A DNA stretch of 64,000 nucleotides from positions 671-64,670 of the forward strand of contig JANMNP010000073.1 of NCBI GenBank assembly GCA_031374105.1. Direction: 5' to 3'. The notes below the pieces were generated by a model. The model was not told the DNA's origin. It did not search any database and worked only from the letters and a program-made list of their open reading frames with translations. Source of the stretch: Novosphingobium sp. GTDB lineage: Bacteria; Pseudomonadota; Alphaproteobacteria; Sphingomonadales; Sphingomonadaceae. Numbering within the stretch: the stretch's first letter is position 1; the number at the start of each line of letters is the position of its first letter. Both the position numbers and the translations under genes were made by a program. Of the stretch, positions 1 to 64,000 are shown in pieces.

Positions 1-64
1 GGGCATAGGCCTGACGCGCCGCCTCGCGTGCGGCGGCGATCAGGCTGGCCCTGTCGATAGTCAC
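1..64 (-). CDS. 5' end of an unidentified CDS that runs off the left edge (reads VTIDRASLIAAAREAARQAYA...)
   Basis: The minus-strand frame is open from GTG (complement of 62-64). Its GTGA overlaps the stop (61-63) of the upstream lysozyme-like gene. Only about 21 codons are visible, so no family call is made. Confidence 0.3.
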   Translation of the reverse strand, partial: MTIDRASLIAAAREAARQAYA

Positions 65-762
65 GGCTGCACCACTACCCATCGGACCTGCTCCTCATTG
101 GCTTCATTGGCGAGCGCGGTATTTGCGGTCCAAAGTGTCCAAGGGCGGCCCCCATAACCTGGCTCAAACCGGTCGCGTACCAGCCACAGATTGCGATCAA
201 CCGCAGCAGCGATGTGATAGCGTGCTTCAAAACCGCGCGATAGTTTCAGCATAGCAGGTTTGCCAGTGTGGTTTTCGATCTGGTTCAGGAACGTCGTCAG
301 CTCGCTCTCGATCGCTGCATCGCTTACCTTGACCGGGCAATCATCGGCCAGCTGATCCAGATCGACGGCAGGTGGCAGCATCTGGGCATCGCGCGGCACA
401 ACGGTAACGAAATTGGCGGCCTGCTTCTCGGCTGGCTGGCATGGGTCATACTTATGCACTGCGCCCAGCTGGAGCCGGATCGACCGGGCCTCCTCGAAGT
501 TTTTCACGAACGAAGGATCGCGGGCAAAGGTGCTTGCCGAGGCGTCAATATAGGCGAAATTGGCCCCAATTGCTTTCAAGGCGCGCCAATCGACTGTGCC
601 GTCAGTCGCTCCGATTTCGACCCCTTGCATCGGGTAAGCGTCGCGCGGCGGTGTCCAGTGGTGGAGATGCCACCAGCCCCAAGCGCCAAAAACCATTGCA
701 ATCAGCAGCAAGGATGCGAGCAGCCGAAGCCGCGCAGTGCTTGATCGCTGTCTTCTAACCAT
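61..762 (-). CDS. GH25-type lysozyme/muramidase-like protein with N-terminal membrane anchor
   Basis: 233-aa ORF with an N-terminal hydrophobic segment (LLASLLLIAMVFGAWGWW). The motif GVEIGATDGTVDWRALKAIGANFAYIDAS...DPSFVKNFEEARSIRLQLGAVHKY resembles the GH25 signature (G-I-D-V-S..G.IDW..V...G..F..IKAT.G..y.D..F..N...A...G...G.YH). Recognised from memory only. Confidence 0.7.
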   Translation of the reverse strand: MVRRQRSSTARLRLLASLLLIAMVFGAWGWWHLHHWTPPRDAYPMQGVEIGATDGTVDWRALKAIGANFAYIDASASTFARDPSFVKNFEEARSIRLQLGAVHKYDPCQPAEKQAANFVTVVPRDAQMLPPAVDLDQLADDCPVKVSDAAIESELTTFLNQIENHTGKPAMLKLSRGFEARYHIAAAVDRNLWLVRDRFEPGYGGRPWTLWTANTALANEANEEQVRWVVVQP

Positions 763-783
763 GTTATTTCTGGCCCCGTTTCT

Positions 784-1266
784 TCATCCCCTGATATGCA
801 GGACGCAGATCAGGGTAAACAGCCGCCGCACGGTGGCGAAGTCGGTTTCCACCTTTCCGTCCAGCCGCTCTAGCAGCATTTCCGCTGCCTCGTTGTGGAC
901 GCCGCGGCGGGCCATGTCGATTGTCTCGATCTCAGACGCTGTCGCCTTGCGGATCGCCTGATAATAGCTGTCGCAGATAGCAAAATAATCGCGAATCGGT
1001 CTGCGGAAGCGGCCAAGGCCCAGAATCAGCGTTTCCAGGTGCTGGCTGGCGTCATCCGATATCTCCATCGACAGCCGCCCATCTTCCACCGCTAGGCGAA
1101 GGCGATACGGCCCCTCATGCCCGGCCTGGGAAGCGCGGACAGGCCGGAAGCTGTTATCCTCGATCAGATCAAAGATCGCGATCCGGCGCTCCTGCTCAAT
1201 ATCGGCATTGCGCCACAGGATCGTCGCCTCGTCGAGTTCGATATGAGAGATGCGCGGGTTGGCCAT
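784..1266 (-). CDS. UPF0262-family protein
   Basis: The sequence ANPRISHIELDEATILWRNADIEQERRIAIFDLIEDNSFRP... matches the conserved alphaproteobacterial UPF0262 pattern. I prefer the internal ATG at 1266 (MANPRIS) over the ORF-track start at 1293. Confidence 0.7.
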   Translation of the reverse strand: MANPRISHIELDEATILWRNADIEQERRIAIFDLIEDNSFRPVRASQAGHEGPYRLRLAVEDGRLSMEISDDASQHLETLILGLGRFRRPIRDYFAICDSYYQAIRKATASEIETIDMARRGVHNEAAEMLLERLDGKVETDFATVRRLFTLICVLHIRG

Positions 1267-1392
1267 TGCGCGCTGCTTTCGCAAATGCAGCATCAGCCTG
1301 CAAGGGCATCGTCATAATCCACATGCTGTGGATTAATTCCGCCGCACTGCCTGCTTGCCCGAACTGCCCCGCAAGCGCATTGACCATCCGCT

Positions 1393-2901
1393 ATGGCTGA
1401 ACTTGAACTTGTCTCGCGCTCCGATGTTGCGCCGATCCGTGCGCTGCCCGCCAATGTTGAGGCGGAGGCGGCATTTTTGGGCGCGGTGCTGATCGATAAC
1501 CGGGTGATCGAGGAGCTGCCGGCCCAGCTGGCCCCGGCCCATTTCTTCGAACCGATCCATGGCAAGATCTATGAGCGGATCCTGCAGCTGCTTGACCGTA
1601 AAGCGATTGTCACGCCAGTCACACTCAAGCCCTATTTTGAGGCGGATGAGGCGCTGCGGGAACTGGGCGGGGTCACCTATCTGGCCCGGCTGACGGCGGA
1701 CGGCCAGGGTCTGCTCGCCCCGCGTGAGCTGGCCGAACAGATCTACGATCTGGCCTTGCTGCGCGAACTGGTCAGCGTTGGCCGCAATCTGGTGACCAGC
1801 GCGATGGACACCTCCGAAAGCGTTGAGCCTCTGGCTCAGATTGAGCTGGCCGAAGCCGCGCTTTATGCCGTGGCCGAAGGGGCGGGGAGCAATAGTGAGG
1901 CGCAAGGCTTTGCGGTTGCGACCCGCACGGCGCTGGGCATGATCGAGCAGGCGCTGCTCTCAGGCGGGCATATTTCGGGAACCACTACTGGCCTCAATTC
2001 GCTCAACGAGAAAGTCGGAGGCCTGCATGATTCGGATCTTATCATTCTGGCAGGACGGCCCGGCATGGGAAAAACCGCCCTCGCCACCAACATCGCCTTC
2101 AATGCTGCAGACCGGCTGCGCCGCGATATGGCGGATGGCATAGCCGAAGACAAATCGGTTGGCGCGGCGACCGCCTTTTTCAGTCTGGAAATGAGCGCGG
2201 ATCAGCTCGCTACCCGTATTCTGGCGGAGCAATCAGGGATCAGCGCCGAAATGCTGCGGATGGGCAAGATCAGCCGCGATGATTTTCAGCAGCTCTCCTA
2301 TGCCAGCCAGCGTCTGGCCGAGCTGCCGCTCTATATCGATGACACTCCGGCGCTGACCATCGCCGCATTGCGCGCGCGGGCCAGACGCTTGAAGCGGCGG
2401 CACAACATTGGTCTGATTGTGGTCGATTATCTGCAGCTGCTGCAAGGATCAGGCCGGGCCAATGACAATAGGGTCAATGAAATCTCGGAAATCAGTCGCG
2501 GACTCAAAACGCTGGCCAAGGAACTCAGCGTTCCGGTGATTGCGCTGTCGCAGCTTTCCCGGGCGGTCGAACAGCGCGAAGACAAGCGCCCGATGCTCTC
2601 GGATCTGCGCGAATCAGGCTCGATCGAGCAGGACGCGGATATGGTCTGGTTCGTGTTCCGCGAAGATTATTATGTCGCCGCGCGCGAGCCCAAGCGCCCG
2701 GTCGATGGCGATGATGCCAAGACTCATGAACTACATGCGACCTGGGCCGCCGACATGGAACGGGTCTATGGGTTGGCCGAACTGATCGTTTCCAAGCAAC
2801 GTCATGGTTCAACTGGTAAGGTCCGTTTGCGGTTTGAGCCACGGATCACCCGGTTCAGCGATCTGGCCGACGATGCACTTGCCGGTAACAGCTATGATTG
2901 A
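1393..2901 (+). CDS. dnaB: replicative DNA helicase DnaB
   Basis: 502 aa. The N-terminal sequence PANVEAEAAFLGAVLIDN is present, with Walker A GRPGMGKTALA, the SLEMS motif and the VIALSQLSR/ESGSIEQDAD motifs typical of DnaB. Confidence 0.95.
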   Translation: MAELELVSRSDVAPIRALPANVEAEAAFLGAVLIDNRVIEELPAQLAPAHFFEPIHGKIYERILQLLDRKAIVTPVTLKPYFEADEALRELGGVTYLARLTADGQGLLAPRELAEQIYDLALLRELVSVGRNLVTSAMDTSESVEPLAQIELAEAALYAVAEGAGSNSEAQGFAVATRTALGMIEQALLSGGHISGTTTGLNSLNEKVGGLHDSDLIILAGRPGMGKTALATNIAFNAADRLRRDMADGIAEDKSVGAATAFFSLEMSADQLATRILAEQSGISAEMLRMGKISRDDFQQLSYASQRLAELPLYIDDTPALTIAALRARARRLKRRHNIGLIVVDYLQLLQGSGRANDNRVNEISEISRGLKTLAKELSVPVIALSQLSRAVEQREDKRPMLSDLRESGSIEQDADMVWFVFREDYYVAAREPKRPVDGDDAKTHELHATWAADMERVYGLAELIVSKQRHGSTGKVRLRFEPRITRFSDLADDALAGNSYD

Positions 2902-2906
2902 TGAAT

Positions 2907-2972
2907 CCCCGCGCAGGCGGAGGTCTCAGGCCACTACACCCGGCCATGCCTGAGGTCCGCGCCTGCGCGGGG
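2907..2972. repeat. REP-like imperfect inverted repeat (CCCCGCGCAGGCGGAGGTCTCAGG ... CCTGAGGTCCGCGCCTGCGCGGGG)
   Basis: Two arms of about 24 nt (2907-2930 and 2949-2972) are near-perfect reverse complements, lying just downstream of the dnaB stop. They share the CCCCGCGCAGGCGGGGG core with the hairpin at 32311-32330. Confidence 0.7.
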
Positions 2973-3070
2973 ACGCAGACCGATCGTGATGGTTGCCGAT
3001 TTTCTTGACTTTTCGCAGTCCACTCCCTAGCTGGCCACTTTCCCGCAAATAACAGATTCTGGAGTGCCCT

Positions 3071-3415
3071 ATGGCGCGCGTTACCGTCGAAGATTGTGTC
3101 GAAAAGATTCCCAACCGGTTCGACCTGGTTTTGCTTGCCGCCCAGCGTGCGCGTGAGATTTCCGGCGGCGCTGAACTGACTATCGAGCGGGACCGTGACA
3201 AGAACCCGGTTGTAGCCCTGCGTGAGATCGCGGAAGAGACCGTCCAGCCGGTGCACCTCAAGGAAACGCTGGTCGGATCGCTTCAGCGCGTCCTGCCCGA
3301 GGATGATGATCAGGTCGATGAGATCGGCTCGCTCAGCCAATCGGCAGAAGCGCTGCGGATTACGGCGGCAGCGCCAGTGCGCAACACCTCGATCGGCGGC
3401 GATTACGAGGGCTGA
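3071..3415 (+). CDS. rpoZ: DNA-directed RNA polymerase subunit omega
   Basis: 114 aa. [30 protein letters not shown] is the canonical RpoZ N-terminus. Confidence 0.95.
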
Positions 3416-3440
3416 TTGAGCTACAATCCGAAACAAAAAA

Positions 3441-3479
3441 GGGCCCGTGTTCCAGCCGGAACACGGGCCCTTTTCGTTT
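3441..3479. terminator. bidirectional rho-independent terminator
   Basis: Perfect 13-bp stem GGGCCCGTGTTCC-agcc-GGAACACGGGCCC (3441-3470). It is followed by TTTTCGTTT and preceded by AAACAAAAAA. It sits between the convergent genes rpoZ and the 3486-3860 gene. Confidence 0.8.
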
Positions 3480-3485
3480 GCGGCT

Positions 3486-3860
3486 TCAGCGGCAGGGCCA
3501 GGTCTTGATGAACAGATCGGCCATCGCGGTGCGCATCGGAACATGATCGCGGTGTTCGGCGGGATAGGTTCGTAAATGGGCGATCAACGAGTTTGAATTG
3601 ACCGGGGCGGGTTTAGGCGGACAACTGCTGGGCTTGCCCTGTGCTCGTTCGGCAGCCAACCGCGTGCGATAGGCCTGACCAGCAGCCCGGCCCTCGGTTT
3701 GCAACGCTTTATAGTCTGACGAAAACAGCGCCATCGCCCCCTTGGCCCGCAGCGCATCGGCCTTGGCGAGGAAAATGGCCACGCTCATGTCACCAGGCGC
3801 GGCAACGGCGGGAGTGGCCGCCAGCAACGGCAAGATTATCGAGAATATGCAAAGCTTCAT
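3486..3860 (-). CDS. exported hypothetical protein
   Basis: I prefer the start at ATG 3860 (MKLCIFSIILPLLAATPAVAAPG), which gives a typical signal peptide. No family was recognised. The ORF-track start at 3965 adds a non-signal extension. Confidence 0.55.
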   Translation of the reverse strand: MKLCIFSIILPLLAATPAVAAPGDMSVAIFLAKADALRAKGAMALFSSDYKALQTEGRAAGQAYRTRLAAERAQGKPSSCPPKPAPVNSNSLIAHLRTYPAEHRDHVPMRTAMADLFIKTWPCR

Positions 3861-3979
3861 AAATGGTTCTCTGTTAAAGCAGCCTGCTTGCGGCAACGCT
3901 TGCTCTGTTGCACATTTCATCACGCTGAACCGTTTGTACCAACAGCCGCGCGCCACCGATGGCATTCAGGGGTTGCTGA

Positions 3980-4258
3980 TCAGCCAGGCGGATATTCGCG
4001 GCGGGTGTGGAGCACGTTGACCACCTCGACCGTATCTGCGCCGACGCGGTAGACCAGAATGTAATTGGGATGAACCACCGCCTCGCGGGTGCCGATGATG
4101 CGGCCGCGGCGATACATAAAAGGAAATTCCGTCAGGCGTTCGGCAACAGAATTCACCCGATCGCGAAGGTCGATCGCCGCTTGGACATTGCGCTCGGCGA
4201 TAAATGCGGCGGTTGCCCGCAGATCTTCTCGCGCCGATTGGCGCCAGATCAGTCTCAT
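3980..4258 (-). CDS. parE: type II toxin, ParE/RelE family
   Basis: 92 aa. MRLIWRQSAREDL..I..FIAERN..AA..L...V...AERLTEFPFMYRRGRIIGTREAVVHPNYILVYRV..DTVEVVNVLHTRR matches the ParE plasmid-stabilisation fold pattern. There is a 4-bp overlap with the upstream small ORF. Confidence 0.85.
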   Translation of the reverse strand: MRLIWRQSAREDLRATAAFIAERNVQAAIDLRDRVNSVAERLTEFPFMYRRGRIIGTREAVVHPNYILVYRVGADTVEVVNVLHTRREYPPG

Positions 4259-4437
4259 GTCTGCTTAGCGGATTTTTCAGCAATAATCTGATCGATCTCA
4301 GCCATCACCTGATCGTGCGGAACGGATGGACGCGGATCGGCGAGCGAGGCCGCTACTTTGGCTTTCATCCAGCACAGATAGGATGCCTCCTGCTCGGCAC
4401 TCTCGAACTCCGACACGATGGGCGAATATTTGGTCAT
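4255..4437 (-). CDS. cognate antitoxin ('stability determinant' type)
   Basis: 60 aa. The pattern EFESAEQEASYLCWMKAKVAASLADPRPSVPHDQVMAEIDQII resembles small antitoxins found upstream of alphaproteobacterial ParE toxins. Its stop overlaps the parE start. Confidence 0.7.
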   Translation of the reverse strand: MTKYSPIVSEFESAEQEASYLCWMKAKVAASLADPRPSVPHDQVMAEIDQIIAEKSAKQT

Positions 4438-4487
4438 TGCCGCAAGTTACTCCGGTTCGAGACCGCTGCCAAGCCTTTGGTCAGGAT

Positions 4488-6422
4488 CTACGCCCCTTGC
4501 GGCGCACTATCCCCGCTGAAGCGCTTGCCGGCCTTAGGAATGGCCGAACCGCGCACCGGAGCAACCACATTGGGGCCACTCGGCTTGTCAGGACGGTCAA
4601 TCTTGCCGGTTTCGATCAGCTGCGTGATGTCATCACCGCTAAGTGTTTCATATTCGAGCAAAGCAGTTGCCAGAAGATGGAGTTTGTCTTCCTGAGCCTT
4701 GAGGATCGAGGTTGCCCGGTCATGCGCGCCATCGACTAGGCTGCGAATCTCACTGTCGATCAGCTTGCTTGTCTCGTCGGACATCATCACCCGTTGGTTG
4801 GAGCCATAGCCCAGATAGCCCTCGCCCTGCTCTTCATACTGAAGCGGGCCCAGCTTGTCCGACATGCCCCATTTGGTGACCATGTTGCGCGCCAAGCCGG
4901 TAGCGTACTGGATGTCGGACGAAGCCCCGGACGAGACTTTGTCATATCCGAAGATCAGCTCCTCGGCGACTCGCCCGCCCATGCTGACCGATAGATTCGC
5001 GTGCATTTTGTCGCGGTGGTAGGAATAGCTGTCACGCTCGGGCAGGCGCATCACCATTCCCAACGCCCTTCCGCGCGGGATGATCGTAGCCTTGTGGATC
5101 GGGTCCGATGCAGCTTCATTGACCGAGACGATCGCGTGGCCAGCCTCATGATAAGCTGTCATCTTCTTCTCGTCCTCGGTCATAACCATTGAGCGCCGTT
5201 CGGCTCCCATCATGACCTTATCCTTGGCGTCCTCAAACTCCTGCATGGCCACCAGCCGCTTGTTGCGCCGGGCCGCAAGAAGCGCCGCTTCGTTGACCAG
5301 ATTGGCCAGATCGGCACCGGTAAAGCCCGGGGTGCCGCGGGCGATGGTGCGCACCAGCACATCGGGTGCGAGCGGCACTTTCTTCATATGCACCGCCAGA
5401 ATCTTCTCACGGCCCTCAATGTCCGGGATCGGCACCACCACCTGACGGTCAAACCGGCCGGGGCGGAGCAGCGCCGGGTCAAGCACGTCAGGGCGGTTGG
5501 TGGCGGCGATGATGATGATGCCCTCATTGGCCTCAAACCCGTCCATCTCGACCAGCAACTGGTTCAGCGTCTGCTCACGCTCGTCGTTGGAATTGCCAAG
5601 GCCATGGCCGCGATGACGGCCAACGGCGTCGATTTCGTCAATGAAGACGATGCAGGGTGCGTTTTTCTTGGCCTGTTCGAACATGTCGCGGACGTGCGAC
5701 GCGCCAACGCCAACGAACATTTCTACAAAGTCCGAACCCGAAATGGTGAAGAACGGTACACCTGCTTCACCCGCAATAGCGCGGGCCAGCAGTGTCTTGC
5801 CAGTGCCGGGGCTGCCAACCAGCAGCGCGCCCTTGGGAATCTGCCCACCCAGCTTGGAAAAGCGTCGCGGATCGCGCAGGAATTCGACGATTTCCTCCAG
5901 CTCCTCGCGCGCTTCATCGATCCCGGCGACATCGTCAAAGGTAACCCGGCCCTGCTTTTCCGTGAGCAGCTTGGCCTTGCTTTTGCCAAAGCCCATCGCG
6001 CCCGATCCGCCGCCCTTCTGCATCTGGCGCAGCGCGAAGAAGGCAACCCCAAGGATCAGCATGAACGGCAACGCCTGAATCAGGATATAGAGCAGAACAT
6101 TGGGCTCATCCGCAGCCTTTCCAGCGTATTTTACCCCGCTTTGCTGCAAGGTCTGGATCAAGCCAGTGTCACCGGGGATCGGGATTGTGCTGAAGGCTCC
6201 GCCGTTCTTATATTTTCCCGCGATCCGATCTTCACTGATCTGAACCTCTGCCACGCTGCCTTCGGTAACGCGGGTCCGGAATTCAGAATAGCCGATCTGT
6301 GTTCCTGCAACTTCGGTGCGAGGACCGAACATCGAAACCACCAGCAACAGCGCCATAAAGATGCCGCCCCACATTAGCAGGCTCTTCATCCAGGGGTTAC
6401 CGTTTGGCTGATCGTCGTTCAT
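4488..6422 (-). CDS. ftsH: ATP-dependent zinc metalloprotease FtsH
   Basis: Walker [24 protein letters not shown], Walker [33 protein letters not shown] and zinc site HEAGHA are all present. The true start is at ATG 6422 ([20 protein letters not shown]), giving 644 aa. The ORF-track 866-aa version carries a spurious 222-codon extension. Confidence 0.97.
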
Positions 6423-6542
6423 GATCGGTCCTTTCGCTGGCCAATGTAGGATGCAAGGGCTGAATGGCAAGCTAACGTCCAGAATTTGCTCCAGTGGCTT
6501 GCACCGCGACTCTCCCCAAGGCACAAGCGCCAAGGCATTGCG

Positions 6543-7673
6543 ATGCAGATTTGGGGGATCCACTGTATGATTAGTCCGGCCGCAGCAGATGATCGCTTTG
6601 CCCATTGGCCGAAATTGCGCGCGCGGTTGCTGCTGATTGCAATGCTGTTGATGCTGATTGCTTCGGCACTGGTCCCGGTCAATGCGGGTAAATCGACCGT
6701 TAAAACCCAGTCTTTCACCGAAAATATCGTCGGGAAAAAGGGCGCAAGCAGGCCGCGCGATGATGATCTGGCGCTTTATGATGTGGTGATCGAACGTATT
6801 TCCAAGGGCGAAAACTATTACCAGGTCGCCGCCGAAGAACACCGCAAGAGCAATTATCCGCTGCGTCCCGGCTTTGCCGTGCGGCTGCCGACGCTGGCCT
6901 ATATTGACGCGGCGCTGGGAAAAACGGGCCAGGCGATCGCAGCCCTTGTGCTGATGCTGAGTGTGCTTGCTGCCTGGTGGCAGCGAATGGCTCAGGAGCC
7001 GGGGGGGCTGCAACGCCGAAATATAGCCGTGGCGCTGTTGTTTCTGGGGGCGTCGCTGGGGATGAACCGCTATTACTTCGTCCTGCACGAGCTATGGGCC
7101 GGGATGCTGCTGGCACTGGCCTTTGGGCTGCATCGGCCGGGCCAGCGCTACGGAGCGGCGCTGGCGGTCGCGGCGCTGGCGCTGACGATTCGTGAACATG
7201 CCTTGCCATTTGTCGCGCTGATGGCAGCGATGGCCCTGTGGCGGCGCGACTGGAAGGAAGGCGCAGCCTGGAGCGCGCTGATCGCGGTGTTCCTTGGGGG
7301 GATGGCGATCCACCTGCATTATGTTAATCAGCTGGTGCTGCCAAGCGACCGCTTTTCCGCGCCCTGGCTGGAGATGCGCGGGCTTTCGGGCTGGCTGTCC
7401 AACATCATATTATCCAGCAATCTGCGTTTTCTGCCGCATTATGTCGCGGGGCCGCTGGTGATGCTGATGATTTTTGGCTGGGCCAGTTGGAAGTCACCCG
7501 CCGGGGCCTTCGCCACCCTGCTGTATCTTGGCTATGGCGCGGCCTTCATGATCGCGGGGCGGTGGGACAATTTCTATTGGGGTGCGGTGATCGCTCCTGC
7601 CATGTTCATGGGGCTAGCATTTTTGCCCCGCGCGATCAAATCCTTGTGGCGCGCTGGCTTTGGCAAGGCCTGA
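6543..7673 (+). CDS. polytopic integral membrane protein of unknown function (possibly GT-C-like)
   Basis: About 9-10 hydrophobic segments with a soluble loop ([37 protein letters not shown]). The start is uncertain: TTG 6486, ATG 6543 or ATG 6567. No confident family was recognised. Confidence 0.6.
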
Positions 7674-7674
7674 T

Positions 7675-8073
7675 CTACCCGGCGATTTCGGCAATCTTGT
7701 GGTGCGGCAGCATGCGCCATGCAGCGATCAGCAGTACGACGTGGACCAATTCCACGCTCATCGGTAAAAATGCTCCCGGATAAGCCCCATCGGCTGCCAG
7801 ACTGAAGCCGCGTACGGCGAATGTAGTGCCCATAAGTGCTGCCGGAACCAGCAAAAGATCGCCATTACGCCGCCATGCGCCCCACATCATCGAGACTGCG
7901 ATTACGCAGAAATAGGCCGCGAAATCCGCTCGGAGCGATGACAGCCCAGCATTTCCCTGCGCCAACAAACCAAAGCCCGCTGCAGTCTCGACCGGATTGA
8001 ACAGAAAGTTCAGCCCCATGAACAGATCGAACAATCCGAGCAGAAAAATCAATGCTGTGAGTATCAGGCGCAT
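7675..8073 (-). CDS. small 4-TM membrane protein (DUF4345-like, unverified)
   Basis: 132 aa with four hydrophobic helices. It converges on the preceding gene, with a 1-nt gap between the stops. Confidence 0.6.
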   Translation of the reverse strand: MRLILTALIFLLGLFDLFMGLNFLFNPVETAAGFGLLAQGNAGLSSLRADFAAYFCVIAVSMMWGAWRRNGDLLLVPAALMGTTFAVRGFSLAADGAYPGAFLPMSVELVHVVLLIAAWRMLPHHKIAEIAG

Positions 8074-8193
8074 GTGCTGGTACCTTCCAAATTAACCTCA
8101 AATTAGGGCTTGTGCCCCAGCGAAACCAGTATGGCAAAATGCCATGGGCAAAAAGATTGCGCGCAAGGGCGCAGCATTGCACAAGCGGGGCTC

Positions 8194-9852
8194 ATGAAAC
8201 CAAAAGCCGAGCCAATGATTGCACCGCGTATCCTCCTTATCATCGGGGGCGGGATTGCTGCGTATAAATCTTGCGAGCTTGTTCGGCTGATCCGCAAGGG
8301 CGCCAACGGCGTGCCGGGCGAGGTTACGTGTGTGCTGACCGATGGCGGCGCGAAGTTTGTGACTGCGATGACGCTGGCCGCGCTTAGCGAAAACCCGGTC
8401 CATACTACCCTGTGGGATCTCAAAAACGAAGTTGAGATGGGGCATATCCAGCTCTCGCGGCAGGCGGATCTGGTCGTGGTCTGCCCGGCTACTGCGGACC
8501 TCATGGCCAAGATGGCTAGCGGAATTGCGGATGATCTGGCCACAACGCTGCTGCTCGCCACCGATAAGCCCGTGTTGGCAGTTCCGGCGATGAATGTGCG
8601 AATGTGGGAACATCCAGCGACACAGCGCAATGTCGCGACGCTGACGGCGCACGGTGTTCGCGTGCTAGATCCCGATGAAGGGGCGATGGCCTGCGGTGAA
8701 TTTGGTCCCGGGCGGTTGCCCGAGCCAGCGGCGATCTGGATCGCAATCTGCCAGATGCTTGGACTCGATCCAGGGCCAGTCGCCGTTCCCTTGCTGGCCG
8801 CGCCTGATGATGAAGTGAGCGAGAGCGAGGATACCGGGCATGGCGGTCTCTCCGGGCTGTTGATTCCGCGCAGCACCGTCAGCAAATACGTGTTCGATGA
8901 AGGGGACGATGACGATCTGGTCTTTGGAGACGAACCGCTGGACGGTGAGGAACGGCAAGAACCGCTGGCTGAAGACGCTGCATTGAATGAACCAACTCCC
9001 GCGATTGATCTCAGCGGTCCGCTATTGTCCAAAAAAGGCAAGGCCAAGGCCGCGCCGCCGACCGATCCCGACGCAGTCAACCATCTGGTCAATGGCACCG
9101 GCGAAGCTGGCGCGCCGGAGCCTGTGCACCTTGATCCGCTTGAAGGTCAGCCCGATTTCGCCGGGGACACGTCCGTTGATTTCGAGCCAGTCGATGGGCC
9201 GCTGACTGGCAGACATATACTGATCACCGCTGGCCCAACGCATGAGCCGATTGATCCGGTGCGCTACATCGCCAACCGATCATCGGGCAAACAGGGCTTT
9301 GCCATTGCTGCCGCCGCAGCGCGGGCTGGCGCGCGGGTTACGCTGGTCGCGGGGCCGGTCAGCCTTCCCACCCCGCCGGGAGTGGACCGGATCGACGTGG
9401 AAACCGCGCGCGAAATGGCAGCGGCGGTCAAGAAAGCTCTCCCTGTTGATGTCGCAGTGATGGTTGCTGCGGTGGCTGACTGGCGGACTCAGGATTCTGC
9501 GGCTGAAAAGCTGAAGAAGCGCGGCTCGGCTCCTCCCGCCCTGCGCCTTACCGAAAATCCGGATATTCTTGCCACGGTTGCGGGAGATACACGGCGACCA
9601 GCATTGCTGATCGGCTTTGCCGCCGAAACGGAAAATGTCCTGGCCCACGCCAAGGAAAAGCGGACTCGCAAGGGCGCGGACTGGATCGTCGCCAATGATG
9701 TATCGAGCAAAAAGGGTAAGAGCGTGATGGGCGGGGCGGATAATGCGGTCCATATCATTACCGCTAAAGGCATCGAAAGTCTGCCAGAAATGGCCAAGGA
9801 TGATGTCGCCCGCGCGCTGGTTGAACGGATAGCAGATGCTCTTGGCAAATAG
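8194..9852 (+). CDS. coaBC: bifunctional phosphopantothenoylcysteine decarboxylase / phosphopantothenate-cysteine ligase (CoaBC) with a long acidic interdomain insertion
   Basis: The N-terminal flavoprotein domain is present ([47 protein letters not shown]). So is the C-terminal CoaB domain ([50 protein letters not shown]). The two are separated by about 145 aa of low-complexity D/E/P-rich sequence. The start is probably ATG 8194 or 8215. Confidence 0.9.
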
Positions 9853-10306
9853 CGTTTCGGTGCAGATAAAGCGCTTGCCGCATGGCGAGGGGCTGGCCCT
9901 TCCGGCCTATGCCACCGATGGCGCGGCTGGTATGGATGTGCTTTCGGCTGAGGACTTGACGCTGTCTGCAGGCGCGCGTCATGCCGTGGCGACTGGTCTT
10001 GCGATTGCAATCCCGCCGGGTTTTGAAATTCAGGTCCGTCCGCGCTCGGGCCTCGCGCTCAAACACGGGATCAGCGTGCCCAATTCGCCCGGCACAATCG
10101 ACAGCGATTATCGCGGAGAGCTGAAGGTGGTCCTGATCAACCTTGGTGCAGAGGCGTTTGCGATCCGCCGCGGTGACCGGATTGCTCAGCTGGTGCTGGC
10201 TCCGGTTACGCAAGCGCGCTGGGTCACGGTTGAGGAACTGGATGAAACCGCGCGCGGCGAAGGCGGGTTTGGCAGCACTGGTGGGGTTGCCGCGCTGAAA
10301 GGCTGA
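9836..10306 (+). CDS. dut: dUTP diphosphatase
   Basis: The motifs [29 protein letters not shown] and GDRIAQLV are canonical dUTPase motifs. The position directly downstream of coaBC is the conserved pairing. Confidence 0.93.
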
Positions 10307-10310
10307 CTAC

Positions 10311-10355
10311 AAATGAAAAGGCGGGCCCGTTTCCAGACCCGCCTAGATTATTTGC
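10311..10355. terminator. putative bidirectional terminator hairpin
   Basis: GGCGGG-cccgtttccaga-CCCGCC (10320-10343) lies between convergent dut and the lipoprotein gene. On the minus strand it is followed by TTTTCATTT. The T-tract on the plus strand is weaker. Confidence 0.45.
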
Positions 10356-10371
10356 TTATTGCAAGGCTAAC

Positions 10372-11049
10372 TCAGTTGCTACGCTTCTTTTCTGGAGCAA
10401 CGGAGATGCGCACTGTTTCGCCCAAATTGCCGGGGAAATTGGTGAACATCGCCTCGACCAGATTGGGGACAACATATTGCAGGCGGTTAGAGGTTGAAAG
10501 CGCCTCGGCCTTGCCTTCGAACAGGCGCTGGCCATCGGCGCGGCGATCAATCTTCATCTCGATCCCGCTCGTGTAAACGGTGTAGCTTTCATAGCCATTG
10601 TCGAAAAACGAATCGTGAAAGCCATAGCCCCAAGCCCCGCTCCGGTGATAGCCGAACGGGCTATAGCCAAAGCCTCTGCGGCCATAGCCATACCAGGGCG
10701 AATAAAACGGATCGTTGTAAAAGCCGGTTGACCGGACCTTTTCCCGCCCTTTGTCGACGCCATAGTCAAACCGGACCAGCAGACTGGCGGCTTCCGGGCT
10801 GGCAGGCGCATAGCCGATCCGCGCCATCTGCGCTTCGACCAGCCGCGAATATTGTGAAAACTCAAGTCCGCCCGCCATTGTCGGATCATCGGCAACCACT
10901 GCAAAGGTCTGACCCTGGGGTGCTGGCAGCTGCGTGGCAAAGCGCGAGACATCGGCGTTGAAGCTTTGGGCGCAGGCACCAAGGCTGACGAGCAGCAGTG
11001 GAACGGCGACCAGCCGGGCGAAACGAGAAGCAGTTTTTTCAGACATCAC
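10372..11049 (-). CDS. lipoprotein, DUF4136-like
   Basis: The signal plus lipobox is LLLVSLGAC. A G/Y/F-rich central segment precedes a C-terminal region resembling DUF4136 lipoproteins. Recognised from memory only. Confidence 0.65.
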   Translation of the reverse strand: MMSEKTASRFARLVAVPLLLVSLGACAQSFNADVSRFATQLPAPQGQTFAVVADDPTMAGGLEFSQYSRLVEAQMARIGYAPASPEAASLLVRFDYGVDKGREKVRSTGFYNDPFYSPWYGYGRRGFGYSPFGYHRSGAWGYGFHDSFFDNGYESYTVYTSGIEMKIDRRADGQRLFEGKAEALSTSNRLQYVVPNLVEAMFTNFPGNLGETVRISVAPEKKRSN

Positions 11050-11170
11050 TTCAGTCCCCTAATTCGATAAACAGCTCAGCCGCCAGAGATTTGAGGCGCG
11101 CCGCGATGATAGCATGGAACCAGCGCTAATCCATCGCGGCTTAATCGCGGTTGAATAAGATGTTTATCGA

Positions 11171-12187
11171 TCAGCCCCGCACCAGACCCATAGCAGCATA
11201 GGCTGCTTCAAGGGTTGGTGCAGCAAGTGCGCGAGCCTTTTCGGCACCCTTGCGAAGGATCGCATCGAGAGTGGCGCGGTTTTCGCGCAGTTCGACAAAG
11301 CGGGAGTTGATCGGAGCGAGCTGCTCGATCAGCAATTCGGCCAGCGCAGGTTTGAAAGCGCCGAAGCCCTTGCCGGCAAATTCGGTCAGCACAGCATGGG
11401 GCTTTTTCCCGGCCAGCGCCGCGAAGATTCCCACCAGATTTGCTGCCTCTGGACGTCCGTTCAGGCCATCGATTTCACCGGGGAGCGGCTCGGCATCGCT
11501 CTTGGCCTTCTTGATTTTCTGCATGATTGTATCGGCATCGTCGGTCAGATTGATCCGGCTCATGTCAGAAGGATCGGATTTGCTCATCTTTGCAGACCCA
11601 TCGCGCAGGCTCATGATCCGGGCCGCCTCGGGCGGGATGATCGGCGCGGGGAGCGTGAAGATTTCGCGTCCGCGGCCAAAATCATTGTTAAACTTCTGGG
11701 CAATATCGCGGGCCAGCTCAAGGTGCTGCTTCTGATCCTCACCCACTGGAACATGAGTCGCCTGATAGAGCAGAACATCAGCGGCCTGTAGCACCGGATA
11801 GGTGAACAGCGCGATGCTGGCGCCTTCGCGGTTCTTGCCCGATTTGTCCTTGAACTGCGTCATCCGCGATAACCAGCCCATCCGCGCGGTTCCGCTCAGC
11901 AACCATTGCAGCTCCGCATGGGCGGGAACCTGAGCCTGATTGAACAAGATGGAGCGATCCGGATCAATCCCGCAAGCGACCAGCGCAGCCACCATTTCGC
12001 GCGTGCTTGCGGAAAGATCGGCCGGATCATGCGGCATCGAGATAGCGTGAAGATCGGCGAGGAAATAGAGGCTCTCGCCGCCACTTGCGGTGACTTCATC
12101 CTGCATCCGCACCCAATTGCGGATCGCGCCCAGGTAATTGCCAAGGTGAAGGCTGCCAGTCGGCTGGATGCCAGAGACAATACGCAT
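11171..12187 (-). CDS. trpS: tryptophan--tRNA ligase
   Basis: The HIGH-type motif is [16 protein letters not shown] and the KMSKS motif is present (KMSKSDP). The protein is 338 aa. Confidence 0.97.
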
Positions 12188-12191
12188 GGGC

Positions 12192-13811
12192 TTATTCGAC
12201 TTTCAGAATGTCGTCGTCCGACTTGCTGGACTGGGGCCGCCGCCTGCTTAGCTGGGACAGGATGCGCTTGTCGACCGCGCCGGTGAGGAAAGCGACCGCA
12301 AAAAACGCGGCCATTCCGGCTGAAACCAGGAAAGCGAGCGACCAGACACGCTCGAAAACACTTCCACTGAAGTGTTCCGTCAATTGCGGGGTCAGCCACC
12401 ACAGCAGCGCAGCCATCACAGCTGTTGAAACAAGCTGGCGTGCGATCTTGCCTGCCAGCGGCAGGGTAAACCGGAACCAGCCGCGCCGGTGGAGGATGAT
12501 ATAGAGCAACAGGCAATTGAGACTGGCCGAGCAGGCGGTCGCTGCTGCCAGTCCGACAATCCCGTATTGGCGGACCACCCAGATATTCAGGATGATGTTG
12601 AAAGTAAGCGAGATCAGCGCGGTCCAAACCGGGGTGCGGGTATCTTCGCGAGCAAAAAAGCCGGGATTGAGGATCTTGACCACCACATAGGCTGGCAGGC
12701 CAGCGACCAGCGCCACCACGATCTGCGCCATGACCGCGCCATCAGCGACACTGAATTTCCCGCCAACGAAAAACGCTGTGACGAAAGCAGAAGAGCATAT
12801 CGCCAATGCGGCGGCGGCGGGCAGGGTCAGCAACGTGGCGATCTCGAACGCATTGGCTTGTAGCCGCTGCGCCTCGGCCTTCTCGCCAGTGTGGATATGG
12901 CGCGAAAGCATCGGCAGGATTGCGGTCCCAAGGGCGATCCCGACAATCCCCAGCGGCATCTGATTGAGCCGGTCTGCCAGTTTGAGCAGGGTCAGCGAGC
13001 CTTGCGGCAGGCTGGTCGCAAAGAAGGTGTCGACCAGCTGGCTTATCTGATAAATGCCCGCGCCGAAGGTCGCCGGCACAATCAGGGTTCCAAGACGCCT
13101 CACCTCGGGGGTCAGCTTCGGCAACTTCAGATGCAGCTTCACCCCGGCGCGGCGGGTTGCCCATAGCAAATACAGGAACTGACCAACTCCCGAAAGCGAG
13201 ACGGCCACCGCCAGCAGATAGACCACGATCGTATCGTCAGTGCTATCCCCGCGTAGATATTTGCCGGTGAGGATCGCGGTGATCATAAAGATATTGAGCA
13301 GCACTGGCGCAAAGGCACCCGGGCCAAAGCGGCTGCGGGCATTGAGCAAGCCTGAAAGCATCGCCATCAGGCTGATGAAGCCCAGATAGGGGAATGTGAT
13401 CCGGCTGAGCACAACCGAAAGCTCAAACTTGCCAGGAACTTGCGCATAGTCGCTGGCCAGTGCGCCGACCAGCAGCGGCATAAAAACCATCGCCACTGCG
13501 CTGAATGCCAGCAGAACCCAGACAAACACCGCCAGCACATCATTGGCAAAATGGTTTGCCGCCTCCTCGCTGCCCGGCGTGTCGCCGTCGCCGTGCAATG
13601 CCCGCGAATAAAGCGGCACGAAAGCCACCGAAAATGCCCCTTCGGCAAACAGTCGCCGGAATGTGTTGGGCAAAGTGAAAGCCAGCTGGAACGCATCTGC
13701 CGCCAGCCCCGCGCCAAGAACGCGGGCCAGCAGCATATCACGGGCAAAGCCAAAAACGCGGCTGATTGCCGTCAGTCCACCAATGGTCCCGACGTTTTTG
13801 ATCAGGCTCAC
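12192..13811 (-). CDS. murJ: lipid II flippase MurJ (MviN)
   Basis: The N-terminus [34 protein letters not shown] is typical of MurJ, with about 14 TM segments. I prefer GTG 13811 as the start, since the ORF-track start at 13922 would overlap secB by 74 nt. The murJ-trpS order is conserved in alphaproteobacteria. Confidence 0.92.
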
Positions 13812-13848
13812 GCGCAGAGTTTCCCTAAAATGGCGCCCAATCGGCGAA

Positions 13849-14370
13849 TCAGGCGTTCCCGACCGGTTGCTCGCCCTCGCCAGCTTCTTGCTTGGCGGCA
13901 AGTTGCTGGAGGTAGAGCCCATTGAAATCGATCGGCTCCAGCATCAGTGGTGGGAATCCTGCATCGCGCACGGCATCGGCGACAATGCATCGCGCAAACG
14001 GGAATAGGATCCGCGGTGCTTCGGCGAAGGTAAAGGCGTGGCGCTGTGCTTCATCAAGATTGCGCATCCCGACGAGGCCGCAATAGGCCAGATCAACGAT
14101 GAATGCGGTGCCCTGTGGCCCTTTGGAAGTGATCGCAATCTTAAGTTCGATTTCGCTAACTTCGTCGCTCATCTCGCGCGCTGCGATGTTGAACTGAACA
14201 TCGATCTGCGGTGCATCCTGCCACTGGAAACTATCGGGCGCGTTGGGGTTTTCGACCGAAAGATCTTTGATGTATTGCGAAATAATGCCTGCCGCCGGAC
14301 TGGTATCTTCGCCGTTTGGCACTGGCCCATCGAGGTTCAGCTTGGTAATTATGTTGCCTTCGTCGGACAT
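13849..14370 (-). CDS. secB: protein-export chaperone SecB
   Basis: 173 aa. IISQYIKDLSVENPNAP and LAYCGLVGMRNL...APRILFPFARCIVADAVRDAGFPPLMLEPIDFNGLY match SecB. Confidence 0.93.
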   Translation of the reverse strand: MSDEGNIITKLNLDGPVPNGEDTSPAAGIISQYIKDLSVENPNAPDSFQWQDAPQIDVQFNIAAREMSDEVSEIELKIAITSKGPQGTAFIVDLAYCGLVGMRNLDEAQRHAFTFAEAPRILFPFARCIVADAVRDAGFPPLMLEPIDFNGLYLQQLAAKQEAGEGEQPVGNA

Positions 14371-14587
14371 CGTTTGCCTGGCTTTCTTGACTGCGGCCTG
14401 CCTCGGCTGTGAACCTTGCGCGCATGGCCTAATTGAATTTCCGCGCGCCTAGCACTGGCAGAGGCCAGCGGCAATGCCGCTTGGATTTGCGCTGATCCCG
14501 TTTCTGCGTGTCAAAAACGCAAAAAATTGCATCAAAGCGGCTATCCACGCGTTGTTCATTTGTATTGACACCCTATCTGGGTCTAGA

Positions 14588-15304
14588 ATGCTTCAATGCC
14601 GCTTTATCGGCAAGGACTGGATATTGAGCGTGGGTGCAGTCGAAATCGTCATTCTGGCCATGATCGCGGCCTTCCTTGGGCTCCGGCTCTACTCTGTGCT
14701 TGGTCGCCGCGCCGAGCATGAGGAGGAGCCTATTCAGGGCCGTTTCGAAGGCAAGAGCGATGCTTCTCCTGCGCCTCGCGTGGCAACTCCGGCGTCACCT
14801 GATCGCCCGGTCGCGCCGACGCAGATCCGTCCGCTGGTGCCCGGCGTCACCCCGGCAATTGAACGGGGCGTGCGCGAAATTGCCGCTGCTGACCGGCGGT
14901 TTGATCTTCTCGCCTTTCTCGAAGGTTCAAAGGGTGCCTATCGGATGATCCTAGAAGCCTTCTGGCGCGGGGATAAGGACGAGCTGGGCCAGCTGTGCGA
15001 TCGCGATGTCTATGAGAGTTTCGTGACAGCGATTGATGCGCGGCTGGCAGCGGGCGAAACGCTGGACAATCGGCTGGTGCGGATTGAGGACGCGACTGTC
15101 GTTGCCGCCTCGTTCCAGGCACCGATGGCACGGATTGCAGTTCGGTTCACCGCCGATATTGCCGCAGTTACTCGCGACGCTCAGGGGCAGGTTATCGCTG
15201 GCTCACTTGATGATGCGATAGATGCTTGTGATATGTGGACCTTCAGCCGCAATGTGACCTCGGCTGAGCCGGACTGGCTGCTCGACGAAGCCGACGAAGG
15301 CTGA
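14588..15304 (+). CDS. Tim44-like domain protein
   Basis: An N-terminal TM segment (VEIVILAMIAAFLGLRLYSVLGRR) is followed by a C-terminal Tim44-like domain (FDLLAFLEGSKGAYRMILEAFWRGD...MWTFSRN). The start is ambiguous: ATG 14588, TTG 14624 or GTG 14630. The ORF-track start at 14474 is unlikely. Confidence 0.8.
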   Translation: MLQCRFIGKDWILSVGAVEIVILAMIAAFLGLRLYSVLGRRAEHEEEPIQGRFEGKSDASPAPRVATPASPDRPVAPTQIRPLVPGVTPAIERGVREIAAADRRFDLLAFLEGSKGAYRMILEAFWRGDKDELGQLCDRDVYESFVTAIDARLAAGETLDNRLVRIEDATVVAASFQAPMARIAVRFTADIAAVTRDAQGQVIAGSLDDAIDACDMWTFSRNVTSAEPDWLLDEADEG

Positions 15305-15313
15305 TTTCCGGAG

Positions 15314-16513
15314 ATGCGCGCGCGGTTTCGTTCGCTCGCGGCGGTTGTGTTGCTGGCTGCACTTGCGGGCTGTGGCCGCCTGATCCCTGAAGGACGGATT
15401 TCGTCCCCTCCCACCGCGACAATAAGGCCAATTGCCGCCAGCGCTCTGCTTGCAGGTGTGACTGTTGGCCCATCGATTGGCAGCCTCAAGCTTGCAGGCG
15501 GAGATGCCAGCGGGGCGCTTTCTTCGTTTCGCGAAAGCTGTCCGCGCTTGCTTTCGCGCCGCGATATCAGCGGATTGACGAGCAGTGAGGATTGGCAAGC
15601 CGCTTGCTCGGCTGCGCCAAGCTGGCCAGCCAGTGATGCGCCGCGCTTCTTCGACAGGTTCTTTGAAGCTGCCAGAATCGGCGACGGGACTAGCTTTGTA
15701 ACGGGCTATTTTGAGCCGGAGATTGCCGGTGTACGGGTTCGACAGCCAGGGTTTGACGTTCCGGTCTATGCTGTCCCGCCGGATCTGGTTCGTGCCAGGC
15801 TTGGCGATGCACCTCCTATCCCCAGCGGCCAGCAACCGCTTGGCCGTTACGGACCTGATGGCCTCTTTATGCCCTATTTTGAGCGCGCCGAGATCGTTGA
15901 TGGTGTGCTGATGGGCAAGGGGCTGGAAATAGCCTGGGCTGCGGATCCGATCGAGTTCTTCTTTCTTCAGATCCAGGGTTCGGGCCGTCTTCGCAGCCCC
16001 GACGGCAGCGTGCTTCGGATCGGCTATGCCGGACAGAACGGGCGTGATTATGCGGGGATTGGCTCACTGATGCGCGAACGCGGGTTGATTGGCACAGGGC
16101 CAGGCCAATATGCGGGCTCAATGCAGGGCATGATGCAGTATCTGCGCGAGCATCCGGCTGATGGCCGTGCCCTGATGCGCCAGAACAAGAGTTGGATTTT
16201 CTTCAAGGAATCGTTCGGAGATGGGCCGCTTGGCGCGCTGAACGTGCCAGTGCGCGCGCGCAGCAGTGTGGCTACCGATCCCAATTTCGTCCCACTGGGA
16301 GCACCGGTCTGGCTGTCGCTCGACCGGCCCGAGGCCAATGGCTTATGGATTGCGCAGGATACCGGCGGGGCGATCAAGGGCGCCAACCGCTTTGATAGCT
16401 TCTGGGGCGCAGGCGACGAAGCGCGGCTGATCGCTGGCGGGATGAGCGGGCGCGGTCAGGCGCTGGTGTTCCTGCCAAAAGGTACGCTGGCCCGGCTGGG
16501 TGCAAAGTATTGA
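15314..16513 (+). CDS. mltA: membrane-bound lytic murein transglycosylase A (MltA family)
   Basis: The lipoprotein signal is LLAALAGC. The MltA/3D-domain motifs are present (GYFEPE, FFLQIQGSGRL, GYAGQNG..Y..IG, QDTGGAIKGANRFDSFWG). Confidence 0.88.
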   Translation: MRARFRSLAAVVLLAALAGCGRLIPEGRISSPPTATIRPIAASALLAGVTVGPSIGSLKLAGGDASGALSSFRESCPRLLSRRDISGLTSSEDWQAACSAAPSWPASDAPRFFDRFFEAARIGDGTSFVTGYFEPEIAGVRVRQPGFDVPVYAVPPDLVRARLGDAPPIPSGQQPLGRYGPDGLFMPYFERAEIVDGVLMGKGLEIAWAADPIEFFFLQIQGSGRLRSPDGSVLRIGYAGQNGRDYAGIGSLMRERGLIGTGPGQYAGSMQGMMQYLREHPADGRALMRQNKSWIFFKESFGDGPLGALNVPVRARSSVATDPNFVPLGAPVWLSLDRPEANGLWIAQDTGGAIKGANRFDSFWGAGDEARLIAGGMSGRGQALVFLPKGTLARLGAKY

Positions 16514-17094
16514 GGCCTCCGCGCGGATTGAGCGCGGGCGAAGCGGCGCTGTGGGCAAGGGTCGCGCAGACGGTTCGTCCGCTAAATCCTTCCCGCGCCG
16601 GGGAGGGGGACCATGCGAAGCATGGTGGTGGGGCGCGTGCGGTAGTCGTGACGGCGATAGAGCAGGATCACTCGCCTGTGCCCCTCCACCACCTGCGGTG
16701 GTCCCCCTCCCCCAAGGGGGAGGATCGGAAACCCCAGACTCTCGATCGCCACGGCCTCGACAACTCATGGGAGCGCAAACTTGCCAAGGCAGCGATTGCG
16801 CCCGATTTCACGCTCGATCTGCATGGGTATGGTCTGGATGCAGCGCATAGTCGGCTCGATCATGGGCTGTCGCTCGCGCTTGCGCAGGGCGCGCGGATGG
16901 TGCTGGTGATCACTGGCCGTCCTCGTCCGGTTGATCCGGCGGATCGCGGTTCGCGGCGCGGGGCGATCAGGGCCAAGCTGCTCGATTGGCTCGCAGCAGG
17001 TCCGCATGGCTCGCGGATCGCTGCGGTGCGCCAGGCGCATCCTCGACATGGCGGGGCGGGGGCGGTTTATGTGGTGCTGCGCAAGACGCGCTAG
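16510..17094 (+). CDS. Smr-domain protein carrying an in-frame 46-codon repeat-element insertion
   Basis: The C-terminal Smr domain is present ([20 protein letters not shown]...[12 protein letters not shown]...). A TTG start overlaps the mltA stop. Residues [13 protein letters not shown]...[15 protein letters not shown] are the translation of the repeat element at 16587-16724. Confidence 0.8.
16587..16724. mobile_element. miniature (cargo-less) copy of the GGGGAGGGGGACC / GGTCCCCCTCCCC inverted-arm element, 138 bp
   Basis: The outer ends are TCCTTCCC (16587-16594) and GGGGGAGGA (16716-16724). The left arm is GGGGAGGGGGACCATGCGAAGCATGGTGGTGGGG (16600-16633). The right arm is CCCCTCCACCACCTGCGGTGGTCCCCCTCCCC (16681-16712). 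The architecture matches the copies at 48497-48621 and 51295-51762. Confidence 0.8.
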
Positions 17095-18158
17095 CCGCAC
17101 TGCCCCCGGTGGAGCAGCTTGTGATCCGCCAGCACCAGCGCCATCATCGCTGCAACCACTGGTGTACCGCGAATACCAACGCAAGGGTCGTGGCGTCCCT
17201 TGGTGCGAATATCCGTTGCCTGACCATCACGGGTTATCGTCTCGACCGGTGTCAGGATCGAGCTGGTCGGCTTGAAGGCGACGCGCACGAGCACCGGCTG
17301 TCCGGTCGAGATCCCGCCCGCGATCCCGCCTGCATGGTTGGCGAGGAATTGCGGTGATCCTTCCCCGGGCCGCATCCGGTCGGCATTTTGTTCGCCAGAA
17401 AGCCTGGCTGCGCCAAACCCATCGCCGATCTCGACGCCTTTAACCGCGTTTACACCCATCATCGCAGCGGCCAGATCAGCATCCAGCTTGGCATAAATCG
17501 GCGCCCCCCAGCCTGCCGGTACGCCCGCAGCGACGCATTCAACCACTGCGCCAAGCGAGGAACCAGCCAGCCGCGCTTCATCAACCAGCTTCTCCCAACG
17601 CGCTGCGGCTGCGGCATCGGGGCAGAAGAACGGATTGAGCCCAATCTCGGCTGCATCAAAATTGGCGGGATCTATCGCATCGCCGCCGATTTCGGCGACA
17701 TACGCGAAGATTGATACTTCCGGGATGACCAGCCGCGCCACCGCCCCTGCTGCCACCCGCGCCGCTGTCTCGCGCGCCGAACTGCGCCCGCCGCCGCGAT
17801 AATCGCGCAAACCGTATTTGGCGTCATAGGCGTAATCGGCATGGCCAGGACGGTAAGCGGCGGCAACTTCAGAATAATCCTTCGAGCGCTGATCGACGTT
17901 TTCGATCATCAGGCTGATTGGGGTGCCAGTAGTCTTGCCCTCGAAAGTGCCCGAAAGGATCCGCACCGCATCGGGTTCTTGTCGCTGCGTGGTGAACTTC
18001 GATTGGCCGGGCCGCCGCGCATCGAGAAACGGCTGAATGCAGGCTTCCGAAATCGCCAGCCCCGGGGGGCAGCCATCCACCACAGCGCCCAAAGCTGGTC
18101 CGTGGCTTTCGCCCCAGGTGGTGAAACGGAAAAGATGGCCGAAGCTGTTGATGCTCAT
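17091..18158 (-). CDS. aroC: chorismate synthase
   Basis: The N-terminus [33 protein letters not shown] and the motifs GRHDPCV and [11 protein letters not shown] are present. The start is at ATG 18158, since the ORF-track start at 18215 adds 19 non-homologous codons. Confidence 0.97.
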
Positions 18159-18256
18159 AGTGCTGCGGCTTTGTCGTGGATGGCCGAAAATGTCCACTCC
18201 CAAGACCTGTCTCAAGCCGCTAGGGAGATAATCCTTGCTTCGAAAGGTCCGCTTAC

Positions 18257-18604
18257 ATGACTGTAACGCTTTATGGCATACCCAATTGCGACACAGTGAA
18301 AAAGGCCCGGGTCTGGCTGGAAGGGCGGGGCATTGGCTACATCTTCCACGACTACAAGAAACAAGGCATCGATGCTGCGCAGATCGCCCGTTGGGTTGAT
18401 GCAGCAGGCTGGGAGAAGGTGCTGAACCGCGCCGGAACGACCTTCAGGAAGCTGGCTGATGCTGATAAGGAAAACCTCGATCCCGCCAAGGCAATCAGCG
18501 TGATGACCGCCAATCCAAGTTGCATCAAGCGGCCTATCGTGGAACATTCCGGCAGGTTGCTGGTGGGCTTCAAGTCCGACGAATGGGAAGCGGTGCTGGC
18601 ATGA
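18257..18604 (+). CDS. ArsC/Spx-family reductase-like protein (YffB type)
   Basis: 115 aa. [17 protein letters not shown]...YIFHDYKK...AGTTFRKL...IKRPI is typical of the ArsC/YffB family. Confidence 0.85.
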
Positions 18605-18638
18605 GTTTTGGGGGGAATTCCGAAATCAGGGGGCGGCT

Positions 18639-18839
18639 ATGGATTTCTTCAAGGCATTGATCCCAGGCACGGTGCTGACCCTTGTTGTCACCGGCATAAT
18701 CGGATCGAACCGCTCAAAGGGCGGGTGGCTCAGTATTGAGCATGTGCAGATCCTGGATTACAGTTTCTATTGGTCTTGGGCATTGTTCGCTGTGGCGACC
18801 GGTCTTTCATGGGTGCTGTTTGCGGTTACACCCAAGTAA
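18639..18839 (+). CDS. small two-TM membrane protein, unknown function
   Basis: A 66-aa ORF with two hydrophobic helices. A GGGGG/AGGGGG purine run lies upstream. No family was recognised. Confidence 0.45.
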   Translation: MDFFKALIPGTVLTLVVTGIIGSNRSKGGWLSIEHVQILDYSFYWSWALFAVATGLSWVLFAVTPK

Positions 18840-19574
18840 TTAGCCGTGCCGCGCGGTGACGATGTAGTTCAGCGCCAGATTGTCTGACAGGCCAAGGCCG
18901 CTGAACGCTGAGACGGCTATCCCCTGCGGCTCACCCATCACCAGCCCGGCGTCTGCCAGCAGTTCGCGCAATTCATCAGGCGTAATAAAATCGTCCCAAT
19001 GATGTGTGCCTTTGGGGACCAGCCCAACCGTTTCGGCCGCGCCGACCAGCAGCAGGCGTGACTGCGCTGTGCGGTTGGGGGTGGAGAGGATCATCAGGCC
19101 GTCTGGCTTGAGCGCCTTGGCCAGTTCGGCGATAAAGGCTGCTTTATCAGAAACATGCTCGATCACTTCCATTGAGGTTACCAGATCAAAGCCTGACAGG
19201 CCAAGCCCGCCAATCTCGCCGTGCCGGTAATCAATGGCAAGGCCAGAGCCTGCCGCGTGGTCTTGAGCGACGGCGACGCTTTCTGACGCAGCATCGATCC
19301 CGGTCACTGCCGCGCCCAGACGGGCCAGCGGTTCGCACAGCAGCCCCGCGCCGCACCCGACATCGAGCGCGCGCTTGCCCTTCAGAGGCTTTACGCCTTG
19401 CGAATCTGTGCCCCAACGCACGTCAATAGCGCCCCGGATGAACCCCAGACGGACCGGGTTAAGCCGGTGCAGCATGGCAGACGAGCCCTTGGGATCCCAC
19501 CAATCGGCGGCCAGCCTGCCAAAATGCGCTGCCTCTTCGGGACGGATCGTTGCTGTCGAGGTTGCATTGCTCAT
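18840..19574 (-). CDS. ubiG: ubiquinone biosynthesis O-methyltransferase UbiG
   Basis: The motifs FGRLAADWWDPKGSSAMLHRLNPVRLGFI and the SAM motif ALDVGCGAGLLCEPLARLGA are present, ending HHWDDFITPDEL. Confidence 0.9.
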   Translation of the reverse strand: MSNATSTATIRPEEAAHFGRLAADWWDPKGSSAMLHRLNPVRLGFIRGAIDVRWGTDSQGVKPLKGKRALDVGCGAGLLCEPLARLGAAVTGIDAASESVAVAQDHAAGSGLAIDYRHGEIGGLGLSGFDLVTSMEVIEHVSDKAAFIAELAKALKPDGLMILSTPNRTAQSRLLLVGAAETVGLVPKGTHHWDDFITPDELRELLADAGLVMGEPQGIAVSAFSGLGLSDNLALNYIVTARHG

Positions 19575-19650
19575 GGTGCATCCCTAACAGGGCGCGCGTT
19601 GCGGGGCGAGGGGCCTTGCAAGCAATTTTCTTTCGTCTGGGAGCCTTGGC

Positions 19651-20922
19651 TTGGCCCGCATCGTGATGAAATTCGGTGGCACGTCGATGGCCGGATCAGA
19701 ACGGATCCGCCGGGTTGCCAATATCGTACGCCGTCAGCAGGCCGCCGGGCACGAGGTCGCGGTGGTCGTCTCGGCGATGGCGGGTGAGACCGACCGGCTG
19801 GTGAACTTCTGCCGCGAGGCGAACCCGCTGTATGATCCGGCTGAATATGATGTGGTGGTGGCCAGCGGCGAGCAGGTCACTGCCGGGCTGCTGGCGATGA
19901 CGCTGCAGGCGCTGGGCTGTAAGGCGCGCAGCTGGCTCGGCTGGCAAATGCCAATCCACACCGACGGTGCCCATGCCAAGGCCCGGATCGGTGAGATTGA
20001 TTCCGCCGGGCTACTCGCCTCGATGGCGGGCGGCGAGATCGCGGTTATCCCGGGCTTTCAAGGGCTGACCGATGATAACCGCATCACCACGCTGGGCCGC
20101 GGCGGATCGGATACTTCGGCGGTGGCGGTGGCAGCCGCGATCAAGGCGGATCGCTGCGATATCTATACCGACGTTGACGGGGTCTATACCACCGATCCCC
20201 GGATAGTTGCCAAGGCGCGTAAATTGAAGCACGTCACCTATGAGGAAATGCTCGAGCTGGCCTCGGTCGGTTCAAAAGTGCTGCAAACCCGTTCGGTCAG
20301 CCTGGCGATGAAGGAGGGCGTGCGGATCCAGGTATTGTCGAGCTTCATCGACGACGATGCGACGCCCGCAGACGAAATACCCGGCACGATGATCGTCTCG
20401 GACGAGGAACTTGCCAAAATTCAAGAGGGTCACGAAATGGAAAGCCAGCTGATCACCGGAATTGCCGCCGACAAGAATGAGGCCAAGGTCATCCTGACCC
20501 GCGTGCCGGACCGCCCCGGCGCGGTGGCGCATATCTTCGGGCCGCTGGCCAGTGCCAATATCAACGTAGATATGATTATCCAGAACGTCGGCCGCGACAA
20601 GGGTGAGACCGACGTAACCTTCACCGTCCCCGCCGCCGATCTGCTCCGCGCGCAAACCCTGCTTGAGGCGCAAAAGGGCGAAATCGGCTACAACCGGATC
20701 ATCACCGACAGCAAGATCGCCAAGATCAGCGTGGTCGGCGTCGGCATGAAAAGCCACGCCGGGGTCGCCGCCACCATGTTCAAGGCGATGGCCGACCGGG
20801 GCATTAACATCCAGGCGATCTCTACCTCGGAGATCAAGGTCAGCGTGCTGATCGATGAGGATGAGACCGAGCTGGCGGTGCGGGTTCTGCATACGGCCTA
20901 TGGGCTGGATGCGGGGGATTAA
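19651..20922 (+). CDS. lysC: aspartate kinase
   Basis: The motifs ARIVMKFGGTSMAG, VVVSAMAGETDRL and GRGGSDTSAVAVAAA are present, plus two C-terminal ACT domains. The TTG start at 19651 has an alternative, GTG 19663. Confidence 0.95.
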   Translation: MARIVMKFGGTSMAGSERIRRVANIVRRQQAAGHEVAVVVSAMAGETDRLVNFCREANPLYDPAEYDVVVASGEQVTAGLLAMTLQALGCKARSWLGWQMPIHTDGAHAKARIGEIDSAGLLASMAGGEIAVIPGFQGLTDDNRITTLGRGGSDTSAVAVAAAIKADRCDIYTDVDGVYTTDPRIVAKARKLKHVTYEEMLELASVGSKVLQTRSVSLAMKEGVRIQVLSSFIDDDATPADEIPGTMIVSDEELAKIQEGHEMESQLITGIAADKNEAKVILTRVPDRPGAVAHIFGPLASANINVDMIIQNVGRDKGETDVTFTVPAADLLRAQTLLEAQKGEIGYNRIITDSKIAKISVVGVGMKSHAGVAATMFKAMADRGINIQAISTSEIKVSVLIDEDETELAVRVLHTAYGLDAGD

Positions 20923-20967
20923 GAGGCTGGTGATGCGCTTCACTGTTGATTCTGCGGGCGCTTAGCG

Positions 20968-21138
20968 ATGGCTAAGATGGTTCGCAAAGGTGATTTGCCG
21001 GGCAAAATCTGCATGGCCTGCAACCGGCCGTTTGCATGGCGCAAAAAATGGGCGCGCGACTGGGATCAGGTCAAATACTGCTCGGACCGCTGCCGATCAG
21101 GCAAGGGCGGAGAGAAAAGCCTCGGCATCACGGGTTAG
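20968..21138 (+). CDS. DUF2256-like small zinc-ribbon protein (56 aa; absent from the supplied ORF track)
   Basis: My own translation is MAKMVRKGDLPGKICMACNRPFAWRKKWARDWDQVKYCSDRCRSGKGGEKSLGITG. The C-x2-C ... C-x3-C pattern and the RPFxWRKKW...V.YCS..CR pattern match DUF2256 as I remember it. Its last 42 nt overlap the 3' end of the convergent photolyase gene. Confidence 0.75.
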   Translation: MAKMVRKGDLPGKICMACNRPFAWRKKWARDWDQVKYCSDRCRSGKGGEKSLGITG

Positions 21139-22608
21139 TTGCGCCTGCTTGTCTGCGCTGAAGCGGTCCCAGTTGCGGACCATTTGCGCCATGCGCGGAT
21201 TGCGCGAGAGGCGCGCTTTGTGGCGGGCGATGAAGTGCCAGTAGAGCAGGTTGAACGGGCAGGCATTGGGGCCTTCTTTGGCTTTCACATCATAGGCGCA
21301 ATCGCCGCAATAATCGCTCATCCGGTGGATATAGGCGCCACTGGCAGCATAGGGCTTGCTGGCCAGCAGGCCGCCATCGGCAAACTGGCTCATCCCGATC
21401 GTGTTGGGCAGTTCCACCCATTCATAGGCATCGGCATAGACCGCCAGATACCATTCATGCAGTTCACGCGGATCGATCCCTGCCAGCAGCGCGAAATTGC
21501 CCGTTACCATCAGGCGCTGGATGTGATGGGCATAGGCCTCTTCGCGGGTCTGGGTGATGCAGGCGCGCAGGCAGGCCATCGGCGTCTCTGCGCTCCAGTA
21601 GAATTCGGGCAGCGGGCGGTGGGCGTCCAGTTCATTGCTGGCATCATAGCCGGGCATCCGCCACCAATAGAAGCCGCGCATAAACTCGCGCCAGCCGATC
21701 ACCTGGCGGATGAAGCCTTCGGCGCTGTTGAGCGGCACCCGGCCCGCCGCCCATTCCGCCTCGACCGCGCGGCACATCGCCAGCGGATCGAGCAGCCCGG
21801 CATTGAGATAGGTTGATACCACTGCATGGCACAGAAACTTGTGGCCGCGCAGCATCGCATCCTGATAGCTGCCAAAGTCAGGCAGACCAACTTTCAGGAA
21901 ATGGGCAAACGCGGCCTCCGCTTCTGCCCGCGTCGTCGCAAACCAGAACGGCTCAAGATCGCCGAAGTGATCGCTGAACCGGCTGGCGACCAACTCCAGC
22001 ACTTCGCTGGTGATCGCATCGGGCGCAAACCGCAACGGCTGGGGCATCGCCGGCCCGCCTGTCGCTGGCTTGCGGTTGTCTGCATCGAAGTTCCATTGGC
22101 CGCCGGCCGGCTGATCGCCCTCCATCAGCAGCCCGGTCTTGCGCCGCATCAGCCGATAGAAATGCTCCATACGAACGCTTTTGCGCTCCTGCGCCCATCG
22201 GGCAAAGCCATGACGATCAGCCAGATAGCGATCATCGGGTAGCAGCTCGGTGGCGTTCCAGCCTTGCATTGCCTCCAGCAGCCGCCATTCGCCGGGTTCG
22301 GTGATCAGCGTCTGGTGCAAGCCATGCCGCGCAAGCGCGCGCTGCACCTCGCCCTCCAGCGTCCCGCTGTTGTCCGGATCATCAAGCCGCACATAATCGA
22401 CCTGCCAGCCCGCCTGCCGCAATTCCTCGGCAAAATGGCGCATGGCCGAAAAGACAAAGGCGATCTTTTTCTGATGGTGGCGGACATAGCTCGCCTCGGC
22501 CATCACCTCGGCCAGCAGCACCACATCGCTCGCCCGATTACCGGCCCGAAGCGCCGACAGGTTCGGTGACAATTGATCGCCGAGGACCAGAATGAGGCGC
22601 GGGGACAT
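21097..22608 (-). CDS. FeS-cluster bacterial cryptochrome/photolyase (FeS-BCP; PhrB/CryB-like, probable (6-4) photolyase)
   Basis: 503 aa. The N-terminus LILVLGDQLS...YVRHHQKKIAFVFSAMRHFA is typical of 'deoxyribodipyrimidine photolyase-related protein'. Cys residues in MACLRAC and CGDCAYDVKAKEGPNAC show the C-x2-C-x12-C spacing of the PhrB [4Fe-4S] ligands. Confidence 0.9.
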   Translation of the reverse strand: MSPRLILVLGDQLSPNLSALRAGNRASDVVLLAEVMAEASYVRHHQKKIAFVFSAMRHFAEELRQAGWQVDYVRLDDPDNSGTLEGEVQRALARHGLHQTLITEPGEWRLLEAMQGWNATELLPDDRYLADRHGFARWAQERKSVRMEHFYRLMRRKTGLLMEGDQPAGGQWNFDADNRKPATGGPAMPQPLRFAPDAITSEVLELVASRFSDHFGDLEPFWFATTRAEAEAAFAHFLKVGLPDFGSYQDAMLRGHKFLCHAVVSTYLNAGLLDPLAMCRAVEAEWAAGRVPLNSAEGFIRQVIGWREFMRGFYWWRMPGYDASNELDAHRPLPEFYWSAETPMACLRACITQTREEAYAHHIQRLMVTGNFALLAGIDPRELHEWYLAVYADAYEWVELPNTIGMSQFADGGLLASKPYAASGAYIHRMSDYCGDCAYDVKAKEGPNACPFNLLYWHFIARHKARLSRNPRMAQMVRNWDRFSADKQAQLTRDAEAFLSALA

Positions 22609-22627
22609 GAGCTACGCCTTCTTCAAT

Positions 22628-22671
22628 GGCCAATTTCGGTGCAATTTCGGTGACATGCAATTTCGGTGACA
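22628..22671. promoter_or_regulatory. tandem direct repeats TGCAATTTCGGTGACA x2 plus a partial third copy, upstream of the photolyase gene
   Basis: Perfect 16-mers occupy 22640-22655 and 22656-22671, preceded by the partial copy GGCCAATTTCGG (22628-22639). They lie 20-63 nt upstream of the photolyase start codon at 22608. Confidence 0.6.
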
Positions 22672-22854
22672 GGTGCAATAACCTCTCAACTCCATCGCTT
22701 CTCTCCCGGCTACAGCATGACAAGCTGTCAGAATGAACGCAAATTGCAAAAACATCGATGATGATTAATCAAGGGGTTATTGCACGCGTCAGCGAAATTC
22801 CTGTGCAGCGCGGCGGCGGTTAGGGGTTCTTCACCTATCACCGCAACACCAGTA

Positions 22855-23154
22855 TCAGGGCCGCTTAACGGGCCACATTGTTACTCTTTCGGTATCGCCG
22901 ATCAGCATGCTTCCAGACTGCGTGGGGGTCGAGCTGTTGTCCTTGTAAAGATGTCCATGATTGCGAAACTCGGCTAACAGGGCTTCGTGATCAGCGCGCA
23001 GTTTGGTGAGTTGTTGCTCAAGCATTTGTGTGCGGTCCTGTGCGGGAGTCAAGACCGGCATTGAACGTATCATTGGCGGCGTTGCTATCTGGGCATAGCC
23101 AACCATCGGAACGACAAATAACGCAGCGCAGAGCGCGGGTTTCCAAAGTTGCAT
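22855..23154 (-). CDS. small exported protein, unknown function
   Basis: The start is at ATG 23154, preceded by GGAGAG. The signal peptide is MQLWKPALCAALFVVPMVGYAQ and a heptad-like segment (QMLEQQLTKLRADHEALLAEF) follows. The ORF-track 240-aa version extends spuriously into katG. Confidence 0.5.
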   Translation of the reverse strand: MQLWKPALCAALFVVPMVGYAQIATPPMIRSMPVLTPAQDRTQMLEQQLTKLRADHEALLAEFRNHGHLYKDNSSTPTQSGSMLIGDTERVTMWPVKRP

Positions 23155-23260
23155 TTTTCTCTCCTGTTTAGGTCCTGACCCTAACGCACGCAGAAATGTA
23201 ACATCGGCTTGCACTAGCCCGAAGCGATATTGCGGTAAAATCTGACCCACCCATTCGCGC

Positions 23261-23310
23261 TGCGATCCGTTCCGGGGACACGCAATAGCATGTCCCCGGA
23301 ACGGATCGCA
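23261..23310. repeat. perfect 20-bp inverted repeat with 10-nt spacer
   Basis: TGCGATCCGTTCCGGGGACA (23261-23280), cgcaatagca, TGTCCCCGGAACGGATCGCA (23291-23310). The arms are exact reverse complements. Confidence 0.85.
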
Positions 23311-23325
23311 CCCCCCTCCCCAATT

Positions 23326-23363
23326 AAAAACCCCGCCCCCGGTATTTACCGGAAGCGGGGCTT
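23326..23363 (-). terminator. rho-independent terminator of katG
   Basis: The minus strand reads CCCCGC-ttccggtaaataccgggg-GCGGGG followed by TTTTT, about 55 nt downstream of the katG stop. Confidence 0.7.
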
Positions 23364-23417
23364 TGCCCGGACGGGCTGGCGGGGGGTCGATCAGCCAGTC
23401 CGGGTGTGGGGTCTGGT

Positions 23418-25643
<2,226 letters not shown>

Positions 25644-25782
25644 CTAGCTCAAGGCGAATGGCCTCGGAAGCCGATTAATATCGTCACACTGATCGTTATG
25701 GCCGATTAGTCGCCTGCCTTGCCCCCCCGCATCAGTCCGCCTAAAGCGCCTCAACCGCAACCGCATTGATCCCGGACAAATC

Positions 25783-26793
25783 ATGACAGCTTTTCCCCTG
25801 ACCTCCCATCTGATGCAGCGCGGGACCGAGTTTCTCGGCAGTGAGTATGCGATCATGTGCGGGGCGATGTCTTGGGTGTCGGAACGCAATCTGGTGTCCG
25901 CGATCAGCAATGCGGGGGGGTTTGGGGTGATTGCATGCGGGGCGATGACGCCGCAGCTGCTCGATACGGAGATCGCCGCCACCAAGGCGCTGGCGAACAA
26001 GCCGTTCGGCGTCAATCTGATCACCATGCACCCTCAGCTGTTCGATCTGATCGACGTTTGTGTGGCGCATGGCGTCAGCCATGTTGTGCTGGCAGGTGGT
26101 ATCCCGCCCAAGGGCAGCGTTGAGGCGATCAAGTCCAAAGGCGCGAAAGTCATCTGCTTTGCGCCTACGCTGGCGCTGGCCAAGAAGCTGATCCGCTCGG
26201 GCGCGGATGCGATCGTTATCGAGGGGATGGAGGCAGGCGGCCATATCGGCCCGGTTTCCACTTCGGTGCTGGCGCAGGAAATTCTTCCCGCCTTGGCCGA
26301 TGAGGCGCTGGTGTTCGTCGCCGGCGGGATCGGCCGGGGCGAGCTGGTGGCAGGCTATCTGGAAATGGGCGCGGTCGGCGTCCAGCTGGGCACGCGGTTT
26401 GCCTGCGCGACCGAGAGCATCGCCCATCCGGCCTTCAAGAAGGCCTTCTTCCGCGCCAATGCCCGCGATGCCATCACCAGCGTGCAGGTTGACCCGCGGC
26501 TGCCGGTGATCCCGGTCCGCGCGCTCAAGAACAAGGGCACTGAGGAATTTACCGCCAAGCAGATCGAAGTGGCCAAGCTGCTCGATGCTGGCGAAGTCGA
26601 TATGCTTGAGGCGCAGCTTCAGATCGAGCATTTCTGGGCCGGAGCCTTGCGCCGCGCGGTGATCGATGGCGATGTTGAAAGCGGCTCGGTAATGGCCGGG
26701 CAGTCAGTCGGCATGGTGACCAAAGAGGAACCCGTCGCCGATATCATCGCGCAGCTGATGGCGGAAAGCGAAGCGGCGCTGGCGCGGCGCTGA
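25783..26793 (+). CDS. nitronate monooxygenase / NAD(P)H-dependent flavin oxidoreductase family (FabK-like)
   Basis: The motifs MSWVSERNLVSAISNAGGFGVI, FGVNLI, IEGMEAGGHIG and FVAGGIGRGE are typical of the NMO/2-nitropropane dioxygenase TIM barrel. Confidence 0.88.
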   Translation: MTAFPLTSHLMQRGTEFLGSEYAIMCGAMSWVSERNLVSAISNAGGFGVIACGAMTPQLLDTEIAATKALANKPFGVNLITMHPQLFDLIDVCVAHGVSHVVLAGGIPPKGSVEAIKSKGAKVICFAPTLALAKKLIRSGADAIVIEGMEAGGHIGPVSTSVLAQEILPALADEALVFVAGGIGRGELVAGYLEMGAVGVQLGTRFACATESIAHPAFKKAFFRANARDAITSVQVDPRLPVIPVRALKNKGTEEFTAKQIEVAKLLDAGEVDMLEAQLQIEHFWAGALRRAVIDGDVESGSVMAGQSVGMVTKEEPVADIIAQLMAESEAALARR

Positions 26794-26823
26794 TCAGGCT
26801 GACTTGCGCGACCAAAACGCCCC

Positions 26824-27303
26824 TTGCATAAGCAGGCAATGGAAACTGATGACAGCCTGACCGCGCTTGACCCGGCTTATTGCAAAGTGCTTCGGATCAG
26901 CGCTGGTGTGCAGGCGCTGGTGCTGCTGGTGATCGCCGGGTTTTTGGAATCGCTACCACCGCCGCCCGGATCGTTTCTGATCCCGGTGGCGCTGCTGGCG
27001 ATCTGGCTGGTGGCGATCGCCCCGGCACGGCGCTTTAGCCGCTGGGGTTATCGGCTTGACGGGGATCTGCTGCGGATTACGCGGGGCTATCTGTTCTATC
27101 GTGATACGGTGGTGCCGCTGGGGCGAATCCAGCATATTGATGTCCAGCAGGGTCCGCTGATGCGACGCTATGATCTTGCCACCTTAACGGTCCACACGGC
27201 GGGCAATCTCAATGCCGGGGTAGACCTGCCGGGCTTGCGCCATGACGACGCGCTGGCGATGCGCGAGACGATCCGCCAGCATATCAAGCAGGCCCAGCCT
27301 TGA
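26824..27303 (+). CDS. membrane-anchored bacterial PH-domain (bPH2) protein, YdbS-like
   Basis: Two TM helices are followed by RFSRWGYRLDGDLLRITRGYLFYRDTVVPLGRIQHIDVQQGPLMRRYDLATLTVHTAG, the bPH2 pattern. An alternative ATG start lies at 26839. The stop overlaps the next gene. Confidence 0.8.
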   Translation: MHKQAMETDDSLTALDPAYCKVLRISAGVQALVLLVIAGFLESLPPPPGSFLIPVALLAIWLVAIAPARRFSRWGYRLDGDLLRITRGYLFYRDTVVPLGRIQHIDVQQGPLMRRYDLATLTVHTAGNLNAGVDLPGLRHDDALAMRETIRQHIKQAQP

Positions 27304-28811
27304 GCGACAGCGCGGCAGGACCAGCGGCACCGCAACCGGCGGGCCAGCGGCTGCACCCGGCCGGATTGCTAGTGGGTTTTGTCACCAATCTGCCGCAGCT
27401 GTTTGTCCCGATAGCTGCTGTGGTGCTGGGGGGTGACAGTATTTCCAATGCTACCCCGCTGCTTGTGGCAGCGATTCTGGGCGGAAGTTTTCTGCTGCGC
27501 TGGCTTAGCTGGCTGCGGTTTCGGTATTTTATTGGCGAGGATGATGTCCGGATTGAGCGCGGTATCTTCAGCCGCAATGCGCGATCGATCCCCTATGACC
27601 GGATCGCTGACATCAGTGTTGAGCAAAAGCCGCTGGCCCGGCTGTTCGCTCTGGGTGAAGTCAAGATCGAAACCGGCGGCGGCAAGGGCGAGGATGCCTC
27701 GCTCAGCTTCGTTTCGCTTGCCGAGGCAGAGCGGCTGCGCGAAACCGTCCGCGCTCGCAAGGCGGCGGATGGATCGCCTGATCCTGCCGTGTCGCCTGAA
27801 GAATCTGCCGCCGCGCCGATTTTCGCGATGGATACTCGCCGCCTGCTGACTCTTGGATTTTATTCCTTCAGTCTGGTGATCTTCGCGGTGCTGGCCGGCG
27901 CGGCGCAGCAGTTTGATTTCCTGTTGCCGTTTGACCCGTGGGATCTGGGCAGATGGATCGGGCTGGCCCAAGATCAGGGCATGGTCATCACCCAGATCGC
28001 TCGCTCCAGCCAGCTGTGGGGCGCGGTGCTTGGTCTGGTGGGCTTGATCCTGATCGGCTTTGCCACCGGGATCGGGCGAACCGTTTTGACCGAATATGGG
28101 TTCCGGCTGGATCGCACTGCCAAGGGCTTTCGCCGCCGCCGCGGGCTGCTTACCCTCACCGATGTGGTCATTCCGACCCAGCGGGTGCAGGCCGCGCAGA
28201 TCGGCACCGGACCAATCCGGCTGCGGCGCGGGTGGCATTGGCTGAAATTCGTCAGCCTGGCCAGCGAGGGCAAGCGCGATAGCCATCACATGATCGCCCC
28301 GCTGGCCAGGTTGACCGAAATCTGGCCGATCATCGCGGAGGCCGGCCTGCACCAACCCGGCGCAGAATTGCAGTTCGAGGCGGCAAGTCCGGGGCCTTGG
28401 ATCGATGCCTGGCTGATCGAGCTGCTATTGCTGGCCGCCGGTCTTGGCATTGCTGCGTATTTTATCGGTCCATTGGTCTGGTGGGGGCTGCTGCTGGCGC
28501 CACTTCGCGCCTTGGCAGGCTGGTTCAGCTGGCGTCACCACGCCCATGCAACCGATCAGCGCCAGCTCTACGCCCGCCATGGCTGGTGGAACCGGCAGAT
28601 GGAGATTGCCCGGCAGCTCAATGTCCAGTCGGTCAGCATCTCGCAAGGCCCGCTGTTGAGGCTCCGAGGTCTGGCCGCAATCGAATTTGGCATTGCTGGC
28701 GGCAAGCTGTCGTTTCAGGCCTTGCCACTTGCCGCTGCACAGGCGATCCGTGATCAGGTGCTGGCGATAGCCGGACCAGTGGATTATTCGCAGTTGGGCG
28801 GGGCGGGCTGA
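27300..28811 (+). CDS. membrane protein with three bPH2 repeats, YdbT-like
   Basis: 503 aa with three repeated units of the form 'RY.....l.i..G...r....ip..riq.v...q....r..gl..v'. They are separated by TM pairs and the gene is translationally coupled to the YdbS-like gene. Confidence 0.8.
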   Translation: MSDSAAGPAAPQPAGQRLHPAGLLVGFVTNLPQLFVPIAAVVLGGDSISNATPLLVAAILGGSFLLRWLSWLRFRYFIGEDDVRIERGIFSRNARSIPYDRIADISVEQKPLARLFALGEVKIETGGGKGEDASLSFVSLAEAERLRETVRARKAADGSPDPAVSPEESAAAPIFAMDTRRLLTLGFYSFSLVIFAVLAGAAQQFDFLLPFDPWDLGRWIGLAQDQGMVITQIARSSQLWGAVLGLVGLILIGFATGIGRTVLTEYGFRLDRTAKGFRRRRGLLTLTDVVIPTQRVQAAQIGTGPIRLRRGWHWLKFVSLASEGKRDSHHMIAPLARLTEIWPIIAEAGLHQPGAELQFEAASPGPWIDAWLIELLLLAAGLGIAAYFIGPLVWWGLLLAPLRALAGWFSWRHHAHATDQRQLYARHGWWNRQMEIARQLNVQSVSISQGPLLRLRGLAAIEFGIAGGKLSFQALPLAAAQAIRDQVLAIAGPVDYSQLGGAG

Positions 28812-28872
28812 TCAAAGCTGACACAGATGATGAGGCCGCACTTTCATGCCGCTAAAGTTCAGGAGATCGGCG

Positions 28873-29274
28873 ATGCAGGTCAACGCCCTTGATCATGTCA
28901 ACATTATCACTGACCAGCTGGATCAGACGGCCGATTTCTATGCCCGGCTGCTCGATCTTGAACGCCGCGACGGACCGCCGCCGCTGCCGCCGCATCAGGT
29001 GCAGTGGATGTATGACGCCAGCGGCCGGGCAATTCTCCATCTCAACTCAGTCGATTGTCCGCGCGCGTTCGATCGCTCTGTCGAGCCCGGCGCGCTGACC
29101 GGGGCTATCCATCATGTGGCGCTCAATTGCTCGGGCTTTGACGAGGTCACACGGCGGCTTGAGGCGCTTGGTGCAGAGTTCCGGTTCAATCTGATCGAAT
29201 CGATCGGCCTGCGGCAGATTTTCACACCCGATCCAAACAACGTGCTGCTGGAGCTCAACTTCTGGGGTGACTGA
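28873..29274 (+). CDS. VOC (glyoxalase/bleomycin-resistance/dioxygenase) family protein
   Basis: MQVNALDHVNIITDQLDQTADFYARLLDL...HHVALNC...DPNNVLLELNF is the VOC fold pattern. ATG 28873 has AGGAG 7 nt upstream, so I prefer it to the ORF-track start at 28846. Confidence 0.8.
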   Translation: MQVNALDHVNIITDQLDQTADFYARLLDLERRDGPPPLPPHQVQWMYDASGRAILHLNSVDCPRAFDRSVEPGALTGAIHHVALNCSGFDEVTRRLEALGAEFRFNLIESIGLRQIFTPDPNNVLLELNFWGD

Positions 29275-29292
29275 TACCAAGTCTCGGTGAGG

Positions 29293-29474
29293 TTGACTCA
29301 CTTCCCTCTTCTCCGTCGAGGAAGGGGGGCCTCTTCCCCGTCGGGGAAGGCGGGTGGACTCACTGCTCCCTTCCCCGTCAGGGAAGGGTTGGGGATGGGG
29401 GTACAAGGTCGAGGGCGTGCGCGTCGATGCGGCTGTAGAGCCCCCACCCCTAACCCCTCCCCGACGGGGAGGGG
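29293..29474. repeat. cluster of REP-like GC-hairpins
   Basis: Three hairpins are present: CTTCCCC-gtc-GGGGAAG (29333-29349), CCCTTCCC-cgtca-GGGAAGGG (29368-29388) and CCCCTCCCC-gac-GGGGAGGGG (29454-29474). Two diverged tandem units start G(T/G)GACTCACT (29293, 29354). The cluster fills the gap between convergent genes. Confidence 0.8.
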
Positions 29475-29511
29475 GATTCGATCGGTTCCAATAATTGATA
29501 TCTGGTATGAG

Positions 29512-29973
29512 TTACCTGCCCGCCGCGATGAACCCGGCCCAGAGCCCCGCTGCGGGATTGTCCGATGTATCCGGTGCCCACTGCTGTTCCATCAGCGCGC
29601 GGGCGTCCGCCTCGGCCATCCCACGCGCCAGATGGTAGCGATAGAAGAACGCTGAAACCCGCCAGTTCATTATGCAATGGACGTGGACCGGGCCTTGGGC
29701 GGCCTCCATCGCGGCGCAAAAGGTGGTGAAGTGAGCGTCATCCGGGGCATCAAACGGCACCGGGATATGCGTATAGGCGATGCCGTGGGCCGCCAGTCTT
29801 TCCGCCTCGCCCGCCAGCGCCTGGGGGTGATTGTCCAGCGCCAGATTGATCACATTGCGCACGCCGATTGCGGCCAGCCGGGCCGGGTCATTGTCATCCA
29901 GCTTTCCAGAGGTGGTGACATCCGCACTCAGCCGTTGCCAGGCGCGTATGTCAGAGGGATCGCTTCTCGCCAA
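29512..29973 (-). CDS. protein-tyrosine/dual-specificity phosphatase-like protein (DUF442-like)
   Basis: 153 aa with a C-x5-R(S) P-loop, HVHCIMNWRVS. The region GVRNVINLA...IAYTHIPV resembles the small PTP-like DUF442 family. Confidence 0.7.
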   Translation of the reverse strand: MARSDPSDIRAWQRLSADVTTSGKLDDNDPARLAAIGVRNVINLALDNHPQALAGEAERLAAHGIAYTHIPVPFDAPDDAHFTTFCAAMEAAQGPVHVHCIMNWRVSAFFYRYHLARGMAEADARALMEQQWAPDTSDNPAAGLWAGFIAAGR

Positions 29974-30077
29974 AATTCAAAATCCTCGTTTGCGCGCTTG
30001 ATGGCATTGAGCCGGATCGCTTCAATCGGTTCAGGTCTGAACTGGCTCGACCACGCAGCGATGTTGTTCGGCAAGCC

Positions 30078-31070
30078 TTAGACGAAATCCTCGGTGGTGA
30101 CGCTTGATTGCATTGACGGGCCGTAGCGCGGACCAGCTACGGTCTGTTGATTGATCAGTGCATCAAGCTGGGCGGCGAGTTCTGCGGTCAGTTCCCAGTC
30201 CCAGCGGGCGATATTCTCCTCCATATGCGCGATCGAGCCAGTGCCGGGGATCGTCACAATATGCTCGCCGCGCGATAGCACCCAGGCCAGCGAGAGCTGC
30301 GCGGGGGTAGCGCCAGCCTGTGCGGCAAGGGCTTCGAGCTGATCGATCAACGCCCGGTTCTTTGGCCAGTTCTCGGCATCGAAACGCGGCATGGTGTGGC
30401 GAAAGTCCTTTTCGGGTATATCCGCCAGATCGCGCACTCCGCCCGCCAAAGCTCCGCGGCCAACCGGCGAAAAGGCGACAAAAGTTGTGCCAAGCTCAGC
30501 GCAAGCGTCCAGCACAGCGATTTCGGGGTTGCGGGACCATAGGGAATATTCGGTCTGCATTGCCGCCACCGGATGCACGGCATGGGCGCGGCGCAGTGTC
30601 TCGGCATTCATTTCCGAGAGGCCAACGTGGCTGATCTTGCCCGCCGCAACCAGCTCTGCCATCGCGCCCATCGATTCTTCGATCGGGACGGTCCGGTCAG
30701 GGCGGTGCATGGTGTAAAGATCGATGTGATCGGTTTGCAACCGGGTCAGCGATTCATCCACGCAGCGGCGGATCGCGGCCGGGCTGCAATCAACCCCGCG
30801 CTTGGCCCCGTCGACTGTGATCCCCATCTTGGTGGCGAGGAAAAATTCGCCGCGCCGCCCCTTGAGCGCTTTGCCCAGCAGGGTCTCATTGTGACCCAGG
30901 CCATAGATATTGGCGGTATCGAGATGGTCATAACCAAGATCGAGCGCGCGGTTCAGCAGCTGGATCGCTACTTCTTCAGATGGCGGGACGCCATAGGCCC
31001 ACGATAGCGACATACAGCCAAGCCCTACCGGATTGACCAGCCTGCCGCCCAATTTCCGCTTTCCGATCAT
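30078..31070 (-). CDS. aldo/keto reductase
   Basis: The motifs LGCMSLS, YDHLDTANIYG.G.NE.LLG, IDLYTMHRPD and IPGTGSIAHMEEN are typical AKR motifs. Confidence 0.92.
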   Translation of the reverse strand: MIGKRKLGGRLVNPVGLGCMSLSWAYGVPPSEEVAIQLLNRALDLGYDHLDTANIYGLGHNETLLGKALKGRRGEFFLATKMGITVDGAKRGVDCSPAAIRRCVDESLTRLQTDHIDLYTMHRPDRTVPIEESMGAMAELVAAGKISHVGLSEMNAETLRRAHAVHPVAAMQTEYSLWSRNPEIAVLDACAELGTTFVAFSPVGRGALAGGVRDLADIPEKDFRHTMPRFDAENWPKNRALIDQLEALAAQAGATPAQLSLAWVLSRGEHIVTIPGTGSIAHMEENIARWDWELTAELAAQLDALINQQTVAGPRYGPSMQSSVTTEDFV

Positions 31071-31370
31071 TTTCGCATTGCCCTTTCGTTGCCGCAGCGC
31101 TGCCCAATGCCGCTCTCATCGCGGAACGGCAAGCACTCGGTGTGTGGCACCGGCATTTGATGGTGCATTATCCATGCAGGAATGGAAGGATGCACTATGA
31201 GACAGATTCCGCGCGGGAGTGCCTCCATGATTTGGGTGATGGGTCCAAAGTATATTGTCCTGCCTGAGCGATCCCTGAAACAGCCATACTTGCACCGCCC
31301 AAGGAAATGCTATGGTCGCCTTCAAAGCAGCCGCGCGATAGGGGAGCAGGCTCAACAGCAATAGTAACTC

Positions 31371-32276
31371 ATGACAATGAACCTGACCCATCTTCAGCGG
31401 CTTGAAGCCGAAGCGATCCACATCATGCGCGAGGTTGTGGCCGAGGCTGAGCATCCGGTGATGCTCTATTCGGTCGGCAAGGACAGCGCAGTGATGCTCC
31501 ATCTGGCGCGCAAGGCGTTTTATCCCGCGCCGCCGCCGTTCCCGTTGCTGCATGTCGATACAACGTGGAAGTTTCAGGACATGTATGCCCTGCGCAGCCG
31601 CATGGCGCAGGAATCTGGCATGGAATTGCTGGTCTACCAGAACCCGGAATGCATCGAACGCGGCATCAACCCGTTCGATCACGGCGCGCTTCACACCGAT
31701 CTGTGGAAGACCGAGGGGCTGAAGCAGGCGCTCGACAAATATGGCTTTGACGTGGCTTTCGGCGGCGCCCGCCGCGATGAGGAAAAAGCCCGCGCCAAGG
31801 AGCGCATTTTCTCGTTCCGCACGGCTTCACACGGCTGGGATCCCAAGAATCAACGCCCTGAACTTTGGAACCTTTACAATGCGCGCAAGGCCAAGGGCGA
31901 AAGCATCCGGGTGTTCCCGATCTCCAACTGGACCGAGCTGGATGTGTGGCAATATATCCACCTCAACGATATTCCGATTGTCCCGCTCTATTTCGCCGCC
32001 AAGCGCCCGACGGTAGAGCGTGACGGGATGCTGCTGATGGTCGATGATGATCGCTTCCCGCTGCTGCCGGGCGAAGTTCCGGCGCTCCGCTCGATCCGTT
32101 TCCGCACGCTGGGCTGCTACCCCTTGACCGGCGCGGTGGAGAGCGAGGCGGCGACATTGCCTGAGGTTATTCAGGAGATGCTGCTGACCACCACCTCCGA
32201 ACGGCAGGGCCGCGCGATTGACAAGGACGCCGGCGGGGCAGGCATGGAAAAGAAGAAGCAGGAGGGGTATTTTTGA
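31371..32276 (+). CDS. cysD: sulfate adenylyltransferase subunit 2
   Basis: The motifs [53 protein letters not shown] and [13 protein letters not shown] are present. Confidence 0.97.
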
Positions 32277-32283
32277 CCCGCCA

Positions 32284-32376
32284 CGGAATGCAAAGCGTTC
32301 CGAAGGGTCAACCCCCGCGCAGGCGGGGGTCCATCTTCGGTCAGAAACAAGCAAGCGGAGCCCGCGCTTTCGCGGG
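32284..32376. repeat. REP-like hairpins inserted between cysD and cysNC
   Basis: Three hairpins are present: CGGAA-tgcaaagcg-TTCCG (32284-32302), ACCCCCGC-gcag-GCGGGGGT (32311-32330) and CCCGCG-cttt-CGCGGG (32361-32376). They belong to the same CCCCGCGCAGGCGGGGG family as 2907-2972. Confidence 0.7.
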
Positions 32377-32388
32377 GATGACGGAATC

Positions 32389-34290
32389 ATGAGCGAATAT
32401 CACACCGACACCCTCATCGCCGAGGATATCGACGCCTATCTGGAAGTCCATCAGCACAAGACCATGCTGCGCTTCATCACTTGCGGCAGCGTTGATGATG
32501 GCAAGTCCACCCTGATCGGGCGGCTGCTGTATGACAGCAAGATGATCTTCGAGGATCAGCTTGCTGCGCTGGAGGCCGATAGCAAGCGGGTCGGCACCCA
32601 AGGCGGCGAGATTGATTTTGCGCTGCTGGTCGATGGGCTGGCGGCAGAGCGCGAGCAGGGCATCACGATTGATGTGGCCTACCGCTATTTCGCCACCGAA
32701 AAGCGCAAATTCATTGTCGCAGATTGCCCGGGGCATGAACAATATACCCGCAACATGGTCACCGGCGCTTCCACCGCTGATCTTGCGGTGATCCTGATTG
32801 ATGCGCGCAAGGGTGTGCTGACCCAGACCCGGCGGCACAGTTACCTCGCCCATCTTATCGGCATTCGCCACATCGTGCTGGCAGTGAACAAGATGGATCT
32901 GTTTGATTACAGCCAGTCCCGCTTTGACGAGATTGTTTCCGAATATCTCCACTTCGCCGCCTCTATCGGCATTGACCATTTCACCGCGATCCCGATTTCG
33001 GGCTTCAAGGGTGATAATATCATCGGTCCCAGCGCCAACACGCCGTGGTATCATGGTGCCAATCTGATCGAGCATCTGGAAGCGGTGGAGGTTGACACCA
33101 CGCGCGATTCTGCCTGGCCGCTGCGGATGCCGGTGCAGTGGGTCAACCGCCCCAACCTTGATTTCCGCGGCTTTGCCGGGCTGATCGCCAGTGGGACGGT
33201 GAGCCCGGGCGATACGGTGCGGGTGCTGCCTTCGGGCAAGACCAGCACGGTGGCGCGGATCGTCACGCAGGACGGTGATCTGGATAAGGCAGTGGCTGGC
33301 CAATCGGTCACGCTGACGCTGGCGGACGAGATTGATTGTTCGCGTGGCGATGTGATCGCGGCTGCCGATGCCCCGCCGCAAGTTGCCGATCAGTTCGAAG
33401 CTACCTTGGTGTGGATGGCGGATGATGCGTTGATTCCTGGGCGCGGTTACTGGCTGAAGTTGGGCACGCAGCTGGTTTCGGCCACAATCCACCCGCCCAA
33501 ATACACCGTCAACGTCAACACGATGGAACACGTCGCGGCCAAAACGCTGGAGCTGAATGCGATCGGCGTTGCAGAACTTGCCACCGACAAGCCGATCACC
33601 TTTGAGCCCTATGCTGACAGCAGGACCCTTGGCGGTTTCATCCTGATTGATAAGATCACCAATGCCACGGTGGCGGCTGGAATGCTGCATTTTGCCTTGC
33701 GTCGCGCGCAAAATGTCCACTGGCAGGCGCTCGACATCAGCCGCGAGGCCCATGCCGCCCTTAAGAACCAGAAGTCCGCGGTGCTTTGGTTCACCGGACT
33801 GTCGGGTTCGGGAAAATCGACAATTGCCAATCTGGTCGAGAAAAAGCTCCACCGGATGAACCGGCACACCTTCTTGCTGGATGGGGACAATGTTCGCCAC
33901 GGCCTCAACAAGGATCTGGGTTTCACTGAGGCGGACCGGATCGAGAATATCCGCCGCGTGGGTGAAGTGGCAAAGTTGATGGCGGATTCGGGCCTGATCG
34001 TCATCACTGCCTTCATCAGCCCATTTCGTGCCGAGCGCGAAATGGTCCGCGCGATGCTGCCACCCGGCGAGTTTATCGAAGTGTTCATCGACACGCCGCT
34101 GGCCGACGCCGAGAAGCGCGATGTGAAGGGGCTTTATAAAAAGGCCCGGTCCGGCCAGCTCAAGAACTTTACCGGGATCGATAGCCCGTATGAAGCGCCG
34201 CAATCTCCCGAGGTGCGGATTGATACCACTGGCCTGACCGCACAACAGGCAGCTGACCTGATTGTCGAGCGGTTGCTGGAGGGTAATTGA
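32389..34290 (+). CDS. cysNC: bifunctional sulfate adenylyltransferase subunit 1 / adenylyl-sulfate kinase (CysN-CysC fusion)
   Basis: The GTPase motifs are [23 protein letters not shown] and NKMD. The C-terminal APS kinase domain is present ([30 protein letters not shown]). The start is at ATG 32389, because the ORF-track start at 32218 translates the REP hairpins. Confidence 0.96.
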
Positions 34291-35018
34291 TGACTGACGC
34301 GGAACTTGCAGCTGAGCTGGCCAAAGCTGCGGGTCAGTTGCTGATCGACCTGCGTGATGCAGGAACACATGTCGGCAAGGCGCTGGGGGCGGAAGGAGAC
34401 GCCTTAGCCAATCGCTACCTGATCGATGCACTGCGCGCTGCCAGGCCGGATGACGCGCTGCTGAGTGAAGAGGAAAAAGATTCGCCCGCGCGGCTTGGCG
34501 CATCGCGCTGCTGGATCATCGATCCGCTGGATGGCACCCGCGAATATGGTGAAGGCCGCAGCGACTGGGCGGTTCATGTTGCTTTGGCCGTAGACGGCGT
34601 GGCGACGCTTGGTGCGGTGGCTTTGCCCGGGTTGGGGTTAGTGCTGCGTTCGGATCGTCCGCTTGCCCCCGTCTCGGCCAATGCGCCGCTGCGGATGGTC
34701 GTCAGCCGCACCCGCCCGCCACCCGCCGCCGTGCATGTGTCCGTTGTATTGCAAGGCGATCTGGTGCCGATGGGCTCTGCCGGGGCCAAGGCGATGGCGG
34801 TGGTTCGCGGCGAGGCTGATGTTTACCTGCATTCTGGCGGGCAGTATGAATGGGATAGCTGCGCCCCAGTTGCGGTGGCACTGGCGCATGGGCTGCATTG
34901 CTCGCGGATTGATGGCTCGCCGCTGGTCTATAATCAGGCCGATAGCTATCTCCCCGATCTGCTGATTTGCCGCCCGGAACTTGCTGCGCAGATATTGGCG
35001 ATGGTTCAGGATGTTTAG
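34287..35018 (+). CDS. cysQ: 3'(2'),5'-bisphosphate nucleotidase CysQ
   Basis: The inositol-monophosphatase fold motifs [17 protein letters not shown] and WDSCAPVAV are present. The gene is coupled to cysNC by an ATGA overlap. Confidence 0.88.
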
Positions 35019-35027
35019 CCGGGCGGG

Positions 35028-35507
35028 TCAGTTTGGTTTGGGCAGAGCCGTGGTGGATTTGAGTTTCTCCATTGAGAAGCTTGATGAAACGTCGCTGAGA
35101 TCAGGAACAGTAGCGATCAGCTTGCGGTAGATCCGGTCATAGTGGGCGATGTCGCGGACTGTCAGCTTAAGCAGATAATCGACGTCACCCGCCATCCGGT
35201 GGCATTCGGTAATCTCCTCAATCGTAGCGATCCCGGCTGAGAAGGCATCGAGCCAGTCGGGATCATGGCGGCCTGTCTTTATTGCGACGAACACCGTTGT
35301 ATTCAGACCTATCTTTGCTGGATCGAGCAAGGCAACCCGGCGGGCGATAACCCCCAGCTCTTCCAGCCGTTTGATCCGCCGCCAGCAGGCATTGCTCGAC
35401 AGGCCGACGCGGTCTCCCACCTCATGCACAGCAAGCGAGGCATCCTGCTGAAGGATACGCAGGATCGCCCAGTCAATCGAATCCAATTGCGGTAATAGAT
35501 CAGCCAT
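35028..35507 (-). CDS. Lrp/AsnC-family transcriptional regulator
   Basis: An HTH (LDSIDWAILRILQQDASLAVHEVGDRVGLSSNACWRRIKRLEELGVI) is followed by a C-terminal RAM/AsnC_trans_reg domain. Confidence 0.92.
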   Translation of the reverse strand: MADLLPQLDSIDWAILRILQQDASLAVHEVGDRVGLSSNACWRRIKRLEELGVIARRVALLDPAKIGLNTTVFVAIKTGRHDPDWLDAFSAGIATIEEITECHRMAGDVDYLLKLTVRDIAHYDRIYRKLIATVPDLSDVSSSFSMEKLKSTTALPKPN

Positions 35508-35526
35508 TGGGATATAATATCACAAA

Positions 35527-35578
35527 ATTGCATTGATTACCATAAAACAGGTGAAGAATTTGCATTGCGACTGCATTA
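35527..35578. promoter_or_regulatory. AT-rich repeated TTGCATTG motifs in the lrp-divergent promoter region
   Basis: ATTGCATTGA (35527-35536), TTTGCATTGC (35559-35568) and CTGCATTA (35571-35578). The first two are spaced 32 nt apart, and the region is AT-rich, as Lrp-type operators often are. This is a pattern observation only. Confidence 0.3.
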
Positions 35579-35602
35579 AGATTGCGTACAGGGAGAACGC
35601 CG

Positions 35603-35848
35603 ATGAATCCGCTCAAACCGTTTAGCGAACACCCTGCCAGCGTTGGTGAAACCTATGGCGAGCATTTCCGTTATGCGACCGGCTTTGGCATCCGGATGAT
35701 GCTGGGCGGGTTTGCCTGCATGATCCATGGTCTCCTGCCGTTTCTGTTCGTCAAAACGGGCAGCAAGCAGATCTCGACTTTGCATGACCGGATGGTGGTA
35801 AACCGTAGCAAAGGGCAATTGCCCGCGATCCTCGATTTTGTGATTTAG
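35603..35848 (+). CDS. small membrane protein, DUF6356-like (from memory)
   Basis: MNPLKPFSEHPASVGETYGEHFRYATGFGIRMMLGGFACMIHGLLPFLF. ATG 35603 has GGGAGAA 6 nt upstream. Confidence 0.6.
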   Translation: MNPLKPFSEHPASVGETYGEHFRYATGFGIRMMLGGFACMIHGLLPFLFVKTGSKQISTLHDRMVVNRSKGQLPAILDFVI

Positions 35849-35858
35849 CGCTCTGATC

Positions 35859-37202
35859 CTAGTCGACAACTTTCACCGGTCGGCGCAGTGTCGCCAGCGC
35901 CAGAAGCAGCGGGATTATGCCATAGGCCACCGGAACCACCGCCAGCGCCAGATGCAGCCTGTCCTCGCCAAACACGCGGGTCGATAACAGGCCAACCGTG
36001 GTTGGTCCCAGCAGCAAGCCCAGCAGGCTGATCGCCATGTAATAGAGCGCCACCACCTGTCCGCGGACCGCTGCCGGGGTGATCTGGAGCAACGCGGTTA
36101 CGCCGACAGCAGAAATTGCCCCGATCCCGATTGCGTTCAGGCACAGAATGGCGAAGGCCAGCCAAGGCCCCGGCATCAGCATGGCAATACCCCCAGTGGG
36201 AACGATCAGGACGAGGCCAGCAGTCATGATCTTGCGCGGAGCCAGCGTATCGCCCGATAACAGCCGCCGTTCGCACAGCGCGCCTGCCGCAATATAGACC
36301 GCCGGACCCAGCAGCAGCGCCGATGCTCCGTTAAGCATGGCGAAGAATTCGGGCTTCCAGCCCCAGCGCCGCTCGAACGCAGCGGGCATAAATCCCTGAC
36401 TATAGGCAGTGATCACCATCGCCCCGACCACCGCCACGATCAGCCCATAATCGCGCCAACCGGCCCTGACATGGTGCAGTGCAGTGCCCAGGCTGTTTGC
36501 GCCGCGCTGATCGGTTTGCGGTGCCTGACGCGGCGGCTCGCGCACCAGCAAAAAGGCGAGCGCGACCACCAGCCCTGGCAATCCCACCGCCAGAATTGTC
36601 GCCTGCCAAGGCTGGACCACCCCGAACAGCGGCACGGTGATCTGCTCAGCCGCCCGTGCCCAGGCCAGCACGCTCGCCCCGATTAACGAAGCAAGACCAG
36701 AGCCCAGCGTGATCGCCATCGAATAGACAGCGATCGGCCGGGCCCGCCTCTCGGGCGGAAAACTGTCTGCGATGATCGAGAAAGCCGCCGGGCTAAGCAC
36801 CGCCTCGCCCACGCCAACACTCATCCGGGCAAGGAACAGCTGGGTGAAATTGCGCGCCATCCCGGTCGCCACTGTCGCCAGTGACCACAACGCGATCCCC
36901 ACTGCGATCAGGCGGCGGCGTGAGGTGCGGTCAACCAGCCAGCCCAGCGGTAGCCCCATTGTGGCATAGAAGATCGCAAAGGCCGGCCCCAGCAGCCAGC
37001 CGATTTGCTCATCGCTGAGGCCAAGGTCGGCCTTGATCGGCTGGACCAGCAGCCCCAGCACCGATCGGTCGATATAGCTGAACAGATAGGCCAGTGTCAG
37101 CAGCGCGACCATTCCCCAGGCGGAGCGCGCAGGCGGCCAGTTGCCAGGCGGAGGCGTTTCCTGGCTAGAGATGATACAGCACCACGGCATGGCCATCGGC
37201 AT
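35859..37202 (-). CDS. MFS transporter
   Basis: 12 predicted TM segments, with the motif LTLAYLFSYIDRSVLGLLV and the MFS loop motif. The start is uncertain, because ATG 37202 overlaps the upstream VOC gene by 38 nt. Confidence 0.85.
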   Translation of the reverse strand: MPMAMPWCCIISSQETPPPGNWPPARSAWGMVALLTLAYLFSYIDRSVLGLLVQPIKADLGLSDEQIGWLLGPAFAIFYATMGLPLGWLVDRTSRRRLIAVGIALWSLATVATGMARNFTQLFLARMSVGVGEAVLSPAAFSIIADSFPPERRARPIAVYSMAITLGSGLASLIGASVLAWARAAEQITVPLFGVVQPWQATILAVGLPGLVVALAFLLVREPPRQAPQTDQRGANSLGTALHHVRAGWRDYGLIVAVVGAMVITAYSQGFMPAAFERRWGWKPEFFAMLNGASALLLGPAVYIAAGALCERRLLSGDTLAPRKIMTAGLVLIVPTGGIAMLMPGPWLAFAILCLNAIGIGAISAVGVTALLQITPAAVRGQVVALYYMAISLLGLLLGPTTVGLLSTRVFGEDRLHLALAVVPVAYGIIPLLLALATLRRPVKVVD

Positions 37203-37599
37203 CGATCAGCCCCACCTCGCGGCCAACCCGGCCGTCATGGGTGTGGAGCGCGCGTTCGGCGAACAGGTGGACGCCCGGTAGAGCACCTGCGGCCGCCACG
37301 GCGCGATCAATATCGGCCAGTTCGATCACGGTGGCCGAACCGGGCCGTGCCGGGCGCGGCGGCGGCGGGGTCACCTCGAGCAGGGCCAAGGTCCGCTCTT
37401 GCCCCGGCGGACCATCTAGCGCTGCCATCCGCAGCCGCGCCGCAGGGTCAATCCCGAAGATTTCATAGCTGTAGCTATCGCTTGTCGATTGCTTGATCGA
37501 TTGCAGGGTAAAACCCAGAGCATCCCGGTAGAGCGCTAGCGCCCGATCAAGATCGGCGACGATCAGCGCAGCGCGCTTGAAGCGAACCGGATCAGTCAT
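37165..37599 (-). CDS. VOC-family (glyoxalase-like) protein
   Basis: 144 aa. FKRAALIVADLDRALALYRDALGF...IDADGHAVVLY is the VOC pattern. Confidence 0.75.
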   Translation of the reverse strand: MTDPVRFKRAALIVADLDRALALYRDALGFTLQSIKQSTSDSYSYEIFGIDPAARLRMAALDGPPGQERTLALLEVTPPPPRPARPGSATVIELADIDRAVAAAGALPGVHLFAERALHTHDGRVGREVGLIDADGHAVVLYHL

Positions 37600-38686
37600 G
37601 TTGCGCTGCGGCTAGCTGGCCCGGTAGCAGGGGATCGGCGACATGGACCAGCTGCTTGCCGATATTGCGCCCCTCAAACAGGCGAGCAAGCGCTTCGGGC
37701 ATCCGTTCAAATCCATCGAGGATGTCTTCCAGCCAGCGCAGCTCGCCCGATCTGATCCATTCCGCCATTCGGGCCTCCGCTTCTGCAAACCGATCACGGT
37801 GATCATAGATGAAAAAGCCCTTCATGCTGGCGGAATGTTCTCCGATCATCCACCAATTGGCCAAAGCGTGGTTGGGGCCGTTAACATATTGCGATATTCG
37901 CCCGCAGCTTACCACCCGGGCAAAGCGGTTTATCCGGGCCAATCCCGCATCCAGCACCGGGCCGCCGACATTATCGAAAATCACGTCGATTCCATCGGGC
38001 GCGGCGGCGGCAATAGCGGCCTCCAGTCCCGGCTCGCGATAATTCAGCGCCACATCAAAACCAAGCCGCCCGGTCAGCGTGGCGCATTTTTCGGCGCTTC
38101 CGGCGATACCGATTGTGCGGCACCCGGCAATTCTTGCCAGCTGCCCCGCAACCGAACCAACACCGCCTGCCGCGCCAGAGATCAACACCGTTTCTCCGCG
38201 CTTTGGCTGGCCAATATCGAGCAGCCCGACGTAGGCCGAAAATCCTGTTATCCCCAGCACTCCCAGCGCGGTAGAGGGCGGCAAATCATGGGCATGAACC
38301 TTGAACATCAGCCGGTCATCGGCGCCGTCGCTCAGCGCATATTCCTGCCAGCCCAGCTTGCCATGGACCAGATCGCCGGGGAGGAAATCTGGGTGGAGCG
38401 AGTGGATCACCTGACCCACCCCGCGACCATGAATGACATCACCCGGCTGCAGCGGTATCTCGATCCCGGCGCCATCGATCATATATTGACGCATAACCGG
38501 GGCGAGCGACAGATAAAGCGTGCGGATCAAAAACTCACCCGGCCCGGGCTGGCCTAATGGCGCCTCAACCAGCTTGAAATCACTGAACTTTACCGCGCCA
38601 CTTGGTTTTGCTGCCATCTGCCACTGCCGTCCGCTGCGGGGCAGGGGCGGGCCTGCTTGGGCCAGGTTTTCAGCAATGCTCGCCAT
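37592..38686 (-). CDS. NADP-dependent oxidoreductase, medium-chain dehydrogenase/reductase family (YncB/PTGR-like)
   Basis: The Rossmann motif is ETVLISGAAGGVGSVAGQLARIAG, with YLSLAPVMRQYM in the N-terminal domain. An alternative start lies at 38617. Confidence 0.88.
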   Translation of the reverse strand: MASIAENLAQAGPPLPRSGRQWQMAAKPSGAVKFSDFKLVEAPLGQPGPGEFLIRTLYLSLAPVMRQYMIDGAGIEIPLQPGDVIHGRGVGQVIHSLHPDFLPGDLVHGKLGWQEYALSDGADDRLMFKVHAHDLPPSTALGVLGITGFSAYVGLLDIGQPKRGETVLISGAAGGVGSVAGQLARIAGCRTIGIAGSAEKCATLTGRLGFDVALNYREPGLEAAIAAAAPDGIDVIFDNVGGPVLDAGLARINRFARVVSCGRISQYVNGPNHALANWWMIGEHSASMKGFFIYDHRDRFAEAEARMAEWIRSGELRWLEDILDGFERMPEALARLFEGRNIGKQLVHVADPLLPGQLAAAQHD

Positions 38687-38744
38687 GCCGTTCTGGCCCC
38701 TTTCAACCGATGACTGCGTTGCTAAGACGCTTGCTGTCCAATTT

Positions 38745-38760
38745 ATAGTTTTTACGCTAT
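38745..38760. promoter_or_regulatory. candidate LysR-type box ATAG-N8-CTAT
   Basis: ATAGTTTTTACGCTAT lies in the 110-bp divergent gap between the oxidoreductase operon and the LysR gene. It fits the T-N11-A logic, but this is a pattern only. Confidence 0.35.
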
Positions 38761-38796
38761 GATATAAAAAAATGAGAGTGAATCGAGGCGATCACG

Positions 38797-39714
38797 ATGA
38801 AAATGGAAGTCAGCCTGCGGCAAATCACCTATTTTCTCCGCTTGGTCGAGAGGGGATCATTCACCGCTGCTGCGGAATCGCTGGGGATCACCCAGCCAGC
38901 CTTGTCGATCGCGATCAGTCAGTTGGAACGTGCGCTCGAAGGTCCGCTGCTGCGGCGCGGAACCAGCCCGTTGACGTTGACCGACGAAGGGGAAATCTTC
39001 ATCCGCTATGCTCAGCGGGTTCAGCGTGATCTGGCAGAAGCGCGCGACGAACTGGCCGCCTTTGGCAGCGGCACGATAGGAAGGTTGGAAATCTGTATGG
39101 GGCTCAGTGCAGCGGTCCCCGAAGTTGGCGCAGCGCTGACTAGCATGTCTGTGGACTTTCCGGGACTTGATGTTGCCGTTGGACTTGGCGTCGCGCCCGC
39201 GGTGCTCGAACGGCTCCATGATGGTGAGTTCTCGCTCTATGTCGGGACTGTTCCCGATGATCTGGACGATGATCGGTTCGAAGTGACGCGGCTCGATGAT
39301 TTGCGGCTGGCGGTGCTGGCGGGCGCGGGCCATCCCCTTGCCGGACGCCGCAAGATCAGCGTCGCCGATCTGGCCCAGGCGGCGTGGATTGCGATCGGCA
39401 ACATCGAGGCCAATGTTCCCGAATGGTCGGGCATGTTCGTGGAAGCGGGGCTTACCCCGCCGCGCCCGGCAATCAATGTTCGCAACATCGCGCTGGTGCG
39501 CAGCCTCCTCACCGAAAATCATTTTGTCACCATCCTGCCGCTCGGCATGGCCCGGGCAGATCTGGAGCACGGGATTCTGGTCCAGATTGGCGCAGACCGG
39601 TTTGGCTGGACCATCCCGCTTAGTCTGGTAACGCGCCAGGGTCGCCCGCTGCCCGCGGCCGCCCGGATCTTTGCTGACCGACTGCGCCAGCAGTTTGAGC
39701 TTGAGCAGCGGTGA
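38797..39714 (+). CDS. LysR-family transcriptional regulator
   Basis: The HTH is LRQITYFLRLVERGSFTAAAESLGITQPALSIAISQLE, followed by a LysR substrate-binding domain. Confidence 0.93.
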   Translation: MKMEVSLRQITYFLRLVERGSFTAAAESLGITQPALSIAISQLERALEGPLLRRGTSPLTLTDEGEIFIRYAQRVQRDLAEARDELAAFGSGTIGRLEICMGLSAAVPEVGAALTSMSVDFPGLDVAVGLGVAPAVLERLHDGEFSLYVGTVPDDLDDDRFEVTRLDDLRLAVLAGAGHPLAGRRKISVADLAQAAWIAIGNIEANVPEWSGMFVEAGLTPPRPAINVRNIALVRSLLTENHFVTILPLGMARADLEHGILVQIGADRFGWTIPLSLVTRQGRPLPAAARIFADRLRQQFELEQR

Positions 39715-39811
39715 TCATAAATTTAGCGTATGCTTCCTTAAATATTATAAACTGGACCGACAGACCCTCCAAGTTAGGGTCAGTGCCTATCTGGGGGTAA
39801 GGGGCGCTGCA

Positions 39812-42247
39812 ATGTTCAGGAATCGGCTATTTGCGACAACCGCGCTGATCGGAGGGTTGGTGATCGCCGATCCGGCTCTGGCCCAACAAGGTCCGGCTGA
39901 AAATGATGGCACCCGGGTTGATACCGGCGCGATCATCGTCACCGCGCGCAAACGCGAAGAGAATCTGATTGATGTGCCGCTGACGATCACGGCGCTCACC
40001 GAAAAGGAAATCCAAAGCTCTGGCATTGAAAATATCTCGGACCTTTCACGGCAGGTTCCGGGGTTCAATTTCAAACAGGGCTTTGGCCGCACCGGCGGCG
40101 GCGATGGCGGGGCCAGTGTGCGCCCTTCGATCCGCGGCATGTCGAATATTCTGGGTGCTCCCAACGCCGGTTTCTTTGTTGACGGGGTGTTCGTTTCGCA
40201 GAACATCACCAGCTACCAGCTGGATAATCTGCAGCGGATTGAGGTGATCCGCGGGCCGCAGGCAGCGCTGTTTGGCCGCCAGACGTTTTCGGGCGCGATC
40301 AACTTTGTTACTCGCAAGCCCGGTAACGAGCTGCGCGGCGCGATCAATGCCACGCTGGGTCAGTGGGATCATCAGGAAGTCTCGGCCTATATTCAGGCTC
40401 CGCTGGTCAAGGACCATCTGGCGGTAGAGCTTAACGCCAGACTCTATCATTTTGGCGGCGATTATGTGAATCTGGATAATGGCAAGCGGGACATAAACGC
40501 GCAGGACAGCCAGAATGTCGGCGCGAAGATCCGCTGGACGCCGTCTTCCAATTTTGAAGTCATCATCAACGCTGCGGTCGGTCATGACCGCGACAAAGGC
40601 TATTCCTCGTTCTTCATTCCGGCGGCGGGCCTCAATTGCCTTCAGCCCACTATCACCGGCACGCTTTTGGGTATTCCCCGTTCGTCCACCCGCGCGCGCG
40701 GTTATTACTGCGGCGAGGTCGTCTCTCCCGCCAATTTCGCCTATAACAATGATGATATCGAGGCGCTGGGCTATTTCCCGCTGCAACGCAGCTATTTCCG
40801 CAGCGATGCGACGGTCCGCTATACTACCGACAGCGATTGGAGCGTGACCATGGTCGGCGCTTTCAACTGGCAGGAGAACCAGAACGGCTTCGATAATACC
40901 TATCTGGCTTCGACCAATCCCAGCCTGACGATAGAGTATCGTTCGAATCAGGACGTCAGTTTTGAAACCAGGATCCAGAGCCCCCAATCGGCTTCGGTCC
41001 GGGCACTGGTCGGGGGCTATTATTTCAAAGCCGATGACAACAGCGGTTACACCGTCAACACCACCAGAACCAACGTAAACTACACTGCCCGCTCGGGCTT
41101 TACTTCGGATGATGGGGTCCGCAACATTGCAGTCTTCGGCATGGTTGAAGCCGATCTGGGTGATCGGTTCACGGTGACTGCTGAGGGGCGCTATCAGGAA
41201 GACAAGATCCTGGGCTCGACCGAAGTTTCGGTTTTGCGCGGGGTCGGCAGTCCGATCAATGTTCGCAGCGAAACCTACAAAAGCTTCCTGCCCCGCGTTA
41301 CCGGGCGGTTTGAACTGGGGTCAAACTGGAACGTCTATGGCTCGGTGGCCAAGGGCAACAAGCCGGGCGGGTTCAATGATCTGCCAACCGATGCGAACGC
41401 CACCTTCACCGCAGACTTCCTTGCCAGAGGCTATGATGTTTTCACCGAAGAAAGCGTGTGGTCTTATGAGCTGGGAACCAAGGGCCGGATCGGCGACTTC
41501 AATTTTGGCCTTGCCGCCTATTACCTTGATTGGTCGCACCAGCAGCTGACCCAGTCGCAGCCCTATCAACGCACTTCGGGCACTTTCACCACCGTACCCT
41601 TCATCGTCAACGCCGGTGCCTCACAGATCAAGGGCTTTGAGGCTGACATTTCAGGCAAGCTCACTGACTGGTTCGATTTCCGCATCGCCTATGCCTATAA
41701 TGACGCCAAATTCACCGATTTCTATGATGAAATCACCGAGCAGATCTATGACACTGATGGCCGGCCAAGCTATCTCGATGTGGCCCGGACCATGGTCAAC
41801 CCGGCCGATGTTGACGGGCCCGACGGACAGGTGGCAGGCAATCGTCTGCCGCAAACGCCGGTCCACCAGCTTAGCGTCACAACCAATTTCCGCTTCCCGA
41901 TCTCGGACAACAACAATCTCTTCTTCCGCACCGATGCCTCATGGGAATCGAAGCGCTACGATCAGGTCCACAATCTGGCCCATACCGGGGACAGCTTTAA
42001 CCTTAACCTGCGCGCCGGGGTTGAATTTGGCGAGAGCATCACTTTCACTGCCTGGGTTAACAATGTCACCGATGATCGATCACCGGTAGTGGTTACCCGC
42101 CTGTTCGATTTCAGCAAGTCACTGATAATCCCCGATCCGGTCCGCACCTTTGGCGGCCAGCCCGCCACGCTGACCTTCTACCGGGGCTTCCTGGTCTCGT
42201 CGCCGCGTCGCCGCGAATTCGGGCTGTCGGCCAACTACCGGTTCTAG
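39812..42247 (+). CDS. TonB-dependent receptor
   Basis: The start is at ATG 39812, with a signal peptide (MFRNRLFATTALIGGLVIADPALAQQ). The plug motifs are IIVTARKREENLIDVPL and LQRIEVIRGPQAALFG. The C-terminal beta-barrel ends with the terminal F (SANYRF). Confidence 0.93.
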   Translation: MFRNRLFATTALIGGLVIADPALAQQGPAENDGTRVDTGAIIVTARKREENLIDVPLTITALTEKEIQSSGIENISDLSRQVPGFNFKQGFGRTGGGDGGASVRPSIRGMSNILGAPNAGFFVDGVFVSQNITSYQLDNLQRIEVIRGPQAALFGRQTFSGAINFVTRKPGNELRGAINATLGQWDHQEVSAYIQAPLVKDHLAVELNARLYHFGGDYVNLDNGKRDINAQDSQNVGAKIRWTPSSNFEVIINAAVGHDRDKGYSSFFIPAAGLNCLQPTITGTLLGIPRSSTRARGYYCGEVVSPANFAYNNDDIEALGYFPLQRSYFRSDATVRYTTDSDWSVTMVGAFNWQENQNGFDNTYLASTNPSLTIEYRSNQDVSFETRIQSPQSASVRALVGGYYFKADDNSGYTVNTTRTNVNYTARSGFTSDDGVRNIAVFGMVEADLGDRFTVTAEGRYQEDKILGSTEVSVLRGVGSPINVRSETYKSFLPRVTGRFELGSNWNVYGSVAKGNKPGGFNDLPTDANATFTADFLARGYDVFTEESVWSYELGTKGRIGDFNFGLAAYYLDWSHQQLTQSQPYQRTSGTFTTVPFIVNAGASQIKGFEADISGKLTDWFDFRIAYAYNDAKFTDFYDEITEQIYDTDGRPSYLDVARTMVNPADVDGPDGQVAGNRLPQTPVHQLSVTTNFRFPISDNNNLFFRTDASWESKRYDQVHNLAHTGDSFNLNLRAGVEFGESITFTAWVNNVTDDRSPVVVTRLFDFSKSLIIPDPVRTFGGQPATLTFYRGFLVSSPRRREFGLSANYRF

Positions 42248-42251
42248 GGCC

Positions 42252-42827
42252 GTGGGACTGGGCAACTCTGAAACCCGTTGGGGCGCTGTGGCCAAGGCGC
42301 TCCACTGGACCATTGCGCTGCTGATCATCGGCACCTCGATCTTCATTCTGCATGTCAATGGCTCGACCTGGTGGTTCACCTCTGGCCCGAAAATCTTCAT
42401 CACCTATATCCATTGGCACAAAGCGGCTGGCCTGATCGCGCTGGTGCTGATTCTGGTGCGGATTTGGTGGCGTCTGCGCCAGACAGTGCCGCAAACCGCC
42501 CAACTTACTGTGTGGGAGAAGCTGTGGAGCCACCGCGTTCATATCGCGCTCTATGGCTTCATGCTGATCGTGCCGATCACTGGCTGGCTGGCCTCCAGCT
42601 TCTTTGGCAGCGGAACCAAGTTCTGGGGTCTGTTCGAAATCCCCTCGCCATTGCCCAAATCAAAGACCGGGGTTGCAGTGTTCTATTGGGGCCATTTCCT
42701 GGTCGCGTGGACGCTGCTGATATTGATTGTCGGGCACATCGGGATGGCATTGTACCATCATTTTGTCCGCCGCGACGCTACGCTGCGCGCCATGCTGCCG
42801 GGTGGCGCTGCCAAGGAGAGTGAATGA
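42252..42827 (+). CDS. cytochrome b561 family protein
   Basis: Four TM helices carry the conserved His pattern (KALHWTIALLII, HWHKAAGLIAL, RVHIALYGFMLIVPITGW, GHIGMALYHH). Confidence 0.85.
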   Translation: MGLGNSETRWGAVAKALHWTIALLIIGTSIFILHVNGSTWWFTSGPKIFITYIHWHKAAGLIALVLILVRIWWRLRQTVPQTAQLTVWEKLWSHRVHIALYGFMLIVPITGWLASSFFGSGTKFWGLFEIPSPLPKSKTGVAVFYWGHFLVAWTLLILIVGHIGMALYHHFVRRDATLRAMLPGGAAKESE

Positions 42828-43714
42828 TGAAGCATGTGTTGCTGGCCGCTGCGCTGGGTCAGGTGATCGCCGCGCCAACCGGTGCGCGCCCCCTGGATCC
42901 GGCCAATCCCGAGGATGCGCTGAAGATCATGCAGAAGTCGATCTGCTCGCTCAATCAAGGTGAAACCGTGATCCATTGGTGGAAGGGTGCGATGTTTTCG
43001 CGGGTTGAAGGCGAAAAGGACCGTGAGCTGTTCAAGCTTCAGGGCATGAACATCCGCCAGTGCATCAACCTCACGGACCCGCAGCGCGGCTCAGGCTTCC
43101 GCAGCGTCAGCCGCGAGGTGATGATCCACCTCGATCCCAAAACCGGCGAGATTGCCGATAAATGGACCAATCCATGGACTGGCGAGGCGCTGGATGTGAT
43201 CCATGTTGCCAATGATCCGGTTAATATGCGCGCGCCGATGTTTGCGCATGGCAAGGATGGCAAGCCGCTCAAGGCTGAATTTACCGTGATGAACGGGAGG
43301 GCGTTCCGGTCTGGCAATGCGCCGCTGTTCTACAAAAACCCCTTGGGCGGCGAATATCAGGACTGGGTTGGCGGATCGTATCACGCGATGGAGATGGGCA
43401 CCGACTTTTTCTATGCCAAGGATCTGTTTGACAGCAAGGTGCCCACGCTGCGCCACCACTCGCTCAGCTGGTCACGGCTTTCGGGCTGGCTTCCGTGGAT
43501 GAAGATGGGAGATCGCAATGGCGCGATCTATACTGCGACGATCGGTGGCAGAGTGGCCTCGATCGATCAGCTGCCCGAACCGATGCGCAGCATCATTCGC
43601 ACCCGCTATCCGACATACGCAGCGCCGCCGCCGCTGGATGATGCGCGGGCCAATGAAACCAGCTGGGAGGTGTTCAAAAAACTCCACCCGGCCAAGCCAG
43701 TGGAGGCAAAGTGA
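42824..43714 (+). CDS. exported protein of unknown function (possibly DUF1838; unverified), paralogue A
   Basis: A signal peptide is present. Motifs shared with paralogue B are DPAN, GEKDR.LF, NPWT.E, IVHV.NDPVN, SW.R.S.W.PWMKMG.R.G and NETSW.VFKK. It is translationally coupled to its neighbours. Confidence 0.7.
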   Translation: MMKHVLLAAALGQVIAAPTGARPLDPANPEDALKIMQKSICSLNQGETVIHWWKGAMFSRVEGEKDRELFKLQGMNIRQCINLTDPQRGSGFRSVSREVMIHLDPKTGEIADKWTNPWTGEALDVIHVANDPVNMRAPMFAHGKDGKPLKAEFTVMNGRAFRSGNAPLFYKNPLGGEYQDWVGGSYHAMEMGTDFFYAKDLFDSKVPTLRHHSLSWSRLSGWLPWMKMGDRNGAIYTATIGGRVASIDQLPEPMRSIIRTRYPTYAAPPPLDDARANETSWEVFKKLHPAKPVEAK

Positions 43715-44619
43715 TGCGCAAGGTTTTTCTGATCCCCGCGCTGGCGTTGCTTGCAGCTGCCGCGCCGCCCAAGCCGCTCGATCCGGCCAATTCCGATGAT
43801 GCCTTCAAGATGAACACCAAGCAGTTTTGCTCGCTTAAAGAGGGCGAAGTGGCGGTGCATTATTGGGAAGGCACGGTTTACAGCCGGATCCGCGGTGAAA
43901 AGGACCGCCATCTGTTCAATGTCGCAGCGATGAGCATGCGGCAGTGCAAGCCTTATAACGATCCGGTTCGTGGCCCCGGCTCACGCGGGGTCAACCGCGA
44001 GATCGTTTTCTACCTCGATCCTGAAACAGATCAGCTGATGAGGACATGGAAGAATCCGTGGACCGCCGAGGAAGTGGAAATTGTCCATGTCCACAATGAT
44101 CCGGTTAATTCGCGCGAGCCCAGCTACGCCCGCGACAAAGACGGCAAACCGCGCGCGCGCTTCGATTCCATGGTGATGAACGGCTATGCCTATGCGGGCG
44201 GCGGAGCGGCCTTGCTGTTTTATGACAGCCCGCTGGCGGGCGATTATCAGGACTATGTCGGCGGCAAATATCAGGCCTCGGAATTCCTGATGTCATCAGC
44301 GCCGATGGCTGACCTGACCAATCCCACCGCAACCCGCGTGCAGGATTCGGTGTTCAGCTGGGGACGGATTTCGCGCTGGATGCCGTGGATGAAGATGGGC
44401 GGACGCGATGGGCTGCTGGTGCATTATATGGGCGGGCTGCGCGTCAACAGCTTTGAGGAGCTGCCAGGCTGGATGAAGACAGAGGTTCGCGCCAACTATC
44501 CTGCATATACCGTGCCGCCGCCCACCGATGATACCCGGCCCAATGAAACCAGCTGGACGGTGTTCAAAAAGCACATCGACGCCAAGCGGGCTGCGTCCAA
44601 GCCCGCTGACGGCAAATGA
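43711..44619 (+). CDS. exported protein of unknown function (possibly DUF1838; unverified), paralogue B
   Basis: It is roughly 40-45% identical by eye to the preceding gene over its full length. A signal peptide is present (MMRKVFLIPALALLAAAAPP). Confidence 0.7.
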   Translation: MMRKVFLIPALALLAAAAPPKPLDPANSDDAFKMNTKQFCSLKEGEVAVHYWEGTVYSRIRGEKDRHLFNVAAMSMRQCKPYNDPVRGPGSRGVNREIVFYLDPETDQLMRTWKNPWTAEEVEIVHVHNDPVNSREPSYARDKDGKPRARFDSMVMNGYAYAGGGAALLFYDSPLAGDYQDYVGGKYQASEFLMSSAPMADLTNPTATRVQDSVFSWGRISRWMPWMKMGGRDGLLVHYMGGLRVNSFEELPGWMKTEVRANYPAYTVPPPTDDTRPNETSWTVFKKHIDAKRAASKPADGK

Positions 44620-45155
44620 GGCGGCTGGCGCTTGCGGTGCTGATGACGCTCAGCACCGCCTGCGCCGCGCCCACCGCGCCGCTATCGGCCAAGGCCAGTG
44701 ATGGCACGGTGATGCGCCGCACGACGCTGCTGGTGTTTGATATTGAACGCTCGATCCGGTTTTATGAGATCCTCGGTTTCACCCTGTGGCTCAATGGGCC
44801 GTGGGGGCAAACCCGGGCGGGCGGGCTGCCAGTTGAAGGGGTCAAGCCCGGCGATCCCAACCGGCTGGTGATCATGAAGGGCAAGCATTCCTATCTTGGC
44901 ATGATCGGCCTGCTCCAGCAGGGCCAAAGGCAAGACGCACCGCCCTTTGCGCTGCGCCGGGGCGATCCGATCCTGATGATTGAGATCGCCGATATGGCAG
45001 GCACCGCGCAAAAACTTGCCGCTGCAGGCTTTACGATCCACAAGCAGCCCGAAACCAGCCATATCAAGAGCGTTTCGGAAGAATGGGATGCCAAATTCAT
45101 GTTCGCCGTTGATCCTGATGGCCATATGCTTGAGCTGACCGAGCGGCTAAACTGA
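44616..45155 (+). CDS. exported VOC-family lipoprotein
   Basis: A lipobox-like signal (LMTLSTAC) is followed by the VOC pattern (RRTTLLVFDIERSIRFYEILGF ... VDPDGHMLEL). Confidence 0.75.
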   Translation: MRRLALAVLMTLSTACAAPTAPLSAKASDGTVMRRTTLLVFDIERSIRFYEILGFTLWLNGPWGQTRAGGLPVEGVKPGDPNRLVIMKGKHSYLGMIGLLQQGQRQDAPPFALRRGDPILMIEIADMAGTAQKLAAAGFTIHKQPETSHIKSVSEEWDAKFMFAVDPDGHMLELTERLN

Positions 45156-45157
45156 CC

Positions 45158-46045
45158 ATGCTGGACCGGCGCGGCCTGCTTCGCCTTGGCGGATTGGCTG
45201 CTGCTGGATGGGCCATCCCTGCATCGGCGCTGCCTGACCCTGCCATATCGGGCCTGCGCCGCGCCTATCTTTCCGGACCGTTCGGCCAGCTTCACATCAG
45301 GATTGCAGAGCCATTGCAGCGCCGCGGCAAGCGCTTGCCGCCGCTGCTGCTGTTCCACCAGACCCCGCTGTCGGGCCGGATGTTTGAAAGACTGCTGCCC
45401 CATCTTGCCGATGGACGGGTTGCAATCGCTGTCGATACTCCCGGTTATGGCGAGAGTGATCGCCCCGCTAGTCGGCCAACACTTGCTGGCTATGGCGATG
45501 CCATTCTTGCAGCGCTGGCCCCGGCTTATGGCAGGCGCTTTGATCTGCTTGGCTATCACACTGGCGCCGCGATCGCGGTTGATCTGGCCGCACGGCGACG
45601 CGAGGTGCGGCGGCTGGTGCTGGTTTCCATGCCATTATTCGGTGCCGCCCAGCGCGCGGCGCTGCTGGCCCAATTGAATGAGGGCAAAGAGCCCTTTGCC
45701 GCTGATGGCACGCATTTGCTGGGGCAATGGACTGGCAGTTACGGGGTAAAGGCGGCTGGTCAGAGTATCGATGACATCGCCCGGCTGGTTGCTGAAAAGC
45801 AGCGCGCAGGGCGGCATAATGAATGGGCGCTGCGTTCGGCGATGGAGCTGGACCTTGCCCCCCTGCTTGACCAGATTCGCCAGCCAGCGCTGGTGATCGC
45901 CCCCCATGACGGGCTGGAGGCGGGCAGCGGCGCGGCAGCAGTGAGGTTGCGGGCACGGCTGATCGACCGGCCCGACTGGCGCTATGGGCTGTTCGATGCT
46001 GCCCCGGCAGAGCTGGCGGCGTTGATCAATCCGTTCCTTGGGTGA
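45158..46045 (+). CDS. Tat-exported alpha/beta hydrolase
   Basis: A twin-arginine signal (MLDRRGLLRLGGLAAAGWAIPASA) is followed by the nucleophile-elbow context LLGYHTGAAIA. Confidence 0.85.
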   Translation: MLDRRGLLRLGGLAAAGWAIPASALPDPAISGLRRAYLSGPFGQLHIRIAEPLQRRGKRLPPLLLFHQTPLSGRMFERLLPHLADGRVAIAVDTPGYGESDRPASRPTLAGYGDAILAALAPAYGRRFDLLGYHTGAAIAVDLAARRREVRRLVLVSMPLFGAAQRAALLAQLNEGKEPFAADGTHLLGQWTGSYGVKAAGQSIDDIARLVAEKQRAGRHNEWALRSAMELDLAPLLDQIRQPALVIAPHDGLEAGSGAAAVRLRARLIDRPDWRYGLFDAAPAELAALINPFLG

Positions 46046-46163
46046 AGGCGCTATTTTCGCGGTGACCGCCTGGCGGGTTTGATCTGCATCAAGGCAGCAA
46101 TTCACGGCTTGCGGCAGCAAGCGGCTGGCTGCACAAGTCTTGACAGTTCGCAGCTGGCGTGGA

Positions 46164-46179
46164 ATTTGTCCGGACAAAT
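46164..46179. promoter_or_regulatory. palindromic operator candidate ATTTGTCCGGACAAAT
   Basis: A perfect 16-bp palindrome lies 31 nt upstream of ATG 46210 and 18 nt downstream of a TTGACA hexamer (46140-46145). Its 18-nt core GAATTTGTCCGGACAAAT is identical to the site at 55185-55202. Confidence 0.6.
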
Positions 46180-46209
46180 CTCGCGCTGCGCCGCTAGAGG
46201 AGCGTTCCT

Positions 46210-47424
46210 ATGAATATCGACATTCCGCCGCCCTATTCTGCGCTGACCCGGCATCCTATGCTGGCGCGGGCCGATCATGACGAGGCGGCGCGGTTCAATT
46301 TCCTGACCCACCTTAACCGCTACTTGTCCGGTGCGGTCGGGGCGGGCAACCGGCTCGCTTATGAAACCCGCGTCTTGCCCGCTTTCCGTGCAGAACATGG
46401 CCGTGATCCGCAGCATCGCTATGAAGTCCGCGATGCGATGAACAGCGATCCGTGGCACCGGATGTGGTCGGCACTGAAGCGCAATTCGATGGAGATGCGC
46501 CAGCACAACGGCCGCCAGACGGTGCTGCGCCAGCTTGACGAGCTTGATGCTCAGGCCCGCCAGTTCAATGAACATTCGGGGATGCTGGAGCTTGATCCGG
46601 CGATTGCCCAGCCGTTCTATCAGACTGCGGTCGATATCCATTGCCAACCGGGCAGTTATCACAGCGAGGAACGCCCCGGCGATGTCTCGGCAGGGGCAAA
46701 TTATGATGTCGGCATCTTTGCGACCACCGGCGGCCAGCTTGGCGGCCTCAACGATGGCGGCGGGCAGGCGGTGGCTTCATGGGCGAGGGCTGACCGGCCT
46801 GATTGGCAGCCCCGGCGGATCCTAGATGTAGGGGCCACAGTAGGCCATAATGCGGTGCCGATTGCGCAGGCCTACCCCGATGCAGAGGTAATCGCGATCG
46901 ATACGGCCGGCGCATCGCTGCGCTATGGCGCGGCGCGGGCGGCGGGGCTGGGTGTTCGCAATATCCGCTTTGTTCAGGCCAATGGCGAGGATCTGTCGCG
47001 CTATCCCGATGGTCATTTCGATTGGGTCCAGACGACCATGTTCCTGCACGAGCTGTCGGGCAAGGCGATGCCAAAGCTGCTTGCCGAATGCCACCGGGTG
47101 CTCGCCCCCGGTGGGTTGATCCTGCATGTCGAACAGCCGCAATATGCGCCCGAAATGCCGTTGTTTGAGCAGTTCATGCGCGATTGGGATGCGTTCAACA
47201 ACAACGAGCCATTCTGGACCGCGATGCACGGCTTTGACCTGAAAGAGGTGATGGCAGGCGCCGGCTTTGCCAAGGACAGCCAATTCGTGATCGGCGTGCG
47301 CGCCGTAGTGGACCGGACGATCTTTCCCGATGCGCCATCGGGCGAGGAAGAGGATTATGGCCGCGCTGCGGTGTGGAATGCCTATGGGGCTTGGAAAGCG
47401 GTTGCGCGGGAGATGGCGGCATGA
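46210..47424 (+). CDS. class I SAM-dependent methyltransferase with a ~200-aa N-terminal extension (paralogue 1)
   Basis: The SAM motif I is ILDVGATVGHN, followed by VIAIDTAG, FDWVQTTMFLHEL and LAPGGLILHVE. The architecture and motifs are shared with 58684-59871. Confidence 0.85.
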   Translation: MNIDIPPPYSALTRHPMLARADHDEAARFNFLTHLNRYLSGAVGAGNRLAYETRVLPAFRAEHGRDPQHRYEVRDAMNSDPWHRMWSALKRNSMEMRQHNGRQTVLRQLDELDAQARQFNEHSGMLELDPAIAQPFYQTAVDIHCQPGSYHSEERPGDVSAGANYDVGIFATTGGQLGGLNDGGGQAVASWARADRPDWQPRRILDVGATVGHNAVPIAQAYPDAEVIAIDTAGASLRYGAARAAGLGVRNIRFVQANGEDLSRYPDGHFDWVQTTMFLHELSGKAMPKLLAECHRVLAPGGLILHVEQPQYAPEMPLFEQFMRDWDAFNNNEPFWTAMHGFDLKEVMAGAGFAKDSQFVIGVRAVVDRTIFPDAPSGEEEDYGRAAVWNAYGAWKAVAREMAA

Positions 47425-47780
47425 CCGAGGAACTTGACTGGATCGCCCGCGCCGGAACCCGCGCCAAGGGCCGTCGTCCGGAATATTTCGACGATCCAGC
47501 GACCGACCGGTTGCTGTCTCTGACCATGGCACTGGTGGCTGAGGTTTCGGTGCTGCGCGAGCGGCTCGATACGGTGGAGCGGCTGCTGGATGCCAAAGGC
47601 ACGATCAGCCGCGCCGATATCAGCGCCTATCAGCCCGGCCGCGATGCAGGCGAGGAGCGCGGCGTGGCAACGAAGGCCTTCGTTGCCCGGGTGATGCGCG
47701 GATTCCAGCAAGACGTGGAAGCGATGCAGAACCCCGATCCGCCGATCATGGATTGGGTTGACAAGCTGGCCCGCGAATAG
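47421..47780 (+). CDS. small conserved hypothetical protein coupled to the methyltransferase (paralogue 1)
   Basis: The start is at ATG 47421, with an ATGA overlap onto the methyltransferase stop. It shares the F.DP..DRL....M.L..EV.V..ER core with 59868-60116. Confidence 0.6.
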   Translation: MTEELDWIARAGTRAKGRRPEYFDDPATDRLLSLTMALVAEVSVLRERLDTVERLLDAKGTISRADISAYQPGRDAGEERGVATKAFVARVMRGFQQDVEAMQNPDPPIMDWVDKLARE

Positions 47781-47813
47781 CGCCGGGCAGGGAAAGTTCA
47801 GGGGAGAAGCTGG

Positions 47814-48491
47814 ATGTTTGAAGAAGTACTGGTGCTGCGCTGGTTCCACATTATCGCCATGGTCTATTGGCTGGGCGGCGAATGGGGGGTGTTCCAGACG
47901 AGCTACAATGTGGTCAACCGCAAGCTTTCGCTCGATGAACGGCGGCGGCATATGGAAACCGCCTATCGGATCGATATTCTGGCGCGAACCGGGATTATCC
48001 TGCTGCTGCCGCTGGGACTGCACATGGGCTTTATCTATGGATTGCAGCCCTATGGCGGCGGCTACCTGACAGTCATGTGGTTGGCGGTGGCGGCGTGGAT
48101 GGCGTTGTGCTGGGCCGCGTTCATCAAGCGGGAGAGCGACCTTGGCCTCAAACTGACCAAGCTTGACGAGCGCATCCGCTTCATCCTGATCCCGACGATC
48201 TTCGTGGTCGGCATATCCTCGCTGATGGGTAACGGCCCGTTCGAGGCGAGCGAAGGAACCCGCTGGTATGCCTGGAAGTTCACGCTTTATGGCTTTGCCT
48301 TGTGCATCGGGCTTGGCCTACGATTCATCATGCGGGCCTGGACCACGCGGTTCCGCCAGCTGGCCGAAGGGCCGAATCCTGCAGCCGAAGCCGCGCTGGA
48401 GCGTGAGATCGGCTATGGCCGGGCGATGGCCTATGTCTACTGGATCACCATTTCCGGGATCTGCTTCCTTGGCACAGTGAAGCCGATTTGA
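47814..48491 (+). CDS. integral membrane protein, unknown function (HemJ/CopD-like N-terminal motif by eye)
   Basis: About six TM segments. The N-terminal sequence LRWFHIIAMVYWLGGEWG recalls the H-I-I-A..W.GG motif of HemJ/CopD-type proteins. This is weak and from memory only. Confidence 0.65.
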   Translation: MFEEVLVLRWFHIIAMVYWLGGEWGVFQTSYNVVNRKLSLDERRRHMETAYRIDILARTGIILLLPLGLHMGFIYGLQPYGGGYLTVMWLAVAAWMALCWAAFIKRESDLGLKLTKLDERIRFILIPTIFVVGISSLMGNGPFEASEGTRWYAWKFTLYGFALCIGLGLRFIMRAWTTRFRQLAEGPNPAAEAALEREIGYGRAMAYVYWITISGICFLGTVKPI

Positions 48492-48496
48492 GGCTT

Positions 48497-48621
48497 TCCT
48501 CCCTGAGCTTTGCTCGGGGAGGGGGACCATGCGCAGCATGGTGGAGGGGTATTGGGCAACTGTGGAATACCCCTCCACCAACCTTCGGGCGGTCCCCCTC
48601 CCCAAACAGGTTTGGGGAGGA
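48497..48621. mobile_element. miniature (cargo-less) copy of the inverted-arm element, 125 bp
   Basis: The outer ends are TCCTCCC (48497-48503) and GGGGAGGA (48614-48621). The left arm is GGGGAGGGGGACCATGCGCAGCATGGTGGAGGGG and the right arm is CCCCTCCACCAACCTTCGGGCGGTCCCCCTCCCC. The element fills the whole gap between two convergent stop codons. Confidence 0.8.
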
Positions 48622-48626
48622 TCACA

Positions 48627-49205
48627 TCACTTCTGAATCTGGTTCATCTCGATCAGGATGCCATCGGGATCGAAGAAGTTGCAGCCCCGAACCCGGATCG
48701 GCGGACCGCCATTGCGCCCGGCATACTCCTGCATCCGCGCCTCGGCAGTAAAGGTCACCCCTGGGATTGATCTGGCCCGCTCGCAGCGGCCATCGACGTC
48801 ATCGGTGTTCATCACGATCACCACCCCGCCCGGCCCCATGCGCTTGGGATAAACGCCCGGATCGGCCAGCGGCGGCGTGGTCCATTCCATCAGCCCGACC
48901 CAGCCAACCCAGGGGTCATTGGCGTTTAGCAGCACCAGTCGCGCTTTGGCCCCCGGCAGTCCGGCGGGCAGCGCCACCCCGCTGGTTTCGACCACCGCAT
49001 CATAGTTGACCTTCATCCCCACCACATCGCGGTAGAGCTTCAGGCTGTTTTCCATGTTGCGGACGATCAGCGTGACCCGCCGGACATCGGTGGGCAGGCG
49101 CTCGGCCGGTGCGGTGACTCCTGGTGCTGCCGGGGCGGTGGACACGTTTTCGGCATTGGCGCAACTGCTCAGCAGCAGGGCGATCAGGGGAACGGCATTC
49201 TTCAT
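48627..49205 (-). CDS. exported VOC-family lipoprotein
   Basis: The lipobox is LIALLLSSC. The VOC pattern follows (RRVTLIVRNMENSLKLYRDVVGM ... FDPDGILIEM). This is the last gene of the minus-strand operon. Confidence 0.75.
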   Translation of the reverse strand: MKNAVPLIALLLSSCANAENVSTAPAAPGVTAPAERLPTDVRRVTLIVRNMENSLKLYRDVVGMKVNYDAVVETSGVALPAGLPGAKARLVLLNANDPWVGWVGLMEWTTPPLADPGVYPKRMGPGGVVIVMNTDDVDGRCERARSIPGVTFTAEARMQEYAGRNGGPPIRVRGCNFFDPDGILIEMNQIQK

Positions 49206-50383
49206 CGGCTTTCCTCCACAGCGCCACTGGCCAGCAGCGCATCAATTCTGGTCTCATCATAGCCAAGCCCCGCCAGCACGGCGCGGGCATCTGCGCCGGG
49301 CAGGGGCAGTCTGGTCGCTCCTCCGGGGCGTTTTCCGTCCATCTCCAGCGGGATGGTCGGCAGGCGTGTTTCGGTGCCATTGTCCAATGTCACTGGCTCC
49401 AGCCCCCCGGTGGCAAGGTGGGGATCTTCGAACAAATCCTCGGGCCGTCCGATCGGGGCAAACGGCATGCCGGTCCCGTCCAGTTTCGCGATCACCTCGG
49501 CGCGGGTCATCCCGGAGATCAGCGCGCGGATGGTGGGCAGGATCCGGTCCCGCGCCAGCACGCGCTGGTTGTTGGCGCGGATGGTTTCGTCTGCCCACAG
49601 GGCATCGAGCGCAAACATCGCGCAGAATTTCTCCCACAGCGCGTCGGTGACAACGCCGATGAACACCGGCTCGTCGCGGGTTTCAAACACGTCATAGATC
49701 GCCCATGCCGAAACCCGCGCGGGCATCGGCGCAGCGGGCTTCCCGGTCACCGCGAACTGCGCCATATGCTGGCCGACCAGATAGGCGGTGGTCTCAAACA
49801 GGCTGGCGACGATCTTCTGCCCAGCCCCTGTGCGGTGGCGCTCCTCCAGGGCGGCAAGAATCCCGATCACTCCAAACATTCCGCCAGCCACGTCAATCAC
49901 GCTTGCTCCCGCACGCAAAGGTTTGCCGGGCGGCCCGGTCATATAGGCCAGCCCGCCCATCATCTGCGCCACCTCGTCCAGCGCGGTGCGCTGTTCGTAT
50001 GGGCCAGGCAGAAAGCCCTTTTCGCTGGCATAGATCAGGCGTGGATTGGCGGCGGACAGCGCCTCATACCCCAGCCCCAGCCGATCGAGCGCGCCGGGGC
50101 GGAAATTCTCCACCACCACATCGGCCCGCGTGCAAAGCTCCTGCGCGATCGTCAGACCCGATGCGGATTTGAGGTTCAGACAGATCGATTGCTTGCCCCG
50201 GTTATACATCGGGAAATAGCCCGCGCCCGAACCCAGCAGCCGCCGGGTCTGATCGCCGCCGATCGGCTCAACCCGGATCACTTCGGCGCCAAGGCCTGTC
50301 AGAATATGACCCACTGTTGGCCCCATCACCATATGGGTAAACTCGATCACCTTGATCCCTGCAAGCGGTGTGGGACCAGTCAT
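49202..50383 (-). CDS. family III CoA-transferase (CaiB/BaiF)
   Basis: The motifs LAGIKVIEFTHMVMGPT, GAEVIRVEP..GD and VVVENFRPG are present, with the overall CaiB/BaiF pattern. Confidence 0.92.
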   Translation of the reverse strand: MTGPTPLAGIKVIEFTHMVMGPTVGHILTGLGAEVIRVEPIGGDQTRRLLGSGAGYFPMYNRGKQSICLNLKSASGLTIAQELCTRADVVVENFRPGALDRLGLGYEALSAANPRLIYASEKGFLPGPYEQRTALDEVAQMMGGLAYMTGPPGKPLRAGASVIDVAGGMFGVIGILAALEERHRTGAGQKIVASLFETTAYLVGQHMAQFAVTGKPAAPMPARVSAWAIYDVFETRDEPVFIGVVTDALWEKFCAMFALDALWADETIRANNQRVLARDRILPTIRALISGMTRAEVIAKLDGTGMPFAPIGRPEDLFEDPHLATGGLEPVTLDNGTETRLPTIPLEMDGKRPGGATRLPLPGADARAVLAGLGYDETRIDALLASGAVEESR

Positions 50384-51291
50384 CGTGCCAGCCTTTCGTG
50401 ATAGTCCAGCATCGGCCCGGCATCGGGGGTGAAGCCATACAGCGGCTCACCCGGCAGAGCCGCTTCCAGGATTTTGCGCACTTCCAGCAGCCGGTCCAGA
50501 TCAATCCCGGTTTCAAGCCCCATGGCATTGAGCATCAGCACCAGATCCTCGGTCACCAGATTGCCCGAAGCGCCCGGCGCATAGGGGCACCCGCCCAATC
50601 CGCCGAGCGAGGCATCAAGCGTGGTGATCCCCTCATTCAGCCCCGCCAGTGCATTAGCAAGGCCCAGGCCACGGGTGTTGTGGAGGTGCAGCGTGGTAAG
50701 CTTGTCTCCCACCGCGCCGCGCACCTTGCGGATCAGCCGTTTGACCTGCGCGGGATCGGCATAGCCGGTGGTGTCTGACAGGCTGAATTCCTGCGCCCCA
50801 GCCTCGGCAGCAGCAGCGGCAAGGCGCACCACTTGTTCCTCGCTTACTGCGCCCTCAATAGTGCAGCCAAAGGCGGTCGATAGCCCCACCGCGAAATGGA
50901 CCCCTGCGGCTGCTGCGATCTGCGCCACCGCCGCGATCTCGGCCAGCATCGCGGGATGGTCCATCCGGACATTGCGCAGCGAGTGGGTTTCGCTCATCGA
51001 AAAGGGAATGCTCATTCCGTGAACTCCTGCCTTCACCGCCCGCGCCGCGCCTTTGGCATTGGGAACCAGCGCCACGACGTTAAGTCCGGGAATCTCCCGC
51101 GCAAAGGCGACCAGTTCGGGCGTGTCGGCCATCTGCGGCAACAGGCTGGCCGGCACGAAGCTGCCCACCTCAATCTCCGGCACGCCCGCCGCAGCCTCTG
51201 CCGCGATCCACGCTTTCTTGGCCTCCAGCGGCATCACCCGGCTGATCGATTGCAACCCGTCACGCGGGCCGACTTCGGAAATGAGGATCAT
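50380..51291 (-). CDS. hydroxymethylglutaryl-CoA lyase-like (DRE-TIM metallolyase)
   Basis: The motifs EVGPRDGLQ, LHLHNTRGLGLANALAG and GGLGGCPYAPGASGN are HMGL-like signatures. The start ATG overlaps the stop of the upstream chimeric ORF (ATGA). Confidence 0.92.
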   Translation of the reverse strand: MILISEVGPRDGLQSISRVMPLEAKKAWIAAEAAAGVPEIEVGSFVPASLLPQMADTPELVAFAREIPGLNVVALVPNAKGAARAVKAGVHGMSIPFSMSETHSLRNVRMDHPAMLAEIAAVAQIAAAAGVHFAVGLSTAFGCTIEGAVSEEQVVRLAAAAAEAGAQEFSLSDTTGYADPAQVKRLIRKVRGAVGDKLTTLHLHNTRGLGLANALAGLNEGITTLDASLGGLGGCPYAPGASGNLVTEDLVLMLNAMGLETGIDLDRLLEVRKILEAALPGEPLYGFTPDAGPMLDYHERLAR

Positions 51292-51674
51292 AGTTCCTCT
51301 CCAATCACGGATTGGGGAGGGGGACCGTCCGAAGGACGGTGGTGGGGTATGCGGCTGCTCGCCGCAGCAACGATCCGCTCCACTACACTTTCCATATTCC
51401 TCATCACGTCAGTCGCCCCAATCCGCAAAGTCGCGACACCAGCCTTGGCCATGAACGCATCGCGTGCCAGATCGTGCGCGGGATTATCACCCATATCATG
51501 CGCAATTCCATCAACCTCAATGCAAAGTCTGGCGGCTGCGCAGTAGAAGTCGAGCACGAATCGGTCTGCCGGATGCTGCCGACGGAATTTCAGTCCGCCC
51601 GGCCGTTTTCGCAGTTCGGTCCATAGCATCGCCTCGGGCATCGACATTGATCGGCGGAGTGACCGGGCGCGCAT
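51288..51674 (-). CDS. DUF559 (Vsr/restriction-endonuclease-like fold) protein, internal ATG at 51674
   Basis: 128 aa. MPEAMLWTELRKRPGGLKFRRQHPADRFVLDFYCAAARLCIEVDGIAHD...D..RDAFMAKAGVATLRI matches the DUF559 pattern as I remember it. The C-terminal PHHRPSDGPPPQSVIGEEL is a translation of the element arm. Confidence 0.8.
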   Translation of the reverse strand: MRARSLRRSMSMPEAMLWTELRKRPGGLKFRRQHPADRFVLDFYCAAARLCIEVDGIAHDMGDNPAHDLARDAFMAKAGVATLRIGATDVMRNMESVVERIVAAASSRIPHHRPSDGPPPQSVIGEEL

Positions 51675-52355
51675 TACGGAAGAGTTGGTGCGGGGGGGGA
51701 GGCGGGATACCCCTCCACCGCTCTTCGAGCGGTCCCCCTCCCCAGCCTGCGGCTGGGGAGGATTGAGATATACCCATGGTCGCAGCTGCCTGTCTGCTGC
51801 GGTCCATACGGCGATGGCTTGGCCGGATTTGAGGGTCAGGTCGATCACATCCAGCCCTTCGAGCAGCATGGCTTTCGCCTCTGCGTCCAGGGTAAAGTGA
51901 TAGGCTTCAGCACCGGCGCGCACCTCTTGCGCGGCAAGATCGACGGTGACGATCTGCCACTGCATCGCTGCAATCGCAGCGCGCGGCAGTTCAACAGGCA
52001 ACAACCCGTTGCGAATGCAATTGGCGCGAAAGATTGGGGCGAAGCTCTCCGCGACGATGCAGGTGATGCCATATTCCCTGAGCGCCCAGACCGCGTGTTC
52101 ACGGCTCGATCCGCAGCCGAAATTTGCCCCGCCCAGCAACAGGCTGGCACCCGCGGCATCGCGCTGGTTGAGCGCAAAGGCGGGGTCGGCGATCCGCTGA
52201 TCGGCATTGCTGTAGCGCCATGGAGCGAACAGACCGTCCGCCAGCCCAGTCCTCCCGGTGGAGCGCATTTCGCGGCTGGGGATGATCGTGTCGGTATCGA
52301 TGTTGTCGAGCAACAGCGGCACCGCGACTGAGGTGAGGGTGGTGAAGGGGGTCAT
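51288..52355 (-). CDS. LeuD-like aconitase-family small subunit (homology 51765-52355) whose frame runs on without a stop through the inserted element to 51288
   Basis: The first 197 aa carry the LeuD pattern (DNIDTDTIIP, GANFGCGSSREHAVWAL, GITCIVAESFAPIF..N). After ...RPWVYL the frame continues into the arm translation (NPPQPQAGEGDRSKSGGG) and the DUF559 ORF, giving 355 codons in total. Confidence 0.8.
   Translation of the reverse strand: MTPFTTLTSVAVPLLLDNIDTDTIIPSREMRSTGRTGLADGLFAPWRYSNADQRIADPAFALNQRDAAGASLLLGGANFGCGSSREHAVWALREYGITCIVAESFAPIFRANCIRNGLLPVELPRAAIAAMQWQIVTVDLAAQEVRAGAEAYHFTLDAEAKAMLLEGLDVIDLTLKSGQAIAVWTAADRQLRPWVYLNPPQPQAGEGDRSKSGGGVSRLPPRTNSSVMRARSLRRSMSMPEAMLWTELRKRPGGLKFRRQHPADRFVLDFYCAAARLCIEVDGIAHDMGDNPAHDLARDAFMAKAGVATLRIGATDVMRNMESVVERIVAAASSRIPHHRPSDGPPPQSVIGEEL
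51295..51762. mobile_element. full-length inverted-arm element carrying a DUF559/Vsr-like endonuclease ORF (~468 bp)
   Basis: The outer ends are TCCTCTCC (51295-51302) and GGGGAGGA (51755-51762). One arm is GGGGAGGGGGACCGTCCGAAGGACGGTGGTGGGG (51314-51347). The other arm is CCCCTCCACCGCTCTTCGAGCGGTCCCCCTCCCC (51710-51743). The DUF559-like ORF lies between the arms. Confidence 0.7.
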
Positions 52356-53719
52356 GCCGATGCCACCTTGCGCGGATCGGCGATGCAGCCTGCCAGCGCG
52401 CTGGCGGCGACGGTTTCGGGGCTAGCGATATGCGTGCGGATGCCGGGGCCCTGGCGGCCTTCGAAATTACGGTTGGTGCTGCTGATCGTGCGGCTGCCCG
52501 GCGCGAACCCTTCGCCGCCAGCATAGAAGCATAGCGAGCAGCCGCTCATCCGCCATTCGAATCCGGCGGCGATGAATATCTGGTCCAGCCCTTCGGCCTC
52601 AGCCGCGCGCTTTACCGCAGAGCTGCCGGGGACGACCAGCGCCTTGGTTATCCCCGGCGCAATACGGCGGCCTTTGAGGATCGCGGCGGCGCGGCGCAAA
52701 TCGGACAAGCGGCTATTGGTGCAGCTGCCAATAAAGGCGGCGTCAATGGGCGTTCCGGCAATGCGCTGGCCTGCCTCCAGGGCGATATAGTCATGCGCGC
52801 GCTGCGGCCCTTGCGGGATCCGGGCATCGACTGCGATACTCTGTTCGGGGCTGGTTCCCCAGCTGACCATCGGCGCGACGCTTGCGGCATCGATGGTGAT
52901 CTCACGATCAAACACCGCATCTGCATTGCTGTGCAGGCTGGCCCAATAGGGCGCGTCGAAACGGGCGGGTGCATAGCGCCGCCCAGCCAGATAGGCGAAG
53001 GCCTTAGCATCTGGCGCGATGATCGCCGTCATCGCCGAAAATTCGGTCGCCATGTTGCACAAGCTCATCCGCGCTTCCATGTCGAGCGCGCTGACAGCAT
53101 CTCCGGCAAATTCCACCACATGCCCAGCGCCGCCGCCCGCGCCGTGGCGGGCGATCAGCGTCAGCGCCATGTCCTTTGCGGTAACTCCGCTGGCTAGCGT
53201 TCCGGTAAAACTCACCCGCATGGTCTGCGGCCGCGCCAGCCGCAGCGTGCCGGTGGCCATGGCGTGTTCGGCCTCGCTCGAACCGATCCCCCAGGCCAGC
53301 GCGCCAAACGCTCCTTGAGTGCAGGTGTGACTATCGGGCGCAACTAGGGTGAGCCCCGGCAGCACGATGCCAAGTTCCGGCGAGATCACATGGACAATGC
53401 CCTGATCGCGGTCATTCACATCAAACAGCGTCAGCCCGGCGGCCTGCGCTGCGGAGCGGGTTTCGGTGATGAAGGCCTGCCCGCCCGCCATCAGCGTCTG
53501 ATCACCTCTTCCAGTACGGGTGTCGACAATATGATCCATCACCGCAAACACCCGCGCGGGATCGATCACTGGGCGGCCCGCTGCCGACATGCTATTCAAC
53601 GCTGCGGCCCCAGTGCGCTCATGCAGGAACACCCGGTCAATCGCGATCAGGCTTATCCCCGCTGCCGGATCGGCAACGCGATGGCTTTCCCAGATCTTGT
53701 CAAACAGCGTCTTCGCCAT
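52352..53719 (-). CDS. LeuC-like aconitase-family large subunit (divergent paralogue, probably not the leucine-pathway enzyme)
   Basis: The motifs MAKTLFDKIWESH, DSHTCTQGAFGALAWGIGSSE, GSCTNSRLSDLR and STNRNFEGRQG are present. Canonical LeuC motifs are altered: HEVTSPQAF becomes HERTGAAAL, and CLGMNPD becomes CFYAGGE. Confidence 0.88.
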   Translation of the reverse strand: MAKTLFDKIWESHRVADPAAGISLIAIDRVFLHERTGAAALNSMSAAGRPVIDPARVFAVMDHIVDTRTGRGDQTLMAGGQAFITETRSAAQAAGLTLFDVNDRDQGIVHVISPELGIVLPGLTLVAPDSHTCTQGAFGALAWGIGSSEAEHAMATGTLRLARPQTMRVSFTGTLASGVTAKDMALTLIARHGAGGGAGHVVEFAGDAVSALDMEARMSLCNMATEFSAMTAIIAPDAKAFAYLAGRRYAPARFDAPYWASLHSNADAVFDREITIDAASVAPMVSWGTSPEQSIAVDARIPQGPQRAHDYIALEAGQRIAGTPIDAAFIGSCTNSRLSDLRRAAAILKGRRIAPGITKALVVPGSSAVKRAAEAEGLDQIFIAAGFEWRMSGCSLCFYAGGEGFAPGSRTISSTNRNFEGRQGPGIRTHIASPETVAASALAGCIADPRKVASA

Positions 53720-53801
53720 TGGGCTGCCCTATCTTGCTAGCCTGCGCCAGTCGCGCGCAACCAGCATTTCGAGAAGTGCCGTTCGGATTGCAGCCAGGCC
53801 A

Positions 53802-55184
53802 TCATGGATCGACAAAACTCTCTCCATCAGCTTTGGTCAGTGCTTGCGCAAAAGCAAGTGCAGAGCGCGCCTGAAGCAAGGCGAGATGTTCAAGGGCGAG
53901 GCGATCGGGGGCAAGGGCTGCTGGATCGAAGTTGCGCGCATTGCTAGGGCCAGCAGCATACCACGGCTCGAAGAAATGCCGGGCACGGACGATTGCCCAT
54001 GCCTTGGTCAAATGACTGCCGAAGCGATCAGGCGTGAAACTTGGGAACAATTGGCCCGGATCGCCCTGCGGCGCATTTTCATGGTGCACGGCGATGAAGC
54101 CGCGCTGGCTGCAGGCCGCTTCGAACACATCGCGCCAGGGTTGCCATTCGGTTGGCGCTGCGCCTTGCCAGTTATCGGAAAGCCCGTGCCCCGGCGGATC
54201 AAACGCAGCGCCATTAATCAGCGCGGCAGAGCGCCCCGGCGCGGGAATGGTCACCGCAGTCGCGCTATCGCGGCCATGCCAATGGATCAGGCCGTCGAAC
54301 TGATCGGTCTGGATATGCATGAAGCCCTGATCCGGGTCTTCGGAAAGCGGCGCGCAGGGATCGGATTCCAGGCTGCGCAAGAACGACAGGCTCTCAGCCA
54401 GATGCTCTGCTGGTGTCGCCACTTTGAAGGCCAACCAGTTCGCCGGCATCGCGCCCAAACGGTCTATATGCGCCTGAAGTGGATCGGAATCATAGGCAGT
54501 TATCAAGACTGGCGGCGTGATGCTATCGGGGGGCGGCACATCGCGCGGCGCCTGCAGCACCGCAGCATAGCCCAGCCGGAAGGAATCCCCCGCATCGAGG
54601 ATTTCCATCATGATATCCTGAACCCGCGCCGGATCATCATGCGCAGATGTCAGCCGGGTTTCGGGCCGGGTGTCATACCAAGGGAAGAACCAGCTTTGCT
54701 CCAGAATCCGGTTCCAGCCCCAGATCAGATGCTCGCCATAGGGCAGGGGCAGGAACGGCGGGGTATAGTTTTCGCCAAAGGCCTTGCTCTCGGCTTCGGT
54801 CCAGACGGCATAGCCGCCGGCCGCAATCCCGGTGAACAGCGCCGGATGGCGTTTCAGCGCAGTAATCAGAATGATCGCGCCCGAATGGAAGCCATAGGCA
54901 GGCACACGATCAAGCCCCACCGCAGACACAAATTCCGCCAAGGCATCGGCATAGTCATTGATGTCAGGAGTGGCCTTGGCAAGCGGCTGAGATTGGCCGA
55001 AGCCGGGGGTATCGGGCGCGATGCAAGTGAAATGCGCGCCCCATTGCTGCATCAGCTCTTGATACTCAGCCGAAGAGCGCGGGCTTTGGTGCACCATCAG
55101 CAGTGGCGGACCTTTGCCCGCTCTGCGATAATGGACGCGGCGGCCATTGATCGTCAGATAGTGACGTGAGACGGTAATAGGCAT
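53802..55184 (-). CDS. alpha/beta-hydrolase-fold protein with an extra ~190-aa C-terminal domain
   Basis: The start is at ATG 55184 (MPITVSRHYLTINGRRVHYRRAGKGPPLLMVHQSPRSS...DTPGFGQS). The nucleophile-elbow context is AYGFHSGAI. The C-terminal half has no recognised family. Confidence 0.8.
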   Translation of the reverse strand: MPITVSRHYLTINGRRVHYRRAGKGPPLLMVHQSPRSSAEYQELMQQWGAHFTCIAPDTPGFGQSQPLAKATPDINDYADALAEFVSAVGLDRVPAYGFHSGAIILITALKRHPALFTGIAAGGYAVWTEAESKAFGENYTPPFLPLPYGEHLIWGWNRILEQSWFFPWYDTRPETRLTSAHDDPARVQDIMMEILDAGDSFRLGYAAVLQAPRDVPPPDSITPPVLITAYDSDPLQAHIDRLGAMPANWLAFKVATPAEHLAESLSFLRSLESDPCAPLSEDPDQGFMHIQTDQFDGLIHWHGRDSATAVTIPAPGRSAALINGAAFDPPGHGLSDNWQGAAPTEWQPWRDVFEAACSQRGFIAVHHENAPQGDPGQLFPSFTPDRFGSHLTKAWAIVRARHFFEPWYAAGPSNARNFDPAALAPDRLALEHLALLQARSALAFAQALTKADGESFVDP

Positions 55185-55185
55185 G

Positions 55186-55203
55186 AATTTGTCCGGACAA
55201 ATT
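55186..55203. promoter_or_regulatory. palindromic operator candidate AATTTGTCCGGACAAATT
   Basis: A perfect 18-bp palindrome sits in the 78-bp gap between divergent genes. It lies 2 nt from the ATG of the 55184 gene and 60 nt from ATG 55263. The core is identical to the site at 46164-46179. Confidence 0.6.
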
Positions 55204-55262
55204 TCGCTCGACAAGGCAATAGTCCGGCGGCAAAGTCTGCGCAAGCGAGGGAGTTCGAATTA

Positions 55263-55943
55263 ATGCATTTGCTCGGCACGCGGATGGTCAGCGATGGGAA
55301 GACCGCCCGGCAGATCTTTGACGCGGTGATGGCCAATCCGGCGCGCAAGAAGTTTGGCTTCGGGCAGAAGCTGGCGGTGGTGAATGTCGATTTCCAGCAG
55401 GCCTATACCGCGATCGACAAATTTGCGACCGCCTATGAAACTGACCCGCGCCAGATCGAATATGTAAATACTATCAGTGCCTTGGCGCGGAGCCACGGCA
55501 TGCCGGTGATCTGGACACGGGTGGCCTATAAGGGCGATGCGGGAGACGCCGGGATCTGGGGCACCCGCACCAATACGCCCGACAGCTTGCAGAACATCAA
55601 ATATGACAGCGAGCGGCACCAGTATGATCCGCGGGTCGAAATAGGCGTGGATGATCTGCAATATACCAAGCGGATGCCATCGGCCTTTTTTGAAACCCAG
55701 CTAGCCAGCTACCTCAATTGGCACAAGGTCGATACGGTGGTGGTGACCGGTGGTTCTACCTCTGGCTGCGTCCGCGCCACTGCGGTTGATTCGCTCAGCC
55801 ACGGCTATCGCACCATAGTCCCGATCGAAACCTGCGCTGACAAGCATGAGAGCTATCACTTCGCCAATCTGACCGATCTTCAGCTGAAATATGCCGACGT
55901 TGAGCCTGTTCAGGCGGTAATCGATTGGTTCGCTGCGCGATGA
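55263..55943 (+). CDS. isochorismatase-family cysteine hydrolase (amidase-like)
   Basis: The context of the D/K/C triad is VVNVDFQ, KRMPSAFF and VVVTGGSTSGCVRATAVD. An alternative start lies at 55284. Confidence 0.88.
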   Translation: MHLLGTRMVSDGKTARQIFDAVMANPARKKFGFGQKLAVVNVDFQQAYTAIDKFATAYETDPRQIEYVNTISALARSHGMPVIWTRVAYKGDAGDAGIWGTRTNTPDSLQNIKYDSERHQYDPRVEIGVDDLQYTKRMPSAFFETQLASYLNWHKVDTVVVTGGSTSGCVRATAVDSLSHGYRTIVPIETCADKHESYHFANLTDLQLKYADVEPVQAVIDWFAAR

Positions 55944-56821
55944 ACGAAGGCGCACCCGACCCGGGCCTTTATGATTACGTCCCCTATCGCGGACGCCCGA
56001 AAATAACCTGGCCGGGCGGCAAAACCGTGGCAGTGTGGGTTGCTCCCAATCTTGAGTTTTACGAGATTGATCCGCCCGCCCATCCCAGCCGCAAGGCTTG
56101 GGCCCGTCCGCATCCCGATGTTGTCGGATATGGCCACCGTGACCACTCCAACCGCGTCTCGCACTGGCGGATGGCCGATGTTATGTTGAGGCATGGCTTC
56201 CCCGGCTCAGTCAGCCTGTCGGTCGCACTGTGTCAGCACCACCCGGAAGTCGTCGCCGATGCCAATGCGCGCGGCTGGGAGTTTTTCAGCCACGGCATTT
56301 ACAACACCCGCTATGCTTATGGGATGGATGAGGCCCAGGAGCGCGCGATAATCGCGGATTCTATCCGCACCGTGCGCGAGGCCACCGGGCAGACGATCCG
56401 CGGCTGGCTCGCCCCCGCGCTGACCCATACCCCGCGCACGCTTGATCTGATTGCCGAGGCCGGCCTCGATTACACCTGCGATCTTTATCACGACGATCAG
56501 GTGCAGGATGTCAAAGTCGCCAGCAGACGGCTCGCCTCAATCCCCTATAGCCTTGAGGTCAATGATCATTACGGCTTCTTCGTCTATAATATGTCGGGCC
56601 GCGAATATGCCGATACGCTGGTTCGGCAGTATGAGCGGCTGGCGGCTGAGGGCGAAAATTCCGGCACGGTCATGTGTATTCCGCTCCATGCCTATCTGAT
56701 CGGCCAGCCGCACCGGATCGGCCCGTTTGAAGAGGCGCTGCGCCATATTGCCGCCGATGGCCGGGCATGGATTGCGCGGGCCGGAGAAATTGTTGACGCC
56801 TGGCGGGGGCAAACGGCATGA
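55940..56821 (+). CDS. polysaccharide-deacetylase-fold protein, PuuE/allantoinase-like (paralogue 1)
   Basis: The motifs YVPYRGRPKITWPGGKTVAVWVAPNLEFYE, YGHRDHSNRVSHWRM and IPLHAYLIGQPHRIGPFEEAL follow the PuuE-type pattern from memory. An ATGA overlap couples it to the previous gene. Confidence 0.85.
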   Translation: MNEGAPDPGLYDYVPYRGRPKITWPGGKTVAVWVAPNLEFYEIDPPAHPSRKAWARPHPDVVGYGHRDHSNRVSHWRMADVMLRHGFPGSVSLSVALCQHHPEVVADANARGWEFFSHGIYNTRYAYGMDEAQERAIIADSIRTVREATGQTIRGWLAPALTHTPRTLDLIAEAGLDYTCDLYHDDQVQDVKVASRRLASIPYSLEVNDHYGFFVYNMSGREYADTLVRQYERLAAEGENSGTVMCIPLHAYLIGQPHRIGPFEEALRHIAADGRAWIARAGEIVDAWRGQTA

Positions 56822-57726
56822 GCCTCGATCCCGCCTATCTTGAATATCCAAACCGCCGCCTTGGCTATGACCATGATCTTTACCCCTGGTCCGCGCTGCA
56901 TCAGCGCCCGCCGATCACCTGGCCCAAGGGTTCGGTCGCGGTATGGGTCTGCGTCAGCCTTGAATGGTTCCCGATCACGCCGTCGGACACCCCGTTCCGC
57001 GCGCCGGGCCATATGCAGACCGCCTATCCCGATTATCGCCATTACACCGCGCGCGATTATGGCAACCGGGTGGGAGCGTGGCGGATGCTTGATGCGCTGG
57101 ACAAGATTGGCGCGCGCGCCAGCTTTGCGACCAATGCGGCAGTGGCGGAGCGCTATCCCGAACTGGTCCGAGCGCTGGCCGGGCATGAGATCATTGCCCA
57201 TTCCACCGACATGAACGGCACGATCGACAGTTCATTGACCGAGGCCGAGGAGCGGGCCTTGATCGGCGATGCACTGGACCGGCTGGAAGCGGCCAGCGGC
57301 GTTCGACCAGAGGGCTGGCTTTCCATCGCCCGCTCGCAAAGTTTCCGCACGGCAGACCTGCTCAAGGAACATGGCATTGTCTGGTGCGCTGACTGGGTCA
57401 ATGACGAGCTGCCCTATCGCTTCAGCAACGGCCTGATCAACTGTCCGCTCAATCACGAGCTGTCCGACCGGCAGATTATCGCGGTGCAGCAGCAATCGGC
57501 GGATAGCTGGGCGCAGAGCTTGGAGGATGCGTTTAATTGGCTGGTGGGCGAAGCAGCAGCAACCGGCGGCGGGCGGATGCTGCCGATCCATGTCACGCCC
57601 TATATCATGGGCCTGCCCTATCGGATCGGCGCCTTCGAACGGCTGCTCGAAAGATTGGCGGCCCGGCAGGAATGCTGGTTCGCCAGCGGCGGCGAGATCG
57701 TTTCCAGCTGGCAATCGCAAGCATGA
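56818..57726 (+). CDS. polysaccharide-deacetylase-fold protein, PuuE/allantoinase-like (paralogue 2)
   Basis: The motifs ITWPKGSVAVWVCVSLEWF, YTARDYGNRVGAWRM and IHVTPYIMGLPYRIGAFERLL are collinear with the preceding gene. Confidence 0.85.
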   Translation: MSLDPAYLEYPNRRLGYDHDLYPWSALHQRPPITWPKGSVAVWVCVSLEWFPITPSDTPFRAPGHMQTAYPDYRHYTARDYGNRVGAWRMLDALDKIGARASFATNAAVAERYPELVRALAGHEIIAHSTDMNGTIDSSLTEAEERALIGDALDRLEAASGVRPEGWLSIARSQSFRTADLLKEHGIVWCADWVNDELPYRFSNGLINCPLNHELSDRQIIAVQQQSADSWAQSLEDAFNWLVGEAAATGGGRMLPIHVTPYIMGLPYRIGAFERLLERLAARQECWFASGGEIVSSWQSQA

Positions 57727-58178
57727 GCAACCGCGCCCAACTTGCCGTAGTCATGCCTGCCATGCTGCGCCACGAAGGCCATTGGGACGGCTGGTATCGT
57801 CACTTTGACGCAGGCGGCGCGCTGCTTGATGCCCACCGGGTCAAAACCTGGTGCGAGTTTCCCGATCAGGGTGAGTGGCACTATATCCAGCACAATTGGC
57901 TGGAGTGGGACGACGGGCGCAAGGCGACATATGAATTTGGCGGCAAGCTGGAGGGCGACAGGCTGGTCTGGGAAACGGACCGCTTCGCCGGATATGGCTG
58001 GCAAACTGCCGAGGATGTGGTGATGCTCAAGCTGGACCGGCTTGATGTGCGGGACGCCTATTATATCGAGATGATCGCGCTTGCCGCCGATGGCCAAACC
58101 CGCGCGCGGACCTGGCAGTGGTTTCAGGATGGGCGGCCGTGGAAATGGACGCTTTGTAACGAGGAGAAAGCGCAGTGA
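57723..58178 (+). CDS. hypothetical protein (151 aa)
   Basis: The start is at ATG 57723, with an ATGA overlap. The protein is Trp-rich (HEGHWDGWYRHFDAGG...WHYIQHNWLEWDDG...). No family was recognised. Confidence 0.6.
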   Translation: MSNRAQLAVVMPAMLRHEGHWDGWYRHFDAGGALLDAHRVKTWCEFPDQGEWHYIQHNWLEWDDGRKATYEFGGKLEGDRLVWETDRFAGYGWQTAEDVVMLKLDRLDVRDAYYIEMIALAADGQTRARTWQWFQDGRPWKWTLCNEEKAQ

Positions 58179-58687
58179 TCTTGGCTGGTCTGTTGATGCT
58201 GGCGCAAGCTGTCGATCCGGCGGCAACGGCAGTCAAGCCGCTAGCCGTCGCGCGCGCTGCCGCGCCGCTGTCGGGCACCTGCGATCAACCAGTGATCATG
58301 GTCATTTCCGGCCACACGCATGATCGGGTGCGGATGATGGCTTATGGCAAGGCGATTGCCGATAGCGGGCTCTACAACCAGCTTGGCGGCTATTATGTGA
58401 ACCTGGCATTCCCGCAGGAGATCTTTGAAGGCGCCGCGCCCGCAGGTTACGTCAATCTGATTGTCCGGTTCCCTTGCATGGCCAATGCCAAAGCGTTCTG
58501 GAACAGCAAGACTTATCAGGAGCAGATCAGACCGCTGCGTCTCAGCCCGTCGGCTGGCGATTACATTGTTGCGGTCTACCCCGAGGCACCGTTGCGAGAA
58601 GACCTTGTCGGAAGCGTCGGTGATGATAGTTATAACGCTGACTTCCCGCATCAGGGTGTCGCGCAGATTGATGGAGCCAAGCCATGA
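58175..58687 (+). CDS. DUF1330-like protein with N-terminal signal-like segment
   Basis: The sequence VNLIVRFPCMANAKAFWNSKTYQEQIRPLR recalls the DUF1330 dimeric alpha-beta-barrel pattern from memory. There is a GTGA overlap with the previous gene. Confidence 0.65.
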   Translation: MILAGLLMLAQAVDPAATAVKPLAVARAAAPLSGTCDQPVIMVISGHTHDRVRMMAYGKAIADSGLYNQLGGYYVNLAFPQEIFEGAAPAGYVNLIVRFPCMANAKAFWNSKTYQEQIRPLRLSPSAGDYIVAVYPEAPLREDLVGSVGDDSYNADFPHQGVAQIDGAKP

Positions 58688-59871
58688 CGCCAGAGTTGCA
58701 GCACGCGATGAACGCGCAGAAAACCCCCGATGAGGTCGCTCGCGGCCGCTTCGTTTCAGGCATGCGCAACCTGATTCTGAACGACCTGGCCGGTGATATG
58801 CGCACCGCCTATGATAGACGGGCTGAACCTGCCTATCGCAGGGTTCATGGACACCAGCCCGCCACCAGCCGTGAGGCGCATCTGGCACTGCGCGGCGATC
58901 CCGCCTTCAACATCTACTCTACGATGCGAGTTCAGGCTCAGAAAATGGTCTGGGCCAGCGTCGCTGGCAGCGTCGAGCGTGAGCGTGAGCGGTTGGCGGC
59001 AGAAGCAAAGCGGGTTGAAGCTGCGCCGGGCTCGCTAACGCTGGATCCGACCCTTGAAATACCGCGAAATGTAACAGCCGTCGATGTTCATCTGATGCCG
59101 GGCGGCTATACACGCGGCGCCGATAGCCTTGAGGCGGGCGCGGTTTATGATCGCGGGCTGGCGGTCTTCTCGATGGGCCTGATGGGCGCGAACCTTGATG
59201 ACATCGGACTGTCGATGGCCACCTATATCAAGCTGCGTTATCCCGATTTCGCGCCGCAGCGGATTCTTGATACTGGCTGCACCATCGGGCACAATACGCT
59301 GCCGTGGAAGCAAACCTATCCTGCCGCCGAGGTCGTCGCGATTGATGCAGCGCCGGGGCCGCTCGCCTATGGCTCGGCGCGGGCAAAGTTGCAGGGACAG
59401 GAAGTTCATTTTCAGCAGATGTGCGCGGATCGGCTCGCGTATCCGGATGCCAGCTTTGATGTGGTGTGGAGCAGCATGTTCCTTCACGAGCTTTCGAAAA
59501 AGGCGCGCACTGCGGCCTTTGCCGAAGCCTATCGCGTTCTGCGGCCGGGCGGCTTGCTGCTGCACATGGAACTGCCGCCCAATGGCGAGATGAGCGCGTT
59601 TGACGGCTTCTATCTGGATTGGGATGGCTATTACAACGAGGAGCCGTTCTACAAGGCCTTCCGAGACGAAAATCCGCCTGAGCTATGCGCCAAGGCCGGT
59701 TTTGCGGAGGAAGACTACATCCAGTTCGTGGTCCCCTCGATCGGGATCTACGGCGAGCAGGCGATTGCCGATATGGTAGCGAATGATGCAGCAGAAGTGG
59801 TTGGCCAAGCGACCACAGGGCGCCTTGCCGAAGGGGTGATGTGGTTTGGGTTTGGAGCGTGGAAAAAGTGA
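58684..59871 (+). CDS. class I SAM-dependent methyltransferase with N-terminal extension (paralogue 2)
   Basis: The motifs ILDTGCTIGHN, VVAIDAAP, FDVVWSSMFLHEL and LRPGGLLLHMELP are collinear with 46210-47424. Confidence 0.85.
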   Translation: MTPELQHAMNAQKTPDEVARGRFVSGMRNLILNDLAGDMRTAYDRRAEPAYRRVHGHQPATSREAHLALRGDPAFNIYSTMRVQAQKMVWASVAGSVERERERLAAEAKRVEAAPGSLTLDPTLEIPRNVTAVDVHLMPGGYTRGADSLEAGAVYDRGLAVFSMGLMGANLDDIGLSMATYIKLRYPDFAPQRILDTGCTIGHNTLPWKQTYPAAEVVAIDAAPGPLAYGSARAKLQGQEVHFQQMCADRLAYPDASFDVVWSSMFLHELSKKARTAAFAEAYRVLRPGGLLLHMELPPNGEMSAFDGFYLDWDGYYNEEPFYKAFRDENPPELCAKAGFAEEDYIQFVVPSIGIYGEQAIADMVANDAAEVVGQATTGRLAEGVMWFGFGAWKK

Positions 59872-60116
59872 AAGACGATCTGCGCCCCGAGGATGCCCCG
59901 CCCGAGCTTTACGATGCCTCTGGCCGGGCCCGTTTTTTCGCCGATCCGGGGCTTGACCGGCTAGTCGCGGTTGTAATGAACCTGGCTCAGGAAGTCTGGG
60001 TTCAAGAGGAGCGGGTGCTGGCGCTTGAAGCGGATAAAGGCGGCGTAACGGCCGATCGGGAAGCGGCGATGAAAGCCTTTATCGACCGGGTGTTCGAGCC
60101 GATGCGCGCGGCTTAG
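59868..60116 (+). CDS. small conserved hypothetical protein coupled to the methyltransferase (paralogue 2)
   Basis: GTG 59868 overlaps the methyltransferase stop (GTGA), with GGAG 10 nt upstream. The segment FFADPGLDRLVAVVMNLAQEVWVQEERV aligns with YFDDPATDRLLSLTMALVAEVSVLRERL in 47421-47780. Confidence 0.55.
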   Translation: MKDDLRPEDAPPELYDASGRARFFADPGLDRLVAVVMNLAQEVWVQEERVLALEADKGGVTADREAAMKAFIDRVFEPMRAA

Positions 60117-60347
60117 GATCAGGACCGGTCAAATTGCTTGCATGATGCGTTGGGGGTTGATTCAATGACGGCACCAGAAGGGTGCTGCTTGTGGATGACC
60201 TGTTTTGCTGAGCGAGGCGCAGATGCGCCACACTGCGCTGTATTTTCCGTTTTCGAACATTACAGCTGGAGGTCGTGTATCGTTAGAAGAGGGGCGCGCA
60301 TTTGGGGCCATTTTCAACTTGTTCTAATTCAGGAGTTCTGACCCCAC

Positions 60348-61145
60348 CTATGCGCCAATCAGTTCAGCGCTATGCTTCATTTCATCCACAAAATCGCGCG
60401 CAGCATCCCTCACTGACATGGATGACGAAAAGAAAATCAATCCAAGCGCGCCAGCCAACCTACCATTTACAAAAATCGGCACACCTAAAGACGAAGTTTT
60501 TCCAGGGCTCTCCGTATATTGATTGTATTCGTGCGTTGCGTAGCCATCTTCTATGATGCGGTTAACAAGAAATCCATCTTCAAGTATCGAATGCGCTCTA
60601 TTATTTTCCTCAGTGTTTATTTTTTTAAGTCCAGCGATAATGTTATCGCGCTCTTCATTATCACAATACGCCACATAAGCTTTGCCTACCGAGCATTCGA
60701 GCAGCGGCAAGGTATATCCTGGCGCGTAATTGCTAAAGGTCAAAGTTGTCAGCCGATGGGTTGAATCGCGTATCATCATCGTGTTGCCGACCCGAGTGGC
60801 TACCGTAATCGGCCAATTCACTTTCTTGCACAACGCCACGATGTGGGGCCGGGCGCGCATGACCAAAGCGTGATCTTCCTGATATCCTACCGAGAGTGTT
60901 TGGACGAGCGCAGTGGGCCTATACTTGCGGACCGATTCTTCGCGTTCGATCATTCCGGCGTCGACCAATGTTTCGACGATTCGACAAACTGTTGGATAGG
61001 GCAGGTTGGTCGCGAAGCTGATGTCCATCAATCGCATCGAACCGGATCGATTGATCGCTTGCAATACACTCAAGCCGCGCTTGATCGAGCGGATCGAATG
61101 ATCGTCTTTCTCCATTGCGTTGTTCTCCTTGGCATTCAGAGACAC
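60348..61145 (-). CDS. IclR-family transcriptional regulator
   Basis: An HTH (SIKRGLSVLQAINRSGSMRLMDISFATNLPYPTVCRIVETLVDAGMI) is followed by an IclR effector domain. GC content is conspicuously low. An alternative start lies at 61115. Confidence 0.92.
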   Translation of the reverse strand: MSLNAKENNAMEKDDHSIRSIKRGLSVLQAINRSGSMRLMDISFATNLPYPTVCRIVETLVDAGMIEREESVRKYRPTALVQTLSVGYQEDHALVMRARPHIVALCKKVNWPITVATRVGNTMMIRDSTHRLTTLTFSNYAPGYTLPLLECSVGKAYVAYCDNEERDNIIAGLKKINTEENNRAHSILEDGFLVNRIIEDGYATHEYNQYTESPGKTSSLGVPIFVNGRLAGALGLIFFSSSMSVRDAARDFVDEMKHSAELIGA

Positions 61146-61346
61146 TTCACCGCCATGCCAATGCGAATTGAAGCGCGATTTGGGCAGTCGCTCTTGTTCG
61201 CATCATAATAGCGATAGCTCGCCTTAGCTCGCCGCGCGATCAATTTACAATCACTAGGCGATTATTCTGAGTTCGAGCTATCGTGAAGCCTTCAATAGAT
61301 ACCCTAACTAAGCAACCACATCAGACGATTGGGAAGTTCAGATTCC

Positions 61347-62588
61347 ATGAAATCATCAAACGGCGGGACGCAGAGCAATGCGAGCTATATAGCGCCTGTT
61401 CTCGTCGCAGGAGCTGGTCCCGTAGGGTGCACTGTAGCTCTCTACCTCGCTCAAAAGGGAATTCCGGTTGTTCTGCTCGATGGTGCCAGCGAATTGCCTG
61501 AAGATCTTCGAGCTTCCACTTTTCATCCACCGACACTTGATCAGCTTGACCAACTTGGCCTGACCCAGCGGCTGATACCGCAAGGCTTGATTGTCCATGA
61601 TTTCCAGTTTCGCGAGCGGCGCACCGGCGAAGTGGCCGCGTTCGACCTGGCCTGCCTCATCGGGGAAACCAACCACCCCTATCGCCTCCAGTGTGAGCAA
61701 TACAAGCTGACACGTGAGGCTGTTGAAATGTTGGCAAGCTACCCCCACGCCAGTTTTCGAAGCGCTAACCGGGTGGTGGGCTATCGCGAAACCGCGGCAG
61801 GAGTTGACGCGCTTTTGTTCGATGGTGAGACAGAACAGCATTTGCATGGCAGCTTTCTGATCGGCTGCGATGGAGCCAGCAGCAGTATCCGGCAAGCGTC
61901 GGGAACCTTGTTCGAAGGGCTTACATATCCTGAACGGTTTTTGGTTGTTTCGACGGAATTCCCCTTCGAGCAGCATTTCGAAAACCTGAGCTGGGTCAAT
62001 TACGTTTCCGACCCGGAGGAATGGTGCGTGATGCTCAAGACACGGGATTTGTGGCGTGTCCAGTTTCCCATTTCAGGGGATGCTGACCAAGACTTGCTGC
62101 TATCTGACGAATTTATTGAAGAGCGACTCCAGCGTCTACATCCCAAAGACAAGCCTTACGAGATCGAGCACCGCACGCTCTACAAGGTTCATCAACGGGT
62201 GGCCGAGACCTACCGTGTGGGCCGACGTGTTCTGCTTGCTGGCGACGCAGCGCATGTGAACAACCCGCTGGGCGGGATGGGAATGAATGGCGGCATCCAC
62301 GATGCTATCAATCTTGGCGAGAAACTGTGTGCGATCATCTTCGAAGGGGCTGATCTCGATCAACAACTCGATAGTTACAACAAGCAGCGACGGCAGATTT
62401 GTGTCGACTTTATTCAGCGTCGGACGCGAGAAAACAAAGCAATGATGGAAACTGACGATGCCGAGCAGCGCGCTGATCGCCAACGCATGTATATGGAGAT
62501 CGCCGCCGATCCCGAGCGCGAAAAGGCCTATCTGATGGAATCATCAATGATCGATTGCCTGCGCGCTTCGTATAAGATTGTTGTCTAG
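61347..62588 (+). CDS. FAD-dependent aromatic-ring monooxygenase (PHBH/UbiH-like)
   Basis: The GxGxxG motif is VLVAGAGPVGCTVALYLAQKG, with DGASSSIR and LLAGDAAHVNNPLGGMGMNGGIHDA also present. The gene is divergent from the IclR gene. ATG 61347 is preferred over TTG 61329. Confidence 0.9.
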   Translation: MKSSNGGTQSNASYIAPVLVAGAGPVGCTVALYLAQKGIPVVLLDGASELPEDLRASTFHPPTLDQLDQLGLTQRLIPQGLIVHDFQFRERRTGEVAAFDLACLIGETNHPYRLQCEQYKLTREAVEMLASYPHASFRSANRVVGYRETAAGVDALLFDGETEQHLHGSFLIGCDGASSSIRQASGTLFEGLTYPERFLVVSTEFPFEQHFENLSWVNYVSDPEEWCVMLKTRDLWRVQFPISGDADQDLLLSDEFIEERLQRLHPKDKPYEIEHRTLYKVHQRVAETYRVGRRVLLAGDAAHVNNPLGGMGMNGGIHDAINLGEKLCAIIFEGADLDQQLDSYNKQRRQICVDFIQRRTRENKAMMETDDAEQRADRQRMYMEIAADPEREKAYLMESSMIDCLRASYKIVV

Positions 62589-62602
62589 GCTCTGGAGGAT
62601 CG

Positions 62603-63475
62603 ATGATGGGCACCAAACCTCTCCTGCTGACGGGCGCGAATGGGCGAACAGGTCGCGCAATCCTTCAGGCGATGGTCCGCCATGGCATCCCGGTTCGAGC
62701 CTTCATCCGGAAAGCCGATCAGGCCGAGGAGCTGCTCGCTCTGGGCGCTAGAGAATGTGCGGTCGGCGATATGTCCGACGCGGTTTCGATACAAGCGGCG
62801 GGACAGGGCGCAGGCGCGATTCTGCACATCGGTCCGCCTATGCATCCCGCTGAGCTGGACATCACGAAGCGTTTCATCGGAGCGGCAAAAACCAACGGGA
62901 TTGACCATTTCATCTATTATTCGGTGATGCATCCGCTGCGCCGCGAGGTTAGGCACCATCGGCTCAAGCTGGATGGGGAAGAGGCGCTGATCGAATCCGG
63001 CCTGCCTTATACAATCATCCAGCCGTCACGATACATGCAGCATCTTGTGCCGATCTGGCGGCAGGTAACGGAGGACGGTGTGCACGCTATGCCGTTCAAT
63101 GTGGATGGCCAATACAACGTGGTGGACTTGGACGATTTGGCAGAGGCCTGCGCCACAGTCGCAGAGAATTCTGACAAGCATCTCTACGCGACCTACGAAC
63201 TGGCCGGACCCGAGGCGTTGAGTCAGACCGATATGGCTTCGATCATTTCCGAAATCATCGGTAAGCCAGTTCGGGCGCAAGCAATCCCGCTTGATGTAGT
63301 CGAGCAGAAAGCGCGGGCAGCAGGTGCCAGCGATGATCGGGTGGAGCAAATGCTGATCATGAACAGGCACTATGACGCCCATGGGTTTCGCGGAAATCCC
63401 AACATTCTCGAATTCCTGCTTGGTCGCCCGACAACGACGTTTCGAACCTATGTAGAAACCCTGGCAAACAGCTGA
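62603..63475 (+). CDS. NmrA-like / atypical SDR NAD(P)-binding protein
   Basis: LLLTGANGRTGRAILQAMVRHG and IIQPSRYMQ follow the NmrA-family pattern. Confidence 0.85.
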   Translation: MMGTKPLLLTGANGRTGRAILQAMVRHGIPVRAFIRKADQAEELLALGARECAVGDMSDAVSIQAAGQGAGAILHIGPPMHPAELDITKRFIGAAKTNGIDHFIYYSVMHPLRREVRHHRLKLDGEEALIESGLPYTIIQPSRYMQHLVPIWRQVTEDGVHAMPFNVDGQYNVVDLDDLAEACATVAENSDKHLYATYELAGPEALSQTDMASIISEIIGKPVRAQAIPLDVVEQKARAAGASDDRVEQMLIMNRHYDAHGFRGNPNILEFLLGRPTTTFRTYVETLANS

Positions 63476-63489
63476 CGGGAGCCAATACG

Positions 63490-63783
63490 ATGCTTTACGC
63501 CATTATGGTTCGAGACCGGGACGACACGGAGCTGCTGCGCCAGCAACACCGTGATGGCCATATGGCTCATTTCAGCAAACATAAGGATCGGATTGCACTT
63601 GCCGGACCACTTAGTGCTGACGATGGCCACAGTTTAGGCTCGTTAGTAATCTTCGATGCCGAGCATGAGGGAGAGGCTAGCGCCTTTATTCGCGCCGACC
63701 CATATCACCATTCAGGAGTTTGGCTTGAGCCTGTGGTCGCTCGTTTCAAGGGCTCGATTTTTGCTCCCGAAAAATTCTTCTAG
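63490..63783 (+). CDS. YciI-family protein
   Basis: 97 aa. MLYAIMVRD....LR...R..H..H......I.LAGPL....G...GSLVIFDAE....A..F...DPY follows the YciI pattern. Confidence 0.85.
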   Translation: MLYAIMVRDRDDTELLRQQHRDGHMAHFSKHKDRIALAGPLSADDGHSLGSLVIFDAEHEGEASAFIRADPYHHSGVWLEPVVARFKGSIFAPEKFF

Positions 63784-63841
63784 GCGGCCACAGCAGCCAG
63801 CAACGCCGACACCATCCGCAACGCATTCAAGGCAGCATCCC

Positions 63842-64000
63842 ATGACGCAGGCGCCTAAATCTTCCGCAATTCCCGTGAGCGCACAGGGCCGACGCGACTT
63901 TTTGAGAAGCGCGGGTTTGCTGGGCGGCGCTGCGGCGCTGGTCCAGCCGTTCGACGTAATGGCGATGATGCAGGTTGGCGAAAAGTCGGCGGCTAACGCA
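63842..64000 (+). CDS. 5' part of a Tat-exported protein (runs off the right edge)
   Basis: ATG 63842. The twin-arginine motif QGRRDFLRSAGLLGGAAAL is present. Only 53 codons are visible. Confidence 0.6.
   Translation, partial: MTQAPKSSAIPVSAQGRRDFLRSAGLLGGAAALVQPFDVMAMMQVGEKSAANA

Follow-up and report, generated by a model that had tools for sequence, protein, structure and literature searches.

Background

In-frame palindromes within Rickettsia genes, known as RPEs, were described by Ogata et al. (2000, 2002, summarised in PMC10969869); as far as that summary describes them, they are palindromic repeats of ~100–150 bp that lie in frame in unrelated housekeeping genes and also in non-coding DNA, and that are translated as extra peptide segments at fold-tolerant places. 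The REP/REPIN sequences and their RAYT (PMC3116915; bioRxiv 10.1101/2021.07.10.451892) comprise GC-rich hairpins that occur as short-spacer inverted doublets and as singlets, with inverted units around a protein gene and with long persistence in lineages, and intragenic MITEs and ERIC elements, which are small, non-autonomous and built on inverted repeats, can form in-frame fusions in which the host ORF stays open (Delihas 2007, 2011, PMC3184786; review PMC10969869). Here we describe a repeat family that resembles all three systems in these respects, starting from a copy inside an Smr-domain gene in a 64,000-nt stretch of a Novosphingobium sp. contig (the window, meaning the whole stretch of DNA that was analysed). 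Our literature search found no description of this repeat family in Sphingomonadales.

Results

The host Smr gene

The element lies in a gene predicted to encode an SmrB-type ribosome-collision nuclease, a function in ribosome rescue, for which we located the following features:

16510–17094, + strand: SmrB-type Smr-domain gene, 194 aa (ORF list; Pfam Smr E = 5.8e-17)
16534–16572, + strand: N-terminal helix, codons 9–21, with the '--xxxa' motif (helix in the AlphaFold2 model; kept in 80 orthologues)
16813–17082, + strand: SMR nuclease domain, aa 102–191 (PF01713 profile positions 1–77 of 77; confident AlphaFold2 fold)

The predicted protein has the layout of SmrB, with a helix at residues 9–21, disorder at residues 29–75 (AlphaFold2 pLDDT < 50) and the SMR domain at 102–191, downstream of the element, the best solved relative of this domain being YdaL/SmrA (PDB 3qd7). 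The corresponding N-terminal helix in E. coli SmrB binds ribosomal protein uS2. The '--xxxa' motif described for the N-terminus of proteobacterial SmrB (bioRxiv 10.1101/2021.08.16.456513), for which the E. coli SmrB sequence served as a reference, reads GEAALW in the window gene and EEAALW or DEAALW in orthologues, whose common form is E/D-E-A-x-L-W. As the scores against the NCBIfam equivalog models for SmrB (23.6 bits, cut-off 128) and SmrA (52.2 bits, cut-off 180) did not reach the cut-offs, we place the protein in an SmrA/SmrB-like clade, as a member unproven as an equivalog of either.

The TTG start of the gene at 16510, which overlaps the stop codon of mltA, aligned to the ATG of the orthologues, and the gene call of the source genome, which begins at a TTG at 16528 and yields 188 aa, still includes the entire element. 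The first-pass annotation had raised the alternative that the gene starts after 16724; this was excluded, as the first in-frame start past the element is codon 130, which sits inside the SMR domain, the 188-aa gene call spans the element, and the N-terminal motif is found in all orthologues. Since no downstream start could give an SMR domain, the element is probably translated as part of the Smr protein. It was stably inherited, with an in-frame indel of one codon, among ten proteins 87–92% identical to the window Smr, and it appears to be functionally near-neutral in the protein. The poorly conserved and predicted-disordered tether between helix and SMR domain is the one part of the gene able to absorb it.

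A palindromic doublet in the Smr tether

The tether is occupied as follows:

16587–16724, + strand: palindromic, REPIN-like doublet, 138 nt (residues 26–72), nearly the entire tether between helix and SMR domain
16582–16638, + strand: left arm (nhmmer E = 3e-12; arm alignments; hairpin covariation)
16639–16673, + strand: inter-arm spacer, 35 nt, of a type found in copies at other loci
16674–16730, − strand: right arm, the left-arm unit inverted (nhmmer E = 8e-10)

The element at 16587–16724 begins with 5' TCCTTCCC and ends with GGGGGAGGA 3', and forms a strong, though imperfect, palindrome from two ~57-nt arms in inverted orientation, with outer inverted repeats at 16591–16613 and 16699–16721 (23 nt, 83% complementary) and inner inverted repeats at 16623–16641 and 16673–16691 (19 nt, 79% complementary). 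The left arm is composed of hairpin 1 (TCCTTCCCG/CGGGGAGG), then GGGGAGGGGGACC, hairpin 2 (ACCATGCGAAGCATGGT) and GGTGGTGGGG. The RNA fold of the element scored −97 kcal/mol against −70.5 ± 4.1 kcal/mol in dinucleotide shuffles, none of the 200 shuffles matching its stability. Alignment with three unrelated loci, spacer included, set the boundaries at ATCCT...AGGAT, at most 1 nt off the earlier coordinates, the termini of the element family being ATCCTYCCC...GGGGAGGAT.

The first-pass annotation had described the segment as a 138-bp palindrome in frame inside the linker of the Smr ORF, between a conserved N-terminal segment and the Smr core, and had suggested that this linker is disordered; the placement was borne out, and the low-pLDDT stretch agrees with the suggestion. 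It had also pointed to the lack of a stop codon in the host frame, which we likewise observed but regard as weak evidence, since the element is open in four of six frames anyway (family doublets average 4.0 open frames of six). An Rfam search with the element returned only chance matches to microRNA precursors, far under threshold. When the 49-aa peptide encoded by the element was used as query, a word-indexed search of proteins gave zero candidates, for which low complexity was probably responsible, and an exhaustive phmmer search with the same peptide gave 15 matches, mostly to spurious ORFs across intergenic copies.

A dispersed repeat family and its association with DUF559 genes

Two further loci in the window carry the same arms:

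48494–48625, no strand assigned: second doublet, intergenic, occupying the gap between two convergent ORFs
51291–51768, − strand: DUF559 cassette, with arms at 51291–51355 and 51702–51768 around a DUF559 endonuclease gene

Against an expectation of 0.55, the window contains six occurrences of the arm motif GGGGAGGGGGACC, arranged in three inverted pairs, and alignment of the six arms gave one architecture, TCCTCCCC-loop-GGGGAGGGGGACC-hairpin-GGTGGAGGGG. This six-arm alignment and the nhmmer profile uphold the earlier proposal that the Smr element shares its arms with the DUF559 cassette, the two being of the same family. A one-arm pattern scan of a metagenome sample identified 120 loci with 190 arms, including 52 convergent arm pairs, in 45 of which the gap was 6–106 nt and in seven 350–389 nt; family doublets were 112–210 nt long. 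The entire Smr-site element, including its spacer, aligned with three other copies, one within an SDR-like gene, one located downstream of a DUF1244 gene and one at a further locus (L214), and the flanks beyond the element were unrelated among these loci. At least five of the 45 short doublets lie in frame in housekeeping genes (those for ValS, MetH, methylmalonyl-CoA mutase, TruB and an ImuB-like protein), and a further in-frame copy lies in the SDR-like gene, which makes at least six genes besides Smr. The family has the inverted termini, small size (below ~300 bp) and many copies of MITEs, and no direct repeat that could be a target-site duplication was found around the three window copies or the four aligned copies. 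We classify the 138-nt element as a REPIN-like doublet, non-autonomous and belonging to a dispersed alphaproteobacterial family.

The cassette gene matched Pfam DUF559 (PF04480, a family of Vsr-like endonuclease fold; E = 9.8e-26) and PDB 3hrl (E = 2e-12), as well as NCBIfam PRK09767 at a score under the cut-off. In the metagenome sample a DUF559 gene, in either orientation, lay inside all seven wide arm pairs, and 10 of 11 DUF559 matches adjoined arms. DUF559 genes on Sphingobium and Sphingomonas plasmids were flanked by window-type arms, and those on Novosphingobium, Sinorhizobium and Sphingomonas plasmids lay between other REP-like arms sharing a CCTCCCC-loop-GGGGAGG hairpin; altogether, arms surrounded DUF559 in five of the six plasmid loci checked; with the window and metagenome loci counted in, the arms around DUF559 fell into four families. 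In the literature searched, no paper connected DUF559 with repeats, and to our knowledge DUF559 has no assigned function and is not a known transposase.

Recurrence at the Smr site

Family arms were present at the same codon in 20 of 80 related species (about a quarter), a frequency that is probably inflated because the 80 loci were the top-ranking tblastn matches of a query that itself carries arms. All 27 family-arm matches in these orthologous loci fell in the linker and none in ~490 kb of flanks, and the left arm begins at the identical codon across many related genera. In six species (L002, L003, L007, L016, L048 and L075) the same linker holds a second palindromic family, reversed in L048 and L075, and in L016 and L048 preceded by a retained arm stub of the first family. 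The tether is free of palindromes in roughly two thirds of the species sampled and in a Sphingomonas outgroup. Since similar repeats lie there in about a quarter of the 80 species, we regard the element as a tolerated passenger at a recurrent site and not as a one-off. The earlier view that a frame-preserving intragenic copy is unusual finds no support in view of these 20 species, the copies in at least six other genes and the RPE precedent (PMC10969869).

Arm-bearing species were scattered in a neighbor-joining tree of MltA and Smr, which, covering 42 loci with the window locus left out, cannot tell many losses from many gains. An MFE scan of all loci showed the linker to be enriched in very stable windows (18 of 51 clusters), a result weaker than that of the profile search because GC-rich coding DNA yields many near-threshold windows; arm-less linkers folded no better than GC-rich background. 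The Smr-site arms were of a short-loop type in 15 of 17 cases, whereas this type accounted for 36% of the metagenome arms; the remaining four arms of the window are of the long-loop type. This bias fits a site-specific lineage or locus selection better than free exchange with local copies. At the nucleotide level, arm cores were 87% identical, whereas identity at the 4-fold sites in the SMR domain was 51%, and 4-fold third positions within the arm were 90% identical, disfavoured T and A included. Each arm has two hairpins, in which 94% of cells were paired and compensatory changes were seen in 26 double-change cells, versus 7.6 ± 2.1 in shuffles, and the spacer of the Smr-site element differed in close relatives at the same site.

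Probable replacement of the native linker

The first-pass annotation had counted the element as a gain of 46 residues, which the comparison with orthologues contradicts. The tether had a median length of 51 aa (43–72) in arm-less and 57 aa (50–66) in arm-bearing orthologues, that of the window gene being 55 aa. In the close relative L083 the linker is arm-less, unrelated in sequence and as long as that of the window gene, whereas its DNA flanks are about as window-like as those of arm-bearing relatives (A3, with a mean column identity of 79%). The Sphingomonas outgroup gene likewise lacks arms, its linker of 54 aa containing VKGRVPP. All but ~9 tether residues of the window gene belong to the element, and the KGRVPP motif of the ancestral linker is missing. 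Based on the nearly equal length of arm-less tethers, and on the equally long L083 linker between similar flanks, we infer that the element stands in for an ancestral, Pro/Ala-rich KGRVPP linker of ~50 aa and leaves the tether no longer than before.

No clean empty site was found for the element. The ancestral KGRVPP core is still present in L018 and L011, where it is placed between the arms or follows them, an arrangement that insertion of the doublet as one unit does not explain and for which separate single-arm insertions would be needed. We rejected decayed arms as a general account of the arm-less linkers, in which no residual profile similarity was seen even at E <= 10, the KGRVPP linker of the outgroup being arm-less as well. 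In one locus, L001, an arm is nevertheless in decay.

Discussion

Comparison with described systems

The likeness to RPEs extends to the genes affected here (Smr, methylmalonyl-CoA mutase, MetH, ValS, TruB, ImuB-like and SDR-like genes) and probably to translation, which in our case is deduced from the gene structure. RPEs, as summarised in PMC10969869 and compared here by description, occur in reduced intracellular genomes, whereas the hosts of the present family are free-living, GC-rich Sphingomonadales and other Alphaproteobacteria. In addition, this family consists of two REP-like arms that are also found singly and that flank DUF559 endonuclease genes, and its Smr copy probably replaces a linker rather than adding a segment, at a site occupied across genera.

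REPs are extragenic by definition, whereas a notable share of the copies described here is intragenic and in frame. The gene flanked is also a different one, encoding a DUF559 endonuclease of PD-(D/E)XK type and not a Y1/HUH transposase (Y1_Tnp), and unlike REPIN/RAYT systems the DUF559 cassettes are not rare relative to the doublets (seven wide versus 45 short pairs). From MITEs and ERIC elements the family differs in the lack of a target-site duplication at the three window and four aligned copies, and we know of no transposase-bearing parent IS for it. There is also some likeness to free-standing homing endonucleases, of which I-Bth0305I has a Vsr-like PD-(D/E)XK fold: a small endonuclease gene lies amid repeated, symmetric, target-like sequence, and gene conversion among copies would explain the homogeneity of the arms. 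In contrast to homing endonuclease genes, however, there is no intron or intein context, and the targets would be dispersed repeats instead of one allele.

Alternative explanations

It is hardly conceivable that there is no element at all and that a native Gly/Pro-rich linker is palindromic by chance: while the tether has a biased composition, and GC-rich DNA often contains long open frames and hairpins, the identical arm architecture recurs at two other window loci and hundreds of further places, the complete unit aligns with unrelated loci, and the arm motif count far exceeds expectation. The model of the first-pass annotation, a recent and simple insertion by which a miniature element lengthened a normal linker by 46 residues, agrees with the element being a complete dispersed unit with sharp boundaries, and finds a parallel in the metagenome ValS copy, apparently a net addition when set against E. 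coli ValS around WPEN...SGFDI. For the Smr site we nonetheless hold this model to be very unlikely, as the 55-aa tether hardly exceeds the arm-less median of 51 aa, just ~9 of its residues are non-element, and the KGRVPP motif is gone; moreover, the site is also occupied in distant genera and the left arm of L001 has decayed, from which we take the occupancy to be old.

Selection might instead keep the arms as a cis-acting structure in the smr mRNA or DNA; for example, a stable hairpin could slow ribosomes on the smr mRNA and thereby provide negative feedback by SmrB, or could serve to control mRNA stability. The recurrence of arms at one codon across many genera, nucleotide conservation well above that of neutral sites, compensatory changes that maintain the hairpins, several unrelated palindromic families on one ~150-nt tether with almost empty flanks, a short-loop subtype distinctive of the site and a very stable fold (z = −6.5) all speak for such a locus-specific function. 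We consider it unlikely, since the tether is palindrome-free in the Sphingomonas outgroup and in roughly two of three species sampled, arm-less linkers fold like GC-rich background, the whole unit with its spacer recurs at unrelated loci, some between genes and some within them, the conserved positions are those of the family consensus rather than peculiar to the Smr site, and close relatives have swapped interiors. As for the family as a whole, the arms could be ordinary REPs moved by a RAYT (Y1 transposase) encoded elsewhere, with DUF559 genes as unrelated passengers or as selfish settlers of REP doublets. The GC-rich hairpin units, the short-spacer inverted doublets and the many singlets match REP/REPIN sequences (PMC3116915), and the occurrence of the DUF559 ORF in either orientation between arms is cargo-like, but DUF559 was the sole gene seen between arms (in seven wide pairs, the window cassette and five of six plasmid loci, with four arm families among them), in an arrangement that mirrors RAYT-REP with DUF559 at the RAYT position, and no RAYT was seen at the loci examined, which leaves this explanation unlikely.

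Proposed explanation and significance

The explanation we favour, and consider likely, is a joint one, in which a dispersed REPIN-like doublet is an in-frame passenger of the SmrB tether, has replaced the linker and has its interior renewed by the family. The doublet would occupy an old, recurrent site, having displaced the ancestral linker; as the interior, in spacer and hairpin type, varies even among close relatives and matches copies at unrelated loci, dispersed copies are probably the source of its renewal, whether through gene conversion that uses the common termini ATCCTCCCC...GGGGAGGAT as anchors or through site-specific re-insertion. This would account for arms that remain close to the family consensus, synonymous positions included, where neutral sites are saturated. 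More speculatively, the DUF559 endonuclease may recognise or cleave the arm hairpins and so drive homing-like copying.

We suggest tentatively, as a possibility we would not yet rate as probable, that arms and DUF559 genes form an undescribed REPIN-like system in which a Vsr-fold endonuclease replaces the RAYT and spreads the arms by homing-like conversion, with in-frame colonisation of coding DNA and a hold on the SmrB tether. The bimodal gap distribution and the homogeneous arm nucleotides would be indirect signs of homing, and RPE-like colonisation of coding DNA could follow from most doublet frames being open. If this were so, an intragenic site in the SmrB tether would have been held across genera for very long times, and the consistent REP-like frame around DUF559 genes in any case offers a concrete, testable hypothesis for DUF559 function.

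In-frame "protein-coding palindromes" have been seen as a peculiarity of Rickettsia and are now found in free-living Alphaproteobacteria, together with a candidate partner enzyme and in genes described as essential (ValS, MetH and TruB). For annotation, alphaproteobacterial peptides such as ...PLHxxxxGPPPRxGED should be read as repeat-derived. The Smr case suggests that selfish DNA can overwrite a whole disordered tether while its length is kept, and the SmrB linker may thus be viewed as a natural experiment in which what is needed would be length and not sequence.

Anatomy of the element

The window contains six occurrences of the arm motif GGGGAGGGGGACC, as against 0.55 expected. They form three inverted pairs, one of which lies inside the Smr-domain gene:

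16510..17094, Smr-domain gene, 194 aa (full Pfam Smr domain, residues 102-191)
16587-16724, the element, an imperfect palindrome of 138 nt (arm pair 1, the Smr copy; spacer 35 nt)
16591-16613 and 16699-16721, outer inverted repeats of the element
16623-16641 and 16673-16691, inner inverted repeats of the element
48494-48625, intergenic doublet (arm pair 2)
51291-51355 and 51702-51768, arms enclosing the DUF559 gene (arm pair 3)

Alignment of the six window arms gave a common architecture of ~57 nt, namely TCCTCCCC, a loop of 4-12 nt, GGGGAGGGGGACC, a short hairpin with a GAA or GCA loop, and GGTGGAGGGG. The RNA fold of the element scored -97 kcal/mol vs. -70.5 +/- 4.1 in shuffles (z = -6.5), and an Rfam search with the element found nothing for it. 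The intergenic doublet exactly fills the 135-nt gap between the stops of the convergent ORFs 47814..48491 (+) and 48627..49205 (-), and may be a bidirectional terminator-like hairpin.

The host gene and its protein

The gene call in the source genome (start TTG 16528, 188 aa) includes the entire element, disposing of the possibility, raised in the first-pass annotation, that the gene starts downstream of it. This annotated start probably lies six codons downstream of the true one, because TTG 16510 aligns with the ATG of the orthologues and overlaps the stop of the upstream mltA gene (TTGA). The facing neighbour is aroC; E. coli smrB likewise adjoins prmB-aroC (E. coli K-12 2448606-2449157, L211), and this proximity is possibly a remnant of a conserved linkage.

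Members of the proteobacterial SmrB clade have an N-terminal '--xxxa' helix, a poorly conserved unstructured stretch and the SMR domain (bioRxiv 10.1101/2021.08.16.456513), and the window protein has this same architecture, its L-S-A-G-E-A-A-L-W corresponding to L-S-E-E-D-Q-A-L-F of E. coli SmrB. As it reaches neither the SmrA nor the SmrB NCBIfam equivalog cut-off, we call it SmrB-type instead of SmrB. AlphaFold2, run with 20 orthologues, predicted a helix at residues 9-21 and an unstructured stretch at residues 29-75 (pLDDT < 50), with the SMR domain confidently folded from about residue 86; residues 26-72, nearly the entire tether, are encoded by the element. The arm alignment, the ORF and this model thus bear out the earlier reading that the DUF559-associated repeat has an in-frame copy in a linker predicted to be disordered.

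Past the N-terminus the only in-frame starts are two GTGs within the element and, inside the SMR domain, an ATG at codon 130; no SMR domain can therefore be made without reading at least part of the element. The element peptide is present in all ten proteins 87-92% identical to the window's Smr protein, across which it changes like the remainder of the protein and includes one in-frame single-codon deletion. We infer that the element is translated as part of the Smr protein.

Replacement of the native linker

We extracted 79 tethers from the Smr orthologues of 80 representative species (Novosphingobium and Erythrobacteraceae genera), all of which are ~185-205 aa long. Those with family arms (n = 19) had a median length of 57 aa (range 50-66), those with a second palindromic family (n = 6) 55 aa, and those without a palindrome (n = 53) 51 aa (range 43-72), the window tether being 55 aa. 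Counting L014, which has both arms and a tether outside the extracted set, family arms occur in 20/80 species, a frequency of 25% that is probably an overestimate because the loci are those that matched an arm-bearing tblastn query best. The close relative L083 has an unrelated, arm-less linker equal in length to that of the window, and its DNA flanks resemble those of the window about as closely as do the flanks of the arm-bearing relatives (79% mean column identity).

The outgroup Sphingomonas parapaucimobilis retains the Tim44-mltA-smr synteny and has a 54-aa tether without arms containing the motif VKGRVPP. As many arm-less ingroup tethers share this motif, the ancestral tether appears from these comparisons to have been arm-less and ~50 aa long. 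Only ~9 residues of the window tether lie beyond the element; the native tether has been almost wholly replaced, and tether length is back at ~55 aa after a gain of 114-138 nt. The first-pass annotation had expected 46 added residues; arm-less relatives do lack the segment, but their tethers are not shorter by 46 aa. Its view of the case as exceptional does not hold for the repeat family either, given the 20/80 species and the in-frame copies in other genes described below.

Recurrence and age of the Smr site

A search of the 80 loci (~6.5 kb each) with an arm profile placed all 27 matches within the Smr tether and none in the ~490 kb of flanks. The left arm starts at a constant position after the Pro-Leu codons (CCGCTnnA/TCCTCCCC, the slash marking the junction) in Novosphingobium, Altererythrobacter, Croceibacterium, Qipengyuania and Parerythrobacter, and arm-bearing species are scattered over an NJ tree. 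Two orthologous loci, L001 and L081, have spacer and right arm in common while the L001 left arm is degraded by substitutions and a 15-nt deletion, indicating vertical descent. Junctions and left arm are common to the window, L081 and L082, whose spacers are unrelated, and a variant left arm (peptide GEVAARRADGGG) is present in five species. The second family (CCCCACCCC..CCCCTCCCCTGAAGGGGAGGGG) is located in the tether of L002, L003, L007 and L016 and, reversed, of L048 and L075; a remnant of the first family's hairpin is kept ahead of it in L016 and L048.

The KGRVPP core lies between two arms in L018 (3075-3242) and after a lone left arm in L011 (3081-3134), which requires separate single-arm insertions; judging from these tethers, arms can evidently be acquired singly. 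Among the metagenome matches listed, 86/190 arms are unpaired.

Maintenance and proposed renewal of the arms

Across 12 species that carry a left arm, identity is 87% in arm-core columns and 51% at 4-fold sites of the SMR domain (39% expected from composition). Third positions of Gly/Pro codons within the arm reach 90% identity, even where the base is T or A, both rare at 4-fold sites here; arm conservation is therefore not at the protein level. In 25 Smr-site arms, pairing in the two hairpins per arm is 94%, with 26 double-change cells (compensatory changes) vs. 7.6 +/- 2.1 in shuffles, and one pair appears as GC 8, UA 6, CG 4 and AU 3.

The main alternative, that the hairpin acts locus-specifically in the mRNA encoding a collision-sensing nuclease, is attractive, but it is weakened by two findings: two thirds of the species lack the palindrome, and the same unit recurs at unrelated loci. 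An exhaustive peptide search found the spacer type of the element in other proteins as well, and the full unit from ATCCT to AGGAT, spacer included, aligns at the DNA level to three further copies. The copy at L212 lies in frame in an SDR-like gene adjoining folB, and that at L213 downstream of a DUF1244 gene; L214 is a third unrelated locus. The flanking DNA of these copies is unrelated, and no target-site duplication was found in it. As the whole unit aligns in this way, the interior of the Smr-site element comes from the dispersed family; combined with the constant junctions and swapped spacers, this favours, as far as the alignments go, renewal by gene conversion anchored on the common termini or by site-specific re-insertion over in-situ conservation. 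Short-loop arms make up 15/17 at the Smr site vs. 51/143 among the metagenome matches listed, and the four other window arms are long-loop, which counts against free exchange with local copies.

In-frame copies in other genes

Family doublets have on average 4.0/6 open frames, therefore about two ninths of random insertions into ORFs would keep the ORF open. Five of the 45 short doublets among the metagenome matches listed lie within ORFs with a coding GC3 signature on both sides (L113, L148, L187, L161 and L116); by Pfam, the hosts are methylmalonyl-CoA mutase (between barrel and B12-binding domain), MetH (inside the activation domain), ValS, TruB (between its two domains) and an ImuB-like protein. 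With Smr and the SDR-like gene, seven host families carry in-frame copies. In-frame fusions are not unusual for intragenic MITEs, RPEs being the extreme case (PMC10969869).

Association with DUF559 genes

Metagenome contigs scanned with a one-arm pattern yielded at least 120 loci (772 kb, 190 arms). Among the matches listed, 52 convergent arm pairs had bimodal gaps (45 at 6-106 nt, 7 at 350-389 nt), all seven wide pairs enclosed a DUF559 gene, in either orientation, and 10/11 DUF559 matches adjoined arms. In an independent sample of plasmid loci picked by DUF559 similarity, family arms flank the gene in a Sphingobium plasmid (L085) and a Sphingomonas parapaucimobilis plasmid (L086, between pntAA and pntAB), and other REP-like inverted arms do so in a Novosphingobium plasmid (66 nt, 361 nt apart) and a Sinorhizobium plasmid (43 nt, 462 nt apart); another S. 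parapaucimobilis plasmid locus (L089, between sufB and sufC) has second-family arms 365 nt apart. A CCTCCCC-loop-GGGGAGG hairpin is common to all these arm types. The DUF559 protein has matches in Pfam (PF04480) and among solved structures ("endonuclease-like protein" 3hrl). REPs flank RAYT genes (PMC3116915); the gene-repeat relation is the same here, but the enzyme differs. A literature search for a link between DUF559 and repeats found none.

The second REP-like family (CCCCACCCC..CCCCTCCCC-TGAA-GGGGAGGGG; peptides PSPSPEGEGN / PLPFRGGVGVG) is thus found both in the Smr tether and around a Sphingomonas DUF559 gene; second-family or related arms surround DUF559 at L089, L087 and L088, the related arms including those in Sinorhizobium. 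The window cassette takes up the junction where a LeuD-like gene (Aconitase_C domain) meets the next ORF, 50380..51291. The LeuD-like ORF (51288-52355, minus strand, 355 aa) has no stop before the cassette and continues in frame through arm, DUF559 and arm, so that either the protein has a 155-aa repeat-derived tail or the true stop has been lost. The L086 and L089 cassettes likewise lie exactly between adjoining genes of conserved operons, which suggests that cassettes prefer gene junctions.

Proposed mechanism

We infer that the element is near-neutral, persisting where the tether would need length and not sequence, and that copying from dispersed family members would keep its arms near consensus. 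We speculate that DUF559 drives this copying like a homing endonuclease, by cutting or binding the arm hairpins; homing of the DUF559 gene itself into the Smr site would be lethal to the gene, which may be why short doublets are the only form seen there. Of most interest are the association of DUF559 with these repeats and their RPE-like behaviour in free-living Alphaproteobacteria.

What the first reader, a model, noticed from the sequence alone, without database searches (positions are those of the whole stretch)
48497..48621. Second miniature copy; compensatory base changes between copies preserve arm hairpins
This 125-bp copy fills the whole gap between two convergent stop codons (48491 and 48627). 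Comparing the three copies shows that the hairpin embedded in each arm covaries.
- **Left arms:** ACCATGC-gaa-GCATGGT (16.6 kb), ACCATGC-gca-GCATGGT (48.5 kb) and ACCGTCC-gaa-GGACGGT (51.3 kb).
- **Right arms:** ACCACC-tgc-GGTGGT (16.6 kb) and ACCGCTC-ttc-GAGCGGT (51.7 kb).

The invariant flanks GGGGAGGGGGACC / GGTGGNGGGG and the terminal CCTCCCC-loop-GGGGAGG hairpins are retained. Covariation implies selection on secondary structure in DNA or RNA, not merely recent copying. The terminal GGGGAGGA is also Shine-Dalgarno-like.
Basis: seen in the sequence. Interest (0 to 1): 0.62.

Follow-up and report, generated by a model that had tools for sequence, protein, structure and literature searches.

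The report
Hairpin-looped palindromic DNA repeat copy
This 125-base stretch is one copy of a widespread bacterial DNA repeat whose small hairpins keep their pairing while their letters change freely, in a pattern that points to folding of the DNA itself (probably a triple-helix-type fold) rather than of an RNA.

Summary
Window 48497-48621 is a 125-bp palindromic element lying 5 nt from each of two convergent stop codons.

**Covariation.** It is strong in a larger sample. In 184 arms from 120 genomes, fixed only by their flanks, there are 107 different hairpin inserts with 90% Watson-Crick pairing (31% when shuffled). A formal pair count gives 99.4% paired, with 0 of 500 shuffles as high.

**What the hairpins look like:**
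- 85% carry a GNA triloop on a C:G closing pair, the known extra-stable DNA mini-hairpin.
- G·T outnumbers A·C 45:1 on the G-rich strand of both arms.
- Hairpin quality does not depend on the direction of neighbouring genes.
- No T-tract follows the element.

I therefore read the constraint as acting on DNA, not RNA.

**Architecture.** Each half is CCTCCCC-hairpin-GGGGAGG-hairpin-GGAGGGG. This is the block order of BoxC/PIT/TMECO intrastrand-triplex repeats, with the two loops replaced by variable mini-hairpins. That reading is inferred, not shown.

**Turnover.** Strains of the same species carry only a 28-bp solo hairpin at this site. A gene tree favours one insertion of the ~100-bp core into that older hairpin.

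**Verdict.** New variant of a known kind; interest moderate to high.

The parts
48497..48621 (.). Whole 125-bp miniature palindromic element (TCCTCCC...GGGGAGGA)
   Evidence: It is absent, apart from a 28-bp solo hairpin, in same-species contigs L121 and L123.
48498..48522 (+). Left terminal hairpin T1: CCTCCC-TGAGCTTTGCTC-GGGGAGG. The tip TGAGCTTTGCTC arrived with the core.
   Evidence: The empty-site alignment places the left junction right after TCCTCCC.
48516..48549 (+). Left arm: GGGGAGG (block R1), then GGG, then hairpin ACC-ATGC-GCA-GCAT-GGT, then GGAGGGG (block R2, the mirror image of R1)
48526..48542 (+). Left arm hairpin hp1: 7 base pairs with a GCA triloop closed by C:G
   Evidence: The orthologue L122 has CTCC-GCA-GGAG here, which is two fully compensated pair swaps.
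48550..48569 (.). Variable centre (TATTGGGCAACTGTGGAATA), the loop of the central stem
   Evidence: Centres are 17-96 nt long in 52 miniature copies.
48570..48603 (-). Right arm. Read on the - strand it is GGGGAGGGGGACC-GCCCGAAGGTT-GGTGGAGGGG.
48577..48593 (-). Right arm hairpin hp2. It has a GAA triloop on the - strand and is imperfect in this copy (one G.T and one C.T).
   Evidence: It is perfect (ACCC-AAA-GGGT) in the orthologue L122.
48597..48620 (.). Right terminal hairpin T2: CCTCCCC-AAACAGGTTT-GGGGAGG. With the left TCCTCCC it corresponds to the older solo hairpin.
   Evidence: Solo form TCCTCCCC-AAACAAGTTT-GGGGAGGA in L121 and L123, and in an outgroup species (L145-L147), at the same stop codon.
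47814..48491 (+). Upstream neighbour: 225-aa membrane protein (faint DUF2269 hits in relatives), stop TGA at 48489-48491
48627..49205 (-). Convergent neighbour: VOC/glyoxalase-family protein, stop at 48627-48629
16587..16724 (.). Sister miniature copy, in frame inside an Smr-domain gene
51294..51762 (.). Long sister copy: the same arms around a DUF559 (Vsr-like nuclease) reading frame on the - strand

Best explanation
**What it is.** The stretch is a non-autonomous miniature copy of a modular palindromic DNA repeat family. The family is common in Sphingomonadales and Caulobacterales, and is also found in some Hyphomicrobiales and Clostridia contigs. Its long form carries a DUF559 (Vsr-like) nuclease gene.

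**Anatomy.** Each half has three conserved 7-nt blocks on one strand:
- CCTCCCC
- GGGGAGG
- GGAGGGG, the mirror image of GGGGAGG

Two linkers join the blocks. Their sequence is free, but they must be self-complementary and are usually capped by a GNA triloop on a C:G pair.

**Level of the constraint.** It acts on folded DNA: the G-rich strand of the left half and the opposite strand of the right half.

**Likely fold (inferred).** Each half most plausibly forms an intrastrand purine-motif triplex of the BoxC/PIT/TMECO kind. CCTCCCC pairs with GGGGAGG, and GGAGGGG lies in the groove. The mini-hairpins act as compact loops, leaving an effective loop of 3-5 nt.

**History of this copy.** The ~100-bp core entered an older 28-bp solo hairpin that sat just after the stop codon, with CCTCCC(C) repeated at both junctions. 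The core then diverged quickly.

**Shown:** the architecture, the covariation, the strand bias, the loop identity, the within-species presence/absence and the 3'-end location.

**Inferred:** triplex folding, the role of the DUF559 nuclease, and the insertion mechanism.
For: **Covariation**
- 184 arms, 107 distinct inserts, 90% Watson-Crick pairing against 31% shuffled.
- Formal count: 99.4% paired, covariation score 0.509 against 0.152, 0 of 500 shuffles as high.
- Terminal hairpins: CCTCCC lies upstream of 181 of 184 arms; 117 distinct tips; 88% Watson-Crick against 49% shuffled.
- The pairing is local, not arm-to-arm. Left and right tips differ in 54 of 56 elements, and their identity is no better than for random pairs of arms.

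**DNA signature**
- GNA triloops in 156 of 184 arms, nearly always closed by C:G.
- Among distinct odd-length inserts, 79 of 90 have GNA and 0 of 90 have TNC.
- GCGNAGC-type mini-hairpins are extraordinarily stable as DNA and much weaker as RNA (PMC13037366).
- A C:G closing pair adds about 2-3 kcal/mol (PMC3201870).
- G.T 45 against A.C 1 on the G-rich strand of both arms; 38 against 1 among distinct inserts.
- Hairpin quality is the same whether the outer gene reads towards the arm or away from it.
- As RNA, the local-hairpin folds are 10-17 kcal/mol worse than one long hairpin. As DNA they are within 3.6 kcal/mol, before any GNA bonus.

**Triplex blocks**
- The order C-stem, loop, G-stem, loop, G-stem matches TMECO, which NMR showed to be a triplex. 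Purine-motif triplexes do not form in RNA (PMC4666352).
- A second arm type (TGGCAG-hairpin-CTGAC) shares only the three blocks.
- The free letter in GGTGGNGGGG is A 181 times, T 11 times and C once. A and T are the two letters the purine motif allows opposite an A:T pair.
- A short-loop motif of TMECO type lies at 29366-29478 in the same window.

**Turnover**
- Solo-hairpin alleles occur at 97.8% flank identity.
- The same solo hairpin is present in an outgroup species.
- In the gene tree the full form is confined to one subclade.
- The core differs at 13 positions in about 105 bp, against 1.7% in the flanks.

**Nuclease link**
- The long forms hold DUF559 frames.
- E. coli ycjD (DUF559) has a strict TMECO 168 nt downstream.
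Against: - No experiment shows that these sequences fold in cells. Holder et al. found no in vivo DMS protection even for TMECO.
- The mirror relation of the two G blocks is partly forced by my search pattern. It is also partly forced by ordinary pairing of GGAGGGG with the partner arm across the centre, so it is weak independent evidence for a triplex.
- The G tracts could instead form a quadruplex.
- Paired changes could arise from block replacement between copies, or from self-templated repair of quasi-palindromes, rather than from selection on each pair.
- Insertion rather than deletion rests on parsimony over a tree whose outgroup order is unresolved.
- The window comes from a metagenome-assembled genome, and contigs break in these repeats.
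Confidence: 0.7

Rival explanations
1. **RNA-level element.** Transcripts from the two convergent genes each run into the G-rich half first. The hairpins act as a two-way terminator or as a 3' stabiliser against exonucleases, as REP/BIME sequences do in E. coli. Selection on that RNA structure gives the covariation.
For: - Copies lie mostly at gene 3' ends: tandem 25, convergent 14, divergent 1. Stop codons are 1-12 nt away in 42% of ends that face a gene's 3' end.
- A transcript entering from either side would carry the G-rich sense of the nearer half, so the two-fold symmetry alone does not exclude RNA.
- The RNA fold is very stable: -88.9 kcal/mol, z = -7.5.
Against: - No T-tract follows any hairpin.
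- Loops are GNA triloops rather than the GNRA or UNCG tetraloops typical of selected RNA hairpins. The RNA versions of mini-hairpins melt far lower.
- Arms whose outer gene reads away are as well formed as arms whose outer gene reads in: 87.6% against 90.4% Watson-Crick, p = 0.35.
- As full-length RNA the arm tips face each other in an internal loop and need not self-pair.
- Copies also sit inside coding genes and around a nuclease gene.
- PIT/BoxC repeats had no terminator activity in E. coli.
- No RNA data exist for this organism.
Confidence: 0.12
2. **No structural selection.** The paired changes are a by-product of how palindromes mutate and are repaired. One route is template switching within the hairpin, which copies a change from one stem side to the other. 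Another is short-patch gene conversion, which swaps whole hairpin cassettes between the many copies that share identical flanks.
For: - The orthologous copies of the window and L122 differ by two complete pair swaps in hp1, and by 13 changes in about 105 bp, at only 1.7% flank divergence. This looks more like block replacement than stepwise change.
- All copies share exact 10-13-nt anchors on both sides of each hairpin.
- Quasi-palindrome correction is an established mutational route (established knowledge, not tested here).
Against: - A purely mutational process has no reason to keep a GNA loop on one strand only (79 GNA against 0 TNC).
- It has no reason to tolerate G.T but not A.C on that same strand (45:1).
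- It has no reason to keep the C:G closing pair.
- Conversion moves diversity around but does not create 107 different paired inserts.
- The solo hairpin tip is identical across species whose membrane-protein sequences are only 87% identical, so tips are not intrinsically hypermutable.
Confidence: 0.13
3. **Double-stranded protein-binding site.** The conserved blocks are binding sites for a dimeric regulator or nucleoid protein. The palindromic layout only mirrors the symmetry of that protein.
For: - Strict conservation of 7-13-nt blocks with two-fold symmetry across orders.
- Intergenic location.
Against: - A protein that reads duplex DNA gives no reason for the spacers between its sites to be self-complementary, with a strand-specific wobble bias and triloops.
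- Spacer lengths vary from 7 to 21 nt, which would rotate the sites around the helix.
- Copies occur inside genes and are present or absent between strains.
Confidence: 0.05

Closest known systems
BoxC / PIT elements / TMECO intrastrand-triplex repeats (Bergler 1992; Hoyne and Maher 2000; Holder et al. 2015, PMC4666352)
   Same: - G/C-rich block order on one strand: C-stem, loop, G-stem, loop, G-stem.
- A or T in the third block opposite the A:T pair.
- Intergenic location.
- Often found as inverted ('palindromic') pairs.
- Strain-to-strain loss that leaves a hairpin behind.
- Even the GGGGACC tail after the G block is shared with the E. coli copy next to ycjD.
   Different: - Stems are 7 nt (CCTCCCC/GGGGAGG/GGAGGGG), not 9 nt.
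- The strict TMECO pattern is absent from the window.
- Both loops are replaced by variable, self-complementary mini-hairpins of 5-21 nt. The ITxF search, which allows loops of 1-6 nt, would therefore miss them.
- The family has a long form with a DUF559 gene, whereas Holder et al. found no mobility genes near TMECO.
REPIN-RAYT systems (REP doublets plus a REP-associated tyrosine transposase)
   Same: - Short hairpin-forming repeats in inverted pairs.
- Many non-coding copies plus a few copies that flank a small enzyme gene.
- Location at gene 3' ends.
- The hairpin is read on one DNA strand.
   Different: - No GTAG head sequence.
- The flanked gene is a PD-(D/E)XK/Vsr-like DUF559 nuclease, not a Y1/HUH transposase.
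- Each half has two hairpins joined by conserved purine and pyrimidine blocks.
DNA mini-hairpins d(GCGNAGC) (Hirao, Yoshizawa and co-workers; PMC13037366, PMC3201870)
   Same: The arm and terminal hairpins are capped by the same C-GNA-G motif. GCGAAGC itself is the whole insert in 14 arms.
   Different: Natural mini-hairpins are known at single sites such as phage origins, the ssiA primase-recognition signal for primer synthesis on plasmid RSF1010, and phage N4 promoters. Here they are a repeated building block of a dispersed genomic element.
Rickettsia palindromic elements (RPE) and other bacterial MITEs (Delihas 2007, PMC2229807)
   Same: - 100-150-bp palindromic repeats.
- Tolerated in frame inside genes. 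48 of 50 miniature copies have at least two of six frames free of stops, and all have at least one.
- No transposase of their own.
   Different: - Unrelated sequence.
- Modular skeleton with hypervariable hairpins.
- No TA ends and no clear target duplication beyond the CCTCCC(C) repeat that is part of the hairpin.
Caulobacter CcrM-associated intergenic repeats (CIR; Chen and Shapiro 2003, as summarised in PMC2229807)
   Same: Alphaproteobacterial intergenic repeats of about 110 bp with two stem-loop arms.
   Different: - CIRs carry a conserved GANTC site and have stops in all six frames.
- Here GANTC occurs in only 9 of 50 copies and most frames are open.
- The original paper was not available to compare sequences.

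Membership tests
BoxC/PIT/TMECO intrastrand triplex motif | Three consecutive blocks on one strand (C-stem, G-stem, second G-stem) compatible with G*G:C, A*A:T and T*A:T triads | tested here: met
   The blocks are CCTCCC(C) at 48498-48503, GGGGAGG at 48516-48522 and GGAGGGG at 48543-48549, mirrored on the - strand. The free letter in the third block is A or T in 192 of 193 arms.
BoxC/PIT/TMECO intrastrand triplex motif | Strict TMECO pattern CCCTCNCCC N3-6 GGGNGAGGG N3 GGGNGAGGG | tested here: not met
   No match in the window. The positive control gives one match beside E. coli ycjD.
BoxC/PIT/TMECO intrastrand triplex motif | Short loops (1-6 nt in the ITxF search) | tested here: not met
   Loop 1 is 12 nt. 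Loop 2 is GGG plus a 17-nt hairpin. If the hairpin is closed, the effective loop is 3 nt; this is inference.
BoxC/PIT/TMECO intrastrand triplex motif | Forms a triplex in vitro (CD, NMR, melting) | not testable with these tools
   It needs oligonucleotide biophysics. The nearest-neighbour folding used here has no triplex term.
BoxC/PIT/TMECO intrastrand triplex motif | Higher variability between closely related strains, with hairpin-leaving deletions at palindromic pairs | tested here: met
   Full and solo-hairpin alleles occur at 97.8-98.3% flank identity.
REPIN-RAYT | Associated single-copy Y1/HUH (RAYT) transposase flanked by the repeats | tested here: not met
   The gene between the arms is DUF559/Vsr-like (PF04480, E = 1e-25). 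The rest of the genome could not be searched.
REPIN-RAYT | REP hairpin with a conserved 5' GTAG-type head | tested here: not met
   The ends read (A/T)TCCTCCCC.
Classical MITE (deletion derivative of an insertion sequence) | Terminal inverted repeats plus a target-site duplication, and a parent that encodes a transposase | tested here: inconclusive
   Inverted ends are present, and CCTCCC(C) is repeated at both junctions of the core. That repeat is part of the hairpin, and the parent encodes a nuclease that is not a known transposase.
Intrinsic (Rho-independent) terminator | G+C-rich hairpin directly followed by a T/U tract | tested here: not met
   No terminator-like site lies in 48492-48626 on either strand. 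The tails are TCACATC and AAAGCC.
CIR (CcrM-associated intergenic repeat) | Conserved GANTC site; stop codons in all six frames; never inside genes | tested here: not met
   GANTC occurs in 9 of 50 miniature copies. Every copy has at least one open frame, and most have 4-6. One copy lies in frame in the Smr gene.
DNA mini-hairpin (GNA triloop on a C:G pair) | Loop G-N-A closed by 5'-C...G-3' | tested here: met
   149 of 167 odd-length arms have C-GNA-G. hp1 here is C-GCA-G, and hp2 is C-GAA-G on the - strand.
Any curated RNA family (Rfam 15) | Match at the family's gathering score | tested here: not met
   No match in the window at gathering scores. Only weak microRNA-precursor look-alikes appear, at 20-36 bits against cut-offs of 58-137 bits. 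These are typical of any long hairpin.

The most novel reading that the evidence does not exclude
The variable mini-hairpins are exchangeable loop cassettes of a DNA triplex that the family's own DUF559 (Vsr-like) nuclease recognises and nicks. Nick-initiated very-short-patch resynthesis, templated either by the opposite stem side or by another copy, would both create the perfectly paired diversity and drive copying of the core into solo CCTCCCC-tip-GGGGAGG hairpins elsewhere. This would be a structure-guided, transposase-free way for DNA to spread. It would also give DUF559 and the 30-year-old BoxC/PIT repeats a function.
Probability: 0.12. Interest if true: 0.85.

Novelty: new variant of a known kind. 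Interest (0 to 1): 0.62.

Why it matters
- **A natural experiment on non-B DNA.** Hundreds of copies keep a fixed skeleton while four hairpins per copy vary freely yet stay paired, with loop and wobble signatures specific to one DNA strand. That is unusually clean comparative evidence that a non-B DNA fold is under constraint in living bacteria. For BoxC/PIT repeats this question has stayed open since the 1990s.
- **Wider reach for triplex-type repeats.** It extends them to Alphaproteobacteria in a form that existing triplex finders cannot see.
- **A view of turnover.** It shows the element being gained at a pre-existing solo hairpin within one species.
- **A testable partner enzyme.** Together with the DUF559 long form, it makes one idea directly testable: a Vsr-like nuclease may be the partner enzyme of these repeats.
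- **Annotation.** The elements are open in most reading frames and can supply Shine-Dalgarno-like ends, so they can extend or fuse gene calls.

Tried and rejected
- **Whole-genome tools.** I could not collect the window genome's own copies, count them or look for other enzymes. I used one pattern scan of genome contigs instead. That scan fixes the arm flanks by design.
- **RNA evidence.** Only metagenomic DNA runs hold this stretch. Laying contigs showed only that assemblies break in the arms and that the arms are massively repeated in the community.
- **Rfam.** Nothing at gathering scores. At permissive settings only weak microRNA-precursor look-alikes appeared. I rejected these as generic hairpin matches.
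- **Terminator reading.** Rejected because there is no T-tract.
- **CIR membership.** Rejected on GANTC content and open frames. The original CIR paper is not held.
- **Literature search by sequence.** Only unrelated eukaryotic and viral primer hits. Searches for sphingomonad MITE/REP papers and for DUF559 mobile elements found no description of this family.
- **Gene calling.** A first caller based on codon-position G+C gave many shadow genes at 60% G+C, and a first flank classifier built on the codon-usage model was biased by design. I kept the codon-usage model and re-ran it as a caller over whole loci.
- **One tip from the element, one from the target.** I tested this in 12 metagenome copies of the same centre subfamily. 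All four tips vary, so the test was uninformative.
- **Proximal versus distal arm in tandem contexts.** A slight trend appeared with mis-parsed arms. It vanished with strict parsing.
Full report
**1. The observation**

Window 48497-48621 reads TCCTCCC-TGAGCTTTGCTC-GGGGAGGGGGACC-ATGCGCAGCAT-GGTGGAGGGG-TATTGGGCAACTGTGGAATA-CCCCTCCACC-AACCTTCGGGC-GGTCCCCCTCCCC-AAACAGGTTT-GGGGAGGA.

- It lies between the TGA of a 225-aa membrane-protein gene (48489-48491) and the stop of a convergent VOC/glyoxalase gene (48627-48629). Five nt are left on each side.
About two matches are expected even with two mismatches allowed.
- The repeat finder recovers the same families.
It is imperfect here and perfect in the orthologous copy of a sister strain.
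- The long copy at 51.3 kb carries a DUF559 frame (PF04480, E = 1e-25). The 16.6-kb copy lies in frame in an Smr gene. Both had been followed up by earlier agents.

**2. Does the covariation hold in a larger sample?**

I therefore scanned one genome per species with GGGGAGGGGGACC-N(5-20)-GGTGGNGGGG, leaving the insert free. These were mostly Sphingomonadales and Caulobacterales, with some Hyphomicrobiales and a few Clostridia contigs.

Arm hairpins:
- Together with the window there are 184 arms and 107 different inserts of 7-21 nt.
- 90% of symmetric positions are Watson-Crick pairs, against 31% after shuffling each insert (maximum 36% in 1000 shuffles).
- A formal count on the 47 distinct 34-nt arms gives 99.4% of cells paired (81.5% shuffled) and a covariation score of 0.509 (0.152 shuffled), with 0 of 500 shuffles as high. 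Registers slid by 1-3 columns give only 26-65% paired. All four variable pairs change on both sides.

Terminal hairpins:
- CCTCCC lies within 40 nt upstream of 181 of 184 arms.
- There are 117 distinct tips.
- 88% are Watson-Crick, against 49% for shuffles scored with the same optimising procedure.

The pairing is local:
- In 54 of 56 complete elements the left and right arm inserts differ.
- Only 16 of 56 have equal length.
- Their stem identity (0.49) is no higher than for random pairs of arms (0.60).

So the signal is not simply that of an inverted repeat.

**3. DNA or RNA?**

Five observations point to DNA.
- **Loop identity.** The loop is G-N-A in 156 of 184 arms (GAA 94, GCA 41, GGA 11, GTA 10) and is almost always closed by 5'-C...G-3'. 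Among distinct odd-length inserts there are 79 GNA loops and no TNC loops. GCGNAGC-type mini-hairpins are extraordinarily stable as DNA. Their RNA versions melt tens of degrees lower, and a C:G closing pair adds about 2-3 kcal/mol (PMC13037366 and PMC3201870). Selected RNA hairpins would be expected to favour GNRA or UNCG tetraloops, which are rare here.
- **Wobble bias.** On the G-rich strand of each arm, G.T mismatches outnumber A.C 45 to 1 (38 to 1 among distinct inserts). A G.T on one strand is an A.C on the other. One strand is therefore the constrained one, and it is the top strand for the left arm and the bottom strand for the right arm.
- **Transcription direction.** Arms whose outer neighbour reads inwards and arms whose neighbour reads away are equally well formed: 90.4% against 87.6% Watson-Crick, and 87% against 83% GNA, not significant.
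- **Folding energies.** As a full-length RNA the element prefers a single long hairpin (-88.9 kcal/mol) in which the arm tips merely face each other. Folds with local arm hairpins are 10-17 kcal/mol worse. With DNA parameters the four-way fold is within 3.6 kcal/mol of the optimum, before any bonus for GNA loops.
- **No terminator signature.** No T-tract follows any hairpin.

No RNA sequencing exists for this organism, which is a metagenome-assembled genome from freshwater sediment. An RNA role is therefore unlikely but not directly excluded. In particular, convergent transcripts would each meet the G-rich half first.

**4. What the skeleton is**

I read the source paper (Holder et al. 2015, PMC4666352).

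- TMECO is C-stem, loop of 3-6, G-stem, loop of 3, G-stem. NMR showed it to be an intrastrand purine-motif triplex.
- It is intergenic and often occurs as inverted pairs.
- It shows no promoter or terminator activity.
- It is unusually variable between strains, with deletions at palindromic pairs that leave a hairpin.
- The paper also notes that purine-motif triplexes do not form in RNA.

Each half of the present element has the same order: CCTCCCC, tip, GGGGAGG, then GGG plus the ACC...GGT hairpin, then GGAGGGG. The last block is the mirror image of the middle one. That is what an antiparallel third strand needs (G*G:C, A*A:T).

Supporting points:
- The free letter in that block is A 181 times, T 11 times and C once. 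A and T are the two letters the motif allows there.
- A second arm type, found as the partner of many 'orphan' arms, reads GGGGAGG-TGG-CAG...hairpin...CTG-AC-GGAGGGG. It shares only the three blocks, again with a C-GNA-G hairpin in between.
- If the hairpins are closed, the effective second loop is 3-5 nt, as in TMECO.
- On this reading the 'invariant flanks' are the functional blocks. The covarying hairpins are loops that must stay compact. This also explains why only the block-bearing strand shows the wobble and loop bias.
- The same window holds a short-loop pair of the classical type at 29366-29478 (CCCCTCCCC-GTC-GGGGAGGGG-TTA-GGGGTGGGG on the - strand).

Limits on this reading:
- The strict TMECO pattern is absent from the window. 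It matches once, 168 nt downstream of E. coli ycjD, a DUF559 gene.
- The triplex itself is inferred. The mirror relation is partly imposed by my search pattern and by ordinary pairing across the centre.
- A quadruplex is a possible competitor.

**5. Gain and loss at this very site**

Contigs encoding the same or nearly the same membrane protein show two states.
- L122 and L124 carry the full element.
- L121 and L123, whose flanks are 95-98% identical to the window, carry only TCCTCCCC-AAACAAGTTT-GGGGAGGA.

The alignment puts the gained or lost segment between TCCTCCC and CAAAC. CCTCCC(C) is repeated at both junctions. The right terminal hairpin therefore corresponds to the solo hairpin, and the left tip TGAGCTTTGCTC belongs to the core.

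The wider comparison:
- An outgroup species (87% protein identity; L145-L147) has the same solo hairpin directly after the stop.
- Other relatives have no hairpin (L125, L129, L130, L144) or a different solo hairpin (L128, L148).
- In a tree of the gene, the full form is confined to (window, (L122, L124)) with 89/92 support. That group is sister to the solo pair inside a 100/100 clade.
- One insertion of the core into an older solo hairpin is therefore the most parsimonious history. Repeated hairpin-stimulated deletion between the 7-bp repeats cannot be excluded.

Divergence since then:
- The window and L122 cores have come to differ at 13 positions in about 105 bp, against 1.7% in 5 kb of flank.
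- Almost all differences are in the tips and the centre.
- They include two complete pair swaps in hp1 (ATGC/GCAT against CTCC/GGAG).
- This is either compensatory change or replacement from another copy.
- Tips are not intrinsically hypermutable, because the solo tip is identical across species.

**6. Where copies sit**

I used a codon-usage gene caller trained on the loci.
- Paired elements lie between tandem genes 25 times, convergent genes 14 times and divergent genes once, and inside a called gene 8 times. Gene pairs without elements number 355, 116 and 110 for the three arrangements.
- Of 165 scorable ends, 107 face a gene's 3' end. In 42% of those the stop codon is 1-12 nt away, and in 10% the frame runs into the element.
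- Of 58 ends that face a 5' end, 10 have a start codon within 15 nt of the terminal GGAGG, so the end can serve as a ribosome-binding site. The HMG-lyase-like gene at 51291 is an example.
- Short bacterial gaps make 'fills the whole gap' partly trivial. The avoidance of divergent promoter regions is real.
- Miniature copies are 117-185 bp long. 48 of 50 have at least two of six frames without stops, and all have at least one. This explains in-frame survival.

**7. Comparison with known families, and verdict**

- **Closest.** In design and behaviour the element is closest to BoxC/PIT/TMECO repeats, but it fails their strict pattern and loop limits.
- **REPIN-RAYT.** The layout resembles REPIN-RAYT, but with a different enzyme and no GTAG head.
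- **RPE.** It behaves like RPEs in being tolerated inside genes.
- **CIR.** It is not a CIR as described.
- **Rfam.** It matches no Rfam family.
- **Literature.** Eight searches found no description of this alphaproteobacterial family. The library lacks many subscription papers, so absence is not proof.

I rate it a new variant of a known kind. The finding as stated is confirmed and sharpened. The mechanism (triplex folding, nuclease partner, insertion into solo hairpins) remains to be shown.

Noticed in passing
window 29366-29478: An intergenic pair of short-loop motifs of the classical BoxC/TMECO type in inverted orientation. One is CTCCCTTCCCC-GTC-AGGGAAGGG-TT-GGGGATGGGGG on the + strand. 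The other is CCCCTCCCC-GTC-GGGGAGGGG-TTA-GGGGTGGGG on the - strand. Where the C-stem has TT, the G-stems have AA and AT, as triplex rules would allow. More CTTCCCC/GGGGAAG hairpins lie just upstream (29301-29349).
   Followed up: partly
L004, L006, L025, L031, L046, L050, L058, L077 and others: A second arm type, GGGGAGG-TGGCAG-hairpin-CTGAC-GGAGGGG, pairs with the GGGACC-type arm in many elements. It explains most of the 84 'orphan' arms. The two types share only the three 7-nt blocks.
   Followed up: partly
L003, L015, L040, L054, L072, L080, L081; plasmid hit H24 (Vescimonas fastidiosa): The same 34-36-nt arm with its terminal hairpin (GCCTCCCC-TGAAA-GGGGAGG...) occurs in Clostridia contigs. 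Some have A+T-richer flanks and a response-regulator gene start next to it. The arm is followed there by different right halves (AGCTCCCCTTTCAGGGGAGC hairpins). Cross-phylum spread or contamination was not resolved.
   Followed up: partly
L143 (E. coli MG1655 1351030-1351840): Downstream of ycjD (DUF559) lie a strict TMECO (L143 2206-2240) and a partial one at the ycjD stop (about 2396-2425). There is also a second copy of the ycjD 3' end (gaatattctccagcaccgtctcc at 2338-2360 and 2441-2463). This suggests a decayed duplicate cassette.
   Followed up: partly
window 51288-51300: The left end of the long DUF559 copy (GGAGAGGAA on the - strand) lies 3 nt before the ATG of the HMG-lyase-like gene. 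The leuD-like frame reads through the whole element and stops in an ATGA overlap with that start.
   Followed up: no
L128 3176-3215 and L148 2176-2215: Relatives that lack the VOC gene carry a different solo hairpin (TTCCTGCC-GATCACAGAT-GGGGAGGAA) directly after the same membrane-protein stop codon. This hints that this stop is a recurrent landing or retention site.
   Followed up: no
window 48488-48607 in runs X1-X4: Contigs of the source sediment metagenomes end inside the arms. Summed word depth over the arms reaches thousands, against about 10-30 in the flanks. The arms are therefore among the most repeated sequences in these communities, and assemblies (this window included) are at risk of breaks or chimeras there.
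   Followed up: partly
plasmid records H1-H24: The element matches 100 places in 24 Sphingomonas, Sphingobium or Novosphingobium replicons, up to 13 per record. No annotated feature lies under any match.
   Followed up: no

Follow-up and report, generated by a model that had tools for sequence, protein, structure and literature searches.

Novosphingobium sp. carries, in addition to its leucine-biosynthetic enzyme, a second LeuC/LeuD pair that appears to have been recruited to catabolism. The pair lies in a 64,000-nt stretch of contig JANMNP010000073.1 (hereafter the window), in an operon at 48627-55184. The most plausible role, to which we assign a probability of roughly 60%, is in a route that would convert a cyclic imide or amide into an alkylmaleate (probably of the citraconate type), then into an (R)-2-alkylmalate and its CoA ester, and finally into acetyl-CoA and a 2-oxoacid. 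No published description of this route was found in a literature search. The initial annotation had assigned the pair to catabolism and not to the synthesis of leucine, a view that held in every computational test it proposed.

The diverged LeuC/LeuD pair and its operon

The operon comprises six genes on the minus strand that are translationally coupled, recognized from open reading frames and domain searches, encoding an alpha/beta hydrolase, LeuC-like, LeuD-like and HMGL-like proteins, a family III CoA-transferase and a VOC protein (Table 1). ATGA overlaps occur at all four internal junctions from the LeuC to the VOC gene, and a gap of 82 nt separates the hydrolase gene from LeuC. Domain matches confirm the CoA-transferase (PF02515) and DRE-TIM lyase (PF00682) that had been placed beside LeuCD, as well as the isochorismatase-family gene said to start the divergent operon.

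Table 1. Features of the LeuCD locus, with positions numbered along the window.
Feature	Position	Strand	Basis
Alpha/beta-fold hydrolase, first operon gene, 460 aa from ATG	53802-55184	-	PF00561, PF12146, PF12697
LeuC-like large subunit, aconitase-family Fe-S hydro-lyase, 455 aa	52352-53719	-	PF00330, 474 bits
LeuD-like ORF, 355 aa, including in-frame DUF559 cassette	51288-52355	-	PF00694
LeuD-like small subunit domain, residues 1-195 of ORF	51771-52355	-	PF00694; NF002458, 213 bits
DUF559 cassette (Vsr-like endonuclease fold)	51295-51762	-	PF04480, 90 bits, residues 228-330
HMG-CoA-lyase-family (DRE-TIM) acyl-CoA lyase, 303 aa	50380-51291	-	PF00682, 156 bits
Family III (CaiB/BaiF) CoA-transferase, 393 aa	49202-50383	-	PF02515, 343 bits
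VOC/glyoxalase-fold protein, last operon gene	48627-49205	-	PF00903
Palindromic operator, 18 bp, divergent promoter	55186-55203	.	core TTTGTCCGGACAAA
Isochorismatase-family cysteine amidohydrolase	55263-55943	+	PF00857, 95 bits
PDA1, PuuE-like (polysaccharide-deacetylase fold) hydrolase	55925-56821	+	PF01522; TIGR03212 far below cut-off
PDA2, PuuE-like hydrolase, paralogue of PDA1	56818-57726	+	PF01522; TIGR03212 far below cut-off
Trp-rich barrel protein, 151 aa	57723-58178	+	predicted fold
Second operator copy	46164-46179	.	precedes methyltransferase operon 46210-48491

Judged by sequence, the window pair is a second, diverged LeuCD copy and not the leucine enzyme. A search of the genome's contigs located genuine leuC and leuD on C87. 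The leuB gene lies on C41, and C1 carries a leuA-like gene; neither leuA nor leuB occurs on the contig of the paralogue, in agreement with the earlier remark that none lies nearby. The window proteins are 46% (LeuC) and 37% (LeuD) identical to their genuine counterparts, and the window LeuC falls below the TIGR00170 cut-off (495.5 vs 560.25 bits), which the genuine LeuC exceeds (748 vs 560 bits). All LeuC motifs quoted in the initial annotation are present in the translation (DSHTCTQGAFGALAWG, GSCTNSR, STNRNFEGRQG, HERTGAAAL and CFYAGGE), and the genuine LeuC retains HEVTSPQAF and CLGMNPD at the corresponding places. Phylogenetically, the window LeuC groups in a clade of four representatives (SH-aLRT 96), named by its HERTG / CF[FY]AGGE signature, outside the canonical clade that holds the genuine LeuC (97). 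Comparison of 82 paralogues with 15 canonical sequences identified clade-invariant substitutions of V by R35, H by Q135 and N/D by G401/E403, with Arg35 two residues past the equivalent of aconitase Gln72.

The paralogue retains equivalents of aconitase D100/H101, D165/S166/H167, N258/E262, N446/R447 and R452, together with the three cysteine ligands, and the GSSREH catalytic loop of LeuD is intact. With all of these residues present, the pair is predicted to be a still-working, oxygen-sensitive [4Fe-4S] hydro-lyase. LeuC passes the LeuC subfamily model (NF009116, 626 bits) and LeuD the leuD equivalog-domain cut-off (NF002458). On model scores, automatic annotation would name both proteins 3-isopropylmalate dehydratase.

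The length of the LeuD reading frame is due to the DUF559 cassette, fused in frame at its 3' end. Alignment with a cassette-free, 94%-identical relative (L005) places the insertion, which has inverted arms, over the final 13 nt of leuD, and the fused frame terminates at the ATGA shared with the lyase gene. Contigs of four metagenome runs from two studies bridge both junctions, none of the listed runs that contain the region being an RNA run, and similar in-frame fusions occur in three other loci (L006, L010 and L074).

Among the partner enzymes, the lyase scores above the cut-off of the HMG-CoA-lyase subfamily model (NF004283, 264 vs 246) and keeps all catalytic motifs of that family, with EVGPRDGLQ, HLHNTRG and GLGGCPYAPGASGN aligning with the solved HMG-CoA lyases 6NDS, 1YDO and 2CW6. 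It is proposed as a candidate (R)-2-alkylmalyl-CoA (citramalyl-CoA-type) lyase. The CoA-transferase, a proposed candidate for activating the hydroxy-dicarboxylate, reaches no NCBIfam equivalog; its best matches are succinate-glutarate, formyl-CoA and mesaconate transferases, and its solved relatives include succinate-hydroxymethylglutarate CoA-transferase 9BR6. The alpha/beta hydrolase matches its Pfam domains over residues ~25-250, carries an extra C-terminal region of ~160 aa outside them and has weak, generic NCBIfam matches. The VOC protein is predicted to be exported, its N-terminus ending in the lipoprotein signal LSSC. Its gene is a peripheral member of the operon, lacking from many relatives, including Sphingomonas/Sphingobium-type loci.

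Conserved linkage, divergent amidase operon and shared operator

Of 72 related loci, 71 have LeuD, the lyase and the transferase directly after the LeuC gene, a recurrence of gene order beyond chance. The hydrolase lies immediately upstream of LeuC in 58/66 loci, and the isochorismatase-family amidase and two PuuE-like hydrolases diverge from the paralogue in 60/66. This linkage survives rearrangement: a metagenomic relative with 63% identity has its lyase gene relocated to the amidase operon, and there the transferase precedes LeuCD. Together with the ATGA overlaps, the conserved linkage and the move of the lyase gene indicate that the operon genes belong to one pathway. The paralogue is patchily distributed: 13 of the 61 genera sampled have it, whereas the only further genome sampled from the same genus lacks it. 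Cultured carriers include Novosphingobium taihuense and Erythrobacter tepidarius. In two loci (L051 and L088), a TcuA-like FAD_binding_2 dehydrogenase adjoins the module; TcuA converts tricarballylate to cis-aconitate, and a relative of it beside the module fits a cis-alkene substrate.

The isochorismatase-family protein contains the D-K-C triad motifs, and among solved structures it is closest to N-carbamoylsarcosine amidase, to 4L07/4L08 (E ~1e-27), a maleamate amidase, and to 3OT4/3UAO. It is proposed as a candidate half-amide (maleamate-type) amidase. Structure 3UAO is the maleamate amidohydrolase NicF (PMC5806882), whose fold the initial annotation had named in its parallel with nicotinate degradation. 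The specific tie of the alpha/beta hydrolase to NicD is not supported: generic hydrolase models alone match it, and the rearranged cluster L088 has no such gene. The cluster also lacks enzymes for ring cleavage from the nicotinate pathway. PDA1 and PDA2 are closest, among solved structures, to PuuE allantoinase 3CL6 and to 3S6O, which shares 91% identity with the imidase BpIH, and cyclic-imide hydrolase activity has been published for PuuE-type proteins (PMC11424739). Both are proposed as candidate ring-opening cyclic amide/imide hydrolases. The NicF relative and the imidase precedent thus strengthen the initially suggested amide-to-cleavage route, which is retained as a proposal. The Trp-rich protein has no Pfam or NCBIfam match; its AlphaFold2 model (pLDDT 97) is a ten-stranded, calycin/FABP-like beta-barrel, for which Foldseek returned BFA1 and DUF3598 as top matches, along with Ycf58, CpeS bilin lyase and nitrobindin. 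In most relatives, a paralogue of this protein lies between the hydrolase and LeuC.

The operator is a perfect palindrome that abuts the hydrolase start codon and is kept at the same position in most of 80 related loci; it is of repressor type, and the operon is predicted to be repressor-controlled. Five sites of its core, TTTGTCCGGACAAA, occur in the 2.6-Mb genome at no more than one mismatch. The second copy in the window precedes an operon that encodes a SAM-methyltransferase of 404 aa together with a small protein and a membrane protein. Linkage of this methyltransferase family to the LeuCD module holds even where the amidase operon is missing (L051). Another site lies upstream of an operon on contig C34 encoding Ccl-like and Ich-like proteins, an acyl-CoA dehydrogenase, two CoA-transferases and two PrpD-family proteins, and the operator also precedes the homologue of this operon in five of eight other genera. 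What is new here is this operator common to the LeuCD locus and the itaconate/methylsuccinate-like operon. The two operons form a single co-directional array in one genome (G025), and seven of nine sampled genomes with a Ccl-like gene also carry the LeuC paralogue. The association is separable, with the Ich/Ccl-like operon in 7/13 sampled paralogue-bearing genomes. The regulon further includes cytochrome b561, exported proteins and TonB-dependent receptors that could not be typed.

The proposed route and its alternatives

In the preferred scheme, whose every substrate, flux direction and stereochemistry we infer, the divergent operon would supply the unsaturated acid, at least partly: once the two PuuE-like hydrolases had opened the ring of a cyclic imide or amide, the isochorismatase-type amidase would strip the remaining amide nitrogen. 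The hydro-lyase would hydrate the resulting cis-butenedioate (maleate-type) acid, most likely methyl-branched, for example citraconate; the product would be an (R)-2-alkylmalate, for instance (R)-citramalate. The CoA-transferase would place CoA, probably from succinyl-CoA, on the carboxyl beta to the hydroxyl, and the lyase would split the 3-hydroxy-3-carboxyacyl-CoA, releasing acetyl-CoA (or a different acyl-CoA) and a 2-oxoacid, which would be pyruvate if citraconate is the substrate. One operator would switch both divergent operons and the itaconate/methylsuccinate-like operon, and the shared regulon would thus handle small branched dicarboxylic acids in their isomeric forms, along with the amides of these acids. 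Several observations weigh against this scheme. The lyase sequence gives no specific pointer to citramalyl-CoA, the solved relatives of the transferase act on glutarate/HMG, oxalate and formate, and the invariant Arg35 could mean an extra substrate carboxylate rather than a small methyl group. The Ich/Ccl-like operon accompanies just part of the paralogue genomes, the LeuD of this genome bears a 160-aa C-terminal fusion, and the scheme gives no role to the hydrolase, methyltransferases, DUF1330, barrel protein or exported VOC.

An unbranched version of the route, closest to the nicotinate parallel, is rather unlikely. Maleamate from an N-heterocycle would yield maleate, which LeuCD, in place of the classical pathway's maleate isomerase, would hydrate to D-malate for cleavage of D-malyl-CoA to glyoxylate and acetyl-CoA. 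The isochorismatase matches to NicF and 4L07/4L08 fit this route, an arginine in the alkyl pocket would suit a smaller substrate, and maleate hydratase activity is known for a LeuC-type enzyme (PMC8307300). However, N-carbamoylsarcosine amidase matches the isochorismatase equally well, families for a pyridine-ring hydroxylase, 2,5-dihydroxypyridine dioxygenase and formamidase were not found in or beside the cluster, and the co-regulated, sometimes fused operon is made of enzymes for methyl-branched C5 acids.

Unlikely to a greater degree is the same mechanism acting on 2,3-disubstituted maleimides or maleates from oxidized haem, bilins or chlorophylls (e.g. hematinic acid, methylvinylmaleimide and methylethylmaleimide). 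The pyrrole rings of tetrapyrroles are all 3-methyl-4-R units, so hydrolysis of their imides would give 2-methyl-3-R-maleates. The PuuE-like enzymes and amidase would release nitrogen from the ring, LeuCD would add water to the dialkylmaleate in the manner of dimethylmaleate hydratase, and the lyase would yield pyruvate and a longer acyl-CoA, passed to the co-regulated acyl-CoA dehydrogenase operon. Such maleimides are established tetrapyrrole degradation products (PMC10343206, PMC11833878), and carriers of the paralogue come from freshwater and marine settings. Arg35 could bind a propionate side chain, the receptors, cytochrome b561 and exported proteins suggest that a compound bigger than a C5 acid is taken up, and the modelled barrel resembles CpeS and haem-binding nitrobindin. 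Calycin barrels bind many ligands, however, and the top matches have no known tetrapyrrole role. The cluster showed neither a haem oxygenase nor a bilin reductase, the literature search turned up no publication on maleimide catabolism in bacteria, and the lyase active site would have to accept an alpha-substituted acyl-CoA product.

It is very unlikely that the transferase and lyase act as succinyl-CoA:3-hydroxy-3-methylglutarate CoA-transferase and HMG-CoA lyase, yielding acetoacetate and acetyl-CoA, with LeuCD at another step. The lyase score and motifs and the 9BR6 relative agree with this, but the aconitase-family mechanism requires a carboxylate on the hydroxyl-bearing carbon, both groups binding the cluster iron. 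HMG has no such carboxylate, so LeuCD cannot form it from 3-methylglutaconate; the conserved linkage would go unexplained, and no leucine-catabolic genes lie nearby. Least probable, and already disfavoured, is a redundant LeuCD serving leucine synthesis, or isoleucine synthesis via the citramalate route with lyase and transferase running in reverse from pyruvate and acetyl-CoA to citramalate: both subunits pass Leu-type models, but the cluster has no LeuB-family dehydrogenase, the genome already holds leuA to leuD, the LeuC signature motifs are altered, the distribution is patchy and the repressor-type operator is common to amidases and a catabolic CoA-ester operon.

Relation to known systems

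The lyase and transferase steps of the preferred citramalate-type route correspond to (R)-citramalyl-CoA lyase (EC 4.1.3.46) and succinyl-CoA:(R)-citramalate CoA-transferase (EC 2.8.3.20). The Ccl of Chloroflexus is a member of the HMGL family, and the corresponding transferase, Sct, belongs to family III. The co-regulated C34 operon is homologous to a Pseudomonas/Cupriavidus cluster for the degradation of itaconate, mesaconate and methylsuccinate (PMC9875883, PMC12290011). The LeuCD-like hydratases HbzIJ and DmdAB, cited as precedents in the initial annotation, remain apt as chemistry but are not close in type: archaeal/DmdB-type models score the window pair lower (270 and 86 bits) than the bacterial-type models, which identify it as a bacterial-type LeuCD.

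The LeuCD-like pair and the leucine enzymes of the same genome

Judging by their sequences, the LeuC-like and LeuD-like proteins of the minus-strand operon (Table) are a paralogue of 3-isopropylmalate dehydratase, not the leucine-pathway copy. The genome's own assembly (2.6 Mb, 96% complete; closest public relatives Novosphingobium MAGs) carries on contig C87 the genuine leuCD, for which the initial annotation had proposed to look: a LeuC 46% identical to the window LeuC, with 747.9 bits on TIGR00170 (the NCBIfam leuC equivalog, cut-off 560.25), and, after it, a LeuD of 201 aa. On this model the window LeuC reaches 495.5 bits, under the cut-off. It passes two LeuC subfamily models (NF009116, 626 bits), and annotation pipelines will therefore label the gene 3-isopropylmalate dehydratase. 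The window LeuD is 37% identical to the genuine LeuD, scores 213 bits on NF002458 and clears TIGR00171 (166 bits, cut-off 116). A leuB gene lies on contig C41 and a leuA-like gene on contig C1; the only other HMGL-domain proteins of the genome are the LeuA-sized one on C1 and a lyase on contig C50.

The large and small subunits were matched by PF00330 and PF00694, respectively, and all motifs quoted in the initial annotation are present in the translations. In alignments to pig aconitase (1NIS) and M. jannaschii LeuC (4KP1), the three cysteine ligands of the Fe-S cluster and the catalytic Asp-His, Asp-Ser-His, Asn/Glu and Arg residues are kept, and GSSREH is intact in LeuD. Because these residues are retained, the paralogue looks like a fully competent hydro-lyase, with an altered substrate pocket. 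The divergence noted earlier at the substrate-contact motifs (HEVTSPQAF to HERTGAAAL, CLGMNPD to CFYAGGE) proved to affect invariant positions: a comparison of 82 paralogues with 15 canonical sequences gave invariant differences that include R35 for V, G37 for S, Q135 for H, G401 for N and E403 for D. His33 aligns with Gln72 of pig aconitase and Arg35 with Ala74; the invariant Arg35 could signal an additional carboxylate on the substrate.

Phylogeny likewise sets the protein outside the canonical LeuC clade. In a tree of 57 full-length matches, drawn from 1.84 billion representatives searched, plus the genome's own genuine LeuC, the window protein belongs to a clade of four rows (SH-aLRT 96), each of them with HERTG... 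and CF[FY]AGGE; this clade is nested in a 17-row group of non-canonical LeuC-like proteins (SH-aLRT 95), and the genuine LeuC lies within the canonical HEVTSPQAF / CL[AG]MNxD clade (97). One LeuC with the HERTG/CFFAGGE signature (locus L090 of GCA_030054035.1; tree row P0015), on a long branch, stands alone between ribonucleotide reductase and lipopolysaccharide-transport genes, with no LeuD, lyase or transferase near it; the motif signature by itself is thus no guarantee of the module.

Gene organization, conservation and the LeuD fusion

ATGA overlaps occur at all four junctions from LeuC onward, including that between the lyase and the adjoining family III CoA-transferase, and a gap of 82 nt separates the hydrolase from LeuC. 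Consensus scans for promoters and terminators within the operon stayed at chance (1 found against 1.8 expected, and 4 against 4.5). The lyase has the catalytic Arg-Asp, His-x-His and Cys loop (motifs aligned to 6NDS, 1YDO and 2CW6) and reaches 264.2 bits on NF004283 (cut-off 246), a subfamily model and not an equivalog, so the score does not fix its substrate. By sequence it is an ordinary HMG-CoA-lyase-family enzyme, and the transferase is untyped; NCBIfam holds no equivalog model for (R)-citramalate CoA-transferase or (R)-citramalyl-CoA lyase. No leucine-catabolism or ketogenesis context was found for the lyase, the neighbours being LeuCD-like proteins, CoA-transferase, hydrolases and amidases in 71/72 loci. 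The VOC-fold protein is predicted to work outside the cytoplasm, given its lipoprotein signal.

The divergent plus-strand operon, which starts at 55263, encodes an isochorismatase-family amidase, two PuuE-like paralogues of polysaccharide-deacetylase fold, a 151-aa protein, a DUF1330 protein and a 395-aa SAM methyltransferase. Neither Pfam nor NCBIfam matched the 151-aa protein, a 225-aa membrane protein or a 280-aa protein of the operon on contig C34, and the ESM Atlas yielded no more than generic names for the methyltransferase and the hydrolase. The likening of this hydrolase to the deformylase NicD in the initial annotation gained no support, as only generic alpha/beta models of Pfam and NCBIfam match it.

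Table. Coordinates of the features discussed, in the window unless a contig of the same genome (C) or a related locus (L) is named
Feature	Position	Strand	Remarks
Alpha/beta hydrolase	53802-55184	-	460 aa counted from ATG
LeuC-like protein	52352-53719	-	455 aa
LeuD-like ORF	51288-52355	-	355 aa, DUF559 domain fused
HMG-CoA-lyase-family lyase	50380-51291	-	PF00682, 156 bits
Family III CoA-transferase	49202-50383	-	PF02515, 343 bits
VOC-fold protein	48627-49205	-	lipoprotein signal at N-terminus
DUF559 cassette	51295-51762		~470 bp, inverted arms
Operator palindrome	55186-55203		18 bp
Second operator copy	46164-46179		
151-aa barrel protein	57723-58178	+	
SAM methyltransferases, ~400 aa	46210-47424; 58684-59871; C53:15254-16288; L051:2203-3447		
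Envelope cluster	39671-46045		
Cluster on C53	C53:27500-41900		L085:5515-19868
Cluster on C50	C50:27400-37500		L091:5427-15468
LeuD-DUF559 fusions in other species	L006:9374-10430; L010:4495-5540; L074:9344-10400		
Barrel paralogues, examples	L022:7446-7880; L103:7737-8135		
Solitary HERTG-type LeuC	L090:8001-9386		

The linkage was followed through 80 loci with a LeuC 70-94% identical to that of the window, from Novosphingobium, Erythrobacter, Sphingopyxis, Sphingomonas, Sphingobium, Qipengyuania and also a Steroidobacter. In 71/72 loci whose sequence extends far enough, LeuD, lyase and transferase come directly after the paralogue; in 60/66 the amidase and both PuuE-like genes are located upstream in divergent orientation, and in 58/66 the hydrolase is the immediate upstream neighbour. 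A metagenomic locus only 63% identical (L088) has the same gene set in another order, with MFS, DUF4440-like, two deacetylase-fold, isochorismatase and lyase genes on one arm, a GntR/UTRA regulator in the centre, and transferase, LeuC, LeuD and an FAD_binding_2 dehydrogenase on the other arm. Novosphingobium sp. AP12 and three loci like it have no amidase operon; what precedes the module in AP12 is instead a member of the same methyltransferase family, together with an FAD_binding_2 dehydrogenase, an FAD-linked oxidase and a Zn-dehydrogenase. Across the family, sampled at one genome per genus, the paralogue occurs in 13/61 genera, and it is missing from the one other genome sampled in the same genus. 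The ~400-aa SAM methyltransferases, in which the 200-aa N-terminal half has no assigned family, accompany the LeuCD module even without the amidase operon and stand behind the same operator; trans-aconitate methyltransferase is a possible analogy.

In the 94% identical locus L005, LeuD ends ...WVYLEKHA, with its TGA overlapping the ATG of the lyase. In the window the last 13 nt of leuD are replaced by the DUF559 cassette, through which LeuD reads to stop at the same ATGA. An assembly artefact is ruled out by contigs from four freshwater-sediment runs (two studies) that bridge both cassette junctions, and the fusion is thus real. In-frame fusions at the same point occur in three other species, the closer relatives L005 and L007 are without the cassette, and in every case the fused ORF reaches into the start of the lyase gene. 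The pattern points either to recurrent insertion of a mobile DUF559 cassette at a specific site or to selection for translational coupling. Eight other DUF559 copies lie elsewhere in the genome. Contigs of all four runs also connect 51347 directly with 51710 and so leave out 362 nt of the DUF559 ORF, but the sequence matched on either side is short (21-34 nt); this and similar short-sided joints probably come from other copies of the cassette arms, which may be miniature, or from related organisms.

A shared operator and its candidate regulon

The palindrome between the two divergent operons has a 14-bp core found at five sites in the whole assembly when up to one mismatch is allowed: two in the window, two on contig C53 (the first preceding a DUF1838 gene, the other a TonB-dependent receptor) and one before an operon on contig C34. 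The last encodes a Ccl/RipC-like lyase, an Ich/RipB-like hydratase, an acyl-CoA dehydrogenase, two family III CoA-transferases, a protein of no assigned function and two MmgE/PrpD-family proteins. With 222 bits against an equivalog cut-off of 340 (RipB/Ich-like) and 223 against 375 (RipC/Ccl-like), the hydratase and lyase appear homologous, but not demonstrably equivalent, to the itaconate-pathway enzymes.

Most of the 80 loci have the operator in the divergent promoter, and it also precedes the Ccl-like gene in five of the eight other genera that have one. Seven of nine sampled genomes with a Ccl-like gene also carry the paralogue, counts that are given without a statistical test because related genomes are not independent samples. 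The LeuCD and Ccl clusters lie 13-19 kb apart on the same contig in three genomes, and in one genome of another genus (G025) a single array runs hydrolase, barrel protein, LeuC, LeuD, lyase, transferase, Ccl, Ich, dehydrogenase, two transferases, unknown protein and PrpD. The shared operator thus appears to link the LeuCD module, the amidase/imidase operon and the itaconate-like operon as one regulon.

Several further clusters lie around these sites. That on C53 begins with a third PuuE-like paralogue, a PEP-mutase/isocitrate-lyase-family protein and an aldehyde dehydrogenase (a homologue of which lies within the G025 amidase operon), and continues with an operator and DUF1838 gene, two TonB-dependent receptors (one behind another operator copy), MFS, FAD-linked oxidase and CN-hydrolase genes. 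The envelope cluster, upstream in the window, comprises a TonB-dependent receptor, cytochrome b561, two paralogous DUF1838 genes and genes for an exported VOC protein and an alpha/beta hydrolase; as the third DUF1838 gene, on C53, is behind the shared operator, this cluster may belong to the same regulon. Typing of the regulon's TonB-dependent receptors gave generic sub-threshold matches only. A second cluster of the same logic, lacking LeuCD, is found on C50 with GntR(FCD), an HMG-CoA-lyase-like gene (40% identical to the window lyase), hydantoinase/oxoprolinase A and B, a family III CoA-transferase, an isochorismatase paralogue and a transketolase/E1-like protein, and with a TonB-dependent receptor divergent from it.

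Proposed route, rival readings and known systems

Aconitase-family enzymes hydrate cis-ene-dicarboxylates by an established mechanism that requires a carboxylate on the hydroxyl-bearing carbon, so the product of LeuCD must be a 2-hydroxy-succinate derivative. In the route considered best, to which as a whole a probability of about 0.6 is given, the paralogue would hydrate a cis-ene-dicarboxylate to such a derivative, a CoA thioester would be placed on the far carboxyl to yield a 3-hydroxy-3-carboxyacyl-CoA, and the DRE-TIM lyase would split this into acetyl-CoA and a 2-oxoacid. The C34 operon would take the trans and exo-methylene C5 isomers via (S)-citramalyl-CoA, which makes citraconate, the cis isomer, the most parsimonious guess for the substrate of the LeuCD branch. 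In L088, and in L051, a locus that lacks the amidase operon, FAD_binding_2 dehydrogenases next to the module would fit a cis-alkene intermediate, by analogy with TcuA, which converts tricarballylate to cis-aconitate. The hydrolase, methyltransferases, DUF1330 and DUF1838 proteins and VOC lipoprotein have no step in this scheme. For (R)-citramalate, both the CoA transfer (EC 2.8.3.20) and the lyase step (EC 4.1.3.46) are known, as is the hydration of maleate by a LeuC-type enzyme (PMC8307300); maleate itself, or dialkylmaleates, are possible LeuCD substrates in place of citraconate.

The feeder steps assigned to the divergent operon are suggested by family resemblance. The isochorismatase has the Asp-Lys-Cys triad and matches 3UAO, the maleamate amidohydrolase NicF (PMC5806882), with E 4e-20, N-carbamoylsarcosine amidase better (E 2e-27), and also 4L07/4L08. 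Both PuuE-like proteins are homologous to PuuE allantoinase 3CL6 and to 3S6O (E 1e-14 to 1e-25), of which the latter is 91% identical to a characterised imidase; PuuE-type proteins show imidase activity (PMC11424739). Of the Glu-His-Trp triad of PuuE, the pair keeps the motif His, the residue four positions on is not Trp in either, and the N-terminal Glu region aligned with 3RXZ only. Pfam and NCBIfam revealed no ring-cleaving dioxygenase, deformylase or maleate isomerase families among the cluster genes. The 151-aa protein is predicted to form a ten-stranded calycin barrel (pLDDT 97), with BFA1, DUF3598, Ycf58, CpeS bilin lyase and nitrobindin as nearest solved folds; its paralogues, one or two copies per cluster, lie between hydrolase and LeuC in most related loci.

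These families admit a more specific but improbable reading, in which the regulon would be a hitherto undescribed bacterial pathway mineralising maleimides from oxidised haem, bilins and chlorophylls (hematinic acid, methylvinyl- and methylethyl-maleimide), compounds known to form from tetrapyrroles abiotically and by photo-oxidation (PMC10343206, PMC11833878). The PuuE-like imidases and NicF-like amidase would free the pyrrole nitrogen, the paralogue would hydrate a 2-methyl-3-R-maleate, the CoA-transferase and lyase would release pyruvate and an acyl-CoA, and the calycin-barrel proteins would carry pyrrolic intermediates. The closeness of the modelled barrel to the CpeS and nitrobindin folds would agree with this, as would the TonB-dependent receptors and exported proteins of the regulon. 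An anabolic role of the LeuCD module is disfavoured by the complete leu gene set elsewhere in the genome, the patchy distribution and the shared operator. Formation of HMG from 3-methylglutaconate by LeuCD is ruled out, being chemically incompatible with the carboxylate requirement of aconitase-family enzymes.

The enzyme families are all known, and neither their combination nor the proposed citraconate-type route was found described: the literature yielded no paper on this gene set and none giving a genetic basis for a CoA-late citraconate-type route. The automatic labels 3-isopropylmalate dehydratase and HMG-CoA lyase (EC 4.1.3.4) almost certainly give these genes the wrong role. If the proposed route holds, branched dicarboxylic acids with a cis double bond, for example citraconate, would have a 'CoA-late' pathway; citraconate, like itaconate and mesaconate, is of current interest as an antimicrobial/immunomodulatory metabolite and polymer building block. 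The module would also be a clear example of how an Fe-S enzyme of amino-acid biosynthesis was taken over for catabolism with few invariant active-site changes, and the linkage of module, amidase/imidase operon and itaconate-like operon by one operator defines a concrete regulon that is testable in cultured Novosphingobium, Erythrobacter, Qipengyuania and Sphingobium.

Among known systems, bacterial LeuCD (EC 4.2.1.33) shares the two-subunit architecture, subfamily, Fe-S ligands and catalytic residues of the window pair, which differs in HERTGAAAL, CFYAGGE and TQG (THG in LeuCD) and in lying in an apparently catabolic, operator-controlled operon without leuA or leuB. The maleate hydratase HbzIJ (gentisate) and dimethylmaleate hydratase DmdAB (nicotinate) perform in catabolism the same two-subunit cis-butenedioate hydration as is proposed here. 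In a comparison that used NCBIfam model scores as a proxy for a tree, the window pair scored as bacterial LeuCD and fell below the archaeal/DmdB-type cut-offs (TIGR02086, 270 bits against 410; TIGR02087, 86 against 109). DmdAB is followed by a direct ICL-family lyase and not by CoA activation. Cyclic-imide catabolism and the maleamate steps of nicotinate degradation (NicD, NicF) combine ring opening and amidase action to reach a dicarboxylate, as proposed here; the present cluster differs in having neither ring-cleaving oxygenase nor maleate isomerase, and its product would go on to a LeuCD-type hydratase and CoA chemistry.

The C34 operon shares its families with the itaconate-methylsuccinate cluster of Pseudomonas and Cupriavidus (Ict, Ich, Ccl, methylsuccinyl-CoA dehydrogenase, MmgE/PrpD isomerase), which degrades itaconate, mesaconate, (S)-citramalate and both methylsuccinate enantiomers (PMC9875883, PMC12290011). 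It differs in its two transferases, two PrpD-family proteins and Ich and Ccl scores under the equivalog cut-offs, and in being linked to a LeuCD/HMGL module and an amidase operon, both lacking in the described itaconate clusters. In the (R)-citramalate branch of Chloroflexus aurantiacus, the transferase is a family III enzyme and the lyase belongs to the HMG-CoA-lyase family. The likeness to this branch is at the level of reactions, the same pair being proposed here: CoA transfer to a 2-hydroxy-2-alkylsuccinate, then cleavage to acetyl-CoA and pyruvate (cited in PMC8307300). The Chloroflexus pair is neither preceded by a LeuCD-type hydratase nor flanked by an amidase operon, whereas both accompany the transferase and lyase in the window.
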